49,168 nt of DNA from Escherichia phage 4A7. Numbering within the stretch: the first letter of the stretch is position 1; each line of letters starts with the position of its first letter. The stretch lies in sequence record NC_049946.1. One strand, given 5' to 3'. This document shows, one piece after another, positions 1-49,168 of this stretch. The notes under the pieces are model-generated. The model saw only the letters and a list, made by a program, of their open reading frames with translations. It was not told where the DNA came from and did no database searches. The translations under genes were made by a program, and so were the position numbers.

Positions 1-451
1 TAGTAAGGGCATTGAATCTGTATTTGATACTGCCATGGCAATTCAGTGGTATGCGCAGAGGGAAACTGATATCGAAAACGAAAAGCTCCGCAAAGAACTG
101 GACGATTTGCGTGCGGCAGCGGAGTCAGATTTACAACCCGGCACCATTGACTATGAACGCTACCGGCTCACAAAAGCGCAGGCAGATGCGCAGGAACTGA
201 AAAATGCCCGTGAAGACGGAGTAGTGCTGGAAACTGAACTGTTTACCTTCATTCTGCAACGTGTGGCACAGGAGATTTCGGGGATACTTGTGCGTGTGCC
301 GTTGACATTACAGCGTAAATATCCGGACATTTCACCATCACACCTTGATGTGGTGAAAACTGAAATCGCGAAAGCCTCCAATGTTGCAGCTAAGGCCGGT
401 GAAAACGTGGGCGGGTGGATCGATGATTTCAGACGCGCAGAAGGCAGCTAA
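1..451 (+). CDS. nu1: terminase small subunit Nu1, C-terminal part; the gene starts at 49071 and wraps across the window junction in frame
   Basis: Translation (frame starting at position 2) matches lambda Nu1 as recalled (AIQWYAQRE...DIENEKLR...[27 protein letters not shown]); there is no stop between position 2 and the listed ORF. Confidence 0.85.
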
Positions 452-2351
452 TGCAGCCGGTGCGATAGCTACAGGGCTTTTATCTCTCATTATTCCTGTT
501 CCACTGACGACAGTTCAGTGGGCCAATAAACATTATTACCTTCCTAAAGAGTCGTCTTATACCCCGGGGCGGTGGGAAACACTGCCGTTTCAGGTTGGCA
601 TCATGAACTGTATGGGCAACGATCTGATTCGCACGGTTAACCTGATTAAATCTGCCCGTGTTGGTTATACAAAGATGTTGCTGGGAGTGGAGGCTTATTT
701 TATTGAGCATAAATCACGCAACAGCCTTCTTTTTCAGCCCACGGACTCAGCTGCTGAAGATTTTATGAAATCTCATGTTGAGCCAACGATAAGGGATGTT
801 CCTGCATTGCTGGAGCTGGCTCCATGGTTCGGAAGAAAACACCGCGATAATACGCTCACCCTGAAGCGTTTTTCCTCCGGTGTGGGGTTCTGGTGTCTGG
901 GTGGTGCGGCAGCAAAAAACTACCGTGAAAAATCCGTGGATGTGGTCTGTTATGACGAGCTTTCCTCGTTCGAACCGGATGTTGAAAAAGAGGGTTCGCC
1001 AACCCTGCTGGGGGATAAACGTATTGAGGGCTCTGTATGGCCAAAATCCATTCGCGGCTCGACGCCTAAAATCAAAGGCTCCTGCCAGATCGAAAAAGCC
1101 GCTAACGAGTCGGCACACTTCATGCGTTTTTATGTGCCCTGTCCGCACTGTGGGGAGGAGCAGTATCTGAAATTTGGCGATGATGCCTCGCCTTTCGGTC
1201 TTAAGTGGGAGAAGAATAAGCCAGAAAGTGTTTTCTACCTTTGTGAGCATCATGGCTGTGTGATCCATCAGTCTGAGCTTGACCAGAGTAACGGGCGGTG
1301 GATCTGTGAAAACACGGGCATGTGGACCCGTGACGGCCTGATGTTTTTCAGCGCCCGGGGTGATGAAATTCCGCCGCCGCGCTCCATCACTTTCCATATC
1401 TGGACGGCGTACAGTCCGTTCACCACCTGGGTACAGATTGTCTATGACTGGCTGGATGCACTGAAAGATCCCAACGGCCTGAAAACCTTTGTGAACACCA
1501 CGCTGGGCGAGACCTGGGAAGAGGCTGTGGGCGAAAAACTCGATCACCAGGTGCTGATGGATAAGGTTGTGCGTTACACGGCGGCGGTGCCTGCCCGGGT
1601 GGTTTATCTGACGGCGGGCATTGACTCGCAGCGAAACCGTTTTGAGATGTATGTCTGGGGATGGGCTCCGGGAGAGGAAGCCTTTCTGGTGGATAAAATC
1701 ATCATTATGGGGCGTCCCGATGAGGAAGAGACGCTGTTACGTGTGGATGCGGCGATCAACAAAAAATACCGCCATGCAGACGGAACCGAAATGACTATTT
1801 CCCGTGTCTGCTGGGACATCGGGGGGATCGATGGCGAAATCGTTTATCAGAGGTCAAAAAAACACGGTGTTTTCCGGGTGCTGCCGGTAAAAGGCGCATC
1901 TGTCTATGGCAAGCCGGTGATCACCATGCCAAAAACCCGCAATCAGCGGGGCGTGTATCTGTGTGAAGTGGGGACGGACACCGCAAAAGAAATTCTCTAT
2001 GCCCGTATGAAAGCCGATCCCACGCCTGTGGATGAAGCCACGTCGTATGCCATCCGTTTTCCTGATGATCCGGATATTTTTTCGCAGACAGAGGCGCAGC
2101 AACTGGTCGCGGAAGAGCTTGTGGAGAAGTGGGAAAAAGGAAAGATGCGTCTGCTGTGGGATAACAAAAAGCGGCGTAACGAAGCGCTGGACTGCCTGGT
2201 GTATGCCTACGCGGCATTACGTGTGTCCGTGCAACGCTGGCAGCTTGATCTGGCTGTACTGGCAAAATCCCGGGAAGAAGAGACGACCCGGCCAACCCTT
2301 AAAGAACTGGCAGCGAAGCTGTCCGGAGGAGTGAATGGTTACAGTCGCTGA
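423..2351 (+). CDS. A: terminase large subunit gpA
   Basis: Near-colinear with lambda gpA as recalled ([60 protein letters not shown]). ATG at 423 overlaps the nu1 end as in lambda; an alternative start is at 381. Confidence 0.9.
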
Positions 2352-2541
2352 ACTGCAGGCGCTGCGTCAGGCGCGCCTTGATTTATTAACCGGTAAACGG
2401 GTGGTGTCTGTCCAGAAAGATGGTCGCAGAATTGAATATACGGCGGCTTCTCTGGATGAGCTTAACCGGGCGATCAATGATGCGGAGTCGGTACTGGGGA
2501 CAACCCGGTGTCGCCGTCGTCCGCTGGGAGTGAGGTTATGA
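2335..2541 (+). CDS. W: head-tail joining / DNA stabilisation protein gpW
   Basis: 68 aa, matches lambda gpW as recalled (LTGKRVVSVQKDGRRIEYTAAS); the position after A is conserved. Confidence 0.85.
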   Translation: MVTVAELQALRQARLDLLTGKRVVSVQKDGRRIEYTAASLDELNRAINDAESVLGTTRCRRRPLGVRL

Positions 2542-4130
2542 AACGAACGCCTGTCCTGATTGATGTGAACGGCGTTCCGCTTCGTGAGAGTCTCAGCTAC
2601 AACGGGGGCGGTGCAGGATTTGGCGGGCAAATGGCTGAGTGGTTGCCACCGGCGCAGAGTGCCGATGCGGCCCTGCTGCCCGCGTTGCGTCTGGGGAATG
2701 CCCGGGCAGATGATCTGGTGCGCAATAACGGAATAGCGGCTAATGCGGTGGCTCTGCATAAGGATCACATTGTCGGGCATATGTTTCTGATCAGCTACCG
2801 TCCGAACTGGCGCTGGCTGGGGATGCGGGAGACCGCAGCAAAAAGCTTTGTCGATGAGGTGGAGGCGGCCTGGTCGGAATACGCCGAAGGGATGTTTGGC
2901 GAGATCGACGTGGAAGGAAAACGCACGTTCACGGAATTTATCCGTGAAGGTGTGGGCGTTCATGCGTTTAACGGCGAAATCTTTGTGCAGCCGGTCTGGG
3001 ATACGGAAACCACGCAGTTATTCCGTACGCGTTTTAAAGCCGTGAGTCCGAAACGGGTGGACACGCCTGGACACGGTATGGGGAACCCTTTTCTGCGGGC
3101 CGGTGTGGAGGTCGATCGATATGGCCGTGCCGTCGCGTACCATATCTGTGAGGATGATTTTCCGTTCTCTGGTAGTGGACGATGGGAACGGATCCCGCGT
3201 GAACTTCCCACCGGGCGTCCGGCCATGTTGCATATTTTCGAGCCGGTGGAGGACGGGCAGACCCGTGGGGCTAATCAGTTTTACAGCGTCATGGAACGGC
3301 TGAAGATGCTCGATTCCCTGCAGGCAACACAGCTTCAGTCGGCCATAGTGAAGGCGATGTATGCAGCGACGATTGAAAGTGAACTTGATACCGAAAAGGC
3401 CTTTGAATATATCGCCGGCGCGCCACAGGAGCAGAAGGATAATCCGCTTATTAATATTCTGGAGAAGTTTTCCAGCTGGTATGACACGAATAACGTGACA
3501 CTGGGCGGTGTCAAAATTCCGCACCTTTTCCCTGGTGATGATCTGAAACTACAGACTGCGCAGGATTCAGACAATGGATTTTCTGCGCTTGAACAGGCGC
3601 TGCTGCGGTATATCGCCGCCGGTCTTGGCGTTTCCTACGAACAGTTGTCCCGTGATTACTCGAAGGTCAGTTACTCAAGTGCCCGCGCCTCCGCCAATGA
3701 GTCGTGGCGCTATTTTATGGGGCGGCGAAAATTTATTGCGGCCCGGCTGGCCACGCAGATGTTTTCCTGCTGGCTGGAAGAGGCACTTCTTCGGGGGATT
3801 ATTCGTCCGCCACGGGCACGTTTTGATTTTTATCAGGCGCGATCAGCCTGGTCACGGGCAGAGTGGATTGGTGCCGGAAGAATGGCCATTGACGGGCTCA
3901 AGGAAGTCCAGGAATCAGTGATGCGCATTGAGGCCGGACTGAGCACGTATGAGAAAGAGCTGGCGCTGATGGGCGAGGATTATCAGGACATTTTCCGCCA
4001 GCAGGTCAGGGAATCTGCTGAGCGGCAAAAAGCCGGACTCTCACGTCCGGTGTGGATAGCGCAGGCGTATCAGCAGCAGATAGCGGAGAGTCGTAGGCCG
4101 GAAGAGGAGACAACACCACGTGAGACGTAA
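2538..4130 (+). CDS. B: portal protein gpB
   Basis: Matches lambda gpB as recalled (ARADDLVRNNG, HAFNGEIFVQPVWDTE, FEPVEDGQTRGANQFYSVME, LLRYIAAGLGVSYEQLSR). ATG at 2538 overlaps the W stop (ATGA) and follows a GAGG RBS. Confidence 0.9.
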   Translation: MKRTPVLIDVNGVPLRESLSYNGGGAGFGGQMAEWLPPAQSADAALLPALRLGNARADDLVRNNGIAANAVALHKDHIVGHMFLISYRPNWRWLGMRETAAKSFVDEVEAAWSEYAEGMFGEIDVEGKRTFTEFIREGVGVHAFNGEIFVQPVWDTETTQLFRTRFKAVSPKRVDTPGHGMGNPFLRAGVEVDRYGRAVAYHICEDDFPFSGSGRWERIPRELPTGRPAMLHIFEPVEDGQTRGANQFYSVMERLKMLDSLQATQLQSAIVKAMYAATIESELDTEKAFEYIAGAPQEQKDNPLINILEKFSSWYDTNNVTLGGVKIPHLFPGDDLKLQTAQDSDNGFSALEQALLRYIAAGLGVSYEQLSRDYSKVSYSSARASANESWRYFMGRRKFIAARLATQMFSCWLEEALLRGIIRPPRARFDFYQARSAWSRAEWIGAGRMAIDGLKEVQESVMRIEAGLSTYEKELALMGEDYQDIFRQQVRESAERQKAGLSRPVWIAQAYQQQIAESRRPEEETTPRET

Positions 4131-5625
4131 TCTTTCACACATTATTGCCGCAGCATTCAATGAACCGCTGCTTCTGGAGCCCGCCTATGCGCGGGTTTTC
4201 TTTTGCGCGCTCGGGCGCGAGATGGGGGCAGCAAGTCTTTCGGTACCACAACAGCAGGTACAGTTTGATGCTCTCGGAATGCTGGCTGAAACGGACGAGT
4301 ACATGGCCGGAGGTAAACGACCGGCCCGTGTTTACAGGGTGGTGAACGGTATTGCTGTACTGCCGGTGACCGGCACGCTGGTGCACCGGCTGGGTGGTAT
4401 GCGGCCATTTTCCGGAATGACAGGCTATGACGGTATTGTCGCCTGTCTTCAGCAGGCAATGGCGGATAGCCAGGTGCGGGGCGTACTGCTGGACATTGAC
4501 AGTCCGGGCGGGCAGGCCGCCGGCGCGTTTGACTGCGCTGACATGATTTACCGCCTCCGTCAGCAGAAGCCGGTCTGGGCACTGTGCAATGACACGGCCT
4601 GTTCTGCAGCCATGCTGCTGGCGTCGGCCTGCTCCCGACGGCTGGTTACCCAGACATCCCGTATCGGTTCCATTGGCGTGATGATGAGCCATGTCAGCTA
4701 TGCCGGTCATCTGGCGCAGGCCGGTGTGGATATCACGCTGATTTACTCAGGGGCGCACAAGGTGGATGGCAATCAGTTTGAAGCGTTGCCGGCAGAGGTT
4801 CGCCAGGACATGCAGCAGCGGATTGATGCGGCGCGCCGGATGTTTGCCGAAAAAGTGGCGATGTTTACCGGTCTGTCTGTTGATGCAGTCACAGGAACAG
4901 AGGCCGCTGTTTTTGAAGGTCAGTCCGGCATTGAGGCCGGGCTGGCGGATGAATTAATCAATGCGTCGGATGCCATCAGTGTGATGGCCACGGCGCTGAA
5001 CAGTAATGTCAGAGGAGGCACTATGCCGCAATTAACTGCAACGGAAGCCGCCGCGCAGGAGAACCAGCGAGTGATGGGGATCCTGACATGCCAGGAAGCG
5101 AAAGGACGTGAACAGCTTGCCACGATGCTGGCAGGACAACAGGGCATGAGCGTTGAACAGGCCCGGGCGATTCTGGCCGCGGCGGCACCGCAGCAGCCGG
5201 TGGCATCCACGCAGAGTGAAGCCGATCGCATTATGGCGTGTGAAGAAGCGAACGGTCGTGAACAACTGGCGGCAACGCTGGCGGCGATGCCGGAGATGAC
5301 GGTGGAAAAAGCCCGCCCGATCCTGGCTGCTTCACCGCAGGCGGATGCCGGACCATCACTCCGTGATCAGATCATGGCACTGGATGAGGCAAAAGGGGCT
5401 GAGGTGCAGGCTGAACAGCTGGCTGCCTGCCCGGGAATGACTGTGGAGTGCGCCCGGGCTGTGCTGGCTGCGGGATCAGGTAAGGCAGAACCGGTCTCTG
5501 CATCCACAACCGCCATGTTTGAACATTTCATGGCGAACCATTCACCGGCAGCGGTACAGGGTGGCGTGCCACAGACGTCAGCAGACGGTGATGCGGACGT
5601 GAAAATGCTCATGGCCATGCCATGA
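4120..5625 (+). CDS. C: prohead protease / scaffold gpC (S49 ClpP-like) with an expanded C-terminal scaffold-like repeat region; a nested Nu3-like in-frame product is likely
   Basis: N-terminal two-thirds resemble lambda gpC as recalled (AFNEPLLLEPAYARVFFCAL, SPGGQAAGAFDCADMI, TSRIGSIGVMMSH). GTG start at 4120 follows a GAGGAGA RBS. The C-terminus carries three tandem ~35-aa repeats. Confidence 0.85.
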   Translation: MRRNLSHIIAAAFNEPLLLEPAYARVFFCALGREMGAASLSVPQQQVQFDALGMLAETDEYMAGGKRPARVYRVVNGIAVLPVTGTLVHRLGGMRPFSGMTGYDGIVACLQQAMADSQVRGVLLDIDSPGGQAAGAFDCADMIYRLRQQKPVWALCNDTACSAAMLLASACSRRLVTQTSRIGSIGVMMSHVSYAGHLAQAGVDITLIYSGAHKVDGNQFEALPAEVRQDMQQRIDAARRMFAEKVAMFTGLSVDAVTGTEAAVFEGQSGIEAGLADELINASDAISVMATALNSNVRGGTMPQLTATEAAAQENQRVMGILTCQEAKGREQLATMLAGQQGMSVEQARAILAAAAPQQPVASTQSEADRIMACEEANGREQLAATLAAMPEMTVEKARPILAASPQADAGPSLRDQIMALDEAKGAEVQAEQLAACPGMTVECARAVLAAGSGKAEPVSASTTAMFEHFMANHSPAAVQGGVPQTSADGDADVKMLMAMP

Positions 5626-5661
5626 AGCCAGTGCTGACCATCAATAGGAGGTTTTAACAAT

Positions 5662-6009
5662 ATGGTGACGAAAACCATCACTGAACAGCGTGCGGAAGTA
5701 CGTATTTTTGCCGGTAATGATCCGGCTCATACCGCCACAGGCAGCAGCGGGATTTCTTCTGCAACACCGGCTCTGACGCCCCTGATGCTGGATGAAGCCA
5801 CCGGGAAACTGGTGGTCTGGGACGGACAGAAAGCCGGTAGTGCGGTTGGCATACTGGTACTGCCGCTTGAAGGCACAGAGACGGCGCTGACGTATTACAA
5901 GTCGGGAACCTTTGCGACGGAGGCAATCCACTGGCCTGAAAGTGTGGATGAACACAAAAAGGCCAACGCCTTTGCTGGCAGTGCCCTGAGTCACGCGGCG
6001 CTGCCGTAA
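5662..6009 (+). CDS. D: head decoration protein gpD
   Basis: 115 aa, matches lambda gpD as recalled (DPAHTATG, TPLMLD, VWDGQ, AVGILV, YYKSGTF, AFAG). AGGAGG-like RBS upstream. Confidence 0.85.
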   Translation: MVTKTITEQRAEVRIFAGNDPAHTATGSSGISSATPALTPLMLDEATGKLVVWDGQKAGSAVGILVLPLEGTETALTYYKSGTFATEAIHWPESVDEHKKANAFAGSALSHAALP

Positions 6010-6066
6010 CACGTTATCAGGCCACCGCGCTGGCCTGACTGATTTCTGAATGAAAGGAACTGATTT

Positions 6067-7095
6067 ATGGGATTGTTTACGACCCGCCAGTTACTCGGTT
6101 ATACCGAACAAAAAGTTAAATTTCGTGCGCTGTTTCTGGAACTGTTTTTCCGCCGTACGGTGAATTTCCATACCGAAGAGGTGATGCTGGACAAAATTAC
6201 CGGAAAAACGCCGGTGGCGGCCTATGTCTCCCCGGTTGTTGAAGGAAAAGTGCTGCGTCATCGTGGTGGTGAAACCCGCGTGTTGCGTCCGGGCTACGTC
6301 AAGCCGAAACACGAATTTAATTACCAGCAGGCGGTTGAGCGCCTTCCTGGGGAAGATCCATCTCAACTGAATGATCCGGCTTACCGCCGTCTGCGTATCA
6401 TTACCGATAACCTCAAACAGGAAGAGCACGCGATTGTCCAGGTGGAAGAAATGCAGGCGGTAAATGCTGTGTTGTATGGCAAATACACCATGGAAGGAGA
6501 CCAGTTCGAGAAAATTGAGGTCGATTTTGGCAGGTCGACGAAGAATAACATCACTCAGGGTAGTGGTAAGGAGTGGTCAAAACAGGATCGTGACACGTTC
6601 GATCCTACACATGATATTGACCTCTACTGCGACCAGGCCAGCGGTCTTGTGAATATTGCCATTATGGACGGTACCGTCTGGCGTCTTCTGAATGGTTTTA
6701 AGCTGTTCCGCGAAAAACTGGATACCCGTCGCGGTTCAAATTCTCAACTCGAAACGGCAGTGAAAGATCTGGGCGCAGTGGTGTCCTTCAAGGGGTATTA
6801 CGGCGATCTGGCCATTGTGGTGGCGAAAATGTCTTATATAGCAGAAGACGGTATCGAAAAACGTTATCTTCCAGATGGCATGCTGGTTCTGGGGAATACT
6901 GCTGCAGATGGGATCCGTTGTTACGGTGCCATTCAGGATGCTCAGGCGTTGTCCGAAGGTGTGGTGGCCTCTTCCCGTTATCCGAAACACTGGCTGACGG
7001 TAGGGGATCCCGCCCGTGAATTTACCATGACGCAGTCCGCGCCGCTGATGGTGTTGCCGGACCCGGATGAGTTTGTGGTGGTACAGGTGAAATAA
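6067..7095 (+). CDS. E: major capsid protein gpE
   Basis: 342 aa, colinear with lambda gpE as recalled (TPGYVKPKHE, DPAYRRLRII, VEEMQAVNAVLYGKYTMEGD, KLDTRRGSNSQLETAVKDLG, TVGDPAREFTMTQSAPLM). Confidence 0.9.
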   Translation: MGLFTTRQLLGYTEQKVKFRALFLELFFRRTVNFHTEEVMLDKITGKTPVAAYVSPVVEGKVLRHRGGETRVLRPGYVKPKHEFNYQQAVERLPGEDPSQLNDPAYRRLRIITDNLKQEEHAIVQVEEMQAVNAVLYGKYTMEGDQFEKIEVDFGRSTKNNITQGSGKEWSKQDRDTFDPTHDIDLYCDQASGLVNIAIMDGTVWRLLNGFKLFREKLDTRRGSNSQLETAVKDLGAVVSFKGYYGDLAIVVAKMSYIAEDGIEKRYLPDGMLVLGNTAADGIRCYGAIQDAQALSEGVVASSRYPKHWLTVGDPAREFTMTQSAPLMVLPDPDEFVVVQVK

Positions 7096-7103
7096 TCCGT
7101 GAG

Positions 7104-7132
7104 CGGGGGCGAAATGCCCCCGTGTCTTTTTT
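7104..7132 (+). terminator. putative intrinsic terminator/attenuator after the major capsid gene
   Basis: 7-bp GC stem CGGGGGC/GCCCCCG with loop GAAAT, followed by TGTCTTTTTTCAC, 9 nt after the E stop codon. Confidence 0.4.
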
Positions 7133-7146
7133 CACAGGGGGCTGAT

Positions 7147-7521
7147 ATGGCAACGAAAGAGCAAAATCTGAAACGGCTTGATGAACTGGCCCTGATTCTG
7201 GGGCGTGAGCCGGATATATCCGGGAGTGCCGCAGAGATAGCGCAGCGGGTGGCAGAATGGGAAGAGGAAATGCAGTCATCCGGCGATGATGTACAGGTTA
7301 TGAATATGGATATCCGGGAGCGGGAAACCGCGGCTCATGATGTTCGTGAGGAAACATCCGGCGCGTTAACGCGCATCAGAGTTCTGACCTGCCTCCATCT
7401 CTGTGGCGTTGATGGTGAAACGGGGGAATCCGTTGAGCTTGCGGATGTTGGTCGGGTGATTCTGATTATGTCCTCAGATGCAAAAACACACGTTGATGGT
7501 GGAATGGCTGTTTATGCGTGA
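7147..7521 (+). CDS. FI: DNA packaging protein FI-like
   Basis: Position between E and FII; acidic protein with weak resemblance to lambda FI. ATG at 7147 is internal to the listed ORF 7099-7521. Confidence 0.65.
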   Translation: MATKEQNLKRLDELALILGREPDISGSAAEIAQRVAEWEEEMQSSGDDVQVMNMDIRERETAAHDVREETSGALTRIRVLTCLHLCGVDGETGESVELADVGRVILIMSSDAKTHVDGGMAVYA

Positions 7522-7867
7522 TTTTCAGAATGCCTTTGATGCCGCCCTTGCCGGGGTGGACAGTACGATTGTTGAAGTGATGGGCATCAGTGCGCAGTTC
7601 ACCTCCGGTGCACAGCGTGGCGGCGAGGTTCATGGCGTTTTTGACGATCCGGAGTCGCTGGGTTTTGCCAGTAGTGGGATCCGTATTGAAGGAAGTAACC
7701 CGTCATTATTTGTGCTTACGGATACGGTTTGTGCTGTACGGCGTGGTGACACGCTGACCATTAACGGCGAGATGTTCTGGGTGGACCGTGTTTCTCCGGA
7801 TGACGGAGGGAGTTGTTATCTCTGGCTCAACCGGGGGCAACCACCTGCCGCCAGCCGTCGTCGCTGA
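7514..7867 (+). CDS. FII: head completion protein gpFII
   Basis: Matches lambda FII as recalled (FDAALAGVDSTIVEVMG, GVFDDPE, GSNPSLFV, RRGDTLTI, FWVDRVSPDDGGSCYLWL). ATG at 7514 overlaps the FI end. Confidence 0.85.
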   Translation: MRDFQNAFDAALAGVDSTIVEVMGISAQFTSGAQRGGEVHGVFDDPESLGFASSGIRIEGSNPSLFVLTDTVCAVRRGDTLTINGEMFWVDRVSPDDGGSCYLWLNRGQPPAASRRR

Positions 7868-7878
7868 AAGGGGGATGT

Positions 7879-8457
7879 ATGGCCATACAGGGTCTTGAGC
7901 AGGCCGTTGAAAACCTCAGCCGTATCAGCAAAACGGCGGTGCCCGGTGCCTCCGCAATGGCCATTAACCGCGTTGCTTCATCCGCGATATCGCAGTCTGC
8001 GTCACAGGTTGCCCGTGAGACAAAGGTACGCCGGAAACTGGTAAAGGAAAGGGCCAGGCTGAAAAGGGCCACGGTCAAAAATCCGCAGGCCAGAATCAAG
8101 GTTAACCGGGGGGATTTGCCCGTAATCAGGCTGGGTAACGCGCGGGTTGTCCTGTCCCGACGCAGGCGTCGTAAAAAGGGGCAGCGTTCATCCCTGAAAG
8201 GTGGCGACAGCGTGCTTGTGGTGGGAAACCGTCGTATTCCCGGCGCGTTTATTCAGCAACTGAAAAATGGCCGGTGGCATGTCATGCAGCGTGTGGCCGG
8301 GAAAAAACGTTACCCCATTGATGTGGTGAAAATCCCGATGGCAGTGCCGCTGACCACGGCGTTTAAACAGAATATTGAGCGGATACGGCGTGAACGTCTT
8401 CCGAAAGAGCTGGGCTATGCGCTGCAGCATCAACTGAGGATGGTAATAAAGCGATGA
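7879..8457 (+). CDS. Z: tail completion protein gpZ
   Basis: From MAIQGLEQAVENLSRISKTAVPGA onward it is essentially lambda gpZ as recalled. ATG at 7879 is internal to the listed ORF. Confidence 0.85.
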   Translation: MAIQGLEQAVENLSRISKTAVPGASAMAINRVASSAISQSASQVARETKVRRKLVKERARLKRATVKNPQARIKVNRGDLPVIRLGNARVVLSRRRRRKKGQRSSLKGGDSVLVVGNRRIPGAFIQQLKNGRWHVMQRVAGKKRYPIDVVKIPMAVPLTTAFKQNIERIRRERLPKELGYALQHQLRMVIKR

Positions 8458-8849
8458 AACATACAGAACTCCGTGCAGCCGTACTGGATGCACTGGAAAA
8501 ACATGACACCGGGGCGACGCTTTTTGATGGTCGCCCCGCTGTTTTTGATGAGGAGGATTTTCCGGCAGTTGCCGTTTATCTCACCGGCGCTGAATACACG
8601 GGCGAAGAGCTGGACAGCGATACCTGGCAGGCGGAGCTGCATATTGAAGTTTTCCTGCCTGCTCAGGTGCCGGATTCAGAGCTGGATTCGTGGATGGAGT
8701 CCCGGATTTATCCGGTGATGAGCGATGTCCCGGCACTGTCAGATTTGATCACCAGTATGGTGGCCAGTGGCTATGACTACCGGCGCGACGATGATGCGGG
8801 CCTGTGGAGTTCAGCCGATCTGACTTATGTCATTACCTATGAAATGTGA
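8454..8849 (+). CDS. U: tail terminator protein gpU
   Basis: 131 aa with the lambda gpU position and length; ATGA overlap with the Z stop. Confidence 0.85.
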
Positions 8850-8856
8850 GGACGAT

Positions 8857-9597
8857 ATGCCTGTACCAAATCCAGTAATGCCGGTGAAAGGGGCCGGGAC
8901 CACACTGTGGGTTTATAAGGGGAACGGTGACCCTTATGCGAACCCGCTTTCAGACGTTGACTGGTCGCGTCTGGCTAAAGTTAAAGACCTGACGCCCGGC
9001 GAACTGACCGCTGAGTCCTATGACGACAGCTATCTCGATGATGAAGATGCGGACTGGACTGCGACCAGGCAGGGGCAGAAATCTGCCGGAGATACCAGCT
9101 TCACGCTGGCGTGGATGCCCGGAGAGCAGGGGCAGCAGGCGCTGCTGGCGTGGTTTAATGAAGGGGATACCCGTGCCTATAAAATCCGCTTCCCGAACGG
9201 CACGGTCGATGTGTTCCGCGGCTGGGTCAGCAGTATCGGTAAGGCGGTGACGGCGAAGGAAGTGATCACCCGCACGGTGAAAGTCACCAACGTGGGACGT
9301 CCGTCGATGGCAGAAGATCGCAGCACGGTGACGGCGACAACCGGCATGACGGTGACACCCGCCAGTGCTTCCGTAGTGAAAGGGCAGAGCACTACGCTGA
9401 CCGTGGCATTCCAGCCGGAGGGCGCAACCGACAAGAGCTTCCGTGCGGTGTCTGCGGATAAAACAAAAGCCACCGTGTCGGTCAGCGGTATGACCATCAC
9501 CGTGAACGGCGTTGCTGCAGGCAAGGTCAACATTCCGGTTGTATCCGGTAATGGTGAGTTTGCTGCGGTTGCAGAAATCACCGTCACCGCCAGTTAA
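8857..9597 (+). CDS. V: major tail tube protein gpV with C-terminal Ig-like domain
   Basis: From [22 protein letters not shown] onward it is near-identical to lambda gpV as recalled. ATG at 8857 follows a GAGG RBS. Confidence 0.9.
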
Positions 9598-9612
9598 TCC
9601 GGAGAGTCAGCG

Positions 9613-10035
9613 ATGTTCCTGAAAACCGAATCATTTGAATATAACGGCGTGACCGTCACGCTTTCTGAACTGTCAGCCCTGCAGCGTATTGAGCATCTCG
9701 CCCTGATGAAACGGCAGGCAGAACAGGCGGAGTCAGACAGCAACCGGAAGTTTACTGTGGAAGACGCCATCAGAACCGGCGCGTTTCTGGTGGCGATGTC
9801 CCTGTGGCATAACCATCCGAAGAAGACGCAGATGCCGTCCATGAATGAAGCCGTTAAACAGATTGAGCAGGAAGTGCTTACCACCTGGCCCACAGAGGCA
9901 ATTTCTCATGCTGAAAACGTGGTGTACCGGCTGTCCGGTATGTATGAGTTTGTGGTGAATAATGCCCCCGAACAGGCAGAGGACGCCGGGCCTGCAGAGC
10001 CTGTTTCTGCGGGAAAGTGTTCGACGGTGAGCTGA
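9613..10035 (+). CDS. G: tail assembly chaperone gpG
   Basis: 140 aa in the lambda G position; ends shortly after the slippery heptamer. Confidence 0.85.
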   Translation: MFLKTESFEYNGVTVTLSELSALQRIEHLALMKRQAEQAESDSNRKFTVEDAIRTGAFLVAMSLWHNHPKKTQMPSMNEAVKQIEQEVLTTWPTEAISHAENVVYRLSGMYEFVVNNAPEQAEDAGPAEPVSAGKCSTVS

Positions 10036-10451
10036 GTTTTGCCCTGAAACTGGCGCGTGAGATGGGGCGACCCGACTGGCGCGCCATGCTTGCCGGGATG
10101 TCATCCACGGAGTATGCCGACTGGCACCGCTTTTACAGTACCCATTATTTTCATGATGTTCTGCTGGATATGCACTTTTCCGGGCTGACGTACACCGTGC
10201 TCAGCCTGTTTTTCAGCGATCCGGATATGCATCCGCTGGATTTCAGTCTGCTGAACCGGTGTGAGGCTGACGAAGAGCCTGAAGGTGATGTGCTGATGCA
10301 GAAAGCGGCAGGGCTTGCCGGAGGTGTTCGTTTTGGTCCGGACGGGAATGAAGTTATCCCCGCCTCCCCGGATGTGGCGGACATGACGGAGGATGACGTA
10401 ATGCTGATGACAGTATCAGAAGGGATCGCAGGAGGAGTCCGGTATGGCTGA
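9613..10451 (+). CDS. T: tail assembly chaperone G-T fusion, made by a programmed -1 ribosomal frameshift at 10011-10017
   Basis: The T frame (listed ORF 10017-10451) has no plausible independent start (its first codon is GTG inside the slip site) and overlaps the G 3' end, as in lambda G/GT. Confidence 0.75.
10011..10017 (+). other. -1 frameshift slippery heptamer G GGA AAG
   Basis: GGGAAAG read as G|GGA|AAG in the G frame, 6 codons before the G stop; the same heptamer as the lambda G-T slip site. Confidence 0.7.
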
Positions 10452-13005
10452 ACCGGTAGGCGATCTGGTCGTTGATTTAAGTCTGGATGCGGCCAGATTT
10501 GACGAGCAGATGGCCAGAGTCAGGCGTCATTTTTCCGGTACGGAAAGTGATGCGAAAAAAACAGCGGCAGTCGTTGAACAGTCAATGAACCGACAGGCGC
10601 TGGCTGCACAGAAAGCGGGGATTTCCGTCGGGCAGTATAAAGCCGCCATGCGTATGCTGCCTGCACAGTTCACCGACGTGGCCACGCAGCTTGCAGGCGG
10701 GCAAAGCCCGTGGCTGATCCTGCTGCAACAGGGTGGTCAGGTTAAGGACTCCTTCGGCGGGATGATCCCCATGTTCAGGGGGCTTGCCGGTGCGATCACC
10801 CTGCCGATGGTCGGGGCCACCTCGCTGGCGGTGGCGACCGGTGCGCTGGCGTATGCCTGGTATCAGGGTAACTCAACCCTGTCCGATTTCAACAAAACGC
10901 TGGTCCTTTCCGGTCATCAGTCGGGTCTGACGGCAGATCGTATGCTGGTCCTGTCCAGAGCCGGGCAGGCGGCAGGGCTGACGTTTAACCAGACCAGCGA
11001 GTCACTCAGTGCACTGGTTAAGGCGGGGGTAAGCGGTGAGGCTCAGATTGTGTCCATCAGCCAGAGTGTGGCGCGTTTCTCCTCTGCATCCGGCGTGGAG
11101 GTGGACAAGGTCGCTGAAGCCTTCGGGAAGCTGACCACAGACCCGACGTCGGGGCTGACGGCGATGGCACGTCAGTTCCATAACGTGACGGCGGAGCAGA
11201 TTGCGTATGTTGCTCAGTTGCAGCGTTCCGGCGATGAAGCCGGGGCATTGCAGGCGGCGAACGAGGCCGCAACGAAAGGGTTTGATGACCAGACCCGCCG
11301 CCTGAAAGAGAACATGGGCACGCTGGAGACCTGGGCAGACAGGACCGCACGGGCATTCAAATCCATGTGGGATGCGGTGCTGGATATTGGTCGTCCTGAT
11401 ACCGCGCAGGAGATGCTGATTAAGGCAGAGGCCGCGTTTAAGAAAGCAGACGATATCTGGAATCTGCGCAAGGATGATTATTTTGTTAACGATGAAGCAC
11501 GGGCGCGTTACTGGGATGATCGTGAAAAGGCCCGTCTTGCGCTTGAAGCCGCCCGAAAGAAGGCTGAACAGCAGAGTCAACAGGACAAAAATGCGCAGCA
11601 GCAGAGCGATACCGAAGCGTCACGGCTGAAATATACCGAAGAGGCGCAGAAGGCTTACGAACGCCTGCAGACACCGCTGGAGAAATATACCGCCCGCCAG
11701 GAAGAACTGAACAAGGCACTGAAAGACGGGAAAATCCTGCAGGCGGATTACAACACGCTGATGGCGGCGGCGAAAAAGGACTATGAAGCGACGCTGAAAA
11801 AGCCGAAGCAGTCCGGCGTGAAGGTGTCTGCGGGCGATCGTCAGGAAGACAGTGCTCATGCTGCCCTTCTGACGCTTCAGGCAGAACTCCGGACGCTGGA
11901 GAAGCATGCCGGAGCGAATGAGAAAATCAGCCAGCAGCGCCGGGATTTGTGGAAAGCGGAAAATCAGTTCGCAGTACTGGAGGAGGCAGCACAACGTCGC
12001 CAGCTGTCTGCACAGGAGAAATCCCTGCTGGCGCATAAAGATGAGACGCTGGAGTACAAACGCCAGCTGGCTGCACTTGGCGACAAGGTTACGTATCAGG
12101 AGCACCTGAACGCGCTGGCGCAGCAGGCGGATAAATTCGCACAGCAGCAACGGGCAAAACGGGCCGCCATTGATGCGAAAAGCCGGGGGCTGACTGACCG
12201 GCAGGCAGCGCGGGAAGCCACGGAACAGCGCCTGAAGGAGGAGTATGGCGATAATCCGCTGGCGCTGAATAACGTCATGTCAGAGCAGAAAAAGACCTGG
12301 GTGGCTGAAGACCAGCTTCGCGGGAGCTGGATGGCAGGCCTGAAGTCCGGCTGGAGTGAGTGGGAAGAGAGCGCCACGGACAGTATGTCGCAGGTAAAAA
12401 GTGCAGCCACGCAGACCTTTGATGGTATTGCACAGAATATGGCGGCGATGCTGACCGGTAGTGAGCAGAACTGGCGCAGCTTCACCCGTTCCGTGCTGTC
12501 CATGATGACAGAAATTCTGCTTAAGCAGGCAATGGTGGGGATTGTCGGGAGTATCGGCAGCGCCATTGGCGGGGCTGTTGGTGGCGGCGCATCCGCGTCA
12601 GGCGGTACAGCCATTCAGGCCGCTGCGGCGAAATTCCATTTTGCAACTGGAGGATTTACGGGAACCGGCGGCAAATATGAGCCAGCGGGGATTGTTCACC
12701 GTGGTGAATTTGTCTTCACGAAGGAGGCAACCAGCCGGATTGGCGTGGGGAATCTCTACCGGCTGATGCGCGGCTATGCCACCGGCGGTTATGTCGGTAC
12801 ACCGGGCAGCATGGCAGACAGCCGGTCGCAGGCGTCCGGGACGTTTGAGCAGAATAACCATGTGGTGATTAACAACAACGGCACGAACGGGCAGATTGGG
12901 CCACAGGCGCTGAAGGCTGTGTATGACATGGCCCGCAAGGGTGCCCGTGATGAAATTCAGGCACAGATGCGTGATGGTGGCTTGTTATCCGGAGGTGGAC
13001 GATGA
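10444..13005 (+). CDS. H: tail tape measure protein gpH
   Basis: 853 aa (the lambda H length) in the conserved position between GT and M; coiled-coil-rich with a Gly-rich C-terminal segment. Confidence 0.9.
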   Translation: MAEPVGDLVVDLSLDAARFDEQMARVRRHFSGTESDAKKTAAVVEQSMNRQALAAQKAGISVGQYKAAMRMLPAQFTDVATQLAGGQSPWLILLQQGGQVKDSFGGMIPMFRGLAGAITLPMVGATSLAVATGALAYAWYQGNSTLSDFNKTLVLSGHQSGLTADRMLVLSRAGQAAGLTFNQTSESLSALVKAGVSGEAQIVSISQSVARFSSASGVEVDKVAEAFGKLTTDPTSGLTAMARQFHNVTAEQIAYVAQLQRSGDEAGALQAANEAATKGFDDQTRRLKENMGTLETWADRTARAFKSMWDAVLDIGRPDTAQEMLIKAEAAFKKADDIWNLRKDDYFVNDEARARYWDDREKARLALEAARKKAEQQSQQDKNAQQQSDTEASRLKYTEEAQKAYERLQTPLEKYTARQEELNKALKDGKILQADYNTLMAAAKKDYEATLKKPKQSGVKVSAGDRQEDSAHAALLTLQAELRTLEKHAGANEKISQQRRDLWKAENQFAVLEEAAQRRQLSAQEKSLLAHKDETLEYKRQLAALGDKVTYQEHLNALAQQADKFAQQQRAKRAAIDAKSRGLTDRQAAREATEQRLKEEYGDNPLALNNVMSEQKKTWVAEDQLRGSWMAGLKSGWSEWEESATDSMSQVKSAATQTFDGIAQNMAAMLTGSEQNWRSFTRSVLSMMTEILLKQAMVGIVGSIGSAIGGAVGGGASASGGTAIQAAAAKFHFATGGFTGTGGKYEPAGIVHRGEFVFTKEATSRIGVGNLYRLMRGYATGGYVGTPGSMADSRSQASGTFEQNNHVVINNNGTNGQIGPQALKAVYDMARKGARDEIQAQMRDGGLLSGGGR

Positions 13006-13331
13006 AAACCTTCCGCTGGAAAGTGAAACCCGGGATGGATGTGACATCGGCTCCTTCCGTCAGGGAGGTGCGCTTTGGTGATGGCTATTCCCAGCGTGCG
13101 CCTGCCGGGCTGAATGCCGACCTGAAAACGTACAGCGTGACGCTTTCTGTTCCCCGTTGGGAGGCCACGGCGCTGGAGTCGTTTCTGGCTGAGCACGGGG
13201 GCTGGAAGGCCTTTCTGTGGACGCCGCCTTATGGTTACAGGCAGATAAAGGTGACCTGCGCAAAATGGTCGTCGCAGGTCAGTATGTTGCGTGTTGAGTT
13301 CAGCGCAGAGTTTAAACAGGTGGTGAACTGA
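13002..13331 (+). CDS. M: minor tail protein gpM
   Basis: 109 aa, lambda M position and size; ATGA overlap with H. Confidence 0.85.
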   Translation: MKTFRWKVKPGMDVTSAPSVREVRFGDGYSQRAPAGLNADLKTYSVTLSVPRWEATALESFLAEHGGWKAFLWTPPYGYRQIKVTCAKWSSQVSMLRVEFSAEFKQVVN

Positions 13332-14029
13332 TGCAGGATATCCGACAGGAAACACTGAATGAATGCACCCGTGCGGAGCAGTCGGCCAGCGTGGTGCTCT
13401 GGGAAATCGATCTGACAGAGGTCGGTGGCGAGCGTTATTTTTTCTGTAATGAGCAGAACGAAAAAGGTGAGCCGGTCACCTGGCAGGGGCGACAGTATCA
13501 GGCGTATCCCATTCAGGGGAGCGGTTTTGAACTGAATGGCAAAGGCACCAGTACGCGCCCCACGCTGACGGTTTCTAACCTGTACGGTATGGTCACCGGG
13601 ATGGTGGAAGATCTGCAGAGTCTGGTCGGCGGAACGGTGGTCAGGCGTAAGGTTTACGCCCGTTTTCTGGATGCGGTGAATTTCGTCAACGGAAACAGCG
13701 ATGCCGATCCGGAGCAGGAGGTGATCAGCCGCTGGCGCATTGAGCAGTGCAGCGAACTGAGCGCGGTGAGTGCCTCTTTTGTACTGTCCACGCCGACGGA
13801 AACGGACGGCGCTGTTTTTCCGGGACGTATCATGCTGGCCAACACCTGCACCTGGACCTATCGCGGCGATGAGTGCGGTTATCACGGTCCGGCGGTCGCG
13901 GATGAATATGACCAGCCAACGTCCGATATCACGAAGGATAAATGCAGCAAATGCCTGAGTGGCTGTAAGTTTCGCAATAACGTCGGCAACTTTGGCGGCT
14001 TCCTTTCCATTAACAAACTTTCGCAGTAA
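13331..14029 (+). CDS. L: minor tail protein gpL
   Basis: 232 aa, lambda L position and size; C-terminal Cys cluster (CTWTYRGDECGY...CSKCLSGC). Confidence 0.85.
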   Translation: MQDIRQETLNECTRAEQSASVVLWEIDLTEVGGERYFFCNEQNEKGEPVTWQGRQYQAYPIQGSGFELNGKGTSTRPTLTVSNLYGMVTGMVEDLQSLVGGTVVRRKVYARFLDAVNFVNGNSDADPEQEVISRWRIEQCSELSAVSASFVLSTPTETDGAVFPGRIMLANTCTWTYRGDECGYHGPAVADEYDQPTSDITKDKCSKCLSGCKFRNNVGNFGGFLSINKLSQ

Positions 14030-14034
14030 ATCCC

Positions 14035-14778
14035 ATGACACAGACAGAATCAGCGATTCTGGCGCACGCCCGGCGATGTGCGCCAGCGGAGTCGTGCGGC
14101 TTCGTGGTGAGAACGCCGGAGGGGGAAAGATATTTTCCCTGCGTGAATATCTCCGGTGAGCCGGAGGATTATTTCCGGATGTCGCCGGAGGACTGGCTGC
14201 AGGCAGAAATGCAGGGTGAGATAGTCGCGCTGGTCCACAGCCACCCCGGTGGTCTGCCCTGGCTGAGTGAGGCCGACCGGCGGCTGCAGGTGCAGAGTGA
14301 TTTGCCGTGGTGGCTGGTCTGCCGGGGGACGATTCATAAGTTCCGCTGTGTGCCGCATCTCACCGGGCGGCGCTTTGAGCACGGGGTGACGGACTGTTAC
14401 ACGCTGTTCCGGGATGCTTATCATCTGGCGGGGATTGAGATGCCGGATTTTACGCGGGAGGATGACTGGTGGCGTCACGGTCAGAATCTCTATCTGGATA
14501 ATCTGGAGGCAGCGGGGCTGTATCAGGTGCCGTTGTCAGCGGCGCAGCCGGGCGATGTGCTGCTGTGCTGCTTTGGTTCATCGGTGCCGAATCATGCCGC
14601 TATTTACTGTGGTGATGGCGAGCTGCTGCACCATATTCCTGAACAACTGAGCAAACGAGAGAGGTATACCGACAAATGGCAGCGACGCACACACTCCCTC
14701 TGGCGTCACCGGGCATGGCACGCATCTGCCTTTACGGGGATTTACAACGATTTGGCCGCCGCATCGATCTTCGTGTGA
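14035..14778 (+). CDS. K: tail tip assembly protein gpK (MPN/JAB plus NlpC/P60-like domains)
   Basis: HSHPGG motif (JAB/MPN-like) in the N-terminal half and a Cys/His hydrolase-like C-terminal half; overlaps I by ~100 bp as lambda K does. The true start may be internal. Confidence 0.8.
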   Translation: MTQTESAILAHARRCAPAESCGFVVRTPEGERYFPCVNISGEPEDYFRMSPEDWLQAEMQGEIVALVHSHPGGLPWLSEADRRLQVQSDLPWWLVCRGTIHKFRCVPHLTGRRFEHGVTDCYTLFRDAYHLAGIEMPDFTREDDWWRHGQNLYLDNLEAAGLYQVPLSAAQPGDVLLCCFGSSVPNHAAIYCGDGELLHHIPEQLSKRERYTDKWQRRTHSLWRHRAWHASAFTGIYNDLAAASIFV

Positions 14779-15347
14779 AAACGGGGGCTGAAGCTATCCG
14801 GGCGCTGGCCACACAGCTCCCGGCGTTTCGTCAGAAACTGAATGACGGCTGGTATCAGGTACGGATTGCCGGGCGGGATGTCAGCACGTCCGGATTAACG
14901 GCGCAGTTACATGAGACTCTGCCTGATGGCGCTGTGATTCATATTGTTCCCAGAGTCGCCGGGGCCAAGTCAGGTGGTGTATTCCAGATTGTCCTGGGAG
15001 CTGCCGCCATTGCCGGATCATTCTTTACTGCCGGAGCCACCCTTGCAGCATGGGGGGCAGCCATTGGGGCCGGTGGTATGACCGGCATCCTGTTTTCTCT
15101 CGGTGCCAGTATGGTGCTCGGTGGTGTGGCGCAGATGCTCGCACCGAAAGCCAGGACGCCCACAGCGACCAGCACGGATAACGGTAAGCAGAACACCTAT
15201 TTCTCTTCACTGGATAACATGGTTGCCCAGGGCAATGTTTTGCCTGTTCTGTACGGTGAAATGCGCGTGGGGTCACGCGTGGTTTCTCAGGAGATCAGCA
15301 CGGCAGACGAAGGGGACGGTGGTCAGGTTGTGGTGATTGGTCGCTGA
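14676..15347 (+). CDS. I: tail assembly protein gpI
   Basis: 223 aa (the lambda I length), Gly/Ala-rich hydrophobic C-terminal half; conserved position before J. Confidence 0.85.
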   Translation: MAATHTLPLASPGMARICLYGDLQRFGRRIDLRVKTGAEAIRALATQLPAFRQKLNDGWYQVRIAGRDVSTSGLTAQLHETLPDGAVIHIVPRVAGAKSGGVFQIVLGAAAIAGSFFTAGATLAAWGAAIGAGGMTGILFSLGASMVLGGVAQMLAPKARTPTATSTDNGKQNTYFSSLDNMVAQGNVLPVLYGEMRVGSRVVSQEISTADEGDGGQVVVIGR

Positions 15348-15365
15348 TGCAAAATGTTTTATGTG

Positions 15366-15392
15366 AAACCGCCTGCGGGCGGTTTTGTCGTT
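15366..15392 (+). terminator. putative intrinsic terminator/attenuator between I and J
   Basis: Stem ACCGCC/GGCGGT with loop TGCG, followed by TTTTGTCGTTT; lies between the I stop (15347) and the J start (15408). Confidence 0.35.
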
Positions 15393-15407
15393 TATGGAGC
15401 GTGAGGA

Positions 15408-18400
15408 ATGGGTAAAGGCAGCAGTAAGGGGCATACCCCGCGCGAAGCGAAGGACAACCTGAAGTCCACGCAGTTGCTGAGTGTGATCGATGCCATCAGC
15501 GAAGGGCCGATAGAAGGTCCGGTGGATGGATTAAAAAGCGTGCTGCTGAACAGTACACCGGTGCTGGACAGTGAGGGAAATACCAACATCTCCGGCGTCA
15601 CGGTGGTGTTCCGGGCAGGTGAGCAGGAGCAGACACCGCCGGAGGGATTTGAATCCTCCGGTTCCGAGACGGTGCTGGGTACGGAAGTGAAATATGACAC
15701 GCCGATCACCCGCACCATTACGTCTGCAAACATCGACCGTCTGCGCTTTACCTTCGGTGTGCAGGCACTGGTGGAAACCACTTCAAAGGGGGACCGTAAT
15801 CCGTCGGAAGTCCGCCTGCTGGTTCAGATACAGCGTAACGGTGGCTGGGTGACGGAAAAAGACATAACCATTAAGGGCAAAACCACCTCGCAGTATCTGG
15901 CCTCGGTGGTGGTGGATAACCTGCCTCCGCGCCCGTTCAATATCCGGATGCGCAGGATGACACCGGACAGCACCACAGACCAGCTGCAGAACAAAACGCT
16001 CTGGTCGTCATACACCGAAATCATCGATGTGAAACAGTGCTACCCGAACACGGCACTGGTCGGCGTGCAGGTGGACTCGGAACAGTTCGGCAGCCAGCAG
16101 GTGAGCCGTAATTATCATCTTCGCGGGCGCATTCTGCAGGTGCCGTCGAACTATAACCCGCAGACGCGGCAATACATCGGTATCTGGGACGGGACGTTTA
16201 AACCGGCATACAGCAACAACATGGCCTGGTGTCTGTGGGATATGCTGACCCACCCGCGCTACGGCATGGGTAAACGTCTTGGTGCGGCAGATGTGGATAA
16301 ATGGGCGCTGTATGTCATCGGCCAGAATTGCGACCAGTCGGTGCCGGACGGTTTTGGCGGCACGGAGCCGCGCATCACCTGTAACGCTTACCTGACCACA
16401 CAGCGCAAGGCGTGGGATGTGCTCAGTGATTTCTGCTCGGCGATGCGCTGTATGCCGGTATGGAACGGGCAGACGCTGACGTTCGTGCAGGACCGGCCAT
16501 CGGATAAGGTGTGGACCTATAACCGCAGTAATGTGGTGATGCCGGAAGATGGCGCGCCGTTCCGCTACAGCTTCAGCGCCCTGAAGGACCGTCATAATGC
16601 CGTTGAGGTGAACTGGATTGACCCGGATAACGGCTGGGAGACGGCGACAGAGCTTGTGGAGGACACGCGGGCCATTGCCCGTTACGGTCGTAATGTCACG
16701 AAGATGGACGCCTTTGGCTGTACCAGCCGGGGGCAGGCACACCGAGCCGGGCTGTGGCTGATTAAAACGGAGCTGCTGGAAACGCAGACCGTGGACTTTA
16801 GCGTGGGTGCTGAAGGGCTTCGCCATGTACCGGGCGATGTCATTGAAATCTGCGATGATGACTATGCCGGTATCAGCACCGGCGGGCGCGTGCTGGCGGT
16901 GAACAGCCAGACCCGGACGCTGACGCTCGACCGTGAAATCACGCTGCCATCCTCCGGCACCACGCTGATAAGCCTGGTTGACGGGCAGGGTAATCCGGTG
17001 AGCGTGGAGGTTCAGTCCGTCACCGACGGCGTGAAGGTGAAAGTGAGCCGGGTTCCTGACGGCGTTGCCGAATACAGCGTGTGGGGGCTGAAGCTGCCGA
17101 CGCTGCGCCAGCGCCTGTTCCGCTGTGTGAGTATCCGTGAGAATGACGACGGTACGTATGCCATCACCGCCGTGCAGCATGTACCGGCAAAAGAGGCCAT
17201 CGTGGATAACGGGGCGCACTTTGACGGCGACCAGAGCGGAACGGTAAACGGTGTCACGCCGCCAGCAGTACAGCACCTGACCGCAGAAGTCACCGCAGAC
17301 AGCGGGGAATACCAGGTGCTGGCGCGCTGGGATACGCCGAAGGTGGTGAAGGGGGTGAGCTTTATGCTTCGCCTGACCGTGGCAGCGGATGACGGCAGTG
17401 AGCGGCTGGTCAGCACGGCCCGGACGACGGAAACCACATACCGCTTCACGCAACTGGCGCTGGGAAACTACAGGCTGACAGTCCGGGCGGCAAATGCCTG
17501 GGGGCAGCAGGGCGATCCGGCATCGGTATCGTTCCGTATTGCCGCACCGGCAGCGCCGTCGCGGATTGAGCTGACGCCGGGCTATTTTCAGATCACCGCC
17601 ACGCCGCATCTTGCCGTTTATGATCCGACGGTACAGTTTGAGTTCTGGTTCTCGGAAAAGCGGGTTGCGGATATCAGGCAGGTTGAAACTACAGCCCGCT
17701 ATCTTGGCACGGCGCTGTACTGGATAGCTGCCAGTATCAATATCAAGCCGGGCCATGATTATTATTTTTATATCCGCAGTGTGAATACTGTTGGCAAATC
17801 GGCATTCGTGGAGGCTGTCGGTCGGGCGAGCGATGATGCGGAAGGTTACCTGGATTTTTTCAAAGGCCAGATAACCGAATCCCATCTCGGCAAGGAGCTG
17901 CTGGAAAAAGTCGAGCTGACGGAGGATAACGCCAGCAAACTGGAGGAGTTCTCGAAAGAGTGGAAAGACGCCAACGATAAATGGAATGCCATGTGGGGTG
18001 TCAAAATTGAGCAGACCGAAGACGGCAAACATTATGTCGCGGGGCTTGGCCTCAGCATGGAGGATACAGAGGAAGGCAAACTGAGCCAGTTCCTGGTTGC
18101 CGCTAACCGTATCGCGTTTATTGACCCGGCAAACGGGAATGAAACGCCGATGTTTGTGGCGCAGGGCAACCAGATATTCATGAACGAAGTGTTCCTGAAG
18201 TATCTGACGGCTCCCACCATTACCAGCGGCGGCAATCCGCCGGTATTTTCCCTGACACCGGACGGGCGGCTGACGGCGAAAAATGCCGATATCAGCGGTA
18301 ACGTGAATGCGAACTCCGGGACGCTCAATAATGTCACGATTAACCAGAACTGTCGGATTATGGGAAAACTGTCTGCCAACCAGATTGAAGGTGATATTGT

Positions 18401-18806
18401 CAAAACGGTGGGAAAAGCCTTTCCGAGAAATGGCAGTTATGCCAGCGGTACAATAACGGTCACTGTGTACGATGACCAGGCTTTTGACCGTCAGATAGTA
18501 ATCCCACCCGTTCTGTTTCGCGGTGGTAAGCATGAAAACTTCAACAGCAACAACCAACAGTCATACTGGTATTCAACCTGTAAGCTGCAGGTACTGAAGA
18601 ACGGACAGGAAATCTTTCAGCAACCCGCGACGGATGTCAGCAGGGTATTTTCATCAGTCATTGATATGCCTGCCGGACACGGCCATGTCACCCTGACTTT
18701 CAATGTTTCTTCATATGGTGCTAATAACTGGACGCCAACGACCAGTATCAGCGACCTTCTTGTTGTTGTGATGAAGAAATCTACAGCCGGTATCAGTATC
18801 AGTTGA
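15408..18806 (+). CDS. J: central tail fibre / host specificity protein gpJ
   Basis: 1132 aa (the lambda J length); fibronectin-like middle region; GAGG RBS before the ATG. Confidence 0.9.
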
Positions 18807-18864
18807 ATTTTATAACCCAGATACGGGTGCCAGAAATGGCGCCTTTTTTATTTGTGGAGTGAAT

Positions 18865-20793
18865 ATGGCAGTACAGATTTCAGGCGTGCTGAAAGACGGT
18901 GCAGGAAAACCGATACAGAACTGCACCATTCAGCTCAAAGCAAAACGTAACAGCACCACGGTTGTGGTGAACACGGTGGCCTCAGAAAATCCGGATGAAG
19001 CCGGACGTTACAGCATGGATGTCGAGTATGGCCAGTACAGCGTTATCCTGCTGGTTGAAGGTTTTCCGCCTTCACATGCCGGGACCATCACCGTGTATGA
19101 GGATTCTAAGCCGGGGACGCTGAATGATTTTCTGGGGGCCATGACGGAAGAGGATGTCATGCCGGAGGCATTGCGTCGTTTTGAGGTAATGGTGGAGGAT
19201 GTGGCACGCAACGCTGAAGCCGCCTCTCAGAGCGCAGCGGCAGCAAAGAAATCAGAAACAGCAGCGGCATCGTCCAGGAACGCGGCGAAAACATCAGAGA
19301 CGAATGCAGGTAACAGCGCGAAAGCGGCAGCTTCTTCAAAAACAGCCGCACAAAACGCAGCAACAGCGGCAGAACGTTCAGAGACAAATGCCCGTGCGTC
19401 AGAAGAAGCCTCCGCAGACAGTGAAGAGGCTTCCCGCCGTAATGCAGAGTCAGCCGCTGAAAATGCCGGAGTCGCCACCACAAAAGCGCGGGAGGCTGCA
19501 GCAGACGCAACAAAGGCCGGGCAGAAAAAGGATGAGGCTCTGTCGGCAGCGACACGAGCTGAAAAGGCGGCAGACCGCGCAGAAGCCGCAGCGGAAGTGA
19601 CTGCAGAGCCCTATGCGAATATAGTGCCGCCGCTGCCTGATGTGTGGATACCGTTTAACGATTCACTGGATATGATTGCGGGTTTTTCTCCGGGCTATAA
19701 AAAAATAGCTATTGGTGACGATGTGGTTCAGGTCGCCAGTGATAAACAGGTTAATTTCAGTCGCGCATCAACGGCAACATATATCAACAAATCTGGCGAA
19801 CTGAAAACGGCGGAAATTAATGAGCCGCGATTTGAGTGTGATGGCCTGCTTATTGAGGGACAAAGAACGAACTACATGCTCAATTCGGAAAGTCCAGCCA
19901 GCTGGGGGAAGTCATCAAACATGGATGTGCCCGAAACTGGGACGGATAGTTTTGGTTTTACTTATGGAAAGTTTGTCTGCAACGATTCTCTGGTTGGGCA
20001 AACTTCGGCTATTAATATGGCATCAATTGCTGCAACAAAGTCAGTTGATGTCTCAGGCGATAACAAGTACGTGACAACCTCATGCCGTTTTAAAACAGAA
20101 CGACAGGTAAGGTTACGTATACGGTTTGATAAGTATGATGGTAGTGCAACAACTTTTCTTGGCGATGCGTACATTGATACGCAAACGCTTGAAATTAATA
20201 TGACAGGTGGTGCTGCCGGCAGAATTACGGCACGAGTCAGGAAGGATAAGACCACGGGCTGGATTTTTGCAGAGGCAACGATTCAGGCAATTGATGGTGA
20301 GTTAAAAATAGGCTCTCAGATACAGTATTCTCCTGAGCAGGGTGGGGCAACAGTATCTGGTGACTATATTTATCTTGCCACCCCACAAGTAGAGAATGGG
20401 CCGTGTGTATCATCATTTATTATTTCAGGAGGCAGCGCAACGACAAGAGCCAGTGATTTGGTTAGTATCCCCACCAGAAATAATCTTTATAAGTTACCAT
20501 TTACTTTTTTACTTGAGATTCATAAAAACTGGGATATTGCACCAAACGCCGCACCCCGCGTGTGGGATATAGCAGCCAATACCGGGCAATCAGCAATTGC
20601 AGCAATCAACAGAGGTAGTGGTAAGTTATATATGAGTCTGTCAAACCCTTCAGGCTCGTATGTTAATAGCGCAGCGACAGATGTATTTGCAGAGAAAACC
20701 ACATTTGGATGTATTGCAAAAGCTGATGGTCACTTTCATGTGGTGACAAATGGTAAAGCGGTTAATGAAGTTTATTGTGAATATAATGGGTAA
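18865..20793 (+). pseudogene. stf: side tail fibre gene stf, 3'-truncated by the IS66-family insertion (the stop codon is supplied by the IS end)
   Basis: N-terminus matches lambda Stf as recalled (MAVQISGVLKDGAGKPIQNCTIQLKAKRNSTTVVVNTV...GRYSMDVEYGQYSVIL), then an Ala-rich repeat region. The reading frame resumes after the IS at 23322. Confidence 0.8.
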
Positions 20794-20874
20794 GCGTAAA
20801 CTGACCGCCGTATGTAGCCATCAGACGAGAATTGGTAACTTAGACGCCCATCTGATATAGACGGACATCTAAGT

Positions 20875-21300
20875 ATGGAATTACAGGACTGGCGAAAAGA
20901 ACCTCGTAAAAACTATTCGAATGAATTCAAACTTCGTATGGTGGAACTGGCATCACAACCTGGAGCTTGTGTTGCACAGATTGCACGTGAAAATGGCGTC
21001 AATGATAATGTTATTTTCAAATGGCTCAGGCTCTGGCAGAACGAAGGGCGTGTTTCGCGGCGTCTTCCGGTAACGACCTCTTCTGACACTGGCGTTGAAT
21101 TATTACCTGTAGAAATAACGCCGGATGAGCAGAAAGAACCTGTGGCGGCCATTGCGCCGTCTTTATCCACTTCCACTCAGACCAGAGTCAGTGCCAGTTC
21201 CTGCAAGGTGGAATTCCGTCACGGTAACATGACGCTGGAAAATCCATCGCCAGAGCTGCTCACAGTGTTGATCCGTGAACTGACCGGGAGGGGAAGATGA
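20875..21300 (+). CDS. tnpA: IS66-family accessory protein TnpA (Orf1)
   Basis: First ORF of the IS66-type triad; HTH-like N-terminus. Confidence 0.8.
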   Translation: MELQDWRKEPRKNYSNEFKLRMVELASQPGACVAQIARENGVNDNVIFKWLRLWQNEGRVSRRLPVTTSSDTGVELLPVEITPDEQKEPVAAIAPSLSTSTQTRVSASSCKVEFRHGNMTLENPSPELLTVLIRELTGRGR

Positions 21301-21647
21301 TCTCACTCCCATCAGGTACCCGTATCTGGCTCGTTGCCGGCGTTACCGATATGCGTAAATCCTTCAACGGACTGGGAGAACAGGTACAACATGTGCTGAA
21401 TGATAATCCCTTCTCCGGTCACCTGTTTATCTTCCGTGGCCGACGGGGTGACACCGTCAAAATTCTTTGGGCTGATGCTGATGGTCTGTGCCTGTTCACC
21501 AAACGCCTGGAGGAAGGCCAGTTTATCTGGCCTGCGGTACGTGACGGCAAGGTATCCATTACCCGCTCGCAACTGGCAATGCTCCTCGATAAGCTGGACT
21601 GGCGTCAGCCAAAAACATCCAGCCGTAACTCACTGACAATGTTGTAA
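21297..21647 (+). CDS. tnpB: IS66-family Orf2 (TnpB)
   Basis: 116-aa ORF overlapping tnpA (ATGA), typical of IS66 orf2. Confidence 0.8.
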   Translation: MISLPSGTRIWLVAGVTDMRKSFNGLGEQVQHVLNDNPFSGHLFIFRGRRGDTVKILWADADGLCLFTKRLEEGQFIWPAVRDGKVSITRSQLAMLLDKLDWRQPKTSSRNSLTML

Positions 21648-21677
21648 AAAACTCCTGACCGCATTATAAAAACGGTC

Positions 21678-23291
21678 ATGAGTCAGAAATACCTCATTCG
21701 CATCGCAGAGCTGGAAAGGTTGCTCTCTGAGCAGGCTGAAGCCCTCCGTCAGAAAGACCAGCAACTGAGTCTGGTTGAAGAGACGGAAGCCTTCCTGCGC
21801 TCTGCACTGACACGTGCCGAAGAAAAGATCGAAGAAGATGAACGGGAAATAGAACATCTGCGGGCTCAGATAGAAAAACTGCGCCGGATGCTGTTCGGTA
21901 CCCGTTCTGAAAAACTGCGTCGTGAAGTTGAACTGGCTGAGGCTCTGCTGAAACAACGTGAACAGGACAGCGATCGTTACAGTGGGCGGGAAGACGATCC
22001 TCAGGTTCCCCGCCAGTTGCGACAGTCGCGCCATCGTCGTCCGTTACCGGCACACCTTCCCCGTGAAATACACCGCCTGGAGCCAGAAGAAAGCTGTTGC
22101 CCGGAGTGTGGCGGTGAGCTGGATTATCTGGGGGAAGTCAGCGCTGAACAGCTGGAACTGGTGAGCAGTGCCCTGAAAGTGATCCGCACAGAACGGGTAA
22201 AAAAAGCCTGTACAAAATGTGACTGTATTGTTGAAGCACCGGCGCCGTCCCGCCCGATAGAGCGTGGTATCGCGGGCCCCGGATTACTTGCCCGCGTGTT
22301 AACGGGAAAATACTGCGAACATCTGCCACTGTATCGTCAGAGTGAAATCTTTGCCCGCCAGGGTGTCGAACTGAGCCGGGCCTTACTCTCCAACTGGGTT
22401 GACGCGTGCTGCCAGTTAATGACACCGGTGAATGATGCCCTGTACCGTTATGTAATGAATACCCGCAAGGTTCACACTGATGACACACCGGTAAAGGTAC
22501 TGGCACCGGGTCAGAAAAAGGCGAAAACAGGGCGTATCTGGACGTATGTCCGGGATGATCGCAATGTGGGTTCGTCATCTCCTCCAGCGGTCTGGTTCGC
22601 GTACTCGCCGAACCGGCAGGGGAAACACCCGGAGCAACACCTCCGCCCCTTCCGGGGTATCCTGCAGGCGGATGCGTTCACAGGTTACGACAGGTTGTTC
22701 AGTGCAGAACGTGAAGGTGGTGCACTGACAGAAGTTGCGTGCTGGGCCCATGCCCGGCGAAAAATCCACGATGTATACATCAGCAGCAAAAGTGCGACGG
22801 CAGAAGAAGCCCTGAAGCGAATCAGTGAACTGTACGCCATCGAGGATGAAATACGGGGATTACCGGAGTCAGAGCGTCTTGCCGTCAGGCAGCAGCGAAG
22901 CAAAGTGTTACTGACGTCGCTGCATGAATGGATGGTGGAGAAGAATGGTACGCTGTCGAAAAAATCCAGACTGGGCGAAGCGTTCAGCTATGTACTGAAT
23001 CAGTGGGATGCCCTCTGTTATTACAGTGATGACGGTCTGGCGGAGGCGGATAATAATGCTGCGGAAAGAGCGCTTCGTGCAGTCTGTCTCGGAAAGAAAA
23101 ACTTTATGTTCTTTGGCAGCGATCACGGCGGCGAGCGTGGAGCACTGTTGTACGGGCTGATCGGCACCTGCCGTCTGAACGGTATCGATCCGGAAGCGTA
23201 TCTGCGCCATATCCTGAGCGTACTGCCGGAATGGCCTTCCAACCGAGTTGACGAACTCCTGCCATGGAACGTAGTACTCACCAATAAATAA
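21678..23291 (+). CDS. tnpC: IS66-family transposase (TnpC)
   Basis: 537 aa with an N-terminal coiled coil/leucine zipper, a CxxC...CxxC zinc motif and a DDE-type core; position and size typical of IS66 TnpC. Confidence 0.85.
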   Translation: MSQKYLIRIAELERLLSEQAEALRQKDQQLSLVEETEAFLRSALTRAEEKIEEDEREIEHLRAQIEKLRRMLFGTRSEKLRREVELAEALLKQREQDSDRYSGREDDPQVPRQLRQSRHRRPLPAHLPREIHRLEPEESCCPECGGELDYLGEVSAEQLELVSSALKVIRTERVKKACTKCDCIVEAPAPSRPIERGIAGPGLLARVLTGKYCEHLPLYRQSEIFARQGVELSRALLSNWVDACCQLMTPVNDALYRYVMNTRKVHTDDTPVKVLAPGQKKAKTGRIWTYVRDDRNVGSSSPPAVWFAYSPNRQGKHPEQHLRPFRGILQADAFTGYDRLFSAEREGGALTEVACWAHARRKIHDVYISSKSATAEEALKRISELYAIEDEIRGLPESERLAVRQQRSKVLLTSLHEWMVEKNGTLSKKSRLGEAFSYVLNQWDALCYYSDDGLAEADNNAAERALRAVCLGKKNFMFFGSDHGGERGALLYGLIGTCRLNGIDPEAYLRHILSVLPEWPSNRVDELLPWNVVLTNK

Positions 23292-23321
23292 GCGTCAATA
23301 CGGTGCTCCGTTGACGCTTAC

Positions 23322-23462
23322 TATAATGGCGTGACCGCTGATAAAAATATCCGATTTGGAGGGCAGACGAATACTGGAGAACGACATCTGTTTGGCCATA
23401 TTCGCAATTTCCGCATATGGCATAAAGAATTAAATGACAGGCAATTAAAAGAGGTCGTATGA
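23322..23462 (+). pseudogene. stf: displaced 3' end of stf (43 codons) downstream of the IS
   Basis: After removing the IS and one TSD copy, the stf frame continues (GVTADKNIRF...LKEVV) to a TGA at 23460-23462 that overlaps the ATG of the next gene. Confidence 0.6.
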
Positions 23463-23737
23463 AAGATTTAACTTTGAAGTTTCATGACAAACTGCAGTTT
23501 AAGGCCTTCCTGTCATCTCTTGGCTGGGCGGAAGATGAAGACCTCCAGAATAAACTGTTAGTTGATGAAATTGGTTTCACCTACACAGAAACAGGGGTAA
23601 CAGAAGAGGGAGAACCTGTCTGTATCCGGAATGATGGTTATTTTGTCAACATTCGCATTCTTGATGACTTGTTTGATGTTTCTGTATTCTCTGATTATGT
23701 CGTGGAGCTGGAAACACCGCTTCGGGAATGGAGCTGA
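23459..23737 (+). CDS. hypothetical protein, translationally coupled to the original stf stop (possible small tail-fibre chaperone)
   Basis: 92-aa ORF with AAGAGG RBS; its ATG overlaps the native stf stop (ATGA). No recognised homologue. Confidence 0.45.
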   Translation: MKDLTLKFHDKLQFKAFLSSLGWAEDEDLQNKLLVDEIGFTYTETGVTEEGEPVCIRNDGYFVNIRILDDLFDVSVFSDYVVELETPLREWS

Positions 23738-23749
23738 AAGGAGGAAATA

Positions 23750-24043
23750 ATGGATATAAGCCCCTTACTTCATGCACTTTGTGCTGTGGCTGCGCAGATA
23801 CTGGTTGGTCTTTTTACCGGAAACTGGGCTTACGGAGCGATAGCCGGTTGTACGTTCTTCATTGCGCGTGAACATACCCAGGCAGAATATCGCTGGATTG
23901 AAATGTTCGGGCATGGCAAGCGAATGAATATGCCGTGGTGGGGCGGTTTTGATCCGCGTGCTTGGGATGTGGCAAGCCTGATGGATTTTGCTGTGCCGGT
24001 GGTGGCGTGTCTGCTGGTCTGGCTGTTGGTTAATCGTGGGTGA
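23750..24043 (+). CDS. hypothetical small membrane protein
   Basis: 97-aa ORF with a strong AGGAGG RBS and two hydrophobic segments. Confidence 0.45.
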   Translation: MDISPLLHALCAVAAQILVGLFTGNWAYGAIAGCTFFIAREHTQAEYRWIEMFGHGKRMNMPWWGGFDPRAWDVASLMDFAVPVVACLLVWLLVNRG

Positions 24044-24134
24044 AAAAAGGTGAGCTGTATATGCAACGGAGGAAGAAACCCCGTTGCTGGAAGCCAGGAA
24101 AAAGTATCGGGTGTTGCTGTCCTCGGATGTTGTG

Positions 24135-24992
24135 CTAATTGGGTGATAACAGATCCTGTGTATGGGAGTTTCCCTTTTTGCGTGCGTTGATGCTGGTAAC
24201 GGCAAACGTCATGATGAACAAAACCGCGAATAAGACGACAATCGTCGGAGCTGGTGCGCTGTCGATAAAAAAGGACAACCAGACACCAGTCATTGACACT
24301 ATTACCGATATGCCAGTCGCCAGTAGGAGCGCAATATGAAAGCGTTGTGTCAGGAGTACCGCAATGGCGCCAGGCGCAATGAGCAGAGAAATGGAGAGAA
24401 TGATACCTACCGCTTTCAGCGTCGCCACAATGGTCAGAGAGACCATGCACAGCAGCCCATAATGCAGCCATCTCGTATGCAAACCGCTTACCTGCGCCTG
24501 TTGATAATCAAAGCTGAACAGCAAAAAATCCCGCCATTTTACGCTAATAACAAGTGTAACCAGCCCGGCAATAATCATCGTCTGGATTATATCGCCGATG
24601 GTTATCCCGAGCATGTCGCCGAAAAGAATATGGTCAAGATGTACGTCTGGTTTGACTGCAATATACAAGATCAGACCTGCGGCAAACATGCCAGAAAAAA
24701 CAATCCCCATCACTGTATCTTGCTTGATTCGGCTGTTGTCTTTCAGGTATCCCGTCGCCACCGCGCAGAATACTCCGGCGACGAATGCCCCTGTAGCCAA
24801 AGGTAACCCCAGAATCCAGGCAAGCACGATGCCAGGAAAAACCGCATGACTCATCGCGTCACCCATCAGTGCCCAACCTTTCAGGACCAGAAAGACCGAC
24901 AGCAGCGCACAGGGTATGGAAACTACCAGTGAAATCAGCAGTGCGTGACTCATAAAGGTGAACTGCAGTGGCTCCAGTAATAATGCCATCAT
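24135..24992 (-). CDS. sitD: Mn/Fe ABC transporter permease SitD
   Basis: 285-aa polytopic membrane protein, last gene of the sitABCD-type operon, overlapping sitC. Confidence 0.85.
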   Translation of the reverse strand: MMALLLEPLQFTFMSHALLISLVVSIPCALLSVFLVLKGWALMGDAMSHAVFPGIVLAWILGLPLATGAFVAGVFCAVATGYLKDNSRIKQDTVMGIVFSGMFAAGLILYIAVKPDVHLDHILFGDMLGITIGDIIQTMIIAGLVTLVISVKWRDFLLFSFDYQQAQVSGLHTRWLHYGLLCMVSLTIVATLKAVGIILSISLLIAPGAIAVLLTQRFHIALLLATGISVIVSMTGVWLSFFIDSAPAPTIVVLFAVLFIMTFAVTSINARKKGNSHTQDLLSPN

Positions 24993-25846
24993 GAGCGATC
25001 CTCCAGCGCCTTATGCGCACGCCGACGATTTGCCAAAAGCCCATGGGTGGGCGCAAAGACAAATGCTAAAAGAAACAGCAGTGTCTGCGCCACCACGATG
25101 ATTCCACCTGTCGCGCCGTCCAGAAAGTAACTGACCCACGCGCCGAGGAAACTGGTTACACTGCCAATAGTTACAGCAATCATGAGCAGGCGGGGAAAAC
25201 GATCGGTTAACAACCATGCTGTTGCACCGGGAGTCACCACCAGACAGATCACCAGAAAGGCACCAACCGTTTGCAGCGCCGCAACGGTCGAAACCGACAG
25301 CAGGGTGAAGAAGAGGAGTTTTAATCTGCCCGGATGCAATCCAATAGCACGGGCGTGATTCTCGTCGAAAAAGGTCACCATAAGATCTTTCCATTTGAAA
25401 AAAAGCACGATGATCGAGAGAATGCCAATGATAGTGAGTTGCAGGATATCCGCCGGATCGATTGCCAGAATATTGCCCAGGACGATGGTCTGAATGTTCA
25501 CAGATGTCGGGTTCAATGACACCATAAACAGCCCCAGGCCAAAAAAGGACGAGAAGATCAGACCGATGATGGCATCTTCTTTTAAGCGGGTGCGTTGGTT
25601 AAGAAACAGCATGCTGCCCGCAGCCAGTCCGCCGGAAAAGAAGGCTCCCAGAGAAAACGGAAGCCCCAGCATATATGCCCCCGCAACACCCGGGACAATA
25701 GAGTGCGACAACGCATCGCCAATCAGCGACCAGCCTTTTAGCATCAGATAGCATGACAGGAAAGCGCAGAGACCGCCGACCATCGCCGAGACCCACATCG
25801 CATTGAGCATATATTCATAGCTGAAGGGTTCCAGTAGCACGTTCAT
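24989..25846 (-). CDS. sitC: Mn/Fe ABC transporter permease SitC
   Basis: 285-aa polytopic membrane protein, paralogous to sitD; overlaps sitB. Confidence 0.85.
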
Positions 25847-26670
25847 CTTTCTTCCCTCTGCACCGCTGACGGTCGATGAGCCACAAAAGGGCGTTCATCG
25901 TCAGTAATAATGCTTTCTTCCGAGCCGTTAAGTGTGACATGGCGCAGTACGCCGCTAAAAGCCAGCTCTAGGTTCTCGGCTGTAAAAGTGGTGTCTGTCG
26001 GCCCGCTTGCCAGGACGGTGCCTTTGACCATGACCGTATAATCGCAAAATGTCGTGACGGATCCGAGATTGTGTGTTGAGACAAGCATCGTTTTGCCTTC
26101 CGCGCGTAACTCCCTCAACAGGCTGATGATTTTGGCTTCGGTTTTCACATCAACGCCAGTAAAAGGTTCATCCAGCAGGATCACATCACCCTGCTGTGCA
26201 ATCGCTCTCGCCAGAAAGACGCGTTTCTTTTGTCCACCGGAAAGCTCGCCGATTTGTCGATGGCGAAAATTCACCATATCGACACGTTCCAGCGCATCGG
26301 TGACAATTTGACGATCCCTCTTTTTGGCGATACGCAACATACCCATATGCCCATAGCGGCCCATCATCACCACATCTTCCACCAGTACAGGAAATGACCA
26401 GTCAACCTCTTCTGACTGAGGGACGTAGGCAACCAGGTTTTTCTGTAACGCCTGTCGCGTGGGAATACCCAGAACAGATATCTTTCCGCTGGTCAGACGC
26501 ACAAATCCCATAATCGCTTTAAACAACGTCGATTTTCCGGAACCGTTTACCCCAACCAGAGCGGCAATAGATCCACTTGGTACTGTGAAGGATGCATCGC
26601 GCAGTGCTGTGTGCCCGTTATGCCAGGTGACAGCAACATCATTAACGACAATGCCTGCAGATTGCATCAT
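25843..26670 (-). CDS. sitB: Mn/Fe ABC transporter ATP-binding protein SitB
   Basis: Walker [13 protein letters not shown] signature LSGGQKKR, Walker B ILLDEP. Confidence 0.9.
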
Positions 26671-27584
26671 TATTTCTCCCTTTTCCCGGCTTTAATTCCC
26701 TGTACCAGCGTACTGGTAGTAACCTTAAGAAGGTCGATATACGTCGGTACCGGGCCGTTTTCTGTGCTCAGGGAATCGACATAGAGCACACCGCCGTAGT
26801 GTGCGCCGGTTTCACGCGCAACCTGACGCGCTGGTTTATCGGAAATCGTACTCTCGCTAAAGACTGCCGGGATATGATTTTTCTTAACTATATCAACAAC
26901 CTTACGTACCTGCTGCGGTGTTCCTTGTTGATCGGCATTAATCGGCCACAGATAAAGCTCTTTTAGCCCCAAATCGCGTGCGAGATAAGAAAAAGCCCCT
27001 TCACTGGTGACCATCCATCGCTGATTCTCAGGGAGTTCCGTAATCTGCTTACGCAGGGGGGCAAGGGTTTGGGTAATCTTGGCTTTATAAGTATCGGCAT
27101 TGCGTTGGTAGGTTTGTGCATTTGCCGGATCGTATTTTATCAACGCATCACGAATATTATCGACGTAAATCAGAGCATTATCTGGCGACATCCATGCATG
27201 GGGGTTAGGTTTGCCCTCATAGGGTCCTTCGGTGATCCCTACAGGCGTCACACCCGAAGAGACAATTACTTCTGGAACCCCATTGAGATGCTGGTAAAAG
27301 CGTTGGAACCACAATTCCAGATTCATACCATTGGCGAGAATCAGTTGTGCCCCCTGCGCACGTTTAATATCGCCAGGGGTAGGCTGATACTCATGAATTT
27401 CTGCACCAGGCTTGGTTATGGATGAGACTTCTGCAGCATCTCCCGCCACGTTTTTGGCCATATCCGCGATGATGGTAAATGTTGTAATGACCTTAAATTT
27501 TTCAGTTGCACTTGCCTGAAATGCGATCGAGCAGGTGAGTGCGAGGCCCCCCAAGAGCATGGTTACTTTTTTTATTGAGCGCAT
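26670..27584 (-). CDS. sitA: periplasmic Mn/Fe-binding protein SitA
   Basis: 304 aa with signal peptide; cluster-9 (MntC/YfeA/SitA-type) solute-binding protein; first gene of the operon. Confidence 0.9.
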
Positions 27585-27616
27585 AATTTAGTACCTATAG
27601 TGAGCAAAATTAGAAC

Positions 27617-27638
27617 AAACATAGCAACGGCTATGTTT
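27617..27638. promoter_or_regulatory. MntR operator-like palindrome in the sitA promoter
   Basis: Perfect 9-bp inverted repeat with 4-bp spacer, AAACATAGC-AACG-GCTATGTTT, 33-54 bp upstream of the sitA start. Confidence 0.6.
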
Positions 27639-27660
27639 TATAGCATAACCTATACAGAAT

Positions 27661-27679
27661 GAAAATGATTATCATTAAC
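27661..27679. promoter_or_regulatory. Fur box
   Basis: GAAAATGATTATCATTAAC matches the Fur consensus GATAATGATAATCATTATC at about 16 of 19 positions; upstream of sitA. Confidence 0.65.
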
Positions 27680-27687
27680 ATCTTTGA

Positions 27688-28017
27688 GGCCCAAAACAGG
27701 GATTAGTTTGTTTCCTGCTGGATGAAAGGACTCTTGGGATAGCACATGCCGCACGAAGAGCAGCATTACATGATGTTTTGTCGAATGAGCTACGAATCCT
27801 GATAGAAATACGAAACAAGCTAGCACATGGACAATGGATCTATCCCTTCAATAATGAAGGAAATACTGTGGACCCTGATAAATATAAATTAATCAATAAA
27901 GAAAACTTGCAGTCACTCCAATTCAAATATTCATTAGCACAGCATTTAGTTGACGCTGTACATGATTTGGTTGTAAGTCCTACGACATTCGAACGAGATT
28001 TCGAAAGCCATTTTTAA
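27688..28017 (+). pseudogene. 5'-truncated gene remnant (open frame without a canonical start)
   Basis: AT-rich reading frame open from the stop at 27685 to 28017 with no ATG near its 5' end (the listed 79-aa ORF starts at TTG); it abuts the sit promoter. Confidence 0.35.
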
Positions 28018-28499
28018 AAATTATATCAAGTACGAACAAACTTAGTGACAAAAGACTACGAAAAATATAAAACAATTTTAGTATTAAGTAGAGAGAAATT
28101 TCGTTCTGCTAGGACGCAGCAATAGGTTCATGAGATTCTCTGATACTTGTTACCTTAGTAAGCCTTAAATTTTTAAAAATTCTTTTACGTCCACTCCTCG
28201 CTCATAACAGGCATTAACTACATTTATCTTCATTGGCTATGCAAGTCGTAATAAAAGGTGGGACAAAACTGAGACACATAAGCTCTCACAAAGGTCTGCA
28301 AGGCCTCACATGTATTGAGATGTTAATAAAATGTAGACTTGTAATTTTGATATAAATGGTAGATAAAACCTTTCCCCAAAATAAAAACGAACGTCAATGA
28401 AATCAAATGGTTGAATAAAGTTGATTTTGGCTAATAAAAAAACAATAAAATAATTTTTATTATTAAATATCAATGACTTAAACTTAATGTTTTTATATA

Positions 28500-28664
28500 C
28501 TGCTGCGCCATATGGGTTGGACTGAAGCGGCTGACCTGATTGTTAAAGGTATGGAAGGCGCAATCAACGCCAAGACCGTAACCTATGACTTCGAACGTCT
28601 GATGGAAGGCGCTAAACTGCTGAAATGTTCAGAGTTTGGTGATGCGATCATCAAGAATATGTAA
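28500..28664 (+). other. icd: phage-borne 3' end of icd (isocitrate dehydrogenase), the core of attP
   Basis: In-frame translation [54 protein letters not shown] matches the Icd C-terminus as recalled. e14 and phage 21 integrate into icd and carry a replacement 3' end. Confidence 0.85.
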
Positions 28665-28687
28665 TCACTACATGTGTTAAATATTGA

Positions 28688-28715
28688 AACGGGCGTATAA
28701 CACGCCCGTTGTTTT
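28688..28715 (+). terminator. intrinsic terminator after the icd 3' end
   Basis: Stem AACGGGCG/CGCCCGTT with loop TATAACA, followed by GTTTT. Confidence 0.7.
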
Positions 28716-28730
28716 ATGATGATGTAAAAT

Positions 28731-28767
28731 CTTCCCCAAAACTTTCCCCAAAACCCTTCCCCAAAAC
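28731..28767. repeat. three tandem 12-bp direct repeats YTTCCCCAAAAC (candidate integrase arm-type sites, P' arm)
   Basis: CTTCCCCAAAAC at 28731, TTTCCCCAAAAC at 28743, CTTCCCCAAAAC at 28756; a fourth copy TTTCCCCAAAA lies at 28371-28381 on the other side of the icd core. Confidence 0.45.
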
Positions 28768-28777
28768 TGGCTATTTT

Positions 28778-29920
28778 CTATGCTGTTTTGATATCTACGA
28801 TAATCCAGTCTTTACCACGATCATCATTGTATCGGTCGGTCATTTTTCTGGATTTATGGCCTAACAACTTTTGCGTATCCAGACCCTGTTCCCGATATAA
28901 CCGTTCTGACAGAGATCGCTGCTCATGAAATGTGGGCGCAGTTCCTTGCTCCCATTTTATGCCACATTTTTCCCTGGCCTTTTTAAAAGCCGTTGTCAGA
29001 GTATTCGCAGAAACCTGGTCTCCTCTGTTTGCTTGAGAGGTTGTGTGACGGTAATGGACCAGATATTTACTAACAACAGCATCCCTGCACTGAGATATAA
29101 CTTCACGAAGGGTAATATTCAGAGCATCGCATTTCAGGTTAAGCGGAATAGCAAGTTTTGAACCGGTTTTTTCCTGAGTAATGTGCAACATGTCGTCCCA
29201 GATATCAGAGAATTTCAAATTGCAGATATCGCCTAAACGTTGTCCAGTGACAAGAGCAAGTAGCATCCCGCATTTTAAATAGGGCTGCCGTCTGCTTACG
29301 CTGTCAAATATTGCCTGCCATTCGGGCAGTGATAATCTTTGGCGGTTTACTCGATTTCGCGGTTGTTTTGTTGCCTGCGCTGGGTTAAATCCTGGCGGAA
29401 CATGTCCTGCGTGTTGTGCTTCTTTGAAGACGTCGATTAACACCATTCTCACGACTTGCGCCATCCTGTTATGACCTTCAGCCTTTACAGCATCAATTAT
29501 TTCGGCAATATCAAGTGCGGTAATATCCTTGAGGTGTTGCATTCCACAATGCTCACGGAAAAGACGAATGGGTTTGCCTTTTTGCCGATAGGAGTTGGGT
29601 CTTAGTTCATTATGTTGCAGCCTGTCCTCCTGGATAGAAATATATTTATCAAGCCATTCTGTCACCGTAATGTCTGAGCGCCTGCCTTTCATTCTTTCCA
29701 GACGCTCATTGACGCTTAATATTTGTCGGGTACGTTGTTCAGCAATAATGGTATTTGCTTCAGTAGCAACTTGTTTTGCTTCATTCTCATCAGTTCCTAA
29801 GCTATGAAAACGACCGGATAGTGGATGTTTGTATTGCCAATATACCTTTCCGGTTCGCTTATCTAATTTGCAATATAAATTGGGTATAGAGATTTTGTGA
29901 GATCGGGGTCTAGCAGCCAT
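28778..29920 (-). CDS. int: tyrosine integrase (lambda Int family, phage 21 / e14 IntE-like)
   Basis: 380 aa with a C-terminal catalytic domain (R...HxxR...Y, LLGHKSRKMTDRY); adjacent to the icd-containing attP and overlapped by xis. Confidence 0.9.
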   Translation of the reverse strand: MAARPRSHKISIPNLYCKLDKRTGKVYWQYKHPLSGRFHSLGTDENEAKQVATEANTIIAEQRTRQILSVNERLERMKGRRSDITVTEWLDKYISIQEDRLQHNELRPNSYRQKGKPIRLFREHCGMQHLKDITALDIAEIIDAVKAEGHNRMAQVVRMVLIDVFKEAQHAGHVPPGFNPAQATKQPRNRVNRQRLSLPEWQAIFDSVSRRQPYLKCGMLLALVTGQRLGDICNLKFSDIWDDMLHITQEKTGSKLAIPLNLKCDALNITLREVISQCRDAVVSKYLVHYRHTTSQANRGDQVSANTLTTAFKKAREKCGIKWEQGTAPTFHEQRSLSERLYREQGLDTQKLLGHKSRKMTDRYNDDRGKDWIIVDIKTA

Positions 29921-30146
29921 CAGCGATTATCCGTTGGAGTTTTGGGTTTGCGTTTATTGGGAGTTGCGGTTCTGCAAGCGTTCCTACAAAACGGGAATTT
30001 CGGTCAATCATCCAGTAGCGACCAACTTTTATAGCGGGTGGGGCCATCATTTTCCCTTGCGCGTATTTTTTCAGAACTCGCTCACTTGGTGCTAAGTCCC
30101 CAAATTCTTCTTTAGCCCAGTCCTGTAAAGTGATTAGTCGAGACAT
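29910..30146 (-). CDS. xis: excisionase
   Basis: 78-aa ORF overlapping the int start; LTLQDW N-terminus, typical of Xis-family winged-helix proteins. Confidence 0.7.
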   Translation of the reverse strand: MSRLITLQDWAKEEFGDLAPSERVLKKYAQGKMMAPPAIKVGRYWMIDRNSRFVGTLAEPQLPINANPKLQRIIADGC

Positions 30147-30285
30147 TTGTCCTCCTCTTAGCTGCTGAGGGAGTTTGTGACCGATATATCTGACATGATA
30201 TTAAGCTCATGGCAGGTACATCTCTTGACTGGTCATAGAGATAAATTTAATGCTGAGAAATGCAGTATTGAATTTATCAAATTTT

Positions 30286-30525
30286 CTATTTCCTGCGTAT
30301 GGCACGTAACTTCTTAATGTGTTCTGCCGTTTCGATCTCTTCTGCTATCCGATCTGCATCAGCTTTATTCACAGGTTCAAAGTCATGATTAAAGCGGAAC
30401 ATGCTGGCGATACATGTTCTGCCTTTTCGGATGTAGTGAACTTTGTTGTGGGTAGAACGCAGGATTTTGCAGGGAGTGCCGTGGTGGTCGACGTACCAGG
30501 TGTTAGGAAAAATGATTCTGAACAT
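30286..30525 (-). CDS. hypothetical protein
   Basis: 79-aa ORF in the leftward early operon; no recognised homologue. Confidence 0.4.
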   Translation of the reverse strand: MFRIIFPNTWYVDHHGTPCKILRSTHNKVHYIRKGRTCIASMFRFNHDFEPVNKADADRIAEEIETAEHIKKLRAIRRK

Positions 30526-30572
30526 TTTTACACCTCAGTTGGACGATGTTGAAATTTGCTGCTTTGAGGCCA

Positions 30573-30791
30573 TCACAGTCCCCATTGTTTGTTCTTAAGT
30601 TCGATCTCCTCCTGGCAACTTGCACAAGTCCGACAACCCTGAACGGCCAGGCGTCTTCGTTCATCTATCGGATCGCCACACTCACAACAATGAGTGGCAG
30701 ATATAGCCTGGTGGTTCAGGCGGCGCATTTTTATTGCTGTGTTGCGCTGTAATTCTTCAATTTCTGATGCTGAATCAATGATGTCTGCCAT
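30573..30791 (-). CDS. TraR/DksA-family C4 zinc-finger protein
   Basis: 72 aa with CxxC(17)CxxC (CCECGDPI...CRTCASC); a common lambdoid early gene. Confidence 0.7.
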   Translation of the reverse strand: MADIIDSASEIEELQRNTAIKMRRLNHQAISATHCCECGDPIDERRRLAVQGCRTCASCQEEIELKNKQWGL

Positions 30792-30889
30792 CTTTCATTA
30801 ATCCCTGAATTGTTGGTTAATACGCTTGAGGGTGAATGCGAATAATAAAAAAGGAGCCTGTAGCTCCATGATGATTTTATTTTTCATGT

Positions 30890-31171
30890 TCACCGTTCCT
30901 TAAAGACGCCGTTTAACATGCCGATCGCCAGGCTTAAATGAGTCGGTGTGAATCCCATCAGCGTTACCGTTTCGCGGTGCTTCTTCAGTACGCTACGGCA
31001 AATGTCATCGACGTTTTTATCCGGAAACTGCTGTCTGGCTTTTTTGATTTCATAATTAGCCTGACGGGCAATACTGCGAAGGGCGTTTTCTTGCTGAGGT
31101 GTCATTGAACAAGTCCCATGTCGGCAAGCATAAGCACACAGAATATGAAGCCCGCTGCCAGAAAAATGCAT
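30890..31171 (-). CDS. hypothetical protein (true start possibly the internal Met at 31108)
   Basis: ORF in the early-left operon; no recognised homologue. Confidence 0.35.
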   Translation of the reverse strand: MHFSGSGLHILCAYACRHGTCSMTPQQENALRSIARQANYEIKKARQQFPDKNVDDICRSVLKKHRETVTLMGFTPTHLSLAIGMLNGVFKER

Positions 31172-31181
31172 TCAGTGGTTG

Positions 31182-31373
31182 TCATACCTGGTCTCTCTCA
31201 TCTGCTTCTGCTTTCGCCACCATCATTTCCAGCTTTTGTGAAAGGGATGTGGCTAACGTATGAAATTCTTCGTCTGTTTCTACTGGTATTGGCACAAACC
31301 TGACTCCAATTTGAGCGAGGCTATGTGCCATCTCGATACTCGTTCTTAACTCAACGGGAGATGCTTTGTGCAT
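31182..31373 (-). CDS. hypothetical protein
   Basis: 63-aa ORF in the early-left operon. Confidence 0.35.
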   Translation of the reverse strand: MHKASPVELRTSIEMAHSLAQIGVRFVPIPVETDEEFHTLATSLSQKLEMMVAKAEADERDQV

Positions 31374-31534
31374 ACAGCCCCCCGTTTATTATTTATCTCC
31401 TCAGCCAGCCGCTGGGCTTTCAGTGGATTTTGGATAACAGAAAGGCCGGGAAATACCCAGCCTCGCTTTGTAACGGAGTAGACGAAAGTGATCGCGCCTA
31501 CCCGGATATTATCGTGAGGATGCGTCATCGCCAT
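31346..31534 (-). CDS. hypothetical protein
   Basis: 62-aa ORF overlapping the exo end. Confidence 0.3.
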
Positions 31535-32205
31535 TGCTCCCCAAATACAAAACCAATTTCAGCCAGTGCCTCGTCCATTTTTTCGATGAACTCCGGCACC
31601 ATCTCGTCAAAACTCGCCATGTACTTTTCATCCCGCTCAACCACGACATAATGCAGTCCTTCACGCTTCATACGCGGGTCATAGTTGGCAAAGTACCAGG
31701 CATCTTTTCGCGTCACCCACATGCTGTACTGCACCTGGGCCATGTAAGCCGACTTTATGGCCTCGAAACCACCGAGCCGGAACTTCATGAAATCCCGGGA
31801 GGTAAACGGGCATTTCAGCTCAAGGCCATTGCCGTCACTGCATAAACCATCGGGAGAGCAGGCGGTGCGCATACTTTCGTCGCGATAGATGATCGGGGAT
31901 TCAGTAACATTCACGCCGGAAGTGAATTTAAACAGGGTTCTGGCGTCGTTCTCGTACTGTTTTCCCCAGGCCAGCGCCTTAGCATTAACTTCCGGAGCCA
32001 CACCGGTGCAAACCTCAGCCAGCAAGGTGTGGAAGTAGGACATTTTCATGTCAGGCCACTTCTTTCCTGAGCGGGGCTTTGCTATCACGTTGTGAACTTC
32101 TGAAGCGGTGATGACGCCGAGCCGTAATTTGTGCCATGCATCATCCCCCTGTTCGACAGCTCTCACGTCGATCCCGGTACGCTGCAGGATAATGTCCGGT
32201 GTCAT
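31525..32205 (-). CDS. exo: lambda exonuclease (Red-alpha)
   Basis: 226 aa, essentially identical to lambda Exo as recalled ([42 protein letters not shown]...). Confidence 0.95.
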
Positions 32206-32987
32206 GCTGCCACCTTCTGCTCAGTGGCTTTCTGTTTCAGGAATCCAAGAGCTTTCACTGCTTCGGCTTGTGTCAGTTCTGACGATGCGCGAATGTCGCG
32301 GCGAAATATCTGGGAACAGAGCGGCAATAAGTCGTCATCCCATGTTTTATCCAGGGCGATCAGCAGAGTGTTAATCTCCTGCATGGTTTCATCGTTAACC
32401 GGAGTGATGTCGCGTTCCGGCTGACGTTCCGCAGTGTATGCAGTATTTTCGACAATGCGCTCGGCTTCATCCTTGTCATAGATACCAGCAAATCCGAAGG
32501 CCAGACGGGCACACTGAATCATGGCTTTATGCCGTAACATCCGTTTGGGATGCGACTGCCACGGCCCCGTGATTTCTCTGCCTTCGCGAGTTTTGAATGG
32601 TTCGCGGCGGCATTCATCCATCCATTCGGTAACGCAGATCGGATGATTGCGGTCTTTGCGGTAAATCCGGCACGTACATGATTCATTGTCCTGCTCAAAG
32701 TCCATGCCATCAAACTGCTGGTTTTCATTGATGATGCGGGACCAGCCATCAACGCCCACCACCGGAACGATGCCGTTCTGCTTATCAGGGAAGGCGTAAA
32801 TTTCTTTCGTCCACGGATTAAGGCCGTACTGGTTGGCGACGATCAGCAATGCGATGAACTGCGCATCGCTGGCATCACCTTTAAATGCCGTCTGACGAAG
32901 AGTGGTGATCAGTTCCTGTGGGTCGACAGAATCCATGCCGACACGTTCAGCCAGCTTCCCGGCTAGCGTTGCGAGTGCTGTACTCAT
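32202..32987 (-). CDS. bet: single-strand annealing protein Bet (Red-beta)
   Basis: 261 aa, essentially identical to lambda Bet as recalled ([37 protein letters not shown]...). Confidence 0.95.
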
Positions 32988-32992
32988 CCGTT

Positions 32993-33289
32993 TTATACCT
33001 CTGAATCAATATCAACATGGTGGTGAGCAATGGTTTCAACCATGTACCGGATGTGTTCTGCCATGCGCTCCTGAAACTCAACATCGTCATCAAACGCACG
33101 GGTAATGGCTTTTTTGTTGGCCCCGCAGCGTTGCAAATGATCGATGCAGAGTGATTCAAACAGGTGCTGTGGAAGACCTTTTTCCATGTCGTCTGCCAGT
33201 TCTGCCTCTTTCTCTTCACGGGCGATCTGCTGGTAGTGACGCGCCCAGCTTTGAGCCTCAAGACGATCCTGAATGTAATAAGCGTTCAT
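32993..33289 (-). CDS. gam: RecBCD inhibitor Gam (98-aa short form)
   Basis: Matches lambda Gam residues 41-138 as recalled ([21 protein letters not shown]...HVDIDSEV). Confidence 0.9.
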
Positions 33290-33364
33290 GGCTGAACTCC
33301 TGAAAATGGCTGTGAAAATATCGCCTGCGAAATGCCGGGCTGATTAGGTAAACAGGAAAGGGGA

Positions 33365-33775
33365 TTAGTGATTCAGGCCGTTGCCGCGTCCGTCGAGAAA
33401 AACTTCCACGAGCAAATCACGGGTATAAGTGCGCTCGATGCCGCGATGCAGATAAAGCCGTCCGCGTAAATTAGCTGATGCAGTCCAGGTACCATCTTTG
33501 TGTTTGACCAGCATTCCTGGCATGACCGCACCGCGATTAACGGTCTGCGTTCCGTAATGTTGATGAACCATAAAAACTCCTGCCCGTAAGCTGGGCTGCT
33601 GAACATATAGAGACTTCTGCGCGTATTCAGGCGGTGGATGGCCGCCGGTTGTCATAACTAAGCCGCCTCGTTGAAGCGACTGAGGTATGAGGTGTTGAGT
33701 TGATTTCAGCTGGTCACACCGACGTTCACGCGTCCGCTTCACCCCTCGCACTCCCCGGAGCCTGCTGAAATTCAA
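33365..33775 (-). CDS. hypothetical protein, first ORF downstream of the putative pL (start uncertain; the listed ORF begins at TTG and an internal ATG is at 33655)
   Basis: Occupies the N/kil/cIII position; Arg-rich N-terminal extension; no lambda N similarity recognised. Confidence 0.35.
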
Positions 33776-33849
33776 GCTGCGGATCTAAGCGGTCATCGCA
33801 ACGGTGAATCAGGTGATTGCCGTATCGTTGTGTTGTTGCGACATGGTGA

Positions 33850-33895
33850 TAATAGCTATTGTTATTGGCTGTATCAATACTTATTGCTATTGATT
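33850..33895. promoter_or_regulatory. putative oL/pL operator region
   Basis: GCTATTGTTAT and ATTGCTATTG motifs here recur in the cI-cro intergenic region (36281-36321); location left of the cI-proximal cassette mirrors lambda oL. Confidence 0.35.
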
Positions 33896-34009
33896 GATGT
33901 GTTTTGATATTAACTGTTTGATAGCAAAAAGAATTAATTTTGTGACTTGTATCGCATAGCGATAACTGAAGGGAGGATGTGGTGGTTTTTCGAACGGTTT
34001 GTGTGATGA

Positions 34010-34042
34010 GGGGACAAAAGAAAACCCGGCACGGTGGCCGGG
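34010..34042 (-). terminator. intrinsic terminator ending the cI-cassette transcript (timm-like)
   Basis: On the minus strand: stem CCCGGC/GCCGGG with loop CACCGT, followed by TTTTCTTTTG, 5 nt after the stop of the 125-aa gene. Confidence 0.5.
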
Positions 34043-34046
34043 ATTC

Positions 34047-34424
34047 TTACGCAGGTAGGTAAAGATATGATTGTGGTGGCTTAATATTACTACCTAGAGC
34101 AGAGATAGGAATTGGTTCTTTATATCTTTCCACTTCACCAATTTTTATTGCGTAGGCCTTTTCTCTACCTGAATAATATGAGTCATAAAATTGCTTAGAA
34201 ATACCTGCGTGTTTTTCCGTCTTTTTCCAAAGAGATTCCGGTTCGTCACTTAGTATTGATTCAATACGGAATTGACCAACAACTTTACCTAATGGCATCG
34301 TGGCATAAATAACAACGGTGCTAATTTGCGGATTTTTGAATATACCTTTACGAAACTCGAACCGCTTTGTTCCGTTCAATATTTTTTCTGCAAACTCAGG
34401 CTTAATGGATAATAAAACTTTCAT
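34047..34424 (-). CDS. ASCH-domain (PUA-like fold) protein, cassette gene 2
   Basis: 125 aa; N-terminus MKVLLSIKPEFAEKILNGTKRFEFRKG carries the ASCH-type GxKxxExR signature; AT-rich codon usage; overlaps the upstream gene by 23 bp. Confidence 0.6.
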   Translation of the reverse strand: MKVLLSIKPEFAEKILNGTKRFEFRKGIFKNPQISTVVIYATMPLGKVVGQFRIESILSDEPESLWKKTEKHAGISKQFYDSYYSGREKAYAIKIGEVERYKEPIPISALGSNIKPPQSYLYLPA

Positions 34425-35475
34425 TTATCTTGCCTAACTCGATGATCTTTAAGAACTGCTCATTTGTGAGTTTAAAGTGACTCCATCGGAATGCACGCGA
34501 ACCATTTAGCCCCACATGATCTATTAAAATAGCACGATTGGGTCTCTTTGGCAAAGACAGATTGTATGTGAATCTTATAATGAAAGGGTATCGACGTTCT
34601 TTATAGATTTTTCTGAGTTCATCTTCAGAAAATACGCTAAAACGAATACAATAGTCTACAAAACTATCTTCGCTTAAAAATTCAGAAATATTTTTTACGC
34701 TCTCAACTACACATAATGTACTGGCTACAGAACGATAGCGAGCTGGCCCTTTTTTGTCTCCGGTTCTATAGATGACAATGATATCTCCTCTTTTCATTCC
34801 CATCACAGAACGCATTCCACATATGTAAATTTTATGAATGCTGTTAGCATGGGATATATCTTTGACAATATCTGGTGATTCATTTACAAGTTTTGAATCA
34901 GGGAATAGTCTAGTGTGATATTCGGGATAAATCGCCAGTAAATATTTGTTGGCCCTTGATGTCATTATTCGAGGGTAATCTAATAAAATATCACCATAAG
35001 GCTCATGCAAAGACCTCGCATATACAAACTCTTTCCCGTTATGTGTTTCTTTTTCACCATGAATGTAAAATCCGTACGTTTGGAAAAGTTTTATTAGATG
35101 GACGTGTTTGTCGAAAACAGTAACATAAATATCATCAGATTTTGATGAAAATGCATGGTCAAACGCTTTTTTTAGAAATCGTTGTCCGCGAAGGGTGCCT
35201 TTAGATTCAAATTTGAATGTTCCTATCTTTAGATGACGTCCTGGTGGGAGCGCTGGATTAATGTCATTTGCATCATCATTTTCTTTTAGATACATAAAAC
35301 CTTCGATTTTATGCTTGTCATCATAGAGCACATAAGCTGATTCTCCTTCTCTGGCTTTTTTTTCTAACCAAAGAGGAAACTCTTTATAATCTTTTTTTAA
35401 AGAGTCAAAAAATGGGTCATTGTGATCAAAATCAGAGAATTTCTCATATTTTAAAGTATCCATTAAGTTCTCCAT
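34402..35475 (-). CDS. unknown 353-357-aa protein, cassette gene 1 (likely start at the Met at 35463 with a GGAG RBS)
   Basis: Long AT-rich ORF immediately downstream of cI on the same strand; C-terminal half has a PUA/EVE-like pattern (KRGDIIVIYRTGDKKG...VVESVK); no catalytic motif recognised. Confidence 0.6.
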   Translation of the reverse strand: MENLMDTLKYEKFSDFDHNDPFFDSLKKDYKEFPLWLEKKAREGESAYVLYDDKHKIEGFMYLKENDDANDINPALPPGRHLKIGTFKFESKGTLRGQRFLKKAFDHAFSSKSDDIYVTVFDKHVHLIKLFQTYGFYIHGEKETHNGKEFVYARSLHEPYGDILLDYPRIMTSRANKYLLAIYPEYHTRLFPDSKLVNESPDIVKDISHANSIHKIYICGMRSVMGMKRGDIIVIYRTGDKKGPARYRSVASTLCVVESVKNISEFLSEDSFVDYCIRFSVFSEDELRKIYKERRYPFIIRFTYNLSLPKRPNRAILIDHVGLNGSRAFRWSHFKLTNEQFLKIIELGKINESFIIH

Positions 35476-35543
35476 TCTAAAATGAATAATTAAGTTGTTT
35501 TACTGAATGAGCACAATGCCCGGTTGATAATTTTTAATTGGTA

Positions 35544-36236
35544 CTATCCATGCTTCCTATACGTCTGCGGCATGCTCCCAATAACTTTCCCGAAGATAAA
35601 TACCCGGTTCATCTCATCTTTCTCGATCGGGTCCCACGGTGAGTAGCTTTTGTTATCAGAGATAACCAGCAGCTTATCCTTCATCATTTGCAGGCGCTTT
35701 ACATGGGCTGTGTCGTCGTACAGAAACGCATAGATACCATCACCGTCGAAAGATTTAACCGTGATATCAACGAATAGAAGATCACCAGGTTCAATCGTTC
35801 CTGACATGCTGTCACCGCGTACGTTAATGATGCGGATATTTTCTGCCTTCCTACCATCGAACATGTGACGAGCATCGTCAAACGAGTACTCAACCGAGCG
35901 TAGAACTTCTACAAACTCACGGTTGATGACTCCCGGCCCGGCACTCACTTCTATATCAAGAACGTCAATCTTGAAGTATTTGGGATGGTTGGCAGTAGGC
36001 TTCCCTAATTGTTGACCGTCATTTCTCATCGGGCCTATGCCTGATGAGAGCCACTCTGTTCGAACACCCAATGCATTAGCTATTTCAACAATTTTTGTTG
36101 AGCCGCGCGCGTTGCCGCTTGTCAGTCTCCAGATTGTGGGTTGAGCTACGCCAGACGCCTTTGCAAGAGCGCCTTGAGACATTCCAGATTGTTCCATCGC
36201 TAGGTTTAAGCGATCAGCAAGAGTTTCTTTTTTCAT
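35544..36236 (-). CDS. cI: CI-type repressor (N-terminal HTH, C-terminal S24 LexA-like peptidase)
   Basis: HTH (QGALAKASGVAQPTIWRL), then the S24 catalytic motifs GDSM and the downstream Lys (HVKRL). ATG at 36236; the listed ORF extends to a TTG at 36272. Confidence 0.8.
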   Translation of the reverse strand: MKKETLADRLNLAMEQSGMSQGALAKASGVAQPTIWRLTSGNARGSTKIVEIANALGVRTEWLSSGIGPMRNDGQQLGKPTANHPKYFKIDVLDIEVSAGPGVINREFVEVLRSVEYSFDDARHMFDGRKAENIRIINVRGDSMSGTIEPGDLLFVDITVKSFDGDGIYAFLYDDTAHVKRLQMMKDKLLVISDNKSYSPWDPIEKDEMNRVFIFGKVIGSMPQTYRKHG

Positions 36237-36248
36237 AAGTTTTAATTT

Positions 36249-36330
36249 ATACGCTTGCGTATTGATGGTCAAAACACGTTTTGCTATTGTTATGATTAAT
36301 ACGCATTGCTATTATTTATTCATTGTAATA
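36249..36330. promoter_or_regulatory. putative oR/pR-pRM operator region
   Basis: Perfect palindrome ATACGCTTGCGTAT at 36249-36262 plus GCTATTGTTAT / ATTGCTATT repeats shared with the putative oL; lies between divergent cI and cro. Confidence 0.4.
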
Positions 36331-36346
36331 CCAATAGGAATTAATA

Positions 36347-36574
36347 ATGACAAATCAAACCATTCAACTCGCAATCAGTATTACAGGTAGTCAAAAACGA
36401 CTGGCAGATCTATGCGGTGTAGCCCAGCCCACTGTTTGGCGTTGGCTACACGGTGGCGGAATTGATGCCCGCTATGTAATGAAAATTGTCTCAGCCACTG
36501 GTGGAAAGATTAAACCAGCAGATATTCGTCCCGACCTCGCACCATTGTTTAACGCGAGTAATTCTGCCGCCTAA
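36347..36574 (+). CDS. cro: Cro-like HTH regulator (YdaS-like)
   Basis: 75 aa, HTH (RLADLCGVAQPTVWRWL), divergent from cI. Confidence 0.65.
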   Translation: MTNQTIQLAISITGSQKRLADLCGVAQPTVWRWLHGGGIDARYVMKIVSATGGKIKPADIRPDLAPLFNASNSAA

Positions 36575-36598
36575 TCTGCGGCGTTAACTGATAAGGCA

Positions 36599-37144
36599 AT
36601 GACTATGCAACCACTTACATACCAACAGACTAGCGGATTTAGCCCGACTGCGGTGATAAATCGTTCTCAAACAAAACAGGCGCCAGGCCACGAAAAAATC
36701 CGTGATGCCGTTCGCGCCTGGTCGGCTGCAGATAATCAGGATGTTGTTGCCGCACTCATTGTGAATGAGTATCGGGAGCAGGGCGGCGGCACCATCGATT
36801 TTCCTGATGATGTCAGCCGTGCACGCCAGAAGCTGTTCCGCTTCCTCGATAACAAATTCGATTCTGAAAAATACCGAAATAACGTGCGTGAACTGACCCC
36901 GGCAATTCTGGCGGTACTACCGCTGGAATATCGCGGCCACCTGGTTGAGCAGGATAGCTTCATGGCTCGGCTGGCTGAAATGGAAAAGGAACTCAGTGAG
37001 GCAAAACAGGCTGTCATTCTCAACGCACCACGCCACCAGAAACTGAAGGAGATGAGTGAAGGCATTGTGTCGATGTTTCGTGTGGACCCGGATCTGGCTG
37101 GTCCACTGATGGCGATGGTCACCACCATGCTGGGGGCAATATGA
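36599..37144 (+). CDS. YdaT-like protein (CII functional analogue)
   Basis: 181 aa; shares YdaT motifs as recalled (EYREQGGG and LTPAILAVLP); lies between cro and O. Confidence 0.55.
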   Translation: MTMQPLTYQQTSGFSPTAVINRSQTKQAPGHEKIRDAVRAWSAADNQDVVAALIVNEYREQGGGTIDFPDDVSRARQKLFRFLDNKFDSEKYRNNVRELTPAILAVLPLEYRGHLVEQDSFMARLAEMEKELSEAKQAVILNAPRHQKLKEMSEGIVSMFRVDPDLAGPLMAMVTTMLGAI

Positions 37145-37230
37145 CAGGTTCGGAAATGGCGAAAGCCGGTCTGCGCGAACAGAACCGACTTTCAGGTGCA
37201 AATCGTAACACACTCATTGCGGGAGGAATT

Positions 37231-38160
37231 ATGGCAAACACTGCTGAGATATTCAATTTTCCAGTGCCGGATGTGGCACAAAAGGAGCCGCGCGTGGCAG
37301 ATCTCGATGATGGTTATACGCGCATTGCAAATGAGTTGCTGGAAGCTGTGATGCTGGCCGGATTAACACAGCACCAGCTTCTGGTCTTCCTGGCTGTCAT
37401 GCGCAAAACATATGGCTTTAATAAAAAACTGGATTGGGTGAGCAACGAGCAACTTTCCGAGTTGACCGGGATATTGCCGCACAAGTGTTCTGCTGCAAAA
37501 AGTGTTCTGGTAAAGCGTGGGATTTTTATTCAGAGCGGGCGGAATATCGGCATTAATAATGTGGTCAGTGAATGGTCAACATTACCCGAATCAGGTAAGA
37601 AAAATAAAGTTTACCTGAAAGAGGTAAATTTACCTGAATCAGGTAAGAAAAGTTTACCCAAATCAGGTAAAGGCGTTTACCCGAATCAGGTAAACACAAA
37701 AGACAAACTAACAAAAGACAATATAAAACCTTTTTCGTCCGAGAATTCTGACGAATCCTCTGACCAGCCAGAAAACGATCTTCCTGTGGTGAAACCGGAT
37801 GCTGCAATTCAGAGCGGCAGCAAGTGGGGGACAGCAGAAGACCTGACCGCCGCAGAGTGGATGTTTGACATGGTGAAGACCATCGCGCCATCAGCCAGAA
37901 AACCAAATTTTGCAGGGTGGGCTAACGATATCCGCCTGATGCGTGAACGTGACGGACGTAACCACCGCGACATGTGCGTGCTGTTCCGCTGGGCATGCCA
38001 GGACAACTTCTGGTCCGGTAACGTGCTGAGTCCGGCCAAACTCCGCGACAAGTGGACTCAACTCGAAATCAACCGTAACAAGCAACAGGCTGGCGTGACA
38101 GCCGGAAAATCAAAACTCGACCTGACAAACACTGACTGGATTTACGGGGTGGATTTATGA
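37231..38160 (+). CDS. O: replication initiator O
   Basis: From MANTAEIFNFP onward it resembles lambda O as recalled (VADLDDGYTRIANELLEA, LAVMRKTYGFNK, SEW); the iteron origin is embedded. ATG at 37231 follows a GGAGG RBS; the listed ORF starts at 37141. Confidence 0.8.
   Translation: MANTAEIFNFPVPDVAQKEPRVADLDDGYTRIANELLEAVMLAGLTQHQLLVFLAVMRKTYGFNKKLDWVSNEQLSELTGILPHKCSAAKSVLVKRGIFIQSGRNIGINNVVSEWSTLPESGKKNKVYLKEVNLPESGKKSLPKSGKGVYPNQVNTKDKLTKDNIKPFSSENSDESSDQPENDLPVVKPDAAIQSGSKWGTAEDLTAAEWMFDMVKTIAPSARKPNFAGWANDIRLMRERDGRNHRDMCVLFRWACQDNFWSGNVLSPAKLRDKWTQLEINRNKQQAGVTAGKSKLDLTNTDWIYGVDL
37581..37740 (+). repeat. replication origin: five iteron-like repeats TTACCYRAATCAGGTAA plus an A/T-rich tract
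   Basis: Repeats start near 37582, 37609, 37631, 37654 and 37677 (spacing 22-27 bp), each with internal dyad symmetry TTACC/GGTAA, followed by the A-rich tract 37695-37740; all lie inside O. Confidence 0.7.
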
Positions 38161-38858
38161 AAAACATCGCCGCACAGATGGTTAACTTTGACCGTGAGCA
38201 GATGCGCCGGATCGCCAACAACATGCCGGAACAGTACGACGAAAAGCCGCAGGTACAGCAGGTAGCGCAGATCATCAACGGTGTGTTCAGCCAGTTACTG
38301 GCAACTTTCCCGGCGAGTCTGGCTAACCGTGACCAGAACGAACTGAACGAAATCCGCCGCCAGTGGGTTCTGGCTTTCCGGGAAAACGGGATCACCACAA
38401 TGGAACAGGTTAACGCAGGAATGCGCGTAGCCCGTCGGCAGAATCGACCATTTCTGCCATCACCCGGGCAGTTTGTTGCATGGTGCCGGGAAGAAGCATC
38501 CGTTATCGCCGGACTGCCAAACGTCAGCGAGCTGGTTGATATGGTTTACGAGTATTGCCGGAAGCGAGGCCTGTATCCGGATGCGGAGTCTTATCCGTGG
38601 AAATCAAACGCGCACTACTGGCTGGTTACCAACCTGTATCAGAACATGCGGGCCAATGCGCTTACTGATGCGGAATTACGCCGTAAGGCCGCAGATGAGC
38701 TTGTCCATATGACTGCGAGAATTAACCGTGGTGAGGCGATCCCTGAACCAGTAAAACAACTTCCTGTCATGGGCGGTAGACCTCTAAATCGTGCACAGGC
38801 TCTGGCGAAGATCGCAGAAATCAAAGCTAAGTTCGGACTGAAAGGAGCAAGTGTATGA
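38157..38858 (+). CDS. P: replication protein P (DnaB helicase loader)
   Basis: 233 aa, near-identical to lambda P as recalled (MKNIAAQMVNFDREQMRRIANNMPEQYDEKPQVQQVAQIINGVFSQLLATFPASLANRDQNE...). Confidence 0.95.
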   Translation: MKNIAAQMVNFDREQMRRIANNMPEQYDEKPQVQQVAQIINGVFSQLLATFPASLANRDQNELNEIRRQWVLAFRENGITTMEQVNAGMRVARRQNRPFLPSPGQFVAWCREEASVIAGLPNVSELVDMVYEYCRKRGLYPDAESYPWKSNAHYWLVTNLYQNMRANALTDAELRRKAADELVHMTARINRGEAIPEPVKQLPVMGGRPLNRAQALAKIAEIKAKFGLKGASV

Positions 38859-39157
38859 CGGGCAAAGAGGCAATTATTCATTACCTGGGGACGCATAAGA
38901 GCTTCTGTGCACAGGACGTTGCCGCGGTAACAGGCGCAACCGTAACCAGCATAAATCAGGCTGTGGCTAAAATGGCGCGGGCAGGAATCCTGGTCGTTGA
39001 TGGTAAGGTCTGGCGAACGGTGTATTATCGGTTCGCTACCAGAGAAGAACGGGAAGGAAAGGTGAGCGCGAATTTGATTTTTAAGGAGTGTCGCCAGAGT
39101 GCCGCGATGAAACGGGTATTGAGGGTATATAAAAGAACATCAATGGGTACACAATGA
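38855..39157 (+). CDS. ren: Ren
   Basis: Matches lambda Ren as recalled (MTGKEAIIHYLGTHKSFCAQDVAAVTGATVTSINQA...). Confidence 0.9.
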   Translation: MTGKEAIIHYLGTHKSFCAQDVAAVTGATVTSINQAVAKMARAGILVVDGKVWRTVYYRFATREEREGKVSANLIFKECRQSAAMKRVLRVYKRTSMGTQ

Positions 39158-39224
39158 TGAAACAGGTGAGTTGAGTTCAAACTGTAGTACAATTCTCTCC
39201 AGTTTGAACAGGAAAGAATATGCT

Positions 39225-39557
39225 ATGAACCCTTATATTTATCTTGGTGGTGCAATACTTGCAGAGGTCATTGGTACAACCTTAATGAAGTTTTCAGAAG
39301 GTTTTACACGGTTATGGCCATCTGTTGGTACAATTATTTGTTATTGTGCATCATTCTGGTTATTAGCTCAGACGCTGGCTTATATACCTACAGGGATTGC
39401 TTATGCTATCTGGTCAGGAGTCGGTATTGTCCTGATTAGCTTACTATCATGGGGATTTTTCGGCCAACGGTTGGACCTGCCAGCCATTATAGGCATGATG
39501 TTGATTTGTGCCGGTGTGTTGGTTATTAATTTATTGTCACGAAGCACACCACATTAA
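39225..39557 (+). CDS. emrE: small multidrug resistance efflux transporter EmrE
   Basis: 110 aa, matches E. coli EmrE as recalled (MNPYIYLGGAILAEVIGTTLMKFSEGFTRLWPSVGTIICYCASFWLLAQTLAYIPTGIAYAIWSGVGIVLISLLSWGFFGQRLDLPAIIGMMLICAGVL...); emrE is DLP12-associated in K-12. Confidence 0.9.
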   Translation: MNPYIYLGGAILAEVIGTTLMKFSEGFTRLWPSVGTIICYCASFWLLAQTLAYIPTGIAYAIWSGVGIVLISLLSWGFFGQRLDLPAIIGMMLICAGVLVINLLSRSTPH

Positions 39558-39566
39558 AAATAATTT
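39552..39566. repeat. 15-bp direct repeat CATTAAAAATAATTT, left copy (overlaps the emrE stop)
   Basis: Identical 15-mer recurs at 41625-41639; the two copies bracket the ybcK segment. Confidence 0.5.
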
Positions 39567-39812
39567 ATTTTTAAACGACTAAAATATGGAGGTTCGTATA
39601 TTTGTATGGGCCTCGTTTTATGCTTTTTGTTAATGTCTTTAGTTTTTATTCATTCTTTTGATCTTTCAAGACCATGGTGTAAGAAAATTGCAATACGATT
39701 ATTGTTGTATATTCAAGATAATGTGACCTTAATTGTCTTTTTAAATAAAAATTAAACAAAAATCATATCTCACCACTAAGGTTTATAAAAGCATACTTTA
39801 GCAGGTGTCACC

Positions 39813-41339
39813 ATGAAAAAAGCCATAGCATATATGCGATTTTCATCACCAGGTCAGATGTCTGGTGATTCATTAAACCGCCAGAGAAGGCTTATTACTG
39901 AATGGCTAAAGGTAAATAGTGATTATTACCTTGATACCGTAACGTATGAAGATTTGGGGTTAAGCGCATTCAATGGAAAGCATGCACAATCAGGAGCTTT
40001 TTCGGAATTTTTAGATGCTATAGAACATGGTTACATATTGCCAGGGACTACATTGTTAGTTGAAAGTCTGGACAGACTTTCAAGAGAAAAAGTCGGTGAA
40101 GCGATTGAGCGTCTGAAATTGATTTTGAATCACGGTATTGATGTTATAACTCTTTGCGATAATACAGTCTATAATATAGACTCATTGAATGAGCCATATT
40201 CATTAATAAAAGCCATACTTATAGCACAAAGGGCAAATGAAGAAAGCGAGATAAAGTCAAGTCGGGTTAAATTATCATGGAAGAAAAAACGGCAGGATGC
40301 ACTGGAATCAGGCACGATTATGACGGCGTCTTGTCCGAGATGGCTCTCATTGGATGACAAAAGAACAGCTTTTATTCCAGACCCCGACAGGGTGAAAACG
40401 ATTGAGCTAATTTTTAAACTCAGGATGGAAAGGCGATCATTGAATGCAATAGCTAAGTATTTAAATGATCATGCTGTAAAAAATTTTTCAGGAAAAGAAA
40501 GTGCATGGGGGCCTTCTGTAATTGAAAAATTATTAGCGAATAAAGCTCTGATAGGTATATGCGTACCTTCATATCGTGCAAGAGGGAAAGGGATAAGTGA
40601 AATCGCTGGCTATTATCCCAGAGTCATATCAGATGATTTGTTTTACGCTGTACAGGAAATTCGGTTGGCACCTTTTGGTATTAGCAATAGTAGCAAGAAT
40701 CCTATGCTAATAAATCTACTTCGAACAGTTATGAAGTGTGAGGCTTGTGGTAATACCATGATTGTTCATGCGGTATCTGGACGTTTGCATGGCTATTATG
40801 TTTGTCCGATGAGAAGATTACATCGATGTGACAGGCCATCAATAAAAAGAGATTTGGTTGATTATAATATCATTAATGAATTGCTTTTTAATTGTAGCAA
40901 AATTCAACCAGTTGAAAACAAGAAAGATGCTAATGAAACTTTAGAGTTAAAAATTATTGAGCTTCAGATGAAAATTAATAATTTAATCGTTGCATTGTCT
41001 GTCGCGCCTGAAGTTACCGCTATAGCAGAGAAAATAAGACTATTAGATAAGGAATTACGAAGGGCTTCGGTATCATTAAAAACTTTGAAGAGTAAAGGGG
41101 TGAGTTCACTTGGTGATTTTCATGCTATTGATTTAACCAGTAAAAATGGGCGAGAGCTATGTCGTACACTTGCCTATAAAATATTCGAAAAAATTATAAT
41201 TAATACAGATAATAAAACCTGTGATATCTATTTTATGAATGGCATTGTTTTTAAACACTATCCTTTAATGAAAGTAATATCCGCCCAGCAGGCGATAAGT
41301 ACTCTTAAATATATGGTTGATGGTGAGGTTTATTTTTGA
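39813..41339 (+). CDS. ybcK: large serine recombinase (YbcK-like)
   Basis: 508 aa; N-terminal resolvase/invertase catalytic domain (AIAYMRFSSPGQ...SLNRQ), central recombinase domain, Cys-rich zinc ribbon (CEACGN...CPMRRLHRC) and C-terminal coiled coil; AT-rich. Confidence 0.85.
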   Translation: MKKAIAYMRFSSPGQMSGDSLNRQRRLITEWLKVNSDYYLDTVTYEDLGLSAFNGKHAQSGAFSEFLDAIEHGYILPGTTLLVESLDRLSREKVGEAIERLKLILNHGIDVITLCDNTVYNIDSLNEPYSLIKAILIAQRANEESEIKSSRVKLSWKKKRQDALESGTIMTASCPRWLSLDDKRTAFIPDPDRVKTIELIFKLRMERRSLNAIAKYLNDHAVKNFSGKESAWGPSVIEKLLANKALIGICVPSYRARGKGISEIAGYYPRVISDDLFYAVQEIRLAPFGISNSSKNPMLINLLRTVMKCEACGNTMIVHAVSGRLHGYYVCPMRRLHRCDRPSIKRDLVDYNIINELLFNCSKIQPVENKKDANETLELKIIELQMKINNLIVALSVAPEVTAIAEKIRLLDKELRRASVSLKTLKSKGVSSLGDFHAIDLTSKNGRELCRTLAYKIFEKIIINTDNKTCDIYFMNGIVFKHYPLMKVISAQQAISTLKYMVDGEVYF

Positions 41340-41624
41340 GTAATAATCACTTTTTCAACCGTGCTATGGTATGAAAGTAAAGTAACTAATATGATATTAA
41401 CTATCTTGAACGAAGCGCCCTGAGCTATAGTTTTACTATAGGCACTGTCACTGGATGTTGGCATTCTTGCTCTAGTAGCTCAACAATACCCAATCACAAA
41501 ACAATTCACTGATAACAAACTTTGTGCACGTGCTTGGTTATGGCGAACAGGTGATGTTAACCTCTTGCCAGAATGCCACTCCACTTCATTAAGTATCTGA
41601 GCACCGAGAGGCTGGTCACGCCCC

Positions 41625-41639
41625 CATTAAAAATAATTT
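41625..41639. repeat. 15-bp direct repeat CATTAAAAATAATTT, right copy
   Basis: Perfect match to 39552-39566. Confidence 0.5.
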
Positions 41640-41663
41640 CTTTTGAATCGAGTGAAATAGGTT

Positions 41664-41690
41664 AGCCCGCATAAGTGCGGGCTGCTTTTT
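41664..41690 (+). terminator. intrinsic terminator between convergent ybcK-side and esterase genes
   Basis: Stem AGCCCGC/GCGGGCT with loop ATAAG, followed by GCTTTTT. Confidence 0.55.
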
Positions 41691-42732
41691 ACAGGTCAGC
41701 GTTTGTTTTTTGTTGTTGGGTAGCGGTTTTTATGGGGGTTCCCAGGTTTTTAGTAAACCACTCAACAACTCTGTTTATAATAATTGGCTGATACCATGTA
41801 TTATCGCCATGCTCGGCCCCTTCTACCAGCACGTACTCAGCGTTATCACCGTTCTTCTTCAACATCCTGAATAGTTTGGCGCTTTGCTCAGGTGAAACCA
41901 GAGTGTCTTTGCTACCATGCATAATAAGAAATGGGGGTTTTACTCCTTTCATATGTCCGATTGGACTGGCGTTTAGCGCTTTTTCTTTTGACGCTGTGAT
42001 GGGGGCTCCCGCAAAATTTCTGAATGCAGGGCCATTGATCATTAAGGCTTCGGTTACGGCAGGAGAGCGATGAACCTCCTGCACTGATTCAGGGAACCCC
42101 TCGCCAATATTCAACAAGTCAGAAATCCCATAAAGTGTGGCAACTGCCTGAACATCTGAGGATTGCTGAAGAAAGTCACCTTTATCAAAGGTTTTGTCAC
42201 CATTTGTAGTTCCCATCATCTGGGCAAGCCATCCACCGGCAGAGTCACCCAGAACTCCGATTCTTTGAGGATCAATCCCATAATTGCTGGCATGCTCTCT
42301 CAGGTAACGTATTGCAGCTTTTCCATCCTCAACTGGTGCTGGAAATGTATCAGGAATTGTTCTGTATTCTACAGCGGCCACAACAAAACCAGCTTCTGCC
42401 AGAGCCATTCTCATTTCAATAAATTTGTCATGTTCAGAAGACATGAATCCGCCGCCGGGATAATAAATAATGGCTGGTTTTAAATCATTTGTTCGCGGGA
42501 CAAGAACTGACATGTGAAGCTGTCTGACAGAACGAGTTCCTTTTATCTGGGAATAAACAACATCACCAATGAGATCGACCTGGTTTCTGGTCGGTGAAAC
42601 ACTAATGATATCTGCACCCGGGGTGTAACCAGGAAGATTAGTCTGGACAGGTGTTGCACAACTCCCGACCGACATGGCCATTGACATACCATACAATAGT
42701 GTTGCAGATGATAATATCTTGTTAATTTTCAT
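41689..42732 (-). CDS. alpha/beta-hydrolase fold esterase/lipase, probable lipoprotein
   Basis: 347 aa; signal peptide with lipobox-like VGSC; HSL-family motifs YYPGGGF and GDSAGG (nucleophile elbow GxSxG); C-terminal His. Confidence 0.7.
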   Translation of the reverse strand: MKINKILSSATLLYGMSMAMSVGSCATPVQTNLPGYTPGADIISVSPTRNQVDLIGDVVYSQIKGTRSVRQLHMSVLVPRTNDLKPAIIYYPGGGFMSSEHDKFIEMRMALAEAGFVVAAVEYRTIPDTFPAPVEDGKAAIRYLREHASNYGIDPQRIGVLGDSAGGWLAQMMGTTNGDKTFDKGDFLQQSSDVQAVATLYGISDLLNIGEGFPESVQEVHRSPAVTEALMINGPAFRNFAGAPITASKEKALNASPIGHMKGVKPPFLIMHGSKDTLVSPEQSAKLFRMLKKNGDNAEYVLVEGAEHGDNTWYQPIIINRVVEWFTKNLGTPIKTATQQQKTNADL

Positions 42733-43179
42733 GTTTTACATGCCTTGACTTATCGGATGAAATTCTCTTACTGAATTTAACGGCAGTTTAATAGCCGTAC
42801 AACTCGTGGTAGCCAGGGAAATATCCCAGTCGTGGTTAAGGTTGTACTTGACGGCTATTATTTCAACAATGCTTAAAGTGAGAGCTTAAGGTTATGCGTA
42901 TGTTTTACAGTCCGAGTAGATTCTGACCAATAGCTTCTTTGTATAATTCTGTCAGAAATAAATCTTGGCTTGCATGAAGTTTGAGACCTTATCTTGTTTG
43001 ATTATGAATAATCAATTCGCCATAATTGTATCACCGGAGCCTGAACAACTCCGGTGACTTCTGCGCTAAACGGGGACGTTTATGCGCACACACAATCCAA
43101 ACTCTCTTCTCCCTTCACAGATGCAGAAATGCACCTGCGTTTTTTTGCATCCAGCGTCTGACCTCTGTGGAGGTGAAGC

Positions 43180-43635
43180 GTGAACCTACCACAAGATGGC
43201 ATCAAACTGCATCGCGGTAACTTCATCGCTATCGGCCAGCAGATCCAGCCTTATCTGGAGGACGGAAAATGCTTTCGCATGGTGCTTAAACCGTGGCGTG
43301 AGAAACGCAGTCTTTCCCAGAATGCACTCAGCCATATGTGGTACAGCGAAATCAGTGAATACCTCATCAGCAGGGGGAAATCGTTCGCTACCGCAGCATG
43401 GGTAAAAGATGCTCTCAAACACACATACCTCGGTTATGAAACCAAGGACCTGGTTGATGTCGTAACCGGCGAAATCACTACTATCCAGTCGTTACGCCAT
43501 ACCTCCGATCTTGATACCGGAGAGATGTATGTCTTCCTGTGTAAGGTTGAAGCCTGGGCGATGAATATTGGCTGCCACCTGACTATTCCGCAGAGCTGCG
43601 AGTTCCAGCTGCTGCGCGACAAGCAGGAGGCGTAA
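43180..43635 (+). CDS. ybcN: YbcN-like nin-region protein
   Basis: 151 aa, matches DLP12 YbcN as recalled ([15 protein letters not shown]...). GTG start follows a GGAGG RBS. Confidence 0.75.
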
Positions 43636-43805
43636 TGGCTACACCGCTTATTCGTGTCATGAACGGACACATCTACAAAGTACCAAATCGTCGTAAGCGT
43701 AAACCTGAGCTGAAGCCATCCGAAATACCAACACTGCTCGGGTATACCGCCAGCCTGGTTGATAAAAAATGGTTGCGACTGGCAGCAAGGAGGAATCATG
43801 GCTGA
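43635..43805 (+). CDS. ninE: NinE-like small protein
   Basis: 56-aa basic ORF ([27 protein letters not shown]...), not in the supplied ORF track; coupled by overlaps to ybcN (TAATG) and ybcO. Confidence 0.55.
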   Translation: MATPLIRVMNGHIYKVPNRRKRKPELKPSEIPTLLGYTASLVDKKWLRLAARRNHG

Positions 43806-44088
43806 TTTGAGAAAAGCAGCGCGTGGTCGGGAATGCCAGGTAAGAATCCCTGGCGTATGTAATGGCAATCCTGAAACGTCAGTACTGGCACATATCCGGC
43901 TGGCTGGATTGTGCTGTACCGGTATCAAACCGCCAGACCTGATTGCCACCATTGCATGTTCTGCCTGCCACGACGAAATCGACCGTCGCACGCATTTTGT
44001 TGACGCTGGATATGCAAAAGAATGCGCGCTGGAAGGTATGGCGAGAACACAGGTTATCTGGTTGAAAGAGGGGGTTATTGAGGCGTGA
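43798..44088 (+). CDS. ybcO: YbcO-like protein (DUF1364-type nin gene, Cys-rich)
   Basis: From [28 protein letters not shown] onward it matches DLP12 YbcO as recalled; ATG at 43798 is internal to the listed ORF. Confidence 0.8.
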
Positions 44089-44447
44089 ATACCTACAGCA
44101 TCACATTACCCTGGCCGCCGAGCAATAATCGCTATTACCGCCATAATCGCGGACGCACGCATATCAGCGCAGAGGGGCAGGCATACCGCGATAATGTCGC
44201 CCGAATCATTAAAAACGCAATGCTGGATATCGGCCTGGCTATTCCTGTGAAAATCAGCATTGAGTGCCACATGCCGGATCGCCGTCGCCGTGACCTTGAT
44301 AATCTGCAAAAGGCCGCTTTTGACGCACTCACCAAAGCAGGTTTCTGGCTGGATGATGCTCAGGTCGTTGATTACCGCGTTGTGAAGATGCCCGTTACCA
44401 AAGGTGGGAAGCTGGAGCTGACTATCACTGAACTGGGAGATGAATGA
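44085..44447 (+). CDS. rusA: Holliday junction resolvase RusA
   Basis: 120 aa, matches E. coli RusA as recalled ([26 protein letters not shown]...[25 protein letters not shown]). Confidence 0.9.
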
Positions 44448-44584
44448 TGTTTGAGTCTTATATGGCAGAGCGTCTTCGCCGCCGCTGGGTGCGCCTGCGC
44501 TTATATCGTTTTCCTGGTTCTGTTTTGACCGATTACCGAATACTGAAGAATTACGCCAAAACCCTGACAGGAGCAGGAGTATGA
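44444..44584 (+). CDS. ylcG: YlcG-like small protein
   Basis: 46-aa ORF overlapping the rusA stop (ATGATG), in the DLP12 position between rusA and Q; not in the ORF track. Confidence 0.5.
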
Positions 44585-44669
44585 AGTCAGAGATAACAAT
44601 CAACTAATACTGTTTTGTTGATTTTTGCTTGTAATTGGCGTTCTGGTCTGATTTTTGTGGAGTAAGTTG

Positions 44670-45053
44670 ATGCGTGATATTCAGATGGTTCTTGAGCGTT
44701 GGGGAGCGTGGGCGGCTAATAATCATGAAGATGTGACCTGGTCGTCCGTTGCCGCCGGTTTTAAGGGATTAATTCCTTCAAAAGTAAAATCTCGCCCGCA
44801 ATGTTGTGACGATGACGCGATGATCATTTGCGGGTGCATGGCCCGTCTGAAAAAGAACAACAGCGATTTACACGATTTATTAGTAGATTATTATGTATGT
44901 GGTATGACATTCATGTCACTGGCAAGTAAGCATTGCTGCTCGGATGGTTATATCGGGAAAAGGTTACAGAAGGCTGAGGGCATAATTGAAGGGATGTTAA
45001 TGGCATTAGATATCCGGTTAGATATGGATATCGTTGCTAATAATTCTAATTGA
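44670..45053 (+). CDS. Q: late-gene antiterminator Q (phage 82 / DLP12 QuuD type)
   Basis: From [24 protein letters not shown] onward it matches QuuD as recalled; Cys-rich zinc site ([12 protein letters not shown]). Confidence 0.85.
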
Positions 45054-45190
45054 TATGCAATTGTTTACTAAAAGTTATTAAAAATGGGGCGTGGAAACGC
45101 CCCCAAAATAAAGGGTAATATATAACAGAAGGTTTATATAGTAAGAAGCAAGGTAGTGCTTCTAAAGGAAGTGGCTTGAGGGCTCCACTT

Positions 45191-45230
45191 ATATGTTGCG
45201 GAGGCAAAGCCTCCCGCAACATATCTTTTT
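45191..45230 (+). terminator. strong intrinsic terminator ~140 nt downstream of Q (tR' candidate)
   Basis: ~15-bp stem ATATGTTGCGGAGGC/GCCTCCCGCAACATAT with loop AAA, followed by CTTTTT; the spacing from Q fits the lambdoid pR'-6S RNA-tR' arrangement. Confidence 0.6.
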
Positions 45231-45241
45231 CGTAAGTCAGA

Positions 45242-46324
45242 TTAGAACTGATAAACCAGACCTACAGCGACGATGTCGTCGGTATCAATACCAGCTGTTT
45301 TGGTAAACTTACTATCGTCAATTAAGTTGATTTTGTAATCAACAAAAGTGGACATGTTTTTATTAAAGTAGTAAGTAGCACCGACATCGACATACTTGAC
45401 TAAGTCTCGGTCACCATGAACACCAAGGTCTTTACCTTTTGACTGAAGGTAAGCAACAGATGGTCGCAGACCGAAGTCAAACTGATATTGTGCTACTGCT
45501 TCAAAGTTTTGTGCTTTGTTTGCAATATGGTTATTACCAAAAACGGTCATATTCTGAGTTTCAGAATATGTGGTAGCCAGATAGATATTGTTCGCATCAT
45601 ATTTCAGGCCTGCAGCCCATACTTCCGCATTTTTGCCGGAGGCATTGAATTTGCTCTTACCATAGGCGACCTGACCGTCAGTGCGATCTGATTTAGCATA
45701 GGTTGCACCCACGCCGAATCCTTCATACTCATAAGTAGTGGAGAAACCGAAACCATCACCATTGACTTCAGTTACGTCAGTGCGGTCATTTTTACCCTGA
45801 TACTGAGCAGCAAAGTTCAGGCCATCGACCAGACCAAAGAAGTCGTTGTTACGATAAGTTGCAACACCAGTAGTGCGACCAGTCATGAACACATCTGTTT
45901 GGGTCCAGGTATCACCACCGAATTCTGGCAGGACGTCAGTCCACGCACCGATGTCGTATGCTACACCGTAGTTACGGCCGTAATCGATTGAGCCGTAATC
46001 ACCAAATTTCAGGCCTGCAAATGCAAGACGGGTTTTGTCTTTGGAAGAACCTTGAGATTCAGCACGGTTGCCTTTGAATTCATATTCCCACTGACCGAAA
46101 CCAGTCAGTTGATCGTTGATTTGGGTTTCACCTTTGAAGCCAAGACGGGCATAAGTAGTATCACCATCATCTGCATCATTAGAGGAGAAGTAGTGCTTGG
46201 CATTAACTTTCCCGTATAGATCCAGCTTGTTACTGTCTTTATTATAAATTTCAGCTGCCTGAGCAGACATCGCCATCAGTACTGATGCAGCTACAGCAGA
46301 AATTGCCACTGTTAATTTTTTCAT
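45242..46324 (-). CDS. nmpC: OmpC/OmpF-family general porin (NmpC / Lc-like phage porin)
   Basis: 360 aa; signal peptide [23 protein letters not shown], porin motifs ([35 protein letters not shown]) and a C-terminal Phe. Confidence 0.9.
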
Positions 46325-46751
46325 TGTACGCCCTTTTTTTTGAACTATTATTAAAAAATGATGTCACTGCGCGATAAATATTCATCTAATCAATGCGATT
46401 ATTTCAAGATGTAAGTTTTAGTTTCTCATTTAATTTGTGAAGTAGATCTCTATTTTTATCTGAACCTTTTCTATCTAATCCTATTCATGGCTCTTGTTTG
46501 AACGAAAATAAATCTATTAGCTAATTTATATTAATGGCACTTATTTATAAGCGCTCTATAATTCTTTAGCTTAATTTAAACAAACTAAAAATAACATCGG
46601 AAATTATTCATTGGTTATTTGTTGAAGTTTTCTTATGTATTTGTGGTGGTGTTTTGAACACTCGGTGGCATTCTCACAAATATCATTTAGTAGTTTACGT
46701 ACGTAAAAAATTGGTTATGCTGTTAAGAGTGGTTACTTCGTCACACAGCTT

Positions 46752-46784
46752 AAACCCGCCGTCGAGCGGGTTTTTCCATTTTTT
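46752..46784 (+). terminator. intrinsic terminator upstream of the lysis cassette
   Basis: Stem AACCCGC/GCGGGTT with loop CGTCGA, followed by TTTCCATTTTTT. Confidence 0.5.
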
Positions 46785-46913
46785 GAGTCTCGATATTAGC
46801 TGATAACCCAATACCTGAGTTATTCACTGACTCCGAATCTGTTACGTTTCTGCCTTTATTGCGATACGTAGTATCCCCTTAATTTACACCCGCTTTGTCT
46901 GCGAGGTGGGGTT

Positions 46914-47129
46914 ATGAAATCCATGGATAAGTTAACAACGGGTGTCGCCTATGGCACCTCAGCAGGTAGTGCCGGGTACTGGTTTTTACAGTTGCTCGAT
47001 AAAGTCACGCCCTCACAGTGGGCGGCAATAGGTGTGCTGGGTAGTCTGGTATTTGGCTTGCTGACGTATCTGACAAACCTTTATTTCAAGATTAAAGAAG
47101 ATAAGCGTAAGGCTGCGAGAGGTGAATAA
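46914..47129 (+). CDS. S: class II holin / pinholin (phage 21 S-like, dual start Met1/Met4)
   Basis: 71 aa, matches S21 as recalled (MKSMDK...[17 protein letters not shown]...[11 protein letters not shown]...[11 protein letters not shown]...RKAARGE). Confidence 0.9.
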
Positions 47130-47626
47130 TGTCGCCATCATTACGCAAGGCTATTGCTGCTGCTATTGGTGGTGGGGCTGTTGCCATAGCGTCTGTGCTC
47201 ATCACTGGTCCGAGTGGTGACGATGGCCTGGAAGGTGTCAGCTACATACCATACAAAGATATCGTTGGCGTATGGACTGTATGTCACGGACACACCGGAA
47301 AAGACATCATGCTCGGTAAAACGTATACCGAAGCAGAATGCAAAGCCCTCCTGAATAAAGACCTTGCCACTGTCGCCAGACAAATTAACCCGTACATCAA
47401 AGTCGATATACCGGAAACAACGCGCGGCGCTCTTTACTCGTTCGTTTACAACGTGGGCGCTGGCAATTTCAGAACATCGACGCTTCTTCGCAAAATAAAC
47501 CAGGGCGATATCAAAGGCGCATGTGATCAGCTACGGCGCTGGACATACGCTGGCGGTAAGCAATGGAAAGGGCTGATGACTCGCCGTGAGATTGAGCGTG
47601 AAGTCTGTTTGTGGGGGCAACAATGA
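47129..47626 (+). CDS. R: SAR endolysin (T4-lysozyme-like muramidase, R21 type)
   Basis: N-terminal signal-anchor-release segment ([18 protein letters not shown]); lysozyme motifs (EG...YIPYKD..G.WT.C.GHTG); follows the pinholin. Confidence 0.9.
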
Positions 47627-48066
47627 GCAGAGTAACCGCGATTATCTCCGCTCTGGTTATCTGCATCATCGTCTGCCTGTCATGGGCTGTTAATCATTAC
47701 CGTGATAACGCCATCGCCTACAAAGAGCAGCGCGACAAAGCCGCATCTACTATCGCTGACATGCAGAAGCGTCAACGTGATGTAGCAGAACTCGACGCCA
47801 GATACACAAAGGAGCTTGCTGATGCTAACGCGACTATCGAAAGTCTACGTGCTGATGTTTTTGCTGGTCGTAAGTGGCTGCGCGTCAAAGCAGTCTGTCC
47901 GGACATGCATAAAACCACCGCCGCCTCCGGCGTGGATGATGGTGCCAGCCCCAGACTTACTGACACCGCTCAACGGGATTATTTCGTTCTCAGAGAGCGC
48001 ATCGAAACCGTAACTAACCAATTGAATGGTCTGCAAGAGTATGTGAGATCACAGTGTTCATATTAG
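47623..48066 (+). CDS. Rz: i-spanin Rz
   Basis: From [31 protein letters not shown] onward it resembles lambda Rz as recalled; ATGA overlap with R. Confidence 0.85.
47816..48013 (+). CDS. Rz1: o-spanin Rz1 (lipoprotein, embedded in Rz in the +1 frame)
   Basis: Lipobox LVVSGC, then a proline-rich segment ([15 protein letters not shown]...TPLNGII) as in lambda Rz1; lies entirely within Rz. Confidence 0.7.
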
Positions 48067-48104
48067 AAAAGTCTTATCATAAGATTTTTGTATATGGATG
48101 CATT

Positions 48105-48479
48105 ATGTCTCAATACGCTCAAGCCGCTTTAAATGCTTATCAATTGGTTGCTCATAACTCAATGTCTCCTCGTGATGCATGGGAGGCTGCTGTCGCTGAG
48201 GTTACAGAAAGCGAATCGGCAAGAAAGAAGGGATGCCCAAGGGCAACGTTTCTCGCTCTGGCGGATAGCGGTTATCTGAAGAATGTAAAACAACATCATG
48301 GGGAGAAAAAGATCGGTAAGTTGTACCAAAGGGCAATTGAAGTTGCGAATCTGATTCTTGATTTACCCGGAATTAGCAAAGCTGAGCTAGTTGATAAAAC
48401 TTGCTATAAAGACAGGCAAGGGTCTTATGACATTGCTCTAACTCTCGCTCAGCACGGATTACTCCAGCGTCCTCAATAA
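48105..48479 (+). CDS. hypothetical protein in the bor-equivalent position
   Basis: ORF downstream of Rz followed by a terminator; ATG at 48105 (the listed ORF starts at a GTG inside Rz at 48054); no recognised homologue. Confidence 0.4.
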   Translation: MSQYAQAALNAYQLVAHNSMSPRDAWEAAVAEVTESESARKKGCPRATFLALADSGYLKNVKQHHGEKKIGKLYQRAIEVANLILDLPGISKAELVDKTCYKDRQGSYDIALTLAQHGLLQRPQ

Positions 48480-48497
48480 GATATTAAGTGATTTATG

Positions 48498-48521
48498 GCC
48501 TCGCTTTTAGCGGGGCTTTTT
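48498..48521 (+). terminator. intrinsic terminator after the bor-position ORF
   Basis: Stem GCCTCGC/GCGGGGC (one G-U pair) with loop TTTTA, followed by TTTTT. Confidence 0.45.
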
Positions 48522-48882
48522 CATATCTGAATCTCACCATGCATATCATCACCTGACTGGAACGTCAGGAGAATTCGTTACCGGGATTCGATAAAGGTAT
48601 TCAAGCCTGACACATTATGCGCTGTATCGTCGCCGTATTCCTGCATTAACCATGACCGTAGCCCGACGGGGAATTCCTTCTGCGCGAGTGTGCGGGAATA
48701 ATCAAAAACGATGCACACCGGGTTTTTACCGCGTTTATTATTCGCGGGTTTGTCCCTCATGCTCGCCAGTCCTGTGCGGGGGTGGAAGAAACAGGACGTG
48801 TATTCAGGTCTGTCAGATATTGAATTCATTGCGAATAAACCAGAACGCCTGCGGGTCCTTTCCGGCGATCCGACAGGTTACG

Positions 48883-48894
48883 GGGCGGCGACCT
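48883..48894 (+). other. cosN, the 12-nt cohesive-end sequence (lambda type); cosB extends to about 49070
   Basis: ...GATCCGACAGGTTACG|GGGCGGCGACCTCGCGG... matches the junction of the lambda right and left ends as recalled; located ~175 bp upstream of the nu1 start. Confidence 0.8.
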
Positions 48895-49070
48895 CGCGGT
48901 TTTTCACTATTTATGAAAATTTTTCAGGGAAAATCGTGTCGGTACTTCTCGAATATAACTTTTTGTTTTTTTTAATATTGCATTCGTAAAGGTCCGACAT
49001 GAAAGTGTCCGAAAATGCCTTTTTCTGGCGTTTTCATGTCGGGCCTTGTATTTGATAATGGGTTGTTTTC

Positions 49071-49168
49071 ATGAAGGTTAATAAAAAGAGGCTTGCCGAA
49101 ATTTTCAACGTGGACCCGCGGACGATTGAACGCTGGCAGTCTCAGGGACTCCCTTGCGCCTCCAAAGG
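49071..49168 (+). CDS. nu1: terminase small subunit Nu1, N-terminal part (continues in frame at window position 1)
   Basis: [33 protein letters not shown] matches the lambda Nu1 N-terminus as recalled (MEVNKKQLADIFGASIRTIQNWQEQGMP...); the frame is continuous across the end-to-start junction. Confidence 0.85.

What the first reader, a model, noticed from the sequence alone, without database searches (positions are those of the whole stretch)
34010..35475. AT-rich two-gene cassette in the rexAB-equivalent slot (between oL and cI): candidate lysogen-expressed defence or exclusion system
Directly downstream of the CI repressor gene, on the same strand with only a 68-bp gap and no intervening terminator, lie a 353-357-aa ORF and an overlapping 125-aa ORF, followed by an intrinsic terminator on the minus strand (34010-34042) and then the putative oL repeats. 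This is the layout lambda uses for cI-rexA-rexB-timm-oL. Both genes are visibly AT-rich (codons dominated by AAA, AAT, GAT, TTT) against GC-rich lambda-like neighbours, which suggests acquired cargo. The small protein carries an ASCH-type signature (MKVLLSIKPEFAEKILNGTKRFEFRKG, i.e. GxKxxExR), a PUA-like fold; PUA-like domains (ASCH/EVE/YTH) bind modified nucleotides and occur in modification-dependent defence contexts. The large protein matches nothing I recognise; its C-terminal half shows a second PUA/EVE-like pattern (KRGDIIVIYRTGDKKG...VVESVK) and I see no nuclease or ATPase motif. The hypothesis is a prophage immunity-region defence module, possibly sensing modified nucleic acid.
Basis: partly seen in the sequence, partly recalled or inferred. 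Interest (0 to 1): 0.85.

Follow-up and report, generated by a model that had tools for sequence, protein, structure and literature searches.

The report
Prophage GNAT-EVE/ASCH (GevT/GevA) cargo cassette
The two AT-rich genes behind the phage repressor gene are real and sit where lambda keeps rexAB, but they are an already catalogued pair (an acetyltransferase fused to a modified-base reader domain, plus a small ASCH protein; GevT/GevA in GenBank, defence candidate PDC-M11 in PADLOC) whose mechanism is still unproven.

Summary
Two overlapping minus-strand genes (353/357 aa and 125 aa; GC 0.35 against about 0.50 in the flanks) lie between cI and a strong intrinsic terminator, followed by oL/pL.

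Both proteins are 100% identical to those annotated "GevT toxin" and "GevA antitoxin" in phage PhiR47_2. They match PADLOC candidate PDC-M11 (2e-133 and 7e-52). They belong to the GNAT-EVE + ASCH operons described computationally in 2013 and 2020.

The cassette is swappable cargo:
- The same cI carries other cargo in sister phages.
- The same cassette follows other repressors.
- In 74 of 78 evaluable viral loci the pair lies downstream of a CI-type repressor on the same strand.
- It is present in 275 of 5,426 complete E. coli genomes.

The most likely function is a lysogen-expressed toxin-antitoxin-like defence or exclusion module that acetylates a nucleic-acid-linked target. That function is inferred, not shown. 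Novelty is low; the open question is the mechanism.

The parts
34402..35463 (-). gevT: 353-aa GNAT-EVE fusion protein. An alternative upstream ATG at 35475 gives 357 aa.
   Evidence: ORF. PADLOC PDC-M11A 2e-133. PHROG 6345 1e-186. 1,618 homologue clusters, 349-362 aa, named N-acetyltransferase by NCBI. 100% identical to GevT of PhiR47_2. AF2 model has pLDDT 86 and pTM 0.84.
34999..35463 (-). GNAT acetyltransferase domain of GevT (about residues 1-155).
34405..34956 (-). PUA-like (EVE/ASCH-type) reader domain of GevT (about residues 170-353).
34047..34424 (-). gevA: 125-aa ASCH protein.
   Evidence: Pfam ASCH 2.5e-8. PADLOC PDC-M11B 7e-52. PDB ZmASCH 5gus/5guq 8e-16. The GxKxxEFRK motif, Y40 and the PPQS119 motif are invariant. 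100% identical to GevA of PhiR47_2.
34402..34424 (-). 23-nt overlap of the gevT 3' end and the gevA 5' end (candidate translational coupling).
   Evidence: Sequence. The same 23-nt overlap is seen in Vibrio, Klebsiella, E. coli, Bosea and Pseudomonas loci; the Haemophilus locus overlaps by 29 nt. In the IMG/VR loci the overlap is mostly 23 or 29 nt.
34015..34042 (-). Intrinsic terminator ending the cI-gevT-gevA unit (timm equivalent).
   Evidence: The terminator segment alone recurs in about 80 E. coli genomes that lack the cassette and in sister phages with other cargo.
35464..35543 (-). cI-gevT intergenic region with the SD GGAG (35470-35473). No promoter or terminator was called.
   Evidence: The region is not conserved among homologous loci apart from the SD and ATGGAT.
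35544..36236 (-). cI repressor gene (HTH + S24), upstream on the same strand.
   Evidence: Pfam. A PRM-like TTGACC-17-TAAATT lies at 36272-36244, ending 7 nt before the ATG. Full-length copies occur in 719 E. coli genomes.
33849..33940 (-). oL/pL region: pL-like promoter and operator-like repeats shared with oR.

Best explanation
The cassette is a mobile two-gene module. GenBank calls it GevT/GevA. PADLOC lists it as candidate PDC-M11. Bell et al. describe this class as the GNAT-EVE + ASCH operon.

It rides in the cI-to-oL cargo slot of a lambdoid phage. It is most likely transcribed in lysogens by read-through from the cI promoters and terminated at 34042-34015.

GevT joins a GNAT acetyltransferase domain to an EVE/ASCH-type PUA-like domain, a fold that in other proteins reads modified bases in DNA or RNA. 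GevA is a small ASCH protein with the same fold as GevT's reader domain. It is probably translationally coupled to GevT through the conserved gene overlap.

Proposed working:
1. GevT docks through its reader domain on a (modified) nucleotide in nucleic acid.
2. It acetylates the bound substrate. RNA, tRNA or aminoacyl-tRNA is the most likely target, and a DNA base is less likely.
3. This arrests growth or phage development.
4. GevA holds GevT in check in the uninfected lysogen. It could compete for the same ligand or surface, bind GevT, or enzymatically undo or degrade the product.
5. The result is a toxin-antitoxin-like exclusion or abortive-infection system that benefits the lysogen.

Shown here: gene structure, domain identities, family membership, cargo status and the association with repressor operons.
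Inferred: transcription in lysogens, toxicity, substrate, the mode of neutralisation and defence itself.
For: - Identity: PADLOC PDC-M11A/B. Both proteins are 100% identical to the annotated GevT toxin and GevA antitoxin.
- Domains: GNAT. PUA-like EVE/ASCH reader. ASCH partner.
- Class: described, with predicted toxin-antitoxin character and prophage location, in PMC7641849.
- Lysogenic expression logic: no terminator-like or promoter-like site was called in the cI-gevT gap, and a strong terminator lies after gevA. In 74 of 78 evaluable IMG/VR loci a CI-type repressor lies upstream on the same strand. These span at least 5 repressor families and include 186-type cI-int operons.
- Unit behaviour: 79 of 80 viral loci carry the ASCH gene overlapping gevT. 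In E. coli, 275 genomes have gevA and 275 have gevT. The Mantel correlation between the two proteins' distance matrices is r 0.86, exceeded by 0 of 2,000 permutations.
- Defence context: a V. cholerae homologue lies among type I-F Cas, SNIPE and SIR2 genes. Sister phages carry another PADLOC candidate (PDC-M63) in the same slot.
- Compatible with toxin-antitoxin logic: gevT is disrupted while gevA is intact in four independent cases (IS1, ISKpn26, a truncation, and fragments). No converse case was seen.
- RNA leaning: ZmASCH binds nucleic acid and cleaves ssRNA in vitro (PMC5615036). A GevA-like domain is fused to ribosomal protein L22. PIN RNase fusions occur in sister operons.
Against: - I could read no experiment showing toxicity, neutralisation or phage defence for this pair. 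The toxin/antitoxin labels are a GenBank annotation whose basis I could not see. No held paper contains both 'GevT' and 'antitoxin', or both 'GevAT' and 'phage'. The Brenes & Laub 2025 paper is not held.
- PADLOC lists it only as a candidate.
- The gevT-only disruptions are too few to be significant. Among the 275 E. coli copies there were 2 insertions in gevT against 0 in gevA, and gevT is a target about 3 times larger.
- The antitoxin is not of the RHH type that neutralises known GNAT toxins, and the gene order is toxin first.
- In the alignment to PaiA, the usual catalytic Tyr of the FY-x-x-x-GF motif aligns with Phe in GevT. An invariant Tyr sits two residues later. Catalytic competence is therefore inferred.
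- ZmASCH residue K53 is not strictly conserved in GevA.
- ZmASCH itself is not next to a GevT homologue.
- The substrate is entirely unknown.
Confidence: 0.5

Rival explanations
1. A pure addiction or stabilisation module. GevT/GevA is a toxin-antitoxin pair that penalises loss or decay of the prophage (or of the immunity region) and gives no protection against other phages.
For: It is annotated as toxin/antitoxin. The pairing is tight and the genes overlap. It sits in the repressor operon, so it is expressed only while the prophage is maintained. gevT disruptions occur with gevA intact.
Against: The slot is the one where lambda carries the exclusion genes rexAB. In sister phages that slot carries another defence candidate. 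A homologue sits in a chromosomal defence island with Cas, SNIPE and SIR2 genes rather than in a prophage. Chromosomally integrated prophages are not readily lost by segregation.
Confidence: 0.15
2. A pro-phage or counter-defence function. GNAT-EVE acetylates modified nucleic acid or host factors to help the phage (for example against restriction), or manipulates host translation. This was floated for prophage GNAT-EVE proteins by Bell et al.
For: Bell et al. discuss this reading (PMC7641849). The gene would also be transcribed from PRE during establishment of lysogeny. Some homologues lie in inovirus-like contexts (L087, L097).
Against: It is placed behind the repressor gene and ahead of a terminator, so it is silent during lytic growth, when counter-defence is needed. 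Homologues also occur in non-phage defence islands. It is included in PADLOC as a defence candidate.
Confidence: 0.1
3. A non-toxic modification or metabolic moron. GevT acetylates a small molecule, a protein or a host RNA as a lysogenic-conversion trait, and GevA is an accessory RNA-binding or hydrolase protein.
For: The closest GNAT structures are polyamine and N-terminal protein acetyltransferases (PaiA, Naa50, Ard1), not known GNAT toxins. No toxicity data could be read. NCBI names it simply N-acetyltransferase.
Against: The fusion to a nucleic-acid reader fold, the obligatory ASCH partner, the PIN-fused relatives and restriction-modification or defence neighbourhoods, and the depositor's toxin/antitoxin annotation.
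Confidence: 0.12
4. A Rex-like modulator of the lysis-lysogeny switch, as reported for RexA, rather than an effector against other phages.
For: Same slot and same operon as rexAB. The role of RexA in the lysogenic-to-lytic transition is cited in PMC12315714.
Against: There is no homology to RexA or RexB; PADLOC returns only PDC-M11 models. The same cassette works with many unrelated repressor types and outside phages, which argues against a switch-specific partner.
Confidence: 0.04

Closest known systems
GevT/GevA as annotated in Escherichia phage PhiR47_2 (GenBank PV340567.1), equal to PADLOC-DB v2 candidate system PDC-M11
   Same: Both proteins are 100% identical. The position between cI and kil is the same. 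Both PADLOC profiles match at full length.
   Different: Nothing at sequence level. The experimental basis of the names could not be read here.
(PIN-)GNAT-EVE + ASCH operons (Iyer et al. 2013; Bell, Wolf & Koonin 2020, PMC7641849)
   Same: A GNAT N-terminal domain, an EVE-type PUA-like C-terminal domain, an adjacent ASCH gene, and a prophage location in gamma-proteobacteria.
   Different: This copy lacks the PIN domain and the AAA_17 ATPase gene found in some relatives. The ATPase is present in the Vibrio, Pseudomonas and inovirus-like loci.
Lambda rexA-rexB
   Same: The slot between cI and oL, the same strand as cI, a terminator before oL, lysogen-expressed cargo, and a two-gene unit.
   Different: No sequence or fold relationship. 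Rex is a DNA-binding sensor plus a membrane protein. This pair is a soluble acetyltransferase-reader fusion plus an ASCH protein.
GNAT-type toxins of type II toxin-antitoxin systems (TacT, AtaT, KacT, ItaT), which acetylate aminoacyl-tRNA
   Same: The GNAT fold and a predicted toxin role. Many invariant basic residues are compatible with a nucleic-acid substrate.
   Different: The partner is an ASCH protein, not an RHH/DUF1778 antitoxin. The toxin gene comes first. There is an extra reader domain. None of these toxins appears among the listed structural matches.
Zymomonas mobilis ASCH (PDB 5GUQ/5GUS; Kim et al. 2017, PMC5615036)
   Same: It is a GevA homologue (E 8e-16). Y47 and S128 are conserved as Y40 and S119. 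It matches the PDC-M11B profile. It is also the best structural match of GevT's C-terminal domain.
   Different: It is not encoded next to a GNAT-EVE gene. Its Mg-dependent ssRNA cleavage is an in vitro result. K53 is not strictly conserved in GevA.
Modification-dependent restriction enzymes with EVE/PUA-like readers (VcaM4I, McrB N-domains, PD-T4-3)
   Different: The effector is an acetyltransferase, not a nuclease or GTPase.
DarTG (a reversible nucleic-acid modification toxin-antitoxin system that defends against phage)
   Same: Only as a working analogy: a nucleic-acid-modifying toxin paired with a partner that may reverse the mark.
   Different: No homology. Neither the mark, the substrate nor its reversal is shown for GevT/GevA.

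Membership tests
PADLOC PDC-M11 (two-gene defence candidate) | Protein A matches a PDC-M11A profile | tested here: met
   PDLC04419 E 2.1e-133, residues 6-356 against profile positions 10-356 of 357.
PADLOC PDC-M11 (two-gene defence candidate) | Protein B matches a PDC-M11B profile and is adjacent on the same strand | tested here: met
   PDLC04425 E 6.8e-52. The genes overlap by 23 nt.
PADLOC PDC-M11 (two-gene defence candidate) | Protects against phage | not testable with these tools
   Candidate status only. No experiment could be read.
GNAT-EVE + ASCH operon (Iyer 2013; Bell 2020) | N-terminal GNAT acetyltransferase fold | tested here: met
GNAT-EVE + ASCH operon (Iyer 2013; Bell 2020) | C-terminal EVE (PUA-like) domain | tested here: met
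GNAT-EVE + ASCH operon (Iyer 2013; Bell 2020) | Adjacent ASCH-domain gene | tested here: met
   Pfam ASCH 2.5e-8. Present in 79 of 80 homologous viral loci.
GNAT-EVE + ASCH operon (Iyer 2013; Bell 2020) | Binds a modified base | not testable with these tools
   Fold similarity only.
Toxin-antitoxin system | GevT is toxic and GevA neutralises it | not testable with these tools
   Only the GenBank annotation, plus four cases of gevT disrupted with gevA intact. This is compatible but not significant.
GNAT/RHH type II toxin-antitoxin (TacAT, AtaRT, KacAT) | RHH (DUF1778) antitoxin encoded upstream of the GNAT toxin | tested here: not met
   The partner is an ASCH protein encoded downstream.
Lambda Rex system | Position between cI and oL, on the cI strand, followed by a terminator | tested here: met
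Lambda Rex system | Homology to RexA or RexB | tested here: not met
   PADLOC, Pfam and PHROG return no Rex family.
ASCH ribonuclease (ZmASCH-like) | Sequence homology and conservation of Tyr47, Lys53 and Ser128 | tested here: inconclusive
   E 8e-16. Y40 and S119 are invariant. K53 aligns with G46/K47, and K47 is replaced by Met in several homologues.
   The only other domain is GNAT. No nuclease family or fold was found.
YqfB-type N4-acetylcytidine amidohydrolase (ASCH) | Catalytic Lys-Thr-Glu triad | not tested

The most novel reading that the evidence does not exclude
GevT is a reader-guided nucleic-acid acetyltransferase. It writes an acetyl mark on RNA or DNA, either on a base or on an aminoacyl-tRNA, at sites recognised by its EVE-like domain. 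GevA is a paralogous-fold eraser or decoy for that mark. This would make GevT/GevA a reversible nucleic-acid-acetylation immune system, analogous to DarTG with its ADP-ribosylation. It would be carried systematically in the repressor operons of unrelated temperate phages.
Probability: 0.2. Interest if true: 0.75.

Novelty: already known. Interest (0 to 1): 0.3.

Why it matters
This copy adds no new kind of system. The family was described computationally in 2013 and 2020. It is catalogued in PADLOC, and GenBank names an identical sequence.

Three points remain of value.
- The cI-to-oL slot of this lambdoid group is a true cargo hotspot. The same repressor occurs with at least three different cargos, so the slot is a place to look for further lysogen-expressed systems.
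- The pair is almost always inserted just downstream of a prophage repressor gene, in lambdoid and 186-like phages with unrelated repressors. This predicts expression specifically in lysogens.
- The toxin's reader domain and its partner share a fold. This suggests testable models of neutralisation by decoy or by erasing the mark.

If GevT proves to acetylate nucleic acid, it would be a new chemistry for phage exclusion.

Tried and rejected
No held paper contains both 'GevT' and 'antitoxin', or both 'GevAT' and 'phage'. 'PDC-M11' occurs only as a list entry for an O157:H7 strain. 'GNAT-EVE' occurs only in Bell et al.. Brenes & Laub 2025, the source of the PhiR phage panel, is not held under its DOI or PubMed id. 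The PADLOC web-server paper does not define the PDC systems.
- Curated families: Pfam and NCBIfam have no family for GevT.
- GevT C-terminal domain against GevA by sequence: hhalign gives only a weak local match (E 1e-3, probability 20%). The relationship rests on structure.
- Conserved 5' UTR or own promoter: rejected. The region upstream of gevT is unconserved apart from the SD and start codon. No promoter-like site lies in the gap, and promoter-like matches inside the genes are at chance level (8 found, 9.3 expected).
- Rfam scan of 33000-36800: only chance-level hits to eukaryotic families.
- ZmASCH as a true operon orthologue of GevA: rejected, because its neighbour is unrelated to GevT.
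- The 355-aa gene upstream of gevT in 186-like prophages as a GevT paralogue: rejected (BLASTP E 1.9). It has no PADLOC, PHROG or PDB-sequence hit.
- Programmed frameshift across the overlap: no canonical slippery heptamer was seen by eye.
Full report
**What is there**

On the minus strand, cI (35544-36236) has an HTH plus a Peptidase_S24 domain. After a 68-nt gap (80 nt to the likely true start) comes a 357/353-aa ORF, 34402-35475/35463. A 125-aa ORF follows at 34047-34424 and overlaps it by 23 nt.

No terminator-like site separates cI from the pair. A six-GC-pair hairpin with a T-tract lies at 34042-34015, directly after the small gene. It folds at -17.5 kcal/mol, z -3.6.

Further left is a pL-like promoter (33877-33849). 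Operator-like repeats there recur in the cI/cro intergenic region. A PRM-like promoter ends 7 nt before the cI ATG.

GC falls to 0.31-0.38 across the two genes, against 0.49-0.54 in the flanks.

The 353-aa start is the better call for three reasons. GGAG lies 6 nt upstream of it. Homologues are 349-362 aa. All aligned homologous loci begin with ATG-GAT behind a GGAG/GAGG.

**What the proteins are**

The small protein is an ASCH-domain protein.
- Pfam ASCH scores 2.5e-8, above the cut-off.
- Its closest solved relative is the Zymomonas mobilis ASCH protein (5GUS/5GUQ, E 8e-16). That protein binds nucleic acid and cleaves ssRNA in vitro (PMC5615036).
- Two of the three ZmASCH functional residues are invariant in the GevA family (Y40 and S119). 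The third is not strictly kept.

The large protein has no Pfam or NCBIfam family, but it is not an orphan.
- PHROG 13728 (acetyltransferase) covers residues 8-151.
- A family profile finds PaiA (1TIQ) at 2.2e-5.

The effector domain, an acetyltransferase, was missed.

GevT's reader domain and its partner GevA share the same best structural relative. They also share a weak sequence motif, K-x-L-L-[AS]-I-x-P-E-[YF] (hhalign E 1e-3, probability 20%).

**It is a known entity**

- PADLOC-DB profiles for the candidate system PDC-M11 match both proteins at full length (2e-133 and 7e-52).
- The window is 100% identical over this region to phages Lambda_4C10, D2, 1W and 3W.
- It is 99.2% identical to PhiR47_2 (PV340567.1), whose record annotates 'GevT toxin' and 'GevA antitoxin'. 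Both proteins are 100% identical to those.
- Bell, Wolf and Koonin (PMC7641849), following Iyer et al. 2013, described (PIN-)GNAT-EVE fusions. These are nearly always accompanied by an ASCH gene and sometimes by an AAA_17 ATPase. The authors predicted them to be toxin-antitoxin-like. They noted that the PIN-less form is common in prophages of beta- and gamma-proteobacteria.

I found no readable experimental paper on the pair. The paper behind the PhiR phage panel is not held.

**Cargo, not part of the immunity type**

- Phages PhiR30_1 and PhiR70_1 have a 98%-identical cI and the same terminator/oL boundary. Between them they carry PDC-M63A/B and three unrelated ORFs, respectively.
- Conversely, the identical cassette follows a cI that is 81-82% identical, paired with a cro that is 48% identical.
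- Among 5,426 complete E. coli genomes, 719 have a full-length cI of this type. 275 have gevA and 275 have gevT. All copies are chromosomal, and some are in O157:H7 strains.
- About 80 further genomes share only the terminator segment.

**A general rule for where the pair sits**

I surveyed the 80 best IMG/VR loci encoding a GevT relative (54-100% identity).
- 79 have the ASCH gene immediately downstream and overlapping. The remaining locus is cut off by a contig end.
- 74 of the 78 loci with enough upstream DNA have a CI-type repressor gene upstream on the same strand.
- 55 of those repressors are directly adjacent. 19 have one gene in between, and these are mostly 186-type CI with the integrase gene downstream.
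- The repressors include S24-type CIs of several immunities, small HTH-only CIs and 186-type CIs. Pfam checks were run on representatives.
- This sample is biased towards relatives of the query. The repressor queries were also taken from the same loci.

Outside phages, a V. cholerae homologue with an AAA_17/18 gene lies among type I-F Cas, SNIPE and SIR2 genes.

The gene overlap is 23 nt in Vibrio, Klebsiella, E. coli, Bosea and Pseudomonas, and 29 nt in Haemophilus.

The two proteins diverge in step (Mantel r 0.86 over 23 pairs, exceeded by 0 of 2,000 permutations). That pairing was inferred from equal contig lengths.

**How it most likely works**

Shown here: an acetyltransferase fused to a nucleic-acid or modified-base reader fold; an obligatory partner of the same fold; placement inside lysogenic repressor operons.

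Inferred:
1. In a lysogen the pair is made from the cI transcript.
2. GevT uses its reader domain to dock on nucleic acid and acetylates it, or an attached aminoacyl group.
3. GevA restrains it by competing, binding or reversing the mark.
4. Infection upsets this balance and blocks the invader or the cell.

I lean towards an RNA or translation target, roughly 45%, for four reasons.
- Known GNAT toxins acetylate aminoacyl-tRNA (established knowledge; cited).
- Sister operons carry PIN RNases.
- ZmASCH is an RNA-cleaving protein in vitro.
- A GevA-like domain is fused to ribosomal protein L22.

A DNA-base target in the manner of DarT is about 30%. Another substrate is about 25%.

Four independent cases of disrupted gevT with intact gevA fit toxin-antitoxin logic, but they are too few to test it. 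They are an IS1 insertion, an ISKpn26 insertion, a truncation and fragments.

**Against**

- No functional data could be read.
- The partner is unlike the antitoxins of known GNAT toxins.
- The canonical catalytic Tyr position aligns with Phe.
- ZmASCH is not encoded next to a GevT homologue.

**Verdict**

Novelty is 'already known'. Interest is modest (0.3) and rests on the unresolved mechanism and on the repressor-operon cargo rule.

Noticed in passing
window 33776-33877: There is no N-like gene or recognisable nut region between the pL-like promoter and kil, only an 11-codon ORF. The cro and cII equivalents are YdaS/YdaT-type (36347-37144). This lambdoid phage may not use N-type antitermination on the left arm.
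   Followed up: no
L011:3656-5010 and L012:3661-5183 (phages PhiR30_1 and PhiR70_1): With a 98%-identical cI and the same terminator boundary, the slot holds PDC-M63A/B in one phage. In the other it holds three ORFs (167, 195 and 136 aa) with no convincing PADLOC match. These three are unexplored candidate cargo.
   Followed up: partly
L006:4909-5976 (Klebsiella 186-like prophage); L010:4987-5991 (Haemophilus): A 355-aa protein sits between the 186-type CI gene and gevT. It has no PADLOC, PHROG or PDB-sequence hit, and no Pfam family is on record for it. A 25-28% identical 334-aa protein also directly precedes gevT in Haemophilus. It may be a third component of a variant system.
   Followed up: partly
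L003:4240-7953 (Vibrio cholerae): gevT, gevA and an AAA_17/18 ATPase gene form a three-gene unit next to a SNIPE-domain nuclease gene. They are flanked by type I-F Cas (Csy2-4) genes and a SIR2_2 gene, which is a dense defence island.
   Followed up: no
L087:1957-5447 and L097:1891-5953: The pair (with AAA_17 in L097) lies downstream of a 452-461-aa protein whose N-terminus looks Zot-like by eye. That suggests carriage by filamentous phages. The Zot identity was not tested.
   Followed up: no
window 34047-34424 (GevA): GevA matches the C-terminal 'unknown domain' of the NCBIfam equivalog 'ribosomal protein L22/unknown domain fusion protein' (NF008917, E 2.8e-15). This hints that this ASCH subfamily is linked to the ribosome or RNA.
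   Followed up: no
L098:3825-5447 (Zymomonas mobilis): The crystallised ZmASCH matches the PDC-M11B profile (3e-29). However, it is preceded by a 375-aa protein that is not a GevT homologue and has no Pfam family on record or PADLOC hit, so it may have a different partner.
   Followed up: partly
H12/H64 (E. coli E138), L017:1293-3554 (E. coli MSI001), L036, L015: gevT is interrupted by IS1, by an IS5-family ISKpn26, by a truncation, or is split into fragments, while gevA stays intact. No converse case was seen among the 275 E. coli copies.
   Followed up: partly
window 34010-34046: The terminator segment alone (33-40 nt) recurs in about 80 complete E. coli genomes that lack the cassette. This fits a conserved slot boundary at which cargo is exchanged.
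   Followed up: partly
window 39171-42732: There is further low-GC cargo to the right of ren: an ORF that looks EmrE/SMR-like by eye (39171-39557; PhiR47_2 carries an SMR note on the gene after ren), a 508-aa protein that looks like a large serine recombinase (39813-41339), and a 347-aa protein that looks like an esterase lipoprotein on the minus strand (41689-42732). No family search was run on any of the three.
   Followed up: no

What the first reader, a model, noticed from the sequence alone, without database searches (positions are those of the whole stretch)
39171..39557. Multidrug efflux gene emrE carried in the nin region
A 110-aa SMR transporter matching E. coli EmrE lies immediately downstream of ren. 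This is a resistance-relevant cargo gene (quaternary ammonium compounds, ethidium and similar) on a phage that looks fully packageable, so it could move by lysogeny. The association of emrE with DLP12 is known; the point here is that the surrounding phage appears intact.
Basis: partly seen in the sequence, partly recalled or inferred. Interest (0 to 1): 0.45.

Follow-up and report, generated by a model that had tools for sequence, protein, structure and literature searches.

The report
Known emrE cargo on viable phage
An intact copy of the well-studied E. coli drug-efflux gene emrE sits between ren and the nin genes of a complete lambda-like phage, but this phage (Lambda_4C10 / 3W) and its emrE gene are already sequenced, annotated, published and shown to form plaques, so the finding is correct but ordinary.

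Summary
A 110-aa EmrE gene (true CDS 39225-39557; the quoted 39171 is only the first TTG of the open frame) lies 67 nt downstream of ren. It is 109/110 identical to K-12 EmrE (I100V), passes NCBI's EmrE-specific model, and keeps E14, Y40, Y60, W63, G90 and G97.

The window is a circular permutation of a whole 49.2-kb lambdoid phage. It shows 1 mismatch in 49,168 to phage 3W and is identical to Lambda_4C10 (LR595861, genus Bievrevirus) apart from that record's adapter tail. cosN and a full lambda-type gene set are present. The only lesion seen is an IS66-family insertion that clips the non-essential side tail fibre.

The literature already covers the point. Mathieu et al. 2020 reported EmrE in two lambda genomes from this phage collection. 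bv_4C10 is released at about 5.5E6 PFU/mL and plaques on E. coli C. The sister phage Perceval carries a near-identical module (2601 nt, 99.9-100%), forms plaques, and transcribes emrE in DMEM but not strongly in LB.

emrE is a self-contained roughly 420-bp cassette within a 4-kb low-GC island that replaces lambda's ren-ninB spacer (tR2). 68% of complete E. coli genomes already carry emrE. Any resistance gain from lysogeny is untested and probably small.

Verdict: confirmed, already known, low interest.

The parts
38855..39157 (+). ren (100 aa). Homology to lambda and ev017 ren stops at 39130, so the last ~9 codons belong to the island.
   Evidence: PHROG 142 Ren-like, E 3.8e-41; blastn boundaries; annotated Ren in LR595861 and OM475430.
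39131..43179 (.). Low-GC cargo island of about 4 kb between ren and ninB/ybcN. It replaces the 73-bp ren-ninB spacer, which carries tR2, of lambda and ev017.
   Evidence: Lambda/ev017 homology ends at 39130; ev017 homology resumes at 43999 and DLP12 homology at 42997. GC is 27-45% versus 49.8% for the whole genome.
39148..39565 (+). emrE cassette: a 77-nt leader, the CDS and 8 nt beyond it. This unit recurs with the same boundaries in non-phage chromosomal contexts.
   Evidence: 92% identical block in the fliE-emrE-ybcL-ybcM islet of E. coli THO-003 and in E. whittamii/ruysiae next to folD.
39158..39224 (+). Conserved emrE leader. It holds a TACAAT -10-like hexamer (39188-39193), a 10-bp inverted repeat GTTCAAACTG/CAGTTTGAAC (39175-39184 / 39200-39209) and an AGGAAAG ribosome-binding site (39210-39216).
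   Evidence: Alignment of three contexts. The consensus scan called no sigma-70 promoter here. The 3' arm of the palindrome is not conserved in other Escherichia species.
39225..39557 (+). emrE CDS, 110 aa: an SMR-family proton/drug antiporter.
   Evidence: PDB 3b5d E 1.2e-69, 109/110 identical; NF042984 240.6 bits versus cutoff 226; PF00893; E14, Y40, Y60, W63, G90, G97 present; pS 0.30 versus pN 0.004 against the chromosomal allele.
39589..39614 (+). Terminator-like hairpin followed by GTTTTATGC, 32 nt after the emrE stop. It overlaps the start of ylcJ.
   Evidence: Terminator scan. The hairpin is kept in DLP12 with one-sided pair changes.
39606..39755 (+). ylcJ-like small ORF (49 aa).
   Evidence: ORF list; annotated ylcJ in K-12 and other RefSeq genomes; no family hit.
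39813..41339 (+). ybcK, a large serine recombinase (508 aa) and cargo neighbour of emrE.
   Evidence: Pfam Resolvase + Recombinase + Zn_ribbon_recom; PHROG 95 integrase, E 5.6e-120; 96% to K-12 ybcK at DNA level.
41689..42732 (-). alpha/beta-hydrolase (BD-FAE esterase) occupying the place of DLP12 ybcL-ybcM.
   Evidence: Pfam PF20434, E 5.5e-45; PHROG 3341 esterase; DLP12 homology gap 41379-42996.
48883..48894 (+). cosN, the lambda-type 12-nt cohesive end site. Together with nu1 (ATG 49072, continuing at window position 1) it shows the window is a circular permutation of a packageable genome.
   Evidence: Exact match; in-frame read across the junction; LR595861, assembled from virion DNA, starts inside this site.

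Best explanation
This is a functional copy of emrE carried as a moron in the nin region of an active lambda-like temperate phage (Bievrevirus bv_4C10 / phage 3W).

EmrE is a four-helix SMR protein. From established EmrE biochemistry, it works as an antiparallel homodimer that exchanges protons for cationic aromatic and quaternary-ammonium compounds (ethidium, methyl viologen, acriflavine, benzalkonium) through the shared Glu14 pair.

The gene is a self-contained roughly 420-bp cassette: conserved leader, ribosome-binding site, CDS, then a terminator-like hairpin. It sits in a 4-kb AT-rich island that replaces the ren-ninB spacer of lambda. In a lysogen it is expressed weakly and conditionally from its own leader. 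During lytic growth it is inferred to be read through from pR, because it has the same orientation and lies between ren and ninB.

Because the phage excises, packages and forms plaques, the gene can move to new hosts by lysogeny. The expected phenotype is a modest dosage-type increase in tolerance to EmrE substrates, and only in hosts that lack emrE or under inducing conditions.

Shown: gene identity and integrity, selection on the protein, island anatomy, phage identity and viability (the last from the literature). Inferred: the promoter, read-through, lysogenic transfer of this particular phage, and any MIC effect.
For: Identity and integrity.

Purifying selection: 24 synonymous versus 1 non-synonymous difference between the phage and chromosomal alleles.

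Cassette and island boundaries.

Phage completeness: cosN and nu1 and the gene set.

Identity to isolated phages: 100% to LR595861, OM475428 and OM475430; 1 mismatch in 49,168 to 3W.

Viability: bv_4C10 is produced at about 5.5E6 PFU/mL, titrated on E. coli C and inducible. Perceval, which shares 2601 nt of P-ren-emrE-ybcK at 99.9-100%, forms plaques and makes 1.7E5 particles/mL.

Expression: Perceval emrE is induced in DMEM.

Dosage dependence: a 42-fold emrE amplification was the first adaptive step under paraquat, and emrE/DLP12 amplification occurred under erythromycin.

Prevalence: 132 complete E. coli genomes hold at least 80% of the window's right half as a prophage, many at 100% identity.
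Against: No direct test that a bv_4C10/3W lysogen is more tolerant to any EmrE substrate was found.

No consensus sigma-70 promoter was detected upstream.

68% of complete E. coli genomes already carry emrE, so transfer often adds nothing new.

Phage D2 propagates with a NinB::EmrE fusion lacking TM1 and E14, so emrE is dispensable to the phage.

Lysogenisation was demonstrated for Ur-lambda in the 2026 preprint, not for bv_4C10 itself.
Confidence: 0.58

Rival explanations
1. emrE is essentially a neutral hitch-hiker on the phage. It is intact because it was recently copied from, or exchanges with, host copies. It contributes nothing measurable to lysogen drug tolerance because expression is too low and most hosts already have it.
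For: Low expression in LB in Perceval. Benefit in the laboratory required a 42-fold amplification. emrE is present in 3693/5426 genomes. The viable phage D2 has a disrupted emrE. Only 10 of 50,697 phage records carry it.
Against: Strong purifying selection between phage-type and chromosomal alleles (pN 0.004 versus pS 0.30). The module is conserved at 96-100% across many prophages and isolated phages. emrE is condition-specifically induced in DMEM. The leader is more conserved than synonymous sites.
Confidence: 0.25
2. The selected function of the phage-borne copy is physiological rather than drug resistance. Candidates are export of osmoprotectants (betaine/choline) and pH/osmotic homeostasis, or tolerance to host-derived cations in the gut or in macrophages.
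For: RefSeq names K-12 EmrE a 'multidrug/betaine/choline efflux transporter'. The authors of PMC9928086 note induction in DMEM and suggest a benefit for intravacuolar life. The phage carries other host-niche cargo: sitABCD, a porin and an esterase.
Against: No experiment in the retrieved literature tests this for a prophage copy. It is not exclusive of the drug-efflux reading, because the transport mechanism is the same.
Confidence: 0.15
3. The phage is defective, so emrE is stranded as in DLP12.
For: An IS66-family insertion truncates stf by 42 aa. nu1 appears cut by the window ends.
Against: The nu1 split is only a circular-permutation artefact and reads in frame across the junction. Side tail fibres are dispensable in lambda (established knowledge: lambda PaPa is stf-). 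The identical genome was assembled from virions starting at cosN. It gives plaques on E. coli C.
Confidence: 0.02

Closest known systems
E. coli K-12 EmrE (b0543) in cryptic prophage DLP12
   Same: 109/110 aa identical. The same neighbours and order are present: ren-emrE-ylcJ-ybcK ... ybcN-ninE-ybcO-rusA-ylcG-Q-porin-S-R-Rz at 88-96% DNA identity.
   Different: DLP12 is a 21-kb remnant at argU, with renD split by IS3, nmpC split by IS5 and no head or tail genes. Here the phage is complete, with attP next to an icd fragment. ybcL-ybcM are replaced by an esterase gene, and ren and the porin gene are intact.
Escherichia virus Lambda_4C10 (LR595861) / phages 1W and 3W (OM475428, OM475430), genus Bievrevirus
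   Same: The same genome: 1 mismatch in 49,168 to 3W, and identical to 4C10 apart from a 39-nt adapter tail in that record. emrE is already annotated in all three records.
   Different: Nothing of substance; only the permutation point of the record differs.
Phage Perceval (OV696612), prophage 2 of AIEC strain LF82
   Same: The P-ren-emrE-ybcK module is 99.9-100% identical over 2601 nt, and 86% of the right half is shared at 99.2%. The phage is active and plaque-forming, and emrE is described as a DMEM-induced moron.
   Different: A different mosaic elsewhere in the genome.
Chromosomal emrE-ybcL-ybcM islet next to fliE in E. coli
   Same: The same 418-bp emrE cassette, including the leader, at 92% DNA identity with 1 aa difference.
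   Different: There are no phage genes around it and no ybcK. It is the commoner location, with 2284 genomes having their best hit at 90-95% identity.
Qac-type SMR genes on integrons and plasmids, and SMR genes of T4-like Acinetobacter phages
   Same: The same Pfam family, PF00893. Both are small cation exporters carried on mobile elements.
   Different: Only 33-54% identical. Scores are below the cut-offs of all Qac-specific NCBIfam models. The vehicles differ, and there is no integron attC here.

Membership tests
SMR family, EmrE subgroup (NCBIfam NF042984 / NF007087; Pfam PF00893) | Full-length match above the curated family cut-off | tested here: met
   NF042984 240.6 bits (cutoff 226), NF007087 239.1 (162), PF00893 121.5 (23.7), all covering 1-110 or 3-94.
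SMR family, EmrE subgroup (NCBIfam NF042984 / NF007087; Pfam PF00893) | Membrane-embedded Glu14 (essential proton/substrate site) and the aromatic and glycine residues Y40, Y60, W63, G90, G97 | tested here: met
   All are present at the expected positions. The only change from K-12 is I100V.
SMR family, EmrE subgroup (NCBIfam NF042984 / NF007087; Pfam PF00893) | Proton-coupled export of cationic drugs, giving a measurable resistance phenotype | not testable with these tools
   Inferred from 99% identity to the biochemically and structurally characterised protein. No assay of the phage-borne allele was found.
Phage moron (autonomously expressed cargo gene, not needed for the phage cycle) | Dispensable for phage growth | tested here: met
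   Lambda, ev017 and phage 21 relatives lack it. The propagated phage D2 carries a disrupted NinB::EmrE fusion.
Phage moron (autonomously expressed cargo gene, not needed for the phage cycle) | Own promoter and terminator; transcribed in the lysogen independently of the repressor | tested here: inconclusive
   A conserved leader with TACAAT and a downstream terminator-like hairpin are present, but no consensus promoter was called. In Perceval the gene is not at least 5-fold above background in LB but is induced in DMEM.
Phage moron (autonomously expressed cargo gene, not needed for the phage cycle) | Atypical base composition relative to the phage | tested here: met
   emrE 40.8% GC, leader 37%, ylcJ region 27% and ybcK 36%, against 49.8% for the genome.
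Functional lambdoid temperate phage (Bievrevirus) | Complete cos, terminase, head, tail, int/xis, immunity, replication, Q and lysis modules within lambda packaging size | tested here: met
   The genome is 49,168 bp. cosN is at 48883-48894, nu1 is intact across the junction, and all modules are annotated. Exception: stf is truncated by an IS66-family element.
Functional lambdoid temperate phage (Bievrevirus) | Produces infectious virions | not testable with these tools
   Taken from the literature for the identical genome: PFU on E. coli C and induction by colicins. The LR595861 assembly starts at the cos end.

The most novel reading that the evidence does not exclude
The roughly 420-bp emrE cassette (39148-39565) may be a discrete mobile unit. 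Its identical boundaries in the phage nin region, next to fliE in E. coli and next to folD in other Escherichia species would then reflect repeated capture or deposition by lambdoid phages. Possibly the adjacent large serine recombinase YbcK is involved. On this reading much of the species-wide distribution of emrE in Escherichia traces to phage traffic. The conserved leader, in which a 9-bp insertion 39 bp upstream of emrE was selected under paraquat, would be an unrecognised regulatory element.
Probability: 0.12. Interest if true: 0.35.

Novelty: already known. Interest (0 to 1): 0.1.

Why it matters
It matters little beyond confirmation. It is a clean documented example of a bona fide, if clinically minor, efflux determinant carried by a plaque-forming temperate coliphage. 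That is uncommon, given that phages rarely encode resistance genes, as the authors of PMC6969025 themselves note. The practical risk is low. The gene is already present in about two thirds of complete E. coli genomes, is weakly expressed at single copy, and acts on antiseptic-type cations rather than front-line antibiotics. The case is of some use as a positive control for ARG-on-phage screens, and as a reminder that DLP12's right arm has living relatives.

Tried and rejected
(a) RNA element in the emrE leader. Rfam at permissive E-value found only a chance snoRNA hit (16.8 bits against a gathering score of 40, E 0.98). The single-sequence fold is no better than shuffles (z -0.82).

(b) The 10-bp palindrome flanking the TACAAT as a conserved operator. 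Its 3' arm is not conserved in E. whittamii, ruysiae, sp. E1V33 or albertii, so it was not pursued.

(c) A consensus promoter upstream of emrE. None was called.

(d) emrE linked to phage genes in other species. In 80 genome loci with EmrE relatives, none had P, Ren, YbcK, the esterase or NinB nearby. Only E. albertii had ybcL-ybcM. FliE/FliF/YedE/YedF were also absent from those loci.

(e) Defence-system membership of emrE, ybcK or the esterase. There were no PADLOC hits.

(f) 'Phage defective because nu1 is cut.' This was rejected as a permutation artefact.

(g) Literature search for the records OM475428, OM475430, PV340567 and PP925837. No paper in the library cites them. 'Lambda_4C10' as text found nothing.

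(h) Lysogenisation data for bv_4C10. The 2026 preprint's lysogeny experiments used Ur-lambda, not bv_4C10.

Full report
**1. What is at the coordinates**

The ORF lister gives an open frame 39171..39557 (+), starting at a TTG and 128 aa long. The real gene is the 110-aa frame from ATG 39225. It is preceded by AGGAAAG at the right distance for a ribosome-binding site. The same start is annotated in LR595861, OM475430 and K-12.

The protein aligns end to end with PDB EmrE (3b5d and others) at E 1.2e-69. The single substitution is I100V. It exceeds the cut-off of NCBI's EmrE-specific model (240.6 against 226 bits) and of Pfam PF00893. It falls below the cut-offs of every Qac-specific model. Glu14, Tyr40, Tyr60, Trp63, Gly90 and Gly97 are all in place.

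Against the diverged chromosomal allele, which is 92% identical at DNA level, there are 24 synonymous and 1 non-synonymous differences (pS 0.30, pN 0.004). The protein is therefore under strong constraint in both settings. The gene is neither silent by mutation nor disrupted.

**2. Surroundings**

ren (38855-39157) ends 67 nt upstream. Homology to lambda and to phage ev017 runs through O, P and ren and stops at 39130, inside the last codons of ren. In lambda and ev017 a 73-bp spacer with the tR2 hairpin leads straight into ninB.

Here about 4 kb of AT-rich DNA (27-45% GC against 49.8% for the genome) intervenes before the ninB/ybcN homologue at 43180. The island contains, in order:
- emrE;
- a terminator-like hairpin (39589-39614);
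- the small ORF ylcJ;
- the large serine recombinase ybcK (Resolvase + Recombinase + zinc ribbon);
- on the other strand, a BD-FAE-type esterase.

Compared with K-12 DLP12, the order ren-emrE-ylcJ-ybcK is kept at 96% identity. ybcL-ybcM are replaced by the esterase segment. Collinearity then resumes through ybcN, ninE, ybcO, rusA, ylcG, Q, the porin gene and the lysis genes. The window's right arm is therefore an undamaged relative of DLP12's right arm.

**3. The emrE cassette**

A 418-bp block, 39148-39565, recurs with the same boundaries in other settings. It comprises a 77-nt leader, the CDS and 8 nt beyond it.
- In many E. coli it lies next to fliE, as an emrE-ybcL-ybcM islet without phage genes.
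- In E. whittamii and E. ruysiae it lies downstream of cysS-ybcI-ybcJ-folD.

The leader is nearly invariant between the contexts and contains a TACAAT hexamer and a 10-bp inverted repeat. The consensus scan called no promoter there. The repeat's 3' arm is not kept in other Escherichia species. Neither Rfam nor folding supports an RNA element. The promoter assignment therefore stays inferential.

**4. The phage**

The window is a circular permutation of one whole genome. It differs from phage 3W at 1 of 49,168 positions. It equals Lambda_4C10 (LR595861) apart from 39 nt of sequencing adapter at the end of that record.

cosN (GGGCGGCGACCT) is at 48883-48894. The small terminase gene starts at 49072 and continues in frame at window position 1. 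LR595861, assembled from virion DNA, begins inside cosN.

All lambda-type modules are annotated. One lesion exists. An IS66-family element (20790-23321, with an 8-bp target duplication) removes the last 42 residues of the side tail fibre relative to phage 21. Side fibres are dispensable in lambda (established knowledge).

**5. What the literature already says**

- Mathieu et al. 2020 (PMC6969025) isolated temperate coliphages released by infant-gut E. coli. [quoted passage not shown] The LR595861 record carries the same wording.
- A 2026 preprint uses 'Bievrevirus bv_4C10 (Genbank LR595861)' as its reporter prophage. It is spontaneously released at about 5.5E6 PFU/mL, titrated on E. coli C, and induced by colicins.
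- Misson et al. 2023 (PMC9928086) showed that Perceval is an active, plaque-forming prophage. Its P-ren-emrE-ybcK module is 99.9-100% identical to the window over 2601 nt. emrE was not among the genes at least 5-fold above background in LB but was induced in DMEM.
- A survey of urinary E. coli found emrE to be the most frequent resistance-associated gene in predicted-intact prophages (47 prophages). Another survey lists it among prophage-borne determinants.
- PHROGs already has an SMR family filed under morons.

**6. How common**

- Ten of 50,697 phage records encode EmrE at 99% identity or more, all of them lambdoid coliphages.
- Among 5,426 complete E. coli genomes, 3,693 contain the cassette. 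1,408 have a best hit at 95% or more (the prophage type) and 2,284 at 90-95% (the fliE-linked type).
- 1,399 genomes have the whole P-ren-emrE-ybcK arrangement.
- 132 genomes hold at least 80% of the window's right half as a prophage, many at 100% identity and broken at about 28500, where attP lies next to an icd fragment.

**7. Mechanism and likely consequence**

By identity to the characterised protein, the product is a proton-coupled exporter of aromatic and quaternary cations. It works as an antiparallel dimer through Glu14 (established EmrE biochemistry; structures listed).

On the phage it behaves as a moron. It is dispensable, compositionally foreign, followed by a terminator-like hairpin, and conditionally transcribed in a lysogen. 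It is oriented so that pR transcription should also cross it during lytic growth; this last point is an inference.

Laboratory evolution shows that benefit scales with dose. It took a 42-fold amplification under paraquat and amplification under erythromycin to see an effect. One extra, weakly expressed copy should therefore give at most a small change, and none where a resident copy exists. No MIC comparison of lysogen against cured strain was found. Phage D2, a lambda hybrid in which NinB residues 1-31 are fused in frame to EmrE residue 31 onward, shows that the phage does not need the gene.

**8. Verdict**

The observation and the interpretation are correct, but the facts are already in the sequence databases and in print. 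Novelty: already known. Interest is low. The remaining open points are the real promoter and regulation of emrE, whether the 420-bp cassette or ybcK is mobile, and whether lysogens gain any tolerance. These are minor and are listed as next steps.

Noticed in passing
window 20790-23321 (stf 18859-20793): An IS66-family element (three ORFs: HTH_Tnp_1, TnpB_IS66, DDE_Tnp_IS66; annotated ISEc23 in a related prophage) is inserted in the 3' end of the side tail fibre gene with an 8-bp target duplication. It removes the last 42 aa relative to phage 21 Stf, yet the phage still forms plaques.
   Followed up: yes
window 34047-35475 (- strand): Two genes next to the repressor, in the position of lambda rexAB, match the PADLOC candidate defence system PDC-M11 (A: E 2.5e-133; B, an ASCH-domain protein: E 5.9e-51). 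This is a probable prophage-encoded anti-phage pair of unknown mechanism.
   Followed up: partly
window 39813-41339: A full-length large serine recombinase (ybcK; the YMRFSSPGQ motif is at the N-terminus) sits beside emrE, in addition to the phage's tyrosine integrase (28778-29920). Its substrate and role are unknown. It is absent from the chromosomal emrE-ybcL-ybcM islet.
   Followed up: partly
window 41689-42732 (- strand): A BD-FAE / alpha-beta-hydrolase esterase gene replaces the ybcL-ybcM of DLP12. This is another cargo gene of unknown role.
   Followed up: partly
window 24135-27584 (- strand): The sitABCD manganese/iron ABC transporter operon lies between the tail fibre region and attP, as in phage 21, ev017 and Perceval. 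It is a known moron, reported on 70% of the infant-gut lambdas.
   Followed up: partly
window 45242-46324 (- strand): An intact nmpC/ompD-type porin gene lies between Q and the holin gene. The K-12 DLP12 copy is split by IS5.
   Followed up: partly
L007 (OM475427.1 phage D2) 1200-1538: D2 is 100% lambda through P-ren-tR2-ninB codon 31 and then joins in frame to emrE codon 31. The NinB::EmrE chimera lacks TM1 and Glu14. It looks like an illegitimate lambda x 3W-type recombinant and is annotated as an SMR transporter.
   Followed up: yes
L001 (LR595861.1) 49169-49207 and 1-10: The last 39 nt of the public Lambda_4C10 record are Nextera adapter sequence (CTGTCTCTTATACACATCT...). The record begins inside cosN, consistent with assembly from cos-cut virion DNA.
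   Followed up: yes
window ~28500-28664: Prophage copies in E. coli genomes break at about window 28501. A short isocitrate dehydrogenase fragment is annotated there in phage 3W, implying integration into icd as for phage 21 and e14.
   Followed up: partly
L009-L011 (E. whittamii, Escherichia sp. E1V33, E. ruysiae) 3923-4342: The emrE cassette in these species has the same boundaries as in the phage but lies next to folD/ybcJ/ybcI/cysS. Its upstream flank still resembles the island-specific 3' end of ren (AAGAACATCAATG). This hints at prophage ancestry of chromosomal copies.
   Followed up: partly

What the first reader, a model, noticed from the sequence alone, without database searches (positions are those of the whole stretch)
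39552..41639. Large serine recombinase (ybcK-like) segment bracketed by perfect 15-bp direct repeats
The 15-mer CATTAAAAATAATTT occurs at 39552-39566 (overlapping the emrE stop codon) and again at 41625-41639, flanking a ~2.07-kb AT-rich segment whose only gene is the 508-aa large serine recombinase. Direct repeats around a recombinase gene suggest a discrete inserted or excisable module (or a recombination scar) nested inside the nin region, in a phage that already has a tyrosine integrase and attP elsewhere.
Basis: seen in the sequence. Interest (0 to 1): 0.6.

Follow-up and report, generated by a model that had tools for sequence, protein, structure and literature searches.

The report
Leftover emrE tail beside phage recombinase gene
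The two 15-bp repeats around the ybcK recombinase gene are real, but the second copy is most likely the leftover tail of a second emrE gene copy from one old recombination between two related phages, an ordinary mosaic joint and not a jumping element.

Summary
The 15-mer CATTAAAAATAATTT is at 39552 and 41625 exactly as reported. It is not chance (6 of 5000 composition-matched simulations). The match extends to 38 nt (32/38), and a terminator hairpin follows each copy at the same distance. The left copy is the emrE stop codon plus its 3' UTR, contiguous with ylcJ-ybcK in every ybcK-bearing E. coli phage. The right copy is a gene-less emrE tail with its terminator, fused through 5 filler bases (GCCCC) to a P22AR-C gene cut at codon 58; that gene is intact in relatives (strain G3, phage Turner). 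The predicted empty site (ren-emrE-core-esterase, one copy) exists in 8 sequences. All 8 belong to a divergent lineage with a private emrE allele. All ~190 occupied copies share one identical joint. Other ybcK arrangements (K-12, O157, G3, Turner) and distant homologs have no flanking repeat and different right-hand breakpoints. No circle or tandem joint was found. YbcK is an intact large serine recombinase under strong purifying selection (dN/dS ~0.07); its own target remains unknown.

The parts
39225..39557 (+). emrE (SMR multidrug efflux gene), a moron downstream of ren
   Evidence: ORF. Annotated emrE in identical records.
39549..39586 (+). Left repeat copy. The exact 15-mer core is 39552-39566. 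It comprises the last emrE codons, the stop codon and the first ~30 nt of the emrE 3' UTR (UTR1 allele).
   Evidence: Contiguous with emrE in all ybcK-bearing phages.
39589..39614 (+). Terminator-like hairpin plus T-run of emrE (UTR1 allele), 37 nt after the start of the core
   Evidence: 11-pair stem followed by GTTTTATG. fold: -17.1 kcal/mol, z = -3.4.
39606..39755 (+). ylcJ, a 49-aa small protein gene
   Evidence: Pfam PF23688 YlcJ, E=1e-28. Annotated ylcJ in BL21 and G3.
39813..41339 (+). ybcK, an intact 508-aa large serine recombinase
   Evidence: Pfam Resolvase, Recombinase and Zn_ribbon_recom. PHROG 95 integrase, E=6e-120. dN/dS 0.06-0.08.
41340..41619 (+). G3-like DNA downstream of ybcK. 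It ends in a P22AR-C-domain pseudogene fragment (41451-41619) with the start codon changed ATG>CTG, a 5-nt deletion, in-frame stops, and truncation at codon 58 of 107.
   Evidence: Collinear with G3 up to 41619. Alignment and translations. The G3 gene is PF10548, E=1.5e-13.
41620..41624 (.). The novel joint: 5 nt (GCCCC) that match neither parent arrangement cleanly
   Evidence: Identical in 14 IMG/VR contigs and about 172 complete genomes.
41622..41659 (+). Right repeat copy. The exact 15-mer core is 41625-41639. It is a gene-less relic of an emrE tail plus its 3' UTR (UTR2 allele).
   Evidence: In F467-type phages the same sequence follows an intact emrE.
41663..41684 (+). Terminator-like hairpin plus T-run (UTR2 allele), 38 nt after the start of the core. 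It lies between the emrE relic and the convergent esterase gene.
   Evidence: 9-pair stem, 6 GC pairs, followed by CTTTTT. fold: z = -3.1.
41689..42732 (-). alpha/beta-hydrolase (esterase) moron, the right-hand neighbour supplied by the second parent
   Evidence: Pfam BD-FAE E=5e-45. PHROG esterase. The same cassette is in ~700 genomes with other left neighbours.

Best explanation
The repeat pair is the scar of one historical unequal crossover between two related lambdoid phages. Parent A (as in strain G3 and phage Turner) carried ren-emrE-UTR1/terminator-ylcJ-ybcK-P22AR-C-hyp-ybcN. Parent B (as in isolate F467) carried ren-emrE-UTR2/terminator-esterase-ybcN. A non-homologous join linked codon 58 of the P22AR-C gene of A to the last codon of emrE in B, with 5 filler bases (GCCCC). 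The product keeps the whole emrE-ybcK block of A. It is followed by a stump of B's emrE (CAT TAA plus its 3' UTR and terminator) and then B's esterase. The 'direct repeat' is therefore the part of the emrE 3' end present twice. Its left limit is the joint, and its right limit of perfect identity is where the two 3'-UTR alleles diverge. The sequence contiguities, the gene truncation and the single origin of the joint are shown. The order of events, the non-homologous mechanism and the enzyme responsible are inferred. YbcK is a functional large serine recombinase lying on the same strand as O, P and ren, so it would be read with the early rightward operon (inferred from gene order). Nothing indicates that it acts on these repeats.
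For: (1) F467-type phages have emrE-core-UTR2-esterase with one core copy; their left flank matches the left of L and their right flank matches the right of R. (2) The bases after the core form an allelic series of one 3' UTR: G3, O157 and esterase types. Each leads to a terminator hairpin 37-38 nt from the core, so L is continuous ancestral DNA and not an insertion junction. (3) The window is collinear with G3 up to 41619, inside a P22AR-C gene that is intact in G3 and Turner but truncated and decayed here. (4) About 172 complete genomes, 14 IMG/VR contigs and 6 phage records share the identical joint GGTCACGCCCC|CATT, which indicates one event. (5) All 8 empty sites share a private emrE allele, and their ren is 93% identical to the window against 98.4% for G3/O157. 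(6) ybcK in K-12, O157, G3 and Turner has different right breakpoints (41348, 41405, 41557, 41619) and no flanking repeat of 11 bp or more. The same holds for homologs in Atlantibacter, Pantoea, Yersinia and Erwinia. (7) No circle or tandem joint was found in IMG/VR or metagenome assemblies.
Against: The actual parents are not in hand; G3 and F467 are only representatives at 94-98% identity. The 5 filler bases are unexplained. Read in the emrE frame, the R copy gives S-R-P-H-stop against emrE's S-R-S-T-P-H-stop, so the joint may lie a few codons further left in an unsampled emrE allele. A ~2.08-kb ybcK block is also present or absent between emrE and ybcL (K-12 versus the fliE-locus island), with its left limit at the same bases. 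That recurrence at the end of the core is not explained by the scar model alone. A core lying 246 bp upstream of a serine recombinase gene resembles the usual att-int layout. Assemblies are a weak test for rare excised circles.
Confidence: 0.8

Rival explanations
1. The 2,073-bp segment is a minimal integrative element. YbcK inserted a circle (attP = P22AR'-GCCCC-core-UTR1) into an attB at the emrE stop codon of an F467-like phage. L and R are attL and attR sharing a 15-bp core, and the segment can still excise.
For: An empty site with one core copy exists. The core lies 246 bp upstream of an intact, selected serine recombinase gene. The two right arms (UTR1 and UTR2) resemble each other, as att half-sites can. 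Relatives of YbcK sit at prophage ends like integrases.
Against: The supposed left end is contiguous with emrE in every other ybcK phage and is an allele of the emrE terminator region. The supposed right end is a truncated gene that continues intact in G3 and Turner, so it is not a conserved element end. Right ends differ among lineages, and no other copy has flanking repeats. Empty sites form a divergent lineage with a private emrE allele. No circle joint was found. From general knowledge of serine integrases, they need identity only at a central dinucleotide and leave no long duplications.
Confidence: 0.07
2. The repeats arose as a scar, but they are now active substrates for recombinase-independent deletion (slipped mispairing or short-homology recombination). 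On this view the F467-type empty site is a deletion derivative of a window-type ancestor and not a parent.
For: RecA-independent deletion between short direct repeats is documented in E. coli K-12 (PMC5426353). The empty-site sequence equals exactly what a deletion between L and R would leave.
Against: The R copy needs an earlier emrE-UTR2-esterase arrangement as its source, and that is what F467 has. All 8 empty sites carry emrE and ren alleles unlike the window type. None of ~190 window-type copies has a near-identical empty sibling.
Confidence: 0.08
3. The repeat is a chance match of low-complexity AT-rich sequence.
For: The sequence is AT-rich. 10-mers bracket the gene by chance in about 46% of simulations.
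Against: An exact 15-mer arose in 6 of 5000 simulations. The match extends to 32/38 with the same downstream terminator layout. The R copy is demonstrably homologous to an emrE tail in F467-type phages.
Confidence: 0.01

Closest known systems
Mosaic (non-homologous) module joints of lambdoid phage genomes, especially in the nin region (the Hendrix/Casjens view of phage mosaicism; cited from general knowledge)
   Same: Each side of the joint is collinear with a different relative. The joint sits at or near a gene end. It leaves a truncated gene and a short duplicated stump. It is inherited identically by all descendants.
   Different: Nothing essential. The duplicated stump happens to bracket a recombinase gene, and that invites the mobile-element reading.
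DLP12 prophage emrE-ylcJ-ybcK block of E. coli K-12/BL21 and phage Perceval of LF82
   Same: The same ren-emrE-ylcJ-ybcK block at 96.5% identity (K-12 type). The region is 100% identical in Perceval, Lambda_4C10, 1W and 3W, where ybcK is already annotated as a large serine recombinase.
   Different: K-12 has ybcL-ybcM to the right of ybcK, no right-hand repeat copy and no esterase.
Large-serine-recombinase integrative elements (phiC31/Bxb1-type prophages, Tn4451 TnpX, SCCmec Ccr; cited from general knowledge)
   Same: The recombinase has the same three-domain architecture. A short shared core lies near the gene, and an empty site exists.
   Different: The ends are not conserved among copies. 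The left end is host-cassette DNA. The right end is a truncated gene. No excision polymorphism appears among close relatives.

Membership tests
Large serine recombinase (protein family) | N-terminal resolvase-type catalytic domain with the Ser nucleophile motif | tested here: met
   PF00239, E=8e-19, residues 4-161. The motifs YMRFSS and ESLDRLSRE are conserved in the 60%-identical Atlantibacter homolog.
Large serine recombinase (protein family) | Recombinase domain followed by a zinc beta-ribbon domain | tested here: met
   PF07508 E=2e-14 and PF13408 E=5e-8. PHROG 95 'integrase' E=6e-120.
Large serine recombinase (protein family) | Catalyses site-specific recombination between defined att sites | not testable with these tools
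   No experimental data were found. The literature search found ybcK only in lists of K-12 recombinases and in unrelated screens. The closest NCBIfam model, XisF, scores 46 bits against a cut-off of 375. PDB sequence search gave no hit.
Serine-recombinase-mobilised integrative or excisable element | The same two element ends in every copy | tested here: not met
   Right-hand homology ends at 41348 (K-12), 41405 (O157), 41557 (Turner type) and 41619 (G3). Only the window type has the second core.
Serine-recombinase-mobilised integrative or excisable element | Both junctions are novel relative to the empty site | tested here: not met
   The left side is a continuous emrE 3' UTR/terminator allele. 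Only the right joint is novel, and it truncates a gene.
Serine-recombinase-mobilised integrative or excisable element | Empty site in otherwise near-identical relatives (presence/absence polymorphism) | tested here: not met
   Eight empty sites exist, but all carry a private emrE allele and a ren gene only 93% identical to the window.
Serine-recombinase-mobilised integrative or excisable element | Circular or tandem junction detectable | tested here: inconclusive
   No CCC-core-A/G joint in IMG/VR and none in metagenome contigs. Assemblies rarely capture rare circles.
Lambdoid mosaic recombination joint (scar) | The sequence on each side of the joint is collinear with a different relative | tested here: met
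   G3 is collinear up to 41619. F467 is collinear from 41622 onward for 6.1 kb.
Lambdoid mosaic recombination joint (scar) | The joint interrupts a gene that is intact elsewhere, and it has a single origin | tested here: met
   P22AR-C is cut at codon 58 of 107. The joint sequence is identical in all carriers examined.
Transposon target-site duplication | A direct repeat flanking an element that has terminal inverted repeats and a transposase | tested here: not met
   No inverted repeats at the segment ends. The segment's left end is homologous to the sequence downstream of the 'target'.

The most novel reading that the evidence does not exclude
The YbcK-clade large serine recombinases are conserved and selected residents of the nin region in lambdoid phages that already have a tyrosine integrase, while their close relatives sit at prophage termini like true integrases. 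The least ordinary reading not excluded is that YbcK recognises the emrE-tail/UTR sequence as a site or pseudo-site and catalysed the right joint. The recurrent presence or absence of a ~2.08-kb ybcK block at the same bases in the K-12 versus fliE-island comparison would then be a second such event. That would make YbcK a module-shuffling or second-integration system inside phage genomes.
Probability: 0.06. Interest if true: 0.6.

Novelty: already known. Interest (0 to 1): 0.15.

Why it matters
It matters mainly as a caution. A perfect 15-bp direct repeat around a recombinase gene, even with a matching empty site, is not enough to call a mobile element. Here comparative data show an ordinary phage mosaic joint. 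The residual open question is what a strongly conserved large serine recombinase does in the nin region of phages that integrate with a tyrosine integrase. That question concerns YbcK, not the repeats.

Tried and rejected
Chance repeat: rejected. Transposon-like target duplication: rejected, since there are no terminal inverted repeats and the left end is homologous to the target's downstream sequence. A second degenerate core to the right of ybcK in K-12: only an 11-bp A/T match and a loose 9/15 resemblance judged by eye, which I do not count as evidence. Microhomology at GTCAC(G) between P22AR-C and the emrE tail as the crossover point: this would need a further 6-nt deletion and two substitutions, and no emrE allele ending S-R-P-H was found in E. 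coli genomes or IMG/VR, so it stays open. PDB sequence search gave no hit. PADLOC gave no hit for YbcK, YlcJ or the esterase. NCBIfam gave only a sub-threshold XisF match. The literature gives no function for ybcK; a ybcK mutant did not affect excision of the unrelated H47 island (PMC5426353). The Perceval paper lists emrE as an inducible moron but does not discuss ybcK (PMC9928086). Structure prediction was not run because it would not bear on the origin of the repeats.

Full report
OBSERVATION. The 15-mer CATTAAAAATAATTT occurs at 39552-39566 and 41625-41639 on the + strand. It occurs nowhere else in the window, even with two mismatches allowed (expected 0.16). Apart from the ori iterons inside gene O, it is the only exact 15-mer direct repeat within 5 kb in the window. 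In 5000 first-order Markov simulations of the local AT-rich sequence, an exact 15-mer bracketing the gene arose 6 times. The match is longer than reported: 38 nt, 32/38 identical, 39549-39586 against 41622-41659. The left copy contains the last codon and stop of emrE (CAT TAA). The enclosed segment is 35.8% GC against 49.8% for the window. It holds more than ybcK: ylcJ (39606-39755, Pfam YlcJ) and a decayed fragment of a P22AR-C-domain gene (41451-41619). The tyrosine integrase elsewhere is real (28778-29920, minus strand).

WHAT THE WINDOW IS. The region is 100% identical to E. coli DA33135 and to the sequenced temperate phages Lambda_4C10, 1W, 3W and Perceval, the LF82 prophage. In Perceval the gene is already annotated as 'Large serine recombinase, DLP12 YbcK homolog'. 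The local order is O-P-ren-emrE-ylcJ-ybcK-(P22AR' remnant)-esterase(-)-ybcN-ninE-ybcO-rusA-Q.

COMPARATIVE ANATOMY. The ren-emrE-ylcJ-ybcK block occurs in about 1,400 of 5,426 complete E. coli genomes. The DNA to the right of ybcK differs by lineage. K-12/BL21 has ybcL-ybcM, and homology with the window ends at 41348. O157 runs almost directly into ybcN, ending at 41405. Phage Turner and O91 types end at 41557. Strain G3 has an intact P22AR-C gene plus a 260-aa ORF and is collinear up to 41619. None of these carries a second copy of the core, and none has any flanking repeat of 11 bp or more. The esterase cassette occurs in about 700 genomes, mostly (ST131 type) behind an inverse-autotransporter gene. 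There the match to the window begins only at 41685 or 41708. The 65 bp holding the right repeat copy and a hairpin (41620-41684) is found in only 174 genomes.

THE EMPTY SITE. Two of those 174 genomes (F467 and Rb-50) have ren-emrE-core-esterase-ybcN with a single core copy and no ylcJ-ybcK. So do four IMG/VR contigs and two metagenome contigs.

WHY IT IS NOT AN EXCISABLE MODULE. First, the left 'junction' is not a junction. The bases after the core form an allelic series of one emrE 3' UTR: G3 type GTTTTTAAACGACTAAAATATGG, O157 type CTTTT-AAAAGACTGCAATATGG, and esterase type CTTTTGAATCGAGTGAAATA-GG. Each leads, 37-38 nt from the start of the core, into a terminator-like hairpin and T-run on the emrE strand. 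So emrE-core-UTR1-ylcJ-ybcK is continuous ancestral DNA, and the R copy is a gene-less emrE tail with its own terminator.

Second, the right joint is a truncation. The window follows G3 to 41619, which is codon 58 of a 107-codon P22AR-C gene (PF10548) that is intact in G3 and Turner. In the window that fragment has lost its start codon (ATG>CTG), carries a 5-nt deletion and in-frame stops, and is followed by 5 unmatched bases (GCCCC) and then the core.

Third, the joint has a single origin. The sequence GGTCACGCCCC|CATT is identical in all 14 IMG/VR carriers, and the segment is at least 99% identical in 170 complete genomes.

Fourth, all eight empty sites share a private emrE allele (3 SNPs seen in no ybcK-linked emrE). 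Their ren is 91-93% identical to the window, against 98.4% for G3 and O157. They are an old sister lineage, not excision products.

Fifth, no circle or tandem joint (P22AR'-GCCCC-core-UTR1) exists in IMG/VR or in metagenome contigs. This is a weak negative.

MOST LIKELY HISTORY. A G3-like phage and an F467-like phage underwent one unequal, non-homologous crossover between mid-P22AR-C in the first and the last codon of emrE in the second. The product keeps the entire emrE-ybcK block of the first parent, then a stump of the second parent's emrE (stop codon, UTR and terminator), then its esterase. The repeat is whatever part of the emrE 3' end is present twice. The contiguities, the truncation and the single origin are shown by the data. 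The direction of events and the non-homologous mechanism are inferred. Parsimony favours F467-type as a parent because the R copy needs an earlier emrE-UTR2-esterase arrangement as its source. I put this explanation at about 0.8.

THE RECOMBINASE ITSELF. YbcK has the full large-serine-recombinase architecture (Resolvase, Recombinase, zinc ribbon) and matches PHROG 95 'integrase'. It is under strong purifying selection (dN/dS 0.06-0.08 among E. coli alleles). A clade of 505-522-aa relatives at 40-60% identity exists across Enterobacterales. Their positions are of two kinds. In Atlantibacter and Pantoea the gene lies inside the nin or early-right region of lambdoid prophages, with no emrE nearby. 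In Erwinia and Yersinia it lies at the extreme prophage end after the tail-fibre genes, next to host lepA or another prophage, which is where an integrase would sit. So ybcK is a working gene whose target in E. coli phages is unknown. PADLOC, the PDB sequence search and NCBIfam gave nothing useful. The literature lists ybcK only among K-12 recombinases.

RESIDUAL DOUBTS. The filler bases are unexplained. In the emrE frame the R copy reads S-R-P-H-stop against S-R-S-T-P-H-stop, so an unsampled emrE allele might move the joint a few codons to the left. In addition, a ~2.08-kb ybcK block is present in K-12 but absent from the emrE-ybcL-ybcM island at the fliE locus of about 2,500 genomes. The left limit of that difference falls at the same bases, the end of the core, though there is no clean repeat on the right. 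This recurrence keeps a small probability (about 0.06) on a YbcK-related origin of such joints.

VERDICT. The mobile-module interpretation is not supported, and the 'recombination scar' alternative is supported. The feature is an ordinary lambdoid mosaic joint at an already annotated locus. Interest is low (0.15).

Noticed in passing
L071 8001-9548 (Erwinia), L069 8001-9530 (Yersinia), L073 8001-9518 (Pantoea), L012 6001-7530 (Atlantibacter): The YbcK clade occupies two kinds of position. In Erwinia and Yersinia it is at the prophage terminus after the tail-fibre genes, next to host lepA or a P2-like prophage, where an integrase would sit. In Pantoea, Atlantibacter and E. coli it is internal, in the nin or early-right region of lambdoid prophages. 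Its function in the internal position is unknown.
   Followed up: partly
L001 4078-5937 versus L004 5126-9062: About 2,500 E. coli genomes carry an emrE-ybcL-ybcM island between fliE and yedF, with no ybcK and no other phage genes. Relative to it, K-12 DLP12 has a ~2,083-bp UTR1-ylcJ-ybcK block replacing about 7 bp. The left limit falls exactly at the end of the 15-mer core, and there is no clean repeat on the right.
   Followed up: partly
L006 703-6048 and L007: In ST131-type prophages the same esterase cassette follows a 1,421-aa inverse-autotransporter gene (plus ISEc23 in some strains) instead of ren-emrE-ybcK. This slot of the nin region is a hotspot for exchange of morons.
   Followed up: no
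window 41451-41619: The P22AR-C fragment is decaying. Its start codon has changed ATG>CTG, it has a 5-nt deletion relative to G3 and Turner, and it has in-frame stops.
   Followed up: yes
window 37580-37694: Five copies of a ~20-nt iteron (GTTTACCCGAATCAGGTAAA-like) lie inside the O gene. This is the expected lambdoid replication origin.
   Followed up: no
window 28365-28768: Four copies of an 18-nt repeat (AAAATCTTCCCCAAAACT-like) lie just downstream of the tyrosine integrase gene (28778-29920, minus strand). They may be arm-type sites of attP.
   Followed up: no
window 25843-27584: ZnuA-like and ABC-ATPase genes lie next to the integrase. They match the sit metal-uptake morons described for phage Perceval (PMC9928086).
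   Followed up: partly
L013 (253-bp contig labelled Alkalicoccobacillus porphyridii): A 253-bp, low-coverage contig encodes the first 70 residues of YbcK at 96% identity. This is probably E. coli contamination of that assembly.
   Followed up: no

What the first reader, a model, noticed from the sequence alone, without database searches (positions are those of the whole stretch)
41689..42732. Secreted esterase/lipase lipoprotein as nin-region cargo
The minus-strand 347-aa gene has a lipoprotein-like signal (lipobox-like VGSC) and hormone-sensitive-lipase-family motifs (YYPGGGF oxyanion region, GDSAGG nucleophile elbow). A cell-envelope hydrolase carried by a temperate phage is a possible lysogenic-conversion factor. 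It is convergent with ybcK and shares a terminator with it.
Basis: partly seen in the sequence, partly recalled or inferred. Interest (0 to 1): 0.4.

Follow-up and report, generated by a model that had tools for sequence, protein, structure and literature searches.

The report
Phage-borne exported feruloyl-type esterase gene
An inducible lambda-like E. coli phage carries, as a swappable cargo gene, an exported serine esterase whose closest relatives are plant-phenolic (feruloyl) esterases. About one in eight sequenced E. coli has it, but it belongs to a known enzyme family and no one has measured its activity.

Summary
The best family match is BD-FAE (PF20434, E 5.5e-45), the bifunctional feruloyl/acetyl-xylan esterases. 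This match is stronger than the one to the hormone-sensitive-lipase family proper. Ser164, Asp276 and His308 are invariant in homologues.

The window is a complete Bievrevirus genome, 100% identical across this region to phage Lambda_4C10. The gene lies in a 1.6-kb cassette (41379..42996) that occupies the place of ybcL-ybcM in K-12 DLP12. It is found in about 681 of 5426 complete E. coli genomes.

Homologues at 60-73% identity come mostly from plant-associated bacteria. Examples are Pantoea, Rhizobium, and a Dickeya protein named "Ferulate esterase". They carry ordinary signal peptides.

Only the closest clade (74-80% identity, on E. coli plasmids and in metagenomes) and the phage copy have a lipobox cysteine. 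Most members of that clade sit directly after a ferulic-acid decarboxylase gene.

My reading is an exported, probably lipid-anchored hydroxycinnamoyl-ester esterase acting as lysogenic-conversion cargo. Substrate, lipidation and expression are all inferred.

The "shared terminator" has its T-run on the plus strand and travels with the cassette. This is a new member of a known kind, of moderate interest.

The parts
41689..42732 (-). Esterase coding sequence, 347 aa, stop codon included (RefSeq WP_000700204.1 'alpha/beta hydrolase')
   Evidence: ORF list. Pfam BD-FAE 5.5e-45. Annotated identically in phage Lambda_4C10 and E. coli SE15. dN/dS 0.13 against the 96%-identical copy in L009.
42658..42732 (-). 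Signal peptide plus lipobox-like VGS-C (residues 1-25). It has an n-region MKINK, a hydrophobic core, and Cys25 followed by Ala26.
   Evidence: Sequence and the PROSITE-type pattern match. The Cys25 allele is present in at least 677 of 681 carrier genomes, and the Tyr allele in none. The cysteine is conserved in P0002, P0003, P0005, L009 and L093. The AF2 model is disordered over residues 1-28.
42445..42459 (-). PGGGF (residues 92-96), the oxyanion-hole loop
   Evidence: Invariant in the 29-sequence alignment A1. It lies within the stretch of PF20434 and PF07859 matched. The role as oxyanion loop is inferred from its equivalence to the HGGG loop of family IV esterases.
42232..42249 (-). GDSAGG nucleophile elbow (residues 162-167). 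The Ser164 codon is at 42241..42243.
   Evidence: G162, D163, S164, G166 and G167 are invariant. The motif aligns with the nucleophile motif of 6nkf, 6mly and 6xyc.
41905..41907 (-). Asp276 codon, the catalytic acid in HGSKD
   Evidence: Invariant. It aligns with the HGDxD motif of 6nkf, 6mly and 6xyc. The BD-FAE triad Ser128/Asp237/His269 is described in PMC8165983.
41809..41811 (-). His308 codon, the catalytic base in GAEHGD
   Evidence: Invariant. It aligns with the GxxHG motif of the solved relatives.
41663..41684 (+). GC-rich hairpin 5 nt beyond the esterase stop codon. It looks like an intrinsic terminator on the + strand and has only a weak tail on the - strand.
   Evidence: Terminator scan. 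Folding gives -20.3 kcal/mol with a U5 tail on the + strand, and -14.8 kcal/mol with tail AACCUAUUUC on the - strand. The hairpin is retained with the gene in the L009 remnant.
41379..42996 (.). Cargo cassette, about 1.6 kb. It holds the gene, the hairpin and about 264 bp of upstream DNA. It replaces ybcL-ybcM of K-12 DLP12 between conserved flanks.
   Evidence: blastn of the window against K-12 DLP12 loses similarity between 41378 and 42997. The L009 remnant keeps the equivalent of 41622..42974. GC content is 44.6% for the gene against 49.8% for the window.
42857..42884 (-). The only promoter-like site upstream of the gene: CTCTCA-N16-TGaAATAAT (extended -10), 124 nt before the ATG. It is weak and unverified.
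   Evidence: My own loose scan. The standard scan found no - strand promoter in the upstream spacer, and its total count was no higher than in shuffled sequence.

Best explanation
The gene encodes an exported Ser164-Asp276-His308 carboxylesterase of the BD-FAE / 'CE10' feruloyl-esterase type.

Proposed mechanism:
- After Sec export it is probably lipidated at Cys25. With Ala at +2, it would then be anchored in the outer membrane.
- There it would hydrolyse small hydroxycinnamoyl esters that reach the envelope. Candidates are feruloyl or p-coumaroyl oligosaccharides and chlorogenic acid. Acetyl esters may be a side activity.
- The products would be the free phenolic acid and the sugar or quinate moiety.

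Genetically it is a self-contained cargo cassette ('moron') in the nin-type region of a Bievrevirus prophage. It is transcribed against the early-right operon. It would therefore be expressed in the lysogen, when pR is repressed, and opposed by read-through transcription during lytic growth.

Shown here: the gene, its family, the triad, the signal peptide, the cassette boundaries, its distribution, purifying selection, and the gene linkage of its relatives.

Inferred: substrate, lipidation, localisation, and timing of expression.
For: Family and catalysis:
- Pfam BD-FAE scores 153.9 bits against a cut-off of 26.8.
- The best solved relatives are Lip_vut4 (6nkf, 1e-37), the GH43-CE of B. eggerthii (6mly) and BD-FAE itself (6xyc/6tkx).
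- The AF2 model (pTM 0.80) retrieves the same structures, at Foldseek E 9e-23 to 2e-17.
- S164, D276, H308 and PGGGF are invariant in 29 homologues.

Substrate, from gene context:
- The closest relatives (74-80% identity) lie 13-33 bp downstream of a phenolic-acid decarboxylase gene with a divergent LysR regulator. This holds in metagenome contigs and on E. coli IncFII plasmid pSCU-105-1.
- That decarboxylase matches Enterobacter ferulic acid decarboxylase 3NX1 at 2e-96.
- The same decarboxylase-esterase pair, on the same strand, recurs in 10 of 80 species' genomes. These span Serratia, Symbiopectobacterium, Mangrovibacter, Martelella, Azospirillum, Acinetobacter and Aeromonas. It was the only functionally suggestive neighbour shared across unrelated taxa; the other recurring neighbours look like lineage-specific synteny.
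- A 63-66% identical Dickeya protein is named 'Ferulate esterase' by its submitters. It sits beside a second paralogue, an MFS transporter and a LysR regulator. This fits the FaeD/FaeT pair of CE10 feruloyl esterases.

Export and lipobox:
-.

Cargo status:
- The cassette replaces ybcLM.
- About 681 of 5426 E. coli genomes carry it.
- It is 100% identical in six sequenced phages.
- It is retained, together with emrE, in a 5-kb prophage remnant next to bioA and ybhC, with dN/dS 0.13.
Against: - No activity, localisation or expression data exist for this protein in the literature I could search.
- The phage copy lacks the decarboxylase, and no remnant of one is present. About 85% of homologue loci also lack it. 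Context evidence is therefore indirect.
- BD-FAE family members also deacetylate xylan (PMC8165983). The best solved match is called a lipase.
- Position -2 of the lipobox is Gly, and signal peptidase I sites are available. Rare Cys25Tyr variants exist, namely P0001 and, in the sister clade, P0004.
- No convincing promoter was found.
- The identity of P0079 with the biochemically studied FaeD of D. dadantii 3937 could not be checked. The 2011 paper is not held.
Confidence: 0.55

Rival explanations
1. It is mainly a carbohydrate acetyl-esterase. Possible substrates are acetyl-xylan or pectin oligosaccharides, or O-acetyl groups on bacterial or host glycans such as O-antigen, capsule, peptidoglycan or mucin sugars. 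This could also affect phage receptor recognition or superinfection.
For: The founding BD-FAE enzyme removes both acetate and ferulate (PMC8165983). 6xyc and 6tkx are annotated as acetyl xylan / carbohydrate esterase. There are weak NCBIfam hits to pectin acetylesterase PaeX and acetylxylan esterase AxeA1. Most homologue loci have no decarboxylase neighbour.
Against: The NCBIfam hits are far below their cut-offs (47 against 550 bits; 42 against 700). The only functionally suggestive neighbour shared across unrelated taxa is a ferulic-acid decarboxylase. Nothing links the gene to glycan-synthesis or receptor genes.
Confidence: 0.2
2. It is a general lipase or carboxylesterase of the hormone-sensitive-lipase family acting on acylglycerols or other lipids at the cell envelope.
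For: Abhydrolase_3 hit at 1.1e-22. GDSAGG and GGG motifs are present. The best solved relative is deposited as 'Lipase Lip_vut4'. NCBIfam gives weak hits to LipQ, LipP1 and HSL subfamilies.
Against: The BD-FAE model scores almost twice as high as Abhydrolase_3. HGGG is changed to PGGG. The acid and base motifs are of the S9 type. Every HSL NCBIfam model is far below its cut-off, for example 54.8 against 380 bits. Gene context points to phenolic esters.
Confidence: 0.12
3. It is a soluble periplasmic enzyme released by signal peptidase I, and Cys25 is incidental. The enzymology would be as in the best explanation.
For: All homologues at or below 73% identity have plain AxA-type signal peptides. 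The window sequence offers AMS|V and VGS|C sites. Position -2 Gly is atypical for a lipobox. Rare Cys-to-Tyr variants occur (P0001, P0004).
Against: The Cys25 codon is present in at least 677 of 681 carrier genomes, and no Tyr allele occurs in 5426 complete genomes. The cysteine sits at the same position in P0002, P0003, P0005, L009 and L093 despite 20-25% divergence. The N-terminus fits the PROSITE-type lipoprotein pattern.
Confidence: 0.35
4. It is a silent passenger, with no function for either phage or host.
For: No promoter above chance. No literature on expression.
Against: The reading frame and triad are intact. dN/dS is 0.13 against the diverged copy. The gene is kept in a 5-kb prophage remnant that has lost nearly all phage genes. 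In 644 E. coli records the 1.7-kb stretch matches at 99% identity or more.
Confidence: 0.07

Closest known systems
BD-FAE (Pfam PF20434; PDB 6XYC/6TKX), a bifunctional feruloyl and acetyl-xylan esterase from a Bacteroidetes polysaccharide utilisation locus (PMC8165983)
   Same: Best-scoring family model. Alpha/beta-hydrolase fold. The Ser-Asp-His triad sits at aligned positions, with the G-x-S-x-G elbow and the HGxxDxxV / GxxHG acid and base motifs.
   Different: Only about 27% identical. BD-FAE is encoded in a xylan-utilisation locus of Bacteroidetes. This one is a lone gene in an E. coli phage with a lipobox-type signal peptide. Its activity is untested.
Dickeya feruloyl esterases FaeD/FaeT (CE10). 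FaeD is secreted by the Out type II system (PMC9007343, PMC10319131).
   Same: 63-66% identity to the signal-peptide-bearing Dickeya protein that its submitters named 'Ferulate esterase'. 47% identity to the adjacent 328-aa paralogue. Same motifs.
   Different: The Dickeya protein has an ordinary signal peptide. It is chromosomal, next to MFS and LysR genes, and belongs to a plant-cell-wall degrading repertoire. I could not verify residue by residue that P0079 is the orthologue of the assayed D. dadantii 3937 FaeD.
LysR - ferulic/phenolic acid decarboxylase - esterase modules, for example on E. coli plasmid pSCU-105-1 (WP_169063298/WP_169063299)
   Same: These are the nearest relatives of the phage protein (74-80% identity). 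They share the derived lipobox cysteine.
   Different: The phage cassette carries the esterase alone, with no decarboxylase or regulator and no remnant of either. DNA similarity is confined to the coding region, at about 75%. The module is rare in E. coli: 1-2 of 5426 genomes, against about 681 for the phage copy.
Lip_vut4 (PDB 6NKF), a goat-rumen metagenome 'lipase'
   Same: Best solved sequence and fold match: 1e-37, about 30% identity, Foldseek 9e-23.
   Different: The relationship is distant and the genomic context is unknown. The name 'lipase' is the depositors' and says little about the natural substrate.
Envelope morons of lambdoid prophages: the lambda Bor lipoprotein, and the NanS-p sialate O-acetyl esterases of Stx prophages (comparison from my own knowledge)
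   Same: Accessory genes that are not needed for phage growth. They lie in variable slots, act at or beyond the envelope, and are thought to benefit the lysogen. Bor is also encoded opposite to the surrounding operon.
   Different: Bor is not an enzyme. The NanS-p proteins are SGNH hydrolases in the late region. Neither is related in sequence to this alpha/beta hydrolase.

Membership tests
BD-FAE (PF20434) esterases | Score above Pfam's gathering threshold over most of the model | tested here: met
   153.9 bits against 26.8; residues 80-290 match model positions 7-214 of 215.
BD-FAE (PF20434) esterases | Ser-Asp-His triad at the positions of Ser128/Asp237/His269 of BD-FAE | tested here: met
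   S164, D276 and H308 align with the corresponding motifs of 6xyc, 6mly and 6nkf. They are invariant in 29 homologues. The BD-FAE triad is described in PMC8165983.
BD-FAE (PF20434) esterases | Alpha/beta-hydrolase fold close to 6XYC/6TKX | tested here: met
   AF2 model with pTM 0.80. Foldseek gives 6xyc 2.4e-18 (TM 0.62/0.74) and 6tkx 2.4e-17 (TM 0.64/0.75). The 3-D geometry of the triad was not inspected.
BD-FAE (PF20434) esterases | Feruloyl-esterase and/or acetyl-xylan-esterase activity | not testable with these tools
   Only indirect support, from linkage of relatives to ferulic acid decarboxylase.
Hormone-sensitive-lipase family (bacterial family IV, Pfam Abhydrolase_3) | HGGG oxyanion motif | tested here: not met
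   The sequence is Y-P-G-G-G-F. The histidine is replaced by Pro92, which is invariant in the homologues.
Hormone-sensitive-lipase family (bacterial family IV, Pfam Abhydrolase_3) | GDSAG-type nucleophile elbow | tested here: met
   GDSAGG at residues 162-167.
Hormone-sensitive-lipase family (bacterial family IV, Pfam Abhydrolase_3) | Best-scoring family model, and reaching curated HSL subfamily cut-offs | tested here: not met
   Abhydrolase_3 scores 81.3 bits against 153.9 for BD-FAE. NCBIfam GTSAG, GESAG and GCSAG HSL models score 54.8, 47.5 and 32.3 bits against cut-offs of 380-430. The C-terminal half matches Peptidase_S9.
Bacterial lipoproteins (signal peptidase II substrates) | Positively charged n-region, hydrophobic core, and a lipobox ending in Cys within residues 15-35 | tested here: met
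   MKINK, then ILSSATLLYGMSMAMS, then V-G-S-C25. This matches the PROSITE-type pattern {DERK}(6)-[LIVMFWSTAG](2)-[LIVMFYSTAGCQ]-[AGS]-C.
Bacterial lipoproteins (signal peptidase II substrates) | Strict lipobox [LVI][ASTVI][GAS]C | tested here: not met
   Position -2 is Gly. The sister sequences have S-A-G-C or S-T-G-C, with Ser at -3.
Bacterial lipoproteins (signal peptidase II substrates) | Conservation of the cysteine | tested here: met
   At least 677 of 681 E. coli carriers have the exact 55-nt Cys allele, and none has the Tyr allele. The Cys is kept in P0002, P0003, P0005, L009 and L093. Rare Tyr variants are P0001 and P0004.
Bacterial lipoproteins (signal peptidase II substrates) | Lgt/LspA-dependent lipidation and processing | not testable with these tools
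   Needs globomycin, lipid labelling and a C25A mutant.
Phage moron / lysogenic-conversion cargo | A discrete insert between conserved phage genes, with alternative contents in relatives | tested here: met
   Window 41379..42996 replaces ybcL-ybcM of DLP12 between flanks that are 95-96% identical. 2822 genomes match part of the 1.7-kb query, but only about 670-681 hold the gene.
Phage moron / lysogenic-conversion cargo | Own promoter and terminator | tested here: inconclusive
   The hairpin adjoins the stop codon, but its T-run faces the + strand. Only one weak extended -10 candidate lies upstream.
Phage moron / lysogenic-conversion cargo | Expressed from the repressed prophage and changes the host phenotype | not testable with these tools
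   No expression or phenotype data found.
Dickeya FaeD-type feruloyl esterases (CE10) | Orthology to the biochemically assayed FaeD | tested here: inconclusive
   63-66% identity to P0079, which is named 'Ferulate esterase', has a signal peptide, and is paired with a 328-aa paralogue.

The most novel reading that the evidence does not exclude
This prophage cassette is the genetic basis of the strain-variable cinnamoyl-esterase phenotype of gut E. coli. That phenotype is the hydrolysis of chlorogenic acid and feruloyl esters, reported for three human colonic E. coli isolates (cited in PMC10340781). If so, a temperate phage spreads a diet-polyphenol-processing trait by lysogenic conversion. The enzyme would have been re-targeted from a soluble secreted form to an outer-membrane lipoprotein when it entered the E. 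coli mobile gene pool.
Probability: 0.3. Interest if true: 0.55.

Novelty: new member of a known kind. Interest (0 to 1): 0.35.

Why it matters
If the inferred activity is right, about 12% of sequenced E. coli obtain a plant-phenolic-ester hydrolase from an active temperate phage. These include B2 strains such as SE15 and the AIEC strain NRG857c. That would be an example of phage-borne metabolic cargo, as opposed to toxin or immunity cargo, acting on dietary compounds in the gut. It would also name a candidate gene for the cinnamoyl-esterase activity seen in only some E. coli isolates. The switch of signal-peptide type within one enzyme family could serve as a small natural experiment in protein re-targeting. 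If the activity is instead a generic esterase, the finding is an ordinary accessory gene.

Tried and rejected
- Decarboxylase remnant. I looked for a phenolic-acid decarboxylase remnant or any shared non-coding DNA next to the phage gene. tblastn and blastn found none, and similarity to the plasmid and metagenome relatives ends at the coding region.
- Promoter. The standard sigma-70 scan found no - strand promoter upstream, and its total count equalled that of shuffled sequence. A looser scan gave one weak extended -10 candidate.
- Tyr25 allele. The 90%-identity cluster representative P0001 has Tyr25, so I tested whether that is the common allele. It is not: 0 of 5426 genomes carry it.
- Literature. 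I searched for the E. coli protein, the phage genus and the ybcK/emrE neighbourhood. Nothing on this gene turned up.
- Primary FaeD paper. The Dickeya FaeD paper (J Bacteriol 2011) is not held. A search for a described decarboxylase-esterase operon gave nothing specific.
- Phage PHB10. Its record holds a 73%-identical homologue, but it lies among ordinary bacterial genes (LysR, amidohydrolase, gluconolactonase). I do not count it as an independent phage acquisition.
- Triad geometry.
Full report
**1. The observation**

The minus-strand ORF at 41689..42732 (347 aa, ATG start) is present exactly as described. It translates to MKINKILSSATLLYGMSMAMSVGSC25ATPVQ... The GGGF motif starts at residue 93, GDSAGG spans residues 162-167, HGSKD starts at 272 and EHGD at 307.

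It is a real gene. The Pfam matches are:
- BD-FAE (PF20434), E 5.5e-45, 153.9 bits.
- Abhydrolase_3, 1.1e-22.
- Peptidase_S9, 3.1e-18, on the C-terminal third.

PGAP and the phage record both annotate the same frame as 'alpha/beta hydrolase'. The gene is convergent with ybcK (39813..41339, +).

**2. Where the window comes from**

The 1.7-kb stretch is 100% identical to that of Escherichia virus Lambda_4C10 (genus Bievrevirus) and of phages D2, 1W, 3W and PhiR47_2. It is 99.9% identical to phage Perceval. The window's gene order matches these phages: terminase, head, tail, int, exo/bet, repressor, O, P, ren..., Q, lysis. bv_4C10 is inducible and forms plaques (bioRxiv 10.64898/2026.05.26.727859).

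The local order is ren-emrE-ybcK-[esterase, opposite strand]-ylcH-ybcN-ninE-ybcO-rusA-ylcG-quuD-porin. This is the nin-type region of a relative of DLP12.

**3. Cassette anatomy**

Against K-12 DLP12, similarity of 95-96% runs up to window position 41378 and resumes at 42997. The 1,618 bp in between replace the 1.8 kb that holds ybcL-ybcM in K-12.

A 96%-identical copy of the protein (94% at DNA level) exists in Escherichia sp. MOD1-EC7003 (L009). It lies in a remnant of about 5 kb between bioA and ybhC that keeps little more than emrE and the esterase. The unit conserved there corresponds to window 41622..42974: the gene, the hairpin after it, and about 240 bp upstream.

Comparing the two copies gives dN/dS of 0.13, from 13 non-synonymous and 28 synonymous differences. 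The gene has 44.6% G+C against 49.8% for the window.

**4. The 'shared terminator'**

A stable GC-rich hairpin at 41663..41684 lies 5 nt beyond the esterase stop codon. Its run of T is on the + strand: TAGCCCGCATAAGTGCGGGCTG-CTTTTT, -20.3 kcal/mol. On the esterase strand the tail is AACCTATTTC.

It is therefore best described as a + strand terminator. It stops early-right transcripts about 325 nt after ybcK, just before they would run antisense into the esterase gene. It is at most a weak terminator for the esterase itself. It belongs to the cassette rather than to ybcK.

No minus-strand promoter was found by the standard scan. A loose scan gives a single extended -10 candidate (TGaAATAAT) 124 nt upstream of the ATG.

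**5. Family, fold and catalytic residues**

The best solved relatives by sequence are:
- Lip_vut4 from a goat rumen metagenome (6nkf, 1e-37).
- The GH43-CE of Bacteroides eggerthii (6mly, 3e-22).
- BD-FAE itself (6xyc and 6tkx, about 2e-21).

An AF2 model (mean pLDDT 78, pTM 0.80, residues 1-28 disordered) retrieves the same structures.

In an alignment of 29 homologues at 62-79% identity, P92-G-G-G-F96, G162-D-S164, D276 (in HGxxD) and H308 (in GAxHGD) are invariant. These align with the nucleophile, acid and base motifs of the solved enzymes. They correspond to the Ser128/Asp237/His269 triad described for BD-FAE (PMC8165983).

The protein is not a typical hormone-sensitive-lipase family member:
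- The His of HGGG is replaced by Pro.
- The acid and base motifs are of the Peptidase_S9 type.
- All curated NCBIfam HSL and esterase models score far below their cut-offs.

**6. Signal peptide**

The N-terminus has two lysines and a hydrophobic core of about 17 residues, then V-G-S-C25 followed by Ala. It fits the broad PROSITE-type lipoprotein pattern but not the strict lipobox, because of Gly at -2.

Evidence on the cysteine:
- A 55-nt probe centred on the Cys codon matches 681 of 5426 complete E. coli genomes, 677 of them perfectly.
- The same probe with TAT (Tyr) matches none.
- The 90%-identity cluster representative P0001 does carry Tyr, so that variant is rare.
- The cysteine is also present in the nearest relatives P0002, P0003, P0005, L009 and the plasmid copy L093. 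One sister sequence, P0004, has Tyr.

None of the listed homologues at or below 73% identity has a credible lipobox. This covers the 120 proteins and 72 of the 73 esterase ORFs found in the 80 species' genomes. They carry ordinary AxA-type signal peptides, or in some cases none. The few pattern hits among them are cysteines inside the hydrophobic core.

The lipobox is therefore a derived feature of the small clade that circulates on E. coli mobile elements. Lipidation itself is inferred. Signal peptidase I sites (AMS|V, VGS|C) are also available.

**7. What the enzyme probably hydrolyses**

The relatives at 60-73% identity are mostly from plant-associated bacteria. Examples are Pantoea (40 of 73 plasmid hits), Dickeya, Pectobacterium, Kosakonia, Klebsiella, Rhizobium/Agrobacterium, Sphingomonas and Methylobacterium. 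Gut Sutterellaceae are also represented.

A phenolic-acid decarboxylase gene is the only functionally suggestive neighbour found in the nearest clade and, across unrelated taxa, in the 80 species' genomes. The other recurring neighbour clusters look like lineage-specific synteny.
- It lies immediately upstream on the same strand in the nearest clade. This holds for P0005 and P0002 and for E. coli IncFII plasmid pSCU-105-1, where PGAP also calls it phenolic acid decarboxylase.
- The same arrangement occurs in 10 of 80 species' genomes spanning Alpha- and Gammaproteobacteria. A divergent LysR regulator gene recurs in a similar number of these loci (10).
- That neighbour matches Enterobacter ferulic acid decarboxylase 3NX1 at 2e-96.

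In Dickeya, the signal-peptide-bearing homologue is named 'Ferulate esterase' by the genome's authors. It lies about 3 kb from a 328-aa paralogue that is 47% identical to the window protein, with an MFS transporter and a LysR gene between them. This fits the FaeD/FaeT pair of CE10 feruloyl esterases, of which FaeD is secreted (PMC9007343, PMC10319131). I could not verify the identity against the assayed protein.

Together with the BD-FAE family assignment, this makes hydroxycinnamoyl esters the most likely substrates. Candidates are feruloyl or p-coumaroyl sugars and chlorogenic acid, with acetyl esters as a possible side activity.

The phage cassette has no decarboxylase or regulator, and no remnant of either. 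The full module is very rare in E. coli, at 1-2 of 5426 genomes.

**8. Proposed mode of action and its status**

- Shown: the gene, its family, the triad, the signal peptide, the cassette, its distribution, and purifying selection.
- Inferred: Sec export, lipidation at Cys25 and sorting to the outer membrane (Ala at +2, by the established Lol rule).
- Inferred: hydrolysis of small phenolic esters that reach the envelope.
- Inferred: expression from the repressed prophage, because the gene is transcribed against the early-right operon. Antiterminated read-through would oppose it during lytic growth.

Human colonic E. coli isolates able to hydrolyse chlorogenic acid have been reported (three strains, as cited in PMC10340781). 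Whether this gene is responsible is untested.

**9. Novelty and verdict**

The protein is in every database as an unnamed 'alpha/beta hydrolase' (WP_000700204.1; UniRef A0A0H3EIG2_ECO8N; seen on 1000 or more contigs). I found no functional work on it.

It is a new member of a known enzyme family in a known kind of genetic slot. Three points are of some interest:
- The link to ferulate metabolism.
- The acquisition of a lipobox.
- The phage is by far the main vehicle of this family in E. coli.

Its interpretation is partly supported. Esterase, export and cargo status hold up. The lipase/HSL label and the terminator statement need correction. Lipoprotein status and lysogenic conversion remain hypotheses.

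Noticed in passing
window 24135-27584 (-): A four-gene metal ABC importer sits in the b-region of the phage: a ZnuA-family binding protein, an ABC ATPase and two ABC-3 permeases. From my own knowledge the layout resembles sitABCD. This is a second, larger cargo block carried by an active temperate phage.
   Followed up: partly
window 21678-23291 (+): An IS66-family transposase gene (four IS66 Pfam domains) lies inside the phage genome, between the tail-fibre region and the ABC transporter block.
   Followed up: partly
window 39225-39557 (+): The small multidrug efflux gene emrE is carried by this plaque-forming phage, directly after ren. Together with the esterase, it is one of the few genes kept in the 5-kb prophage remnant L009.
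   Followed up: partly
window 45242-46324 (-): An intact 360-aa general porin gene (Porin_1, 3e-151) lies between Q and the lysis genes. The K-12 DLP12 counterpart, nmpC, is split by IS5.
   Followed up: partly
L009 4000-9000 (Escherichia sp. MOD1-EC7003): A prophage remnant of about 5 kb lies between bioA and ybhC. It retains emrE and the esterase but lacks ybcK and the nin genes. The esterase copy has dN/dS 0.13 against the window copy.
   Followed up: yes
P0001 (E. coli cluster representative) and P0004: Rare variants have Tyr in place of the lipobox cysteine (TGT to TAT). None occurs among 5426 complete E. coli genomes.
   Followed up: yes
L007 515-7229: A sister esterase (P0003 cluster, 80% identity, lipobox STGC, members named from E. 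coli) lies near a SPATE-type autotransporter (Peptidase_S6) and a PerC-family gene. This is a virulence-island or plasmid-like context, not a prophage.
   Followed up: no
L090 (Escherichia phage PHB10, MK524177.1 16963-27859): This phage record holds a 73%-identical homologue without a signal peptide. It lies among ordinary bacterial genes (LysR, amidohydrolase, gluconolactonase, aromatic alcohol reductase), next to rusA and an antiterminator gene. It may be host DNA picked up by, or assembled with, a prophage.
   Followed up: partly
L091 5001-10076 (Dickeya chromosome CM001983.1, assembly GCA_000406285.1): Two BD-FAE paralogues lie about 3 kb apart, separated by an MFS transporter and a LysR regulator. 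One is 343 aa with a signal peptide and the other 328 aa. They probably correspond to FaeD and FaeT.
   Followed up: partly
window 43119-43142 (+): A second terminator-like hairpin followed by a run of T lies on the + strand just upstream of ybcN, in the conserved right flank of the cassette.
   Followed up: no
window 39813-41339 (+): ybcK encodes a large serine recombinase (Resolvase, Recombinase and zinc-ribbon domains) in a very AT-rich stretch (32-39% G+C). It is absent from the L009 remnant, where emrE abuts the esterase cassette.
   Followed up: partly

Follow-up and report, generated by a model that had tools for sequence, protein, structure and literature searches.

The window analysed here is the complete 49,168-nt sequence of Escherichia phage 4A7 (NC_049946.1), an apparently functional phage identical to Lambda_4C10. 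The region of interest contains five genes: the antiterminator gene Q on the plus strand, a porin gene on the minus strand, and the plus-strand genes for an S21-type holin, a lysozyme, and Rz (Table 1). The Q protein was 80% identical to Q of 933W over 120 amino acids and is distantly homologous to Q21, a protein with available structures; the mechanical open reading frame of Q begins upstream, at TTG 44655. Genes homologous to the lysis cassette (46914-48066) are annotated in the records of 434B and phage 21.

Table 1 Features of the Q-porin-lysis region (window coordinates).
Feature	Position	Strand	Basis
Late-gene antiterminator Q, QuuD/Q933W type	44667-45053	+	Pfam PF06530, E 9.6e-54
T1, intrinsic terminator of porin transcript	45080-45103	-	stem 45103-45086 followed by A and UUUUU to 45080
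Porin 3'UTR, homologue of the IpeX sRNA region (DLP12/PA-2), 162 nt	45080-45241	-	spacer homology
T2, hairpin with T-run	45191-45230	+	stem-loop 45191-45224, then C, TTTTT 45226-45230
NmpC/Lc-type general porin, 360 aa, OmpC family	45242-46324	-	PF00267 (Porin_1), E 3.2e-151, full length
Porin upstream regulatory region, AT-rich (25-28% GC), 366 nt	46325-46690	-	base composition
SigmaE-like site GAACT-17-TCACT	46342-46368	+	inside porin upstream region
pR' late promoter (predicted)	46694-46728	+	homology to annotated, dRNA-seq-mapped pR' of 933W/Sp5
pR' -35 TTTACG	46694-46699	+	homology
Palindrome TTTACGTACGTAAA, candidate Q-binding element	46694-46707	+	unique in window; co-varies with Q subtype
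pR' -10 TATGCT	46716-46721	+	homology
pR' start A46728	46728	+	homology
Late leader (~50 nt) with promoter-proximal terminator tR'	46728-46780	+	stem 46752-46773, U-rich tail
S21-type holin/antiholin	46914-47129	+	lysis-cassette Pfam matches PF04971, PF00959, PF03245
SAR-type lysozyme	47129-47626	+	lysis-cassette Pfam matches PF04971, PF00959, PF03245
Rz with embedded Rz1	47611-48066	+	lysis-cassette Pfam matches PF04971, PF00959, PF03245

The region is a DLP12/PA-2-type Q-porin-lysis module. In K-12 DLP12 (qsr'), the genes quuD-nmpC-essD-rrrD-rzpD show the same order and orientations, with the same holin, lysozyme, and Rz families, and identities to the window of 95% for the Q protein, 94% for the Q-porin spacer, and 100% over 93 nt for the pR' cassette. 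The DLP12 porin is an Lc-like allele with 86% nucleotide identity to the window porin, and its interruption by IS5 enlarges the gap to 2,890 nt, compared to 1,675 nt in the window. The PA-2 lc region (GenBank J02580) shares with the window the 3' spacer (IpeX), the upstream region, and the pR' cassette (99%) but differs in a mismatch variant of the tR' stem. Knowledge of the Q-nmpC/lc-S arrangement goes back to the 1980s, its porin is long-known NmpC/Lc cargo, and control of the DLP12 lysis operon by Q was published previously. With the module present in 2,392 of 5,426 complete E. coli genomes, the layout itself has little weight as a discovery. What the present analysis adds is a sequence-based answer to the questions of which hairpin is tR' and where pR' sits.

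The assignment of the minus-strand gene between Q and the holin to the OmpC family, made earlier from the sequence alone, was confirmed by the Porin_1 match and by 91% protein identity to Lc of PA-2. The match covered residues 29-360, and a signal peptide and a C-terminal phenylalanine (...VYQF) were read from the sequence; together with the full-length domain and the identity to Lc, these features fit a general porin of the OmpC/OmpF type, NmpC/Lc subgroup. No minus-strand consensus promoter for the porin gene was flagged by the promoter scan. The CRP site annotated in the PA-2 record corresponds to window positions ~46433-46453 in the upstream region. Lc is expressed in PA-2 lysogens, and reviews on IpeX imply the same.

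The view of the porin gene as a moron lying antisense to rightward transcription was likewise borne out. It has its own minus-strand terminator (45103-45080) and is absent from the same position in some close relatives: only 22 or 45 nt separate Q from pR' in phages of the 933W and PhiR49_2 types, and in others unrelated cargo fills the gap. The porin would thus be a self-contained, oppositely oriented cargo unit with its own AT-rich upstream region and, as such a unit between Q and pR', would lie outside the late transcript.

Read on the minus strand, the spacer downstream of the porin gene is a strongly structured RNA (-53.6 kcal/mol, z = -6.4) that shares 94% identity with the DLP12 and PA-2 spacers. 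Like IpeX, it lies between the porin stop and a terminator, and the stretch 45080-45246, which begins at the T1 U-run and reaches the region of the porin stop codon, has the length given for IpeX, 167 nt. T1 forms its terminal stem-loop (-13.8 kcal/mol) and was detected by the terminator scan, which returned 12 sites in the region compared to 4.8 +/- 2.5 expected; it is a third terminator that the sequence-only reading had missed. An Rfam scan of 44400-47200 (E up to 1) gave chance-level matches only (sau-19, Trp leader), and Rfam has no model for IpeX or StxS.

Both plus-strand hairpins described earlier on the flanks of the porin gene are real, but their roles had to be reconsidered. T2 folded at -21.9 kcal/mol (z = -7.0), with none of 200 shuffled sequences as good, and was overlooked by the consensus terminator scan because its stem has a one-base bulge. 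Its T-run is retained or improved among sequence variants, and on the opposite strand it forms an internal stem-loop of the porin 3'UTR. T2 had been described as tR'-like; with T2 as tR' and pR' just after Q, Q-modified polymerase would cross the porin gene antisense and pass the second hairpin to reach the lysis genes, coupling porin shut-off to lytic growth. Such a layout would follow lambda, 933W, PhiR49_2, and phage 21, in which pR' directly follows Q, and the hairpin is strong, with a plus-strand T-run ~180 nt after Q, a lambda-like distance. We nevertheless consider it highly improbable. The consensus promoter scan found no plus-strand promoter-like site between the Q stop and T2 (45054-45190), and the spacer shows homology to no pR', is confined to porin-bearing phages, and as minus-strand RNA ends in a canonical terminator. 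Furthermore, the mapped pR' of the closest characterised Q has its homologue at 46694-46728, and unrelated cargo separates Q from the cassette in many relatives. T2 is probably the terminator of the Q (early-right) transcript, which it would stop before entry into the porin gene, with an insulating role. With T2 ending the Q transcript and T1 ending the porin transcript, the two are convergent and overlap by ~150 nt in their 3'UTRs. When the gaps of 19 relatives were searched in a crude way, strong or bidirectional terminators were found directly after Q in several, not all, of them; this recurrence in other cargo-bearing relatives suggests selection for insulation.

The second hairpin belongs to a segment homologous to the pR'-leader cassette of 933W/Sp5, which spans window positions 46691-46785. 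Alignment of 46691-46775 with the 933W segment annotated as pR'/tR' at the end of Q gave ~78% identity, with the -35, the palindromic spacer, the -10, the start region, and the first hairpin all homologous. In Sp5, a phage of the 933W type, dRNA-seq placed the pR' start 258 nt before a Term-seq 3' end (PMC7547250). Counting back from the U-run of the second hairpin in 933W led to A1538, 7 nt after the -10 TATCAT, and the homologous base gave the predicted window start, A46728. The promoter, TTTACG-16-TATGCT, shares only 8 of 12 positions with the sigma-70 consensus, and the promoter scan did not flag it; since the scan found neither pR' nor a promoter after Q, it could not decide between the two locations alone. 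The surroundings differ: the 933W promoter overlaps the end of Q (gap 22 nt), whereas a 1.66-kb porin unit separates the two in the window, and the leader of 933W, the source of the StxS sRNA, runs to a second terminator at +258, beyond which lie tRNAs and stx. In the window the holin follows, and the terminator scan detected no second terminator between tR' and the holin.

The tR' stem is followed by TTCCATTTTTT and was detected by the terminator scan. By itself the hairpin folded modestly (-12.2 kcal/mol, z = -1.9), but it is kept in ~120 related loci; a C.U mismatch in the stem was seen in 26 related loci. In the covariation test, 96.8% of cells were paired, with no double changes and conserved columns, and a small 5' leader hairpin likewise showed conserved columns without double changes. 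Positions +1 to +24 of the leader are nearly invariant across related loci. No convincing candidate for a sigma-dependent pause element was found in the leader, where no clear conserved -10-like hexamer with A2 and T6 was seen. The order of a terminator followed by late genes is present, with the hairpin at 46752-46773 and the holin from 46914 on the same plus strand. The first hairpin of Sp5 is read through in vivo, yielding a 258-nt RNA that ends at a second terminator, and the termination efficiency of the homologous tR' is therefore uncertain. In the 1986 annotation of PA-2, a CRP site covers some of the pR' leader; this reading of 46728-46748 was rejected, as the half-sites have a spacing of 8 rather than 6 nt and the stretch is conserved pR' leader.

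Comparison with phage 21 extended the likeness to a more distant system. Its Q belongs to the same Pfam family, but with only ~33% identity over 80 amino acids, and its promoter has no DNA homology to that of the window. The layout matches that predicted for the window: a Q-binding element (QBE), for which the window has a candidate, lies between -35 and -10, and the terminator ends ~50 nt into the transcript; the experimentally based annotation of phage 21 gives a -35, QBE, -10, start, pause element, and a terminator at +3 to +50. The QBE of Q21 consists of a direct repeat (ATTGAGCA / AATGAGCA), in contrast to the palindromic candidate in the window.

The association of the cassette with Q was examined in 125 loci carrying the conserved leader motif. 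A Q gene of the PF06530 family lies upstream on the same strand in 101 of them, the remaining 24 having at most 1.73 kb of upstream sequence. The gap between Q and the cassette in the 101 loci varies widely (22, 45, 635, ~820, 866-1,700, and up to 2,963 nt). Co-variation with the Q subtype was seen in the promoter spacer: TTTACG(TA/AT)CGTAAA accompanies a Q of at least 80% identity, and GCGGTCCGC or GCGTACGC accompanies a Q of 45-52% identity, while the leader and hairpin are common to both groups. Among porin-bearing loci, the cassette is 98-100% identical except in two (95%), compared to 84-93% for the porin upstream spacer, 84-95% for the downstream leader, and 86-91% for the porin in the same loci, which makes the pR' cassette the best-conserved non-coding piece of the module. 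In five loci (L032, L040, L041, L046, and L143), Q, porin, and cassette are joined to another downstream module, and the break falls immediately behind the hairpin; the cassette thus stays linked to Q rather than to the holin. Lambda_ev245, whose Q is 86% identical and is followed by a minus-strand lipocalin gene, had no cassette within the 2.5 kb examined. In the family of the window Q, then, Q and its target promoter are often split by an insulated slot holding oppositely oriented, putatively lysogen-expressed cargo, namely the porin here and Kiwa, a KAP NTPase, or other defence genes in relatives, a pattern that can assist the annotation of lambdoid prophages, both of their late promoters and of their cargo islands.

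Based on the homology to Sp5/933W, the linkage to Q in 101 loci, and the co-variation of the spacer with the Q subtype, the late promoter is most likely located at 46694-46728, downstream of the porin gene and next to the lysis genes. We consider it likely that Q acts in trans on this promoter, that the porin lies outside the late transcript, and that T2 ends the Q transcript. Q would then act on a pR' 1,675 nt downstream of its own stop codon and 186 nt before the holin. Polymerase starting at A46728 would meet the hairpin at 46752-46773 and terminate after ~50 nt unless modified by Q, in which case it would continue into S, R, and Rz; promoter activity, Q dependence, terminator efficiency, and insulation by T2 are steps that we infer, whereas the sequence itself shows the gene identities, hairpins, homologies, linkage, and conservation. 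With pR' after the porin gene, late transcription need not cross that gene antisense. The earlier proposal that it must do so is therefore unsupported, and the outcome named beforehand as its refutation, a late promoter downstream of the porin gene, was reached by homology.

Work on DLP12 also favours a late promoter downstream of the porin gene, as a fragment from the 5' end of nmpC to essD served there as the promoter region of the lysis operon, which is reported to be under Q control (PMC7918800). Judging from the primers of that study, the published 'essDp' start appears to lie ~350 nt upstream of pR', at ~46374. The functional late promoter could be this sigmaE-type 'essDp' beside the porin start codon (GAACT-17-TCACT, 46342-46368), as has been proposed for DLP12, with 46694-46728 as a relic or a Q-loading/terminator site. 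The regulatory fragment (-121 to +650), whose primers put +1 at the K-12 equivalent of 46374, and the control by RpoE and Q cited for the operon in the same paper (PMC7918800) are consistent with this possibility, which we regard as quite unlikely. Conservation of the essDp region is among the lowest in the module (84-93%), and the region is absent in 933W-type and PhiR49_2-type phages, whose cassette stays beside Q. Q proteins load on sigma70-containing polymerase paused close to the promoter; polymerase started 350 nt upstream is not expected to be modified by Q and would stop at the 46752 hairpin. Moreover, a start at essDp would likewise keep the porin gene out of the late transcript, and the antisense model gains nothing from it.

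The porin gene could also be transcribed antisense in lytic growth if early rightward RNAs, rather than those from pR', passed T2 by N-like or RNA-based antitermination, which is compatible with pR' at 46694-46728. Early transcription in lambda-type phages is antiterminated and ignores intrinsic terminators, and since Q and the porin gene are convergent, T2 is the sole plus-strand barrier between them. This route seems somewhat unlikely. No N-type antiterminator was found left of the repressor, where the open reading frames encode an ASCH-domain protein, a PHROG of unknown function, and Kil, and the immunity region is Rac-like, with YdaS and YdaT. T2 is also strong and conserved together with its T-run, and strong or bidirectional terminators right after Q recur in cargo-bearing relatives.

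With late transcription most likely starting at pR' beyond the porin gene, the Q and porin transcripts would still meet in their convergent 3' ends. The ~150 nt of perfect complementarity between Q and porin/IpeX transcripts might constitute an RNA-level switch, although we think this unlikely. The porin 3'UTR, abundant in lysogens, could base-pair with stray Q mRNA and make it less stable, an action comparable to that of the lambda paQ antisense RNA. After induction, Q mRNA in large excess could titrate IpeX, and the porin mRNA could undergo double-strand cleavage as a result. If this were true, porin/IpeX shut-off would be tied to lytic growth, as the sequence-only reading had suspected, but through the overlapping 3'UTRs and not through late readthrough.

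The window is the genome of a lambdoid phage, Lambda_4C10 (LR595861.1), with a rotation of 283 nt and 99.996% identity over 48,886 nt, and the 2.6 kb around the Q-porin-lysis region are 100% identical in several phages. Of 5,426 complete E. coli genomes, 2,392 carry this 2.6-kb region with a coverage of at least 80%, and RefSeq names its genes there quuD, porin (ompC/nmpC), essD, and rrrD. It is the late-region module of DLP12 (qsr') and PA-2. Gene calls, the PF00267 domain, and the likeness to PA-2 Lc confirmed the proposal of the sequence-only reading that an NmpC/Lc-type cargo porin lies antisense between Q and the lysis genes. The two plus-strand hairpins said to flank the porin gene were also recovered, the first (T2) by folding of 45191-45230 and the second by a terminator scan, together with a minus-strand terminator that had been missed (T1). 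After Rz, a DUF6979 gene occupies 48054-48479 (+), the place taken in DLP12 and phage 434B by bor in the opposite orientation.

Table. Annotated features of the window and the evidence for them
Feature	Position	Strand	Evidence or remark
Q	44667-45053	+	PF06530, E 9.6e-54
T1	stem 45103-45086, U-run down to 45080	-	intrinsic terminator
Hairpin 1 (T2)	stem-loop 45191-45224, then C + TTTTT to 45230	+	-21.9 kcal/mol, z = -7.0
Porin	45242-46324	-	PF00267 full length, E 3e-151; 91% identical to PA-2 Lc
Putative pR' -35, TTTACG	46694-46699	+	homology to 933W
Putative pR' -10, TATGCT	46716-46721	+	homology to 933W
Putative pR' start, A46728	46728	+	base homologous to 933W A1538
Hairpin 2	46752-46773, U-rich tail	+	terminator scan; folding z only modest, -1.9
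S21-type holin	46914-47129
Lysozyme	47129-47626
Rz	47611-48066
Three 'mobile element protein' ORFs	20875-23291		further phage cargo; after tail fibre genes
sitABCD manganese/iron transporter operon	24135-27584	-	further phage cargo
ORFs left of repressor	33365-35463		ASCH-domain protein; 353-aa protein of unknown function; Kil
EmrE-type small efflux pump	39225-39557	+	further phage cargo
Lipoprotein-like alpha/beta hydrolase	41689-42732	-	further phage cargo; BD-FAE family, E 5.5e-45

Cargo identity and orientation thus stood, but the mechanism attached to them, in which Q-dependent late transcription would run antisense through the porin gene, was not supported, as the pR' homologue was placed downstream of the porin, at 46694-46728. 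Hundreds of Stx phages matched a short part of the porin-holin spacer, and window positions 46691-46775 match a segment labelled as promoter and terminator at the end of Stx-phage Q genes; in 933W (Y10775.2) this segment is the putative pR' plus tR'. Q933W and the window Q share 80% identity over 120 residues, with PF06530 in both. Strain Sakai carries a phage of the 933W type, Sp5, for which dRNA-seq combined with Term-seq mapped the pR' start to a position 258 nt upstream from a terminated 3' end (PMC7547250). In 933W (locus L002), only one hairpin followed by a U-run lies suitably far away; it ends at 1790-1795, which would set the start at A1538, 7 nt past the -10 (TATCAT) of the promoter found by the scan, TTTACG-16-TATCAT. 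Counted from the homologous base A46728, the second hairpin covers +25 to +46 of the late leader, in which no convincing sigma-dependent pause hexamer was found.

An alternative to A46728 is the 'essDp' start of the DLP12 literature, whose regulatory fragment spans -121 to +650 (PMC7918800, in which control of the DLP12 lysis operon by Q and RpoE is referenced to Rueggeberg et al. 2013 and 2015). From the primers in PMC7918800, its +1 is the K-12 equivalent of window 46374, beside which lies a sigmaE-like GAACT-17-TCACT; A46728 has the homology to 933W on its side. Both starts are downstream of the porin, and with either one late transcription would not cross the porin gene. Separately, a plus-strand promoter-like ATGGCA-17-TATAAT (10/12) at 46534-46562, in the AT-rich porin upstream region, points towards pR'; transcripts from this site, if made, would run into the 46752 hairpin. 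The 1986 PA-2 GenBank record marks a second 'CRP binding site' (L003 1730-1750, window 46728-46748) that coincides with the conserved pR' leader from +1 to +21; as the half-sites are separated by 8 nt instead of 6 nt, it is probably not a CRP site.

The 95-nt pR'-leader-tR' cassette (46691-46785) was compared across the 80 viral contigs whose Q reaches 95% identity or more, and its identity was 98-100% in all but two loci (95%); values in the same set were 84-93% for the porin upstream spacer, 84-95% for the leader-to-holin spacer, and 86-91% for the porin. Five related loci (L032, L040, L041, L046, and L143) join the same Q, porin, and cassette to another downstream module (methylase + tRNA type), and because this mosaic break falls directly 3' of the hairpin, the cassette travels with Q and not with the holin. 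When viral contigs scanned for the conserved leader motif were combined with loci fetched earlier (125 loci), a PF06530-type Q was found upstream on the same strand in 101, the remaining 24 having at most 1.73 kb of upstream DNA. The gap from Q stop to start was 22 nt (933W type), 45 nt (PhiR49_2 type), 635 nt, 814-831 nt (POCJ13 type), 866-1,694 nt with non-porin cargo, 1,673-1,692 nt with porin (1,675 in the window), 2,570 nt in SfIV, 2,890 nt in K-12 DLP12 with IS5, and 2,963 nt at the longest. Loci whose Q has 80% or more identity to the window Q carry the palindrome TTTACG(TA/AT)CGTAAA as promoter spacer, and those whose Q is 45-52% identical carry GCGGTCCGC or GCGTACGC, while leader positions +1 to +24 and the hairpin are common to both groups. 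This co-variation is the pattern that a Q-specific binding element within a shared late-promoter scaffold would be expected to produce. The candidate element is the perfect 14-bp palindrome TTTACGTACGTAAA (46694-46707), which overlaps the -35 and occurs once in the window; the same position was compared in about 100 loci, where it changes with Q subtype as above.

In the proposed scheme, for which we infer promoter activity, Q dependence, and terminator efficiencies beside the directly observed gene identities, hairpins, homologies, linkage, and conservation, RNA polymerase would start at A46728 and stop at the 46752 hairpin unless Q, supplied by the early-right operon, is loaded at the promoter; Q-modified polymerase would read on into S, R, and Rz. 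The porin unit, comprising the AT-rich upstream region (25-28% GC), the gene, an IpeX-type 3'UTR, and T1, would sit in the gap between Q and pR', outside the late transcript. The published StxS precursor of 933W/Sp5 is 258 nt long and ends at the second terminator, past the first hairpin (PMC7547250); since this RNA is made, the first hairpin is evidently read through in Sp5. The terminator scan detected no second terminator before the holin in the window, so that either the hairpin is efficient here or pR' is weak. In 933W, the first hairpin looks canonical (L002 1561-1582, seven U's, +24 to +52) and the second terminator lies at 1768-1795. A common tR' variant, GCTGG for GCGGG, puts a C.U mismatch midway along the 8-bp stem; it is shared by 26 related viral loci including PA-2 (L003 1755-1776), and the PA-2 sequence is thus not a sequencing error. 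A covariation test of the tR' hairpin found no compensatory changes.

The suggestion that 45191-45230 is itself tR' was not borne out: the promoter scan returned no promoter-like site between the Q stop and 45191, and the Q-porin spacer was found only beside porins (34 phage records, porin adjoining in all 34; five further matches of the spacer search fall inside the Q gene only). It shares 94% identity with the DLP12 and PA-2 spacers, from which the IpeX sRNA was described; Castillo-Keller and colleagues reportedly assigned ipeX in 2006 to the stretch that separates the nmpC stop codon from its terminator. Read as minus-strand RNA, the 171 nt running from the porin stop codon region fold (-53.6 kcal/mol, z = -6.4) into several stem-loops with the canonical T1 at the end, and the 45191-45224 hairpin is therefore read as an internal stem-loop of an IpeX-type RNA. 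The plus-strand T-run of T2 is conserved, being longer in one sequence variant, and T2 probably also terminates the rightward Q transcript, in which case the Q and porin transcripts would converge and share about 45080-45230 in their 3'UTRs. Several other relatives with cargo, though not all, also have a strong or bidirectional terminator directly after Q, and this recurrence fits an insulating role. Early transcription might, though less probably, read through T2 during lytic growth; against readthrough, the immunity region is Rac-like (35544-37144: S24 repressor, YdaS-type Cro, YdaT), and no N-type antiterminator was found among the ORFs left of the repressor.

The porin unit is a frequent insertion-sequence target: the Q-porin spacer of locus L043 carries a 723-bp insertion (5564-6288), K-12 nmpC carries IS5 (L006 1292-2486), and the porin region of E. 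coli JKHS006 and AGR5151 carries IS1, the match being split around the annotated IS1 transposase.

Phage 21, of the same Q family, has the same layout (-35, QBE, -10, start, pause element, terminator +3 to +50; literature-based record annotation), but its DNA has no homology to the window cassette, and the Q21 QBE is a direct repeat whereas the candidate element here is a palindrome. In all respects tested, the module belongs to the DLP12/PA-2 family; its porin is a classic moron, and its late cassette falls, within the Q21 family, into the Q933W/QuuD type. The Q-porin-lysis finding is already known and nothing in it is new in kind.

A by-product worth noting is that relatives of this Q family use the Q-to-pR' space, 22 nt to 3 kb long, as a cargo slot. 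The largest ORF was on the minus strand in 19 of the 21 gaps examined. Slot cargo (loci including L097, L104, L120, L189, L195, L165, L095, and L129; equivalent window slot 45054-46690) included known defence genes: Kiwa KwaB (E 2e-150), next to a membrane partner; the KAP NTPase PDC-S20 (E 1e-177); NsnA/GmrSD_N together with a C5 methylase; an AAA_15 ATPase; and a PDC-M68A-type HNH protein. Two-gene sets containing NA37 proteins and a lipoprotein were also seen. In Lambda_ev245 (L088; Q 86% identical), no pR' cassette was found within 2.5 kb downstream, and a minus-strand lipocalin (Blc) gene directly follows Q (3038-3562).

Follow-up and report, generated by a model that had tools for sequence, protein, structure and literature searches.

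The stretch of DNA analyzed here, referred to as the window, is the whole 49,168-nt record NC_049946.1 of Escherichia phage 4A7, and all coordinates refer to it. With a probability of roughly 95%, sequence comparison identifies the window as the chromosome of a temperate lambdoid coliphage, complete at 49,168 bp, presented as an arbitrarily opened circle and carrying a packaging site (cos) of the phage 21 type, from which virion DNA with unique cohesive ends is predicted to be made. The type of cos is already known from phage 21, and the phage itself has already been deposited three times.

The cohesive-end site and the terminase genes

The lambda cohesive-end sequence, GGGCGGCGACCT, is unique in the window. 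A search of both strands found a single exact copy, at 48883-48894 on the plus strand, as compared to ~0.006 copies expected by chance (49 kb, both strands), and the same position was still the sole site when up to one mismatch was allowed, against an average of 0.24 in shuffled sequences. Directly 5' of this sequence, positions 48867-48882 read GATCCGACAGGTTACG, a 16-mer identical to the final 16 nt of lambda (NC_001416) and different from phage 21 at one base. The 28-mer formed by the two together would be expected by chance in only ~1e-12 copies (49 kb, both strands). An earlier note on this DNA had reported the cohesive-end sequence at this position, preceded by the bases of the lambda right end, and both elements lie exactly where it placed them. 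Two-fold symmetry is present at 10 of the 16 positions of cosN, and nicks are predicted between 48882 and 48883 on the top strand and between 48894 and 48895 on the bottom strand, which would leave 12-nt 5' overhangs. A second copy of ACAGGTTACG was found at 22680, followed by ACAGGTTG, within an IS66-family transposase gene. It has no cos context, was rejected as a cos candidate and is taken to be a chance occurrence.

The subsites that flank cosN were assigned by transferring the annotations of two phage 21 records, OL657228 and M81255, and are collected in Table 1 with the other principal features. All of the annotated phage 21 subsites (R4/cosQ, I2, R3, I1, R2, R1, I0, and the ribosome-binding site) are base-for-base the same in the window. 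The packaging-termination signal, cosQ (PMC4669245), sits within a box annotated as R4 in M81255 (48852-48863). To the other side of cosN lies a complex cosB with three R boxes, one of them inverted, and an IHF site in the interval between R3 and R2. Of the 16 box positions, R2 has 15 in common with R1, and R3 has 11. The inverted repeat formed by R2 and R1 was also found de novo, with arms at 48989-49015 and 49021-49047 that are 81% complementary.

A Nu1-family gene lies directly 3' of cos and overlaps a gene of the gpA family. As the earlier note had proposed, the last 98 bases of the window encode the N-terminus of the Nu1-family protein and read in frame into position 1: the open reading frame runs from an ATG at 49071, through 32 codons and 2 bases, across the end of the record to a stop at 449-451, for a total of 182 residues. 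The protein matches the Pfam family Phage_Nu1 (E = 1.9e-81) and is 100% identical to gp1 of OL657228. The note's spacing of about 175 bp between cos and this gene was likewise accurate, with 176 bp separating 48894 from the ATG, or 188 nt when counted from the nick, the same nick-to-ATG distance as in phage 21. The large terminase matches both GpA_ATPase (E = 8.8e-57) and GpA_nuclease (E = 6.1e-71) in Pfam.

Table 1. Positions in the window of the packaging site and its putative subsites, the terminase genes, the attachment region, and the gene upstream of cos.
Feature	Position	Strand	Basis or remark
Whole packaging site (cos)	48853-49048		order cosQ, cosN, I2, R3, I1, R2 (inverted), R1
cosQ heptamer GGGTCCT	48853-48859	+	sequence and distance to nick as annotated in OL657228 (42902-42908 of 42931)
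cosN	48881-48896	no strand	12-nt cohesive end 48883-48894 plus 2 bp on each side; same as lambda and 21 cosN
I2, putative IHF-type site adjoining cosN	48912-48926	+	same as I2 in M81255; assigned by identity
R3 (AATCGTGTCGGTACTT), predicted small-terminase binding box	48932-48947	+	same as 21 R3 in OL657228 (nt 50-65) and M81255
I1, putative IHF bending site, R3-R2 interval	48956-48968	-	reverse complement AAACAAAAAGTTA; same as I1 in OL657228 (nt 74-86)
R2, opposite orientation to R3 and R1	48989-49004	-	reverse complement TTTCATGTCGGACCTT; same as 21 R2
R1 (TTTCATGTCGGGCCTTG)	49032-49048	+	same as 21 R1
I0	49054-49068		same as phage 21
Ribosome-binding site GGGT	49060-49063		same as phage 21
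Small terminase (21 gp1, Nu1 family), first 98 nt	49071-49168	+	translation; 100% identical to 21 gp1
Small terminase, in-frame remainder from 49168	1-451	+	TAA stop 449-451
Large terminase (21 gp2, lambda gpA family), ATPase and endonuclease domains	423-2351	+	Pfam matches
attP region	28501-28717	+	holds copy of icd 3' end; stretch at both SE15 prophage ends
DUF6979 gene	48105-48479		upstream of cos

Specificity of the packaging site

The match to phage 21 was obtained by a megablast search of 48600-49168 against phage records. Two of these, OL657228, which is the whole phage 21 genome in linear form, and X02501, a phage 21 record titled "left end sequence with genes 1 and 2", start exactly at window position 48883, with 99.7% identity over 286 nt. 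Compared with the phage 21 right and left ends placed together, the window forms one gapless block from 48852 through 49168 and on to 914, with four mismatches (48865, 48872, 48984, and 572), none of which falls within an annotated subsite. Within the spacer between cosQ and cosN, the base is that of lambda at 48865 and 48872 and that of 21 at 48866, while 48984, in the interval between I1 and R2, differs from 21. The likeness extends beyond the packaging genes, with the left arm through the tail genes being ~97.6% identical to phage 21 over 89% of the first 24.9 kb.

Lambda has the same 12-nt cohesive ends, the same cosQ, the same final 16 nt at its right end, and the same cosB layout of R3, I1, inverted R2, and R1, and its terminases are likewise of the Nu1 and gpA families. 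A lambda-specific cos, in which the site and terminase work as they do in lambda itself, nevertheless appears very unlikely. It would fit the cosQ-cosN core, which is identical to lambda at 41 of 42 positions and to 21 at 40 of 42, and the 16 nt 5' of the nick, which are those of the lambda right end. Across cosB, however, the window is identical to 21 at 153 of 154 positions and to lambda at only 100 of 156 (64%). The R boxes are of the TTTCATGTCGG type, as in 21, and differ from those of lambda, and the small terminase is that of 21, with an N-terminal DNA-binding region clearly unlike that of lambda Nu1. Common cosQ and cosN sequences do not make the two systems interchangeable: lambda and 21 have both in common, but in packaging each prefers its own DNA to that of the other by a factor of more than 1000 (PMC4669245). 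This discrimination has been traced by Feiss and colleagues to differing R boxes and to the recognition helix of the small terminase (PMC4669245, PMC9026076). Because the R boxes and gp1 of the window match those of 21, and lambda and 21 differ precisely there, the cos and terminase would be expected to have the specificity of phage 21 rather than that of lambda, a discrimination that we infer from identity with 21. The earlier description of a lambda cohesive end upstream of nu1 thus fits cosQ and cosN, which are common to lambda, but not cosB and the terminase, which are of the 21 type; the gene it called nu1 is gene 1 of phage 21.

An intact attachment site and the prophage form

The same sequence is present as a prophage in the chromosome of E. 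coli SE15. Local BLAST showed that this prophage follows the window from 28501 to 49168, continues from 1 to 15761, is interrupted by an insertion of ISEc12, and resumes at 15757 to end at 28717. The junction between the end and the start of the window is seamless at chromosome positions 1161607/1161608. On its two sides the prophage is flanked by the icd gene and by a displaced icd 3' fragment, so that the whole window is present once between attL and attR. The SE15 prophage restores the icd reading frame, with the original 3' fragment having been moved to attR. Phage 21 and e14 presumably integrate in icd in the same way. The prophage has the stretch 28501-28717 at each of its ends, and the window therefore carries the joined attP. 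An integrase gene is located nearby, at 28778-29920 on the minus strand.

That attP is intact shows the window to be the excised, circular form. The alternative, in which the window represents part of an integrated and possibly defective prophage, its circularity coincidental and its cos an internal relic, is highly improbable. Prophages with this sequence are indeed common among E. coli chromosomes, and the SE15 copy has ISEc12 inserted in gene J. The window, however, contains no host flanks, joins the two prophage ends in an intact attP, and has an intact J. Its ends are contiguous in phage 21, in the phage records 3W and 1W described below, and in SE15, and the near-identical phage 4C10 gives plaques.

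A complete genome deposited as an opened circle

Three further deposits, 3W (OM475430), 1W (OM475428), and Lambda_4C10 (LR595861), all of the genus Bievrevirus, represent the same phage as the window, with 1, 2, and 2 mismatches, respectively, over 49,168 bp. Walked around the circular window, 3W shows one mismatch in 49,277 nt and a 109-nt self-overlap, and 1W shows two mismatches and a 129-nt overlap followed by junk sequence, while Lambda_4C10 shows two mismatches over one full unit. Each of the three walks therefore gives a unit of 49,168 bp. The records are opened at different places, 3W at window position 49115, 1W at 49108, and 4C10 at 48886, which is within cosN; the openings of 1W and 3W lie 54-61 nt upstream of that of the window, in the same small-terminase gene. 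All three records annotate the large terminase as terminase A.

The sole difference between the window and 3W is a synonymous change at 6351, in codon Gly95 (GGG versus GGT) of the major capsid gene: the window has G, and T is present in 1W, 3W, 4C10, and the SE15 prophage. Searches by accession or by name for papers on phages 1W, 3W, and D2 found none, and a paper on urinary coliphages cites a sister accession only.

Several of these GenBank entries contain end artifacts. In addition to the circular overlaps of 109 nt in 3W and 129 nt in 1W, positions 49298-49662 of 1W (OM475428.1) consist of P5 adapter followed by ~330 nt of poly-G/N, and positions 49169-49207 of 4C10 (LR595861.1) are a Nextera read-through adapter of 38-39 nt.

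A 1200-nt query spanning the end-start junction was 100% identical and uninterrupted in all 20 of the E. coli chromosomes listed, and 287 of the 5,426 complete E. coli genomes contained at least 80% of it at a single location. The gene map contains a full lambdoid set, comprising the terminase, portal, protease/scaffold, D, E, FI, FII, Z to J, and stf genes, followed by int/xis, exo/bet/gam, cI/cro/cII, O/P, the nin genes, Q, and S/R/Rz. For bv_4C10 (LR595861), the prophage has been reported to be inducible, with the resulting particles forming plaques on E. coli C (bioRxiv 10.64898/2026.05.26.727859). The window is thus read as a complete genome in circular form because its ends are contiguous, SE15 holds a copy, the gene set is full, attP is present, and 4C10 forms plaques. 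The proposal that the record is a complete assembly opened inside nu1 is borne out by the contiguity of the ends in phage 21, in 3W and 1W, and in E. coli chromosomes, and by the full gene set and attP. The opening point, 98 nt into the small-terminase gene, is arbitrary.

It is extremely unlikely that the closure is an assembly artifact and that the actual genome length differs from 49,168 bp. Although obvious artifacts are present at the ends of the relatives' deposits in the form of adapter, poly-G, and terminal overlaps, 3W, 1W, and 4C10 all come to 49,168 once overlaps and adapter are removed, and, apart from one insertion sequence, the content of the SE15 prophage between attL and attR is precisely this unit.

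Predicted virion ends and packaging mechanism

The left end of the virion DNA is predicted at 48883 and the right end at 48882. This prediction rests first on the experimentally defined left end of phage 21. The 4C10 assembly, which is linear, points indirectly to the same place. LR595861 begins at window position 48886 (CGGCGACCT...) and ends in ...ACAGGTTACGGGG (48885/6), directly followed by CTGTCTCTTATACACATCTGACGCTGCCGACGA; its break, between 48885 and 48886, is located 3 nt into the cohesive-end sequence, and there is no terminal redundancy. The sequence CTGTCTCTTATACACATCTGACGCTGCCGACGA, which we take to be Nextera read-through adapter, is absent from both strands of the window.

In the study that produced 4C10, the assemblies of two further lambda-like phages are also broken within the cohesive-end sequence, at ragged positions. 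When positions are numbered from the cohesive end, Lambda_2B8 starts at nt 8 and has its end at nt 6-7, and Lambda_ev087 (LR597644.1) starts at nt 14 and ends in the same ...GTTACGGGG as 4C10, directly after which its last 19 nt are Nextera read-through adapter. The methods of that study (PMC6969025) describe clipping of only the other form of the adapter, removal of end repeats, and a choice of nt 1 guided by reference genomes; the paper states no terminus analysis for 4C10. Even with nt 1 reference-set, a native break of the contigs at cos is suggested by their ragged starts and by the adapter that survived. Such a break is expected because the ends of the linear DNA have only 12 nt in common, and it is consistent with the predicted left end. 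A model of symmetric Tn5 insertion with a 9-bp stagger on 12-nt overhangs fits the left start of 4C10 (48886, 9 nt before 48895) but fails at its right end, where 48891 is predicted and 48885/6 is observed; therefore, only the breakage of the contig within cosN is used here, and not the exact positions.

The mechanism of packaging is drawn from the lambda/21 paradigm (PMC4669245, PMC9026076), with the identity of the components established here by sequence. Anchored and positioned on cos, gp2 would nick the two strands at the positions predicted above. The terminase would then keep hold of the left end, which bears cosB, dock on the portal, and translocate rightwards through 49,168 bp until the next cos, where cosQ and cosN would direct the terminating cut. 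The resulting virion DNA would be a unique, non-permuted linear molecule that begins with 5'-GGGCGGCGACCT at 48883 and ends with ACAGGTTACG-3' at 48882. After injection, the 12-nt 5' overhangs would anneal to give the circle as it appears in the window. The term circular permutation, which the earlier note applied to the window, is accordingly apt for the record but not for virion DNA, which should have unique ends.

Headful (pac) packaging, with truly permuted and terminally redundant virion DNA and an unused cos-like motif, is extremely unlikely. The 1W and 3W assemblies close as circles across cos, as permuted genomes also assemble, but such closure is also expected from annealed ends or concatemers. 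The large terminase is a member of the lambda gpA family, the small terminase is that of the cos phage 21, the full set of cosQ, cosN, and cosB is conserved base for base, and 4C10 was assembled as a linear contig whose two ends lie within cosN.

Surroundings of cos and mosaic structure

Leftward from cos, homology to both 21 and lambda stops at 48852, and everything to the left of this edge in the window is unrelated to 21. Upstream of 48852 are the DUF6979 gene, a hairpin, and a segment that yielded no family match. The hairpin, located at 48497-48517 on the plus strand, the strand of the late transcript, is strong and terminator-like, with 9 pairs followed by a T-run, and lies in the interval between the DUF6979 gene and cos. 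Late transcription would need to read through it to reach the terminase genes, presumably by Q antitermination.

Two open reading frames on the plus strand, 48711-48989 and 48652-48975, cross cosQ, cosN, R3, and I1, and are annotated as hypothetical proteins in 1W, 3W, and the RefSeq entry for SE15. The sole family match of the first, to phrog_11159, is limited to the part encoded by the DNA of cosQ and cosN. The open reading frames across cos are probably spurious gene calls maintained by conservation of the DNA. A family search with a third open reading frame, 48578-48829 on the minus strand, gave no match. Both 48711-48989 and 48578-48829 were considered as parts of the packaging system and were rejected, the former since it matches through cos DNA only and the latter for want of any match.

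The right arm of the window resembles DLP12, the cryptic prophage of E. coli K-12. From ren to Rz (window 38547-47997) the two are 88-97% identical, and the DLP12-like genes in the window include ren, emrE, the serine recombinase gene ybcK, ybcN, ninE, ybcO, rusA, ylcG, quuD, and essD/rrrD/Rz. A porin gene similar to ompC/nmpC, also part of this DLP12-like region, lies between Q and the holin gene and is uninterrupted in the window. The late and nin region of the window looks like an intact relative of the DLP12 region. Whereas DLP12 is defective and located at argU, the window phage is complete and integrates in icd. The cos of DLP12 was rejected as the same site, since its cosB is of the lambda type; its Nu1 homolog is nohD, and only 74 bp at cos (48850-48923) are common to the two.

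It is possible, although we rate it at somewhat less than an even chance, that cos itself is a recombination joint, at which a packaging, head, and tail arm of the 21 type was joined to a DLP12-like right arm within the cosQ-cosN core. This suggestion is made because the edge of homology to 21 falls at cosQ, the spacer bases are a mixture of lambda and 21, and only 48850-48923 is common with DLP12. The phage 21 genome is 42,931 bp long, and the window, with head genes of the 21 type, is 14.5% longer; the unit length of 4C10, which forms plaques, is likewise 49,168 bp. If the joint is real, it would mean that this longer chromosome is carried in 21-type heads, as an instance of known lambdoid mosaicism and not of a new mechanism.

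Two pieces of additional cargo were observed in the left part of the window. An IS66-family element of three genes (tnpA, tnpB, and an ISEc23-type transposase gene) occupies ~20875-23291 on the plus strand, just 3' of the side tail fiber gene, and the phage that bears it is apparently still viable. A search for inverted repeats bounding the element (seed 10, length 18) found none. The ~11% of the left 24.9 kb that is unmatched in phage 21 may include this element. Between the tail region and attP, at 24135-27584 on the minus strand, lies a complete sitABCD operon for an iron/manganese ABC transporter; sitABCD is also documented in the 21-type relatives ev017 and ev207.

Significance

The cos of phage 21 is a classical site that has been dissected experimentally, and the value of the present assignment lies mainly in record-keeping. 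It would fix the origin of the chromosome, with nucleotide 1 of the virion predicted to correspond to window position 48883 and the right end to 48882, and it flags the gene calls that span cos as probably spurious. Beyond the record itself, specificity of the 21 type would determine which helper phages, cosmids, or cos-bearing islands (PICIs) this phage could package.
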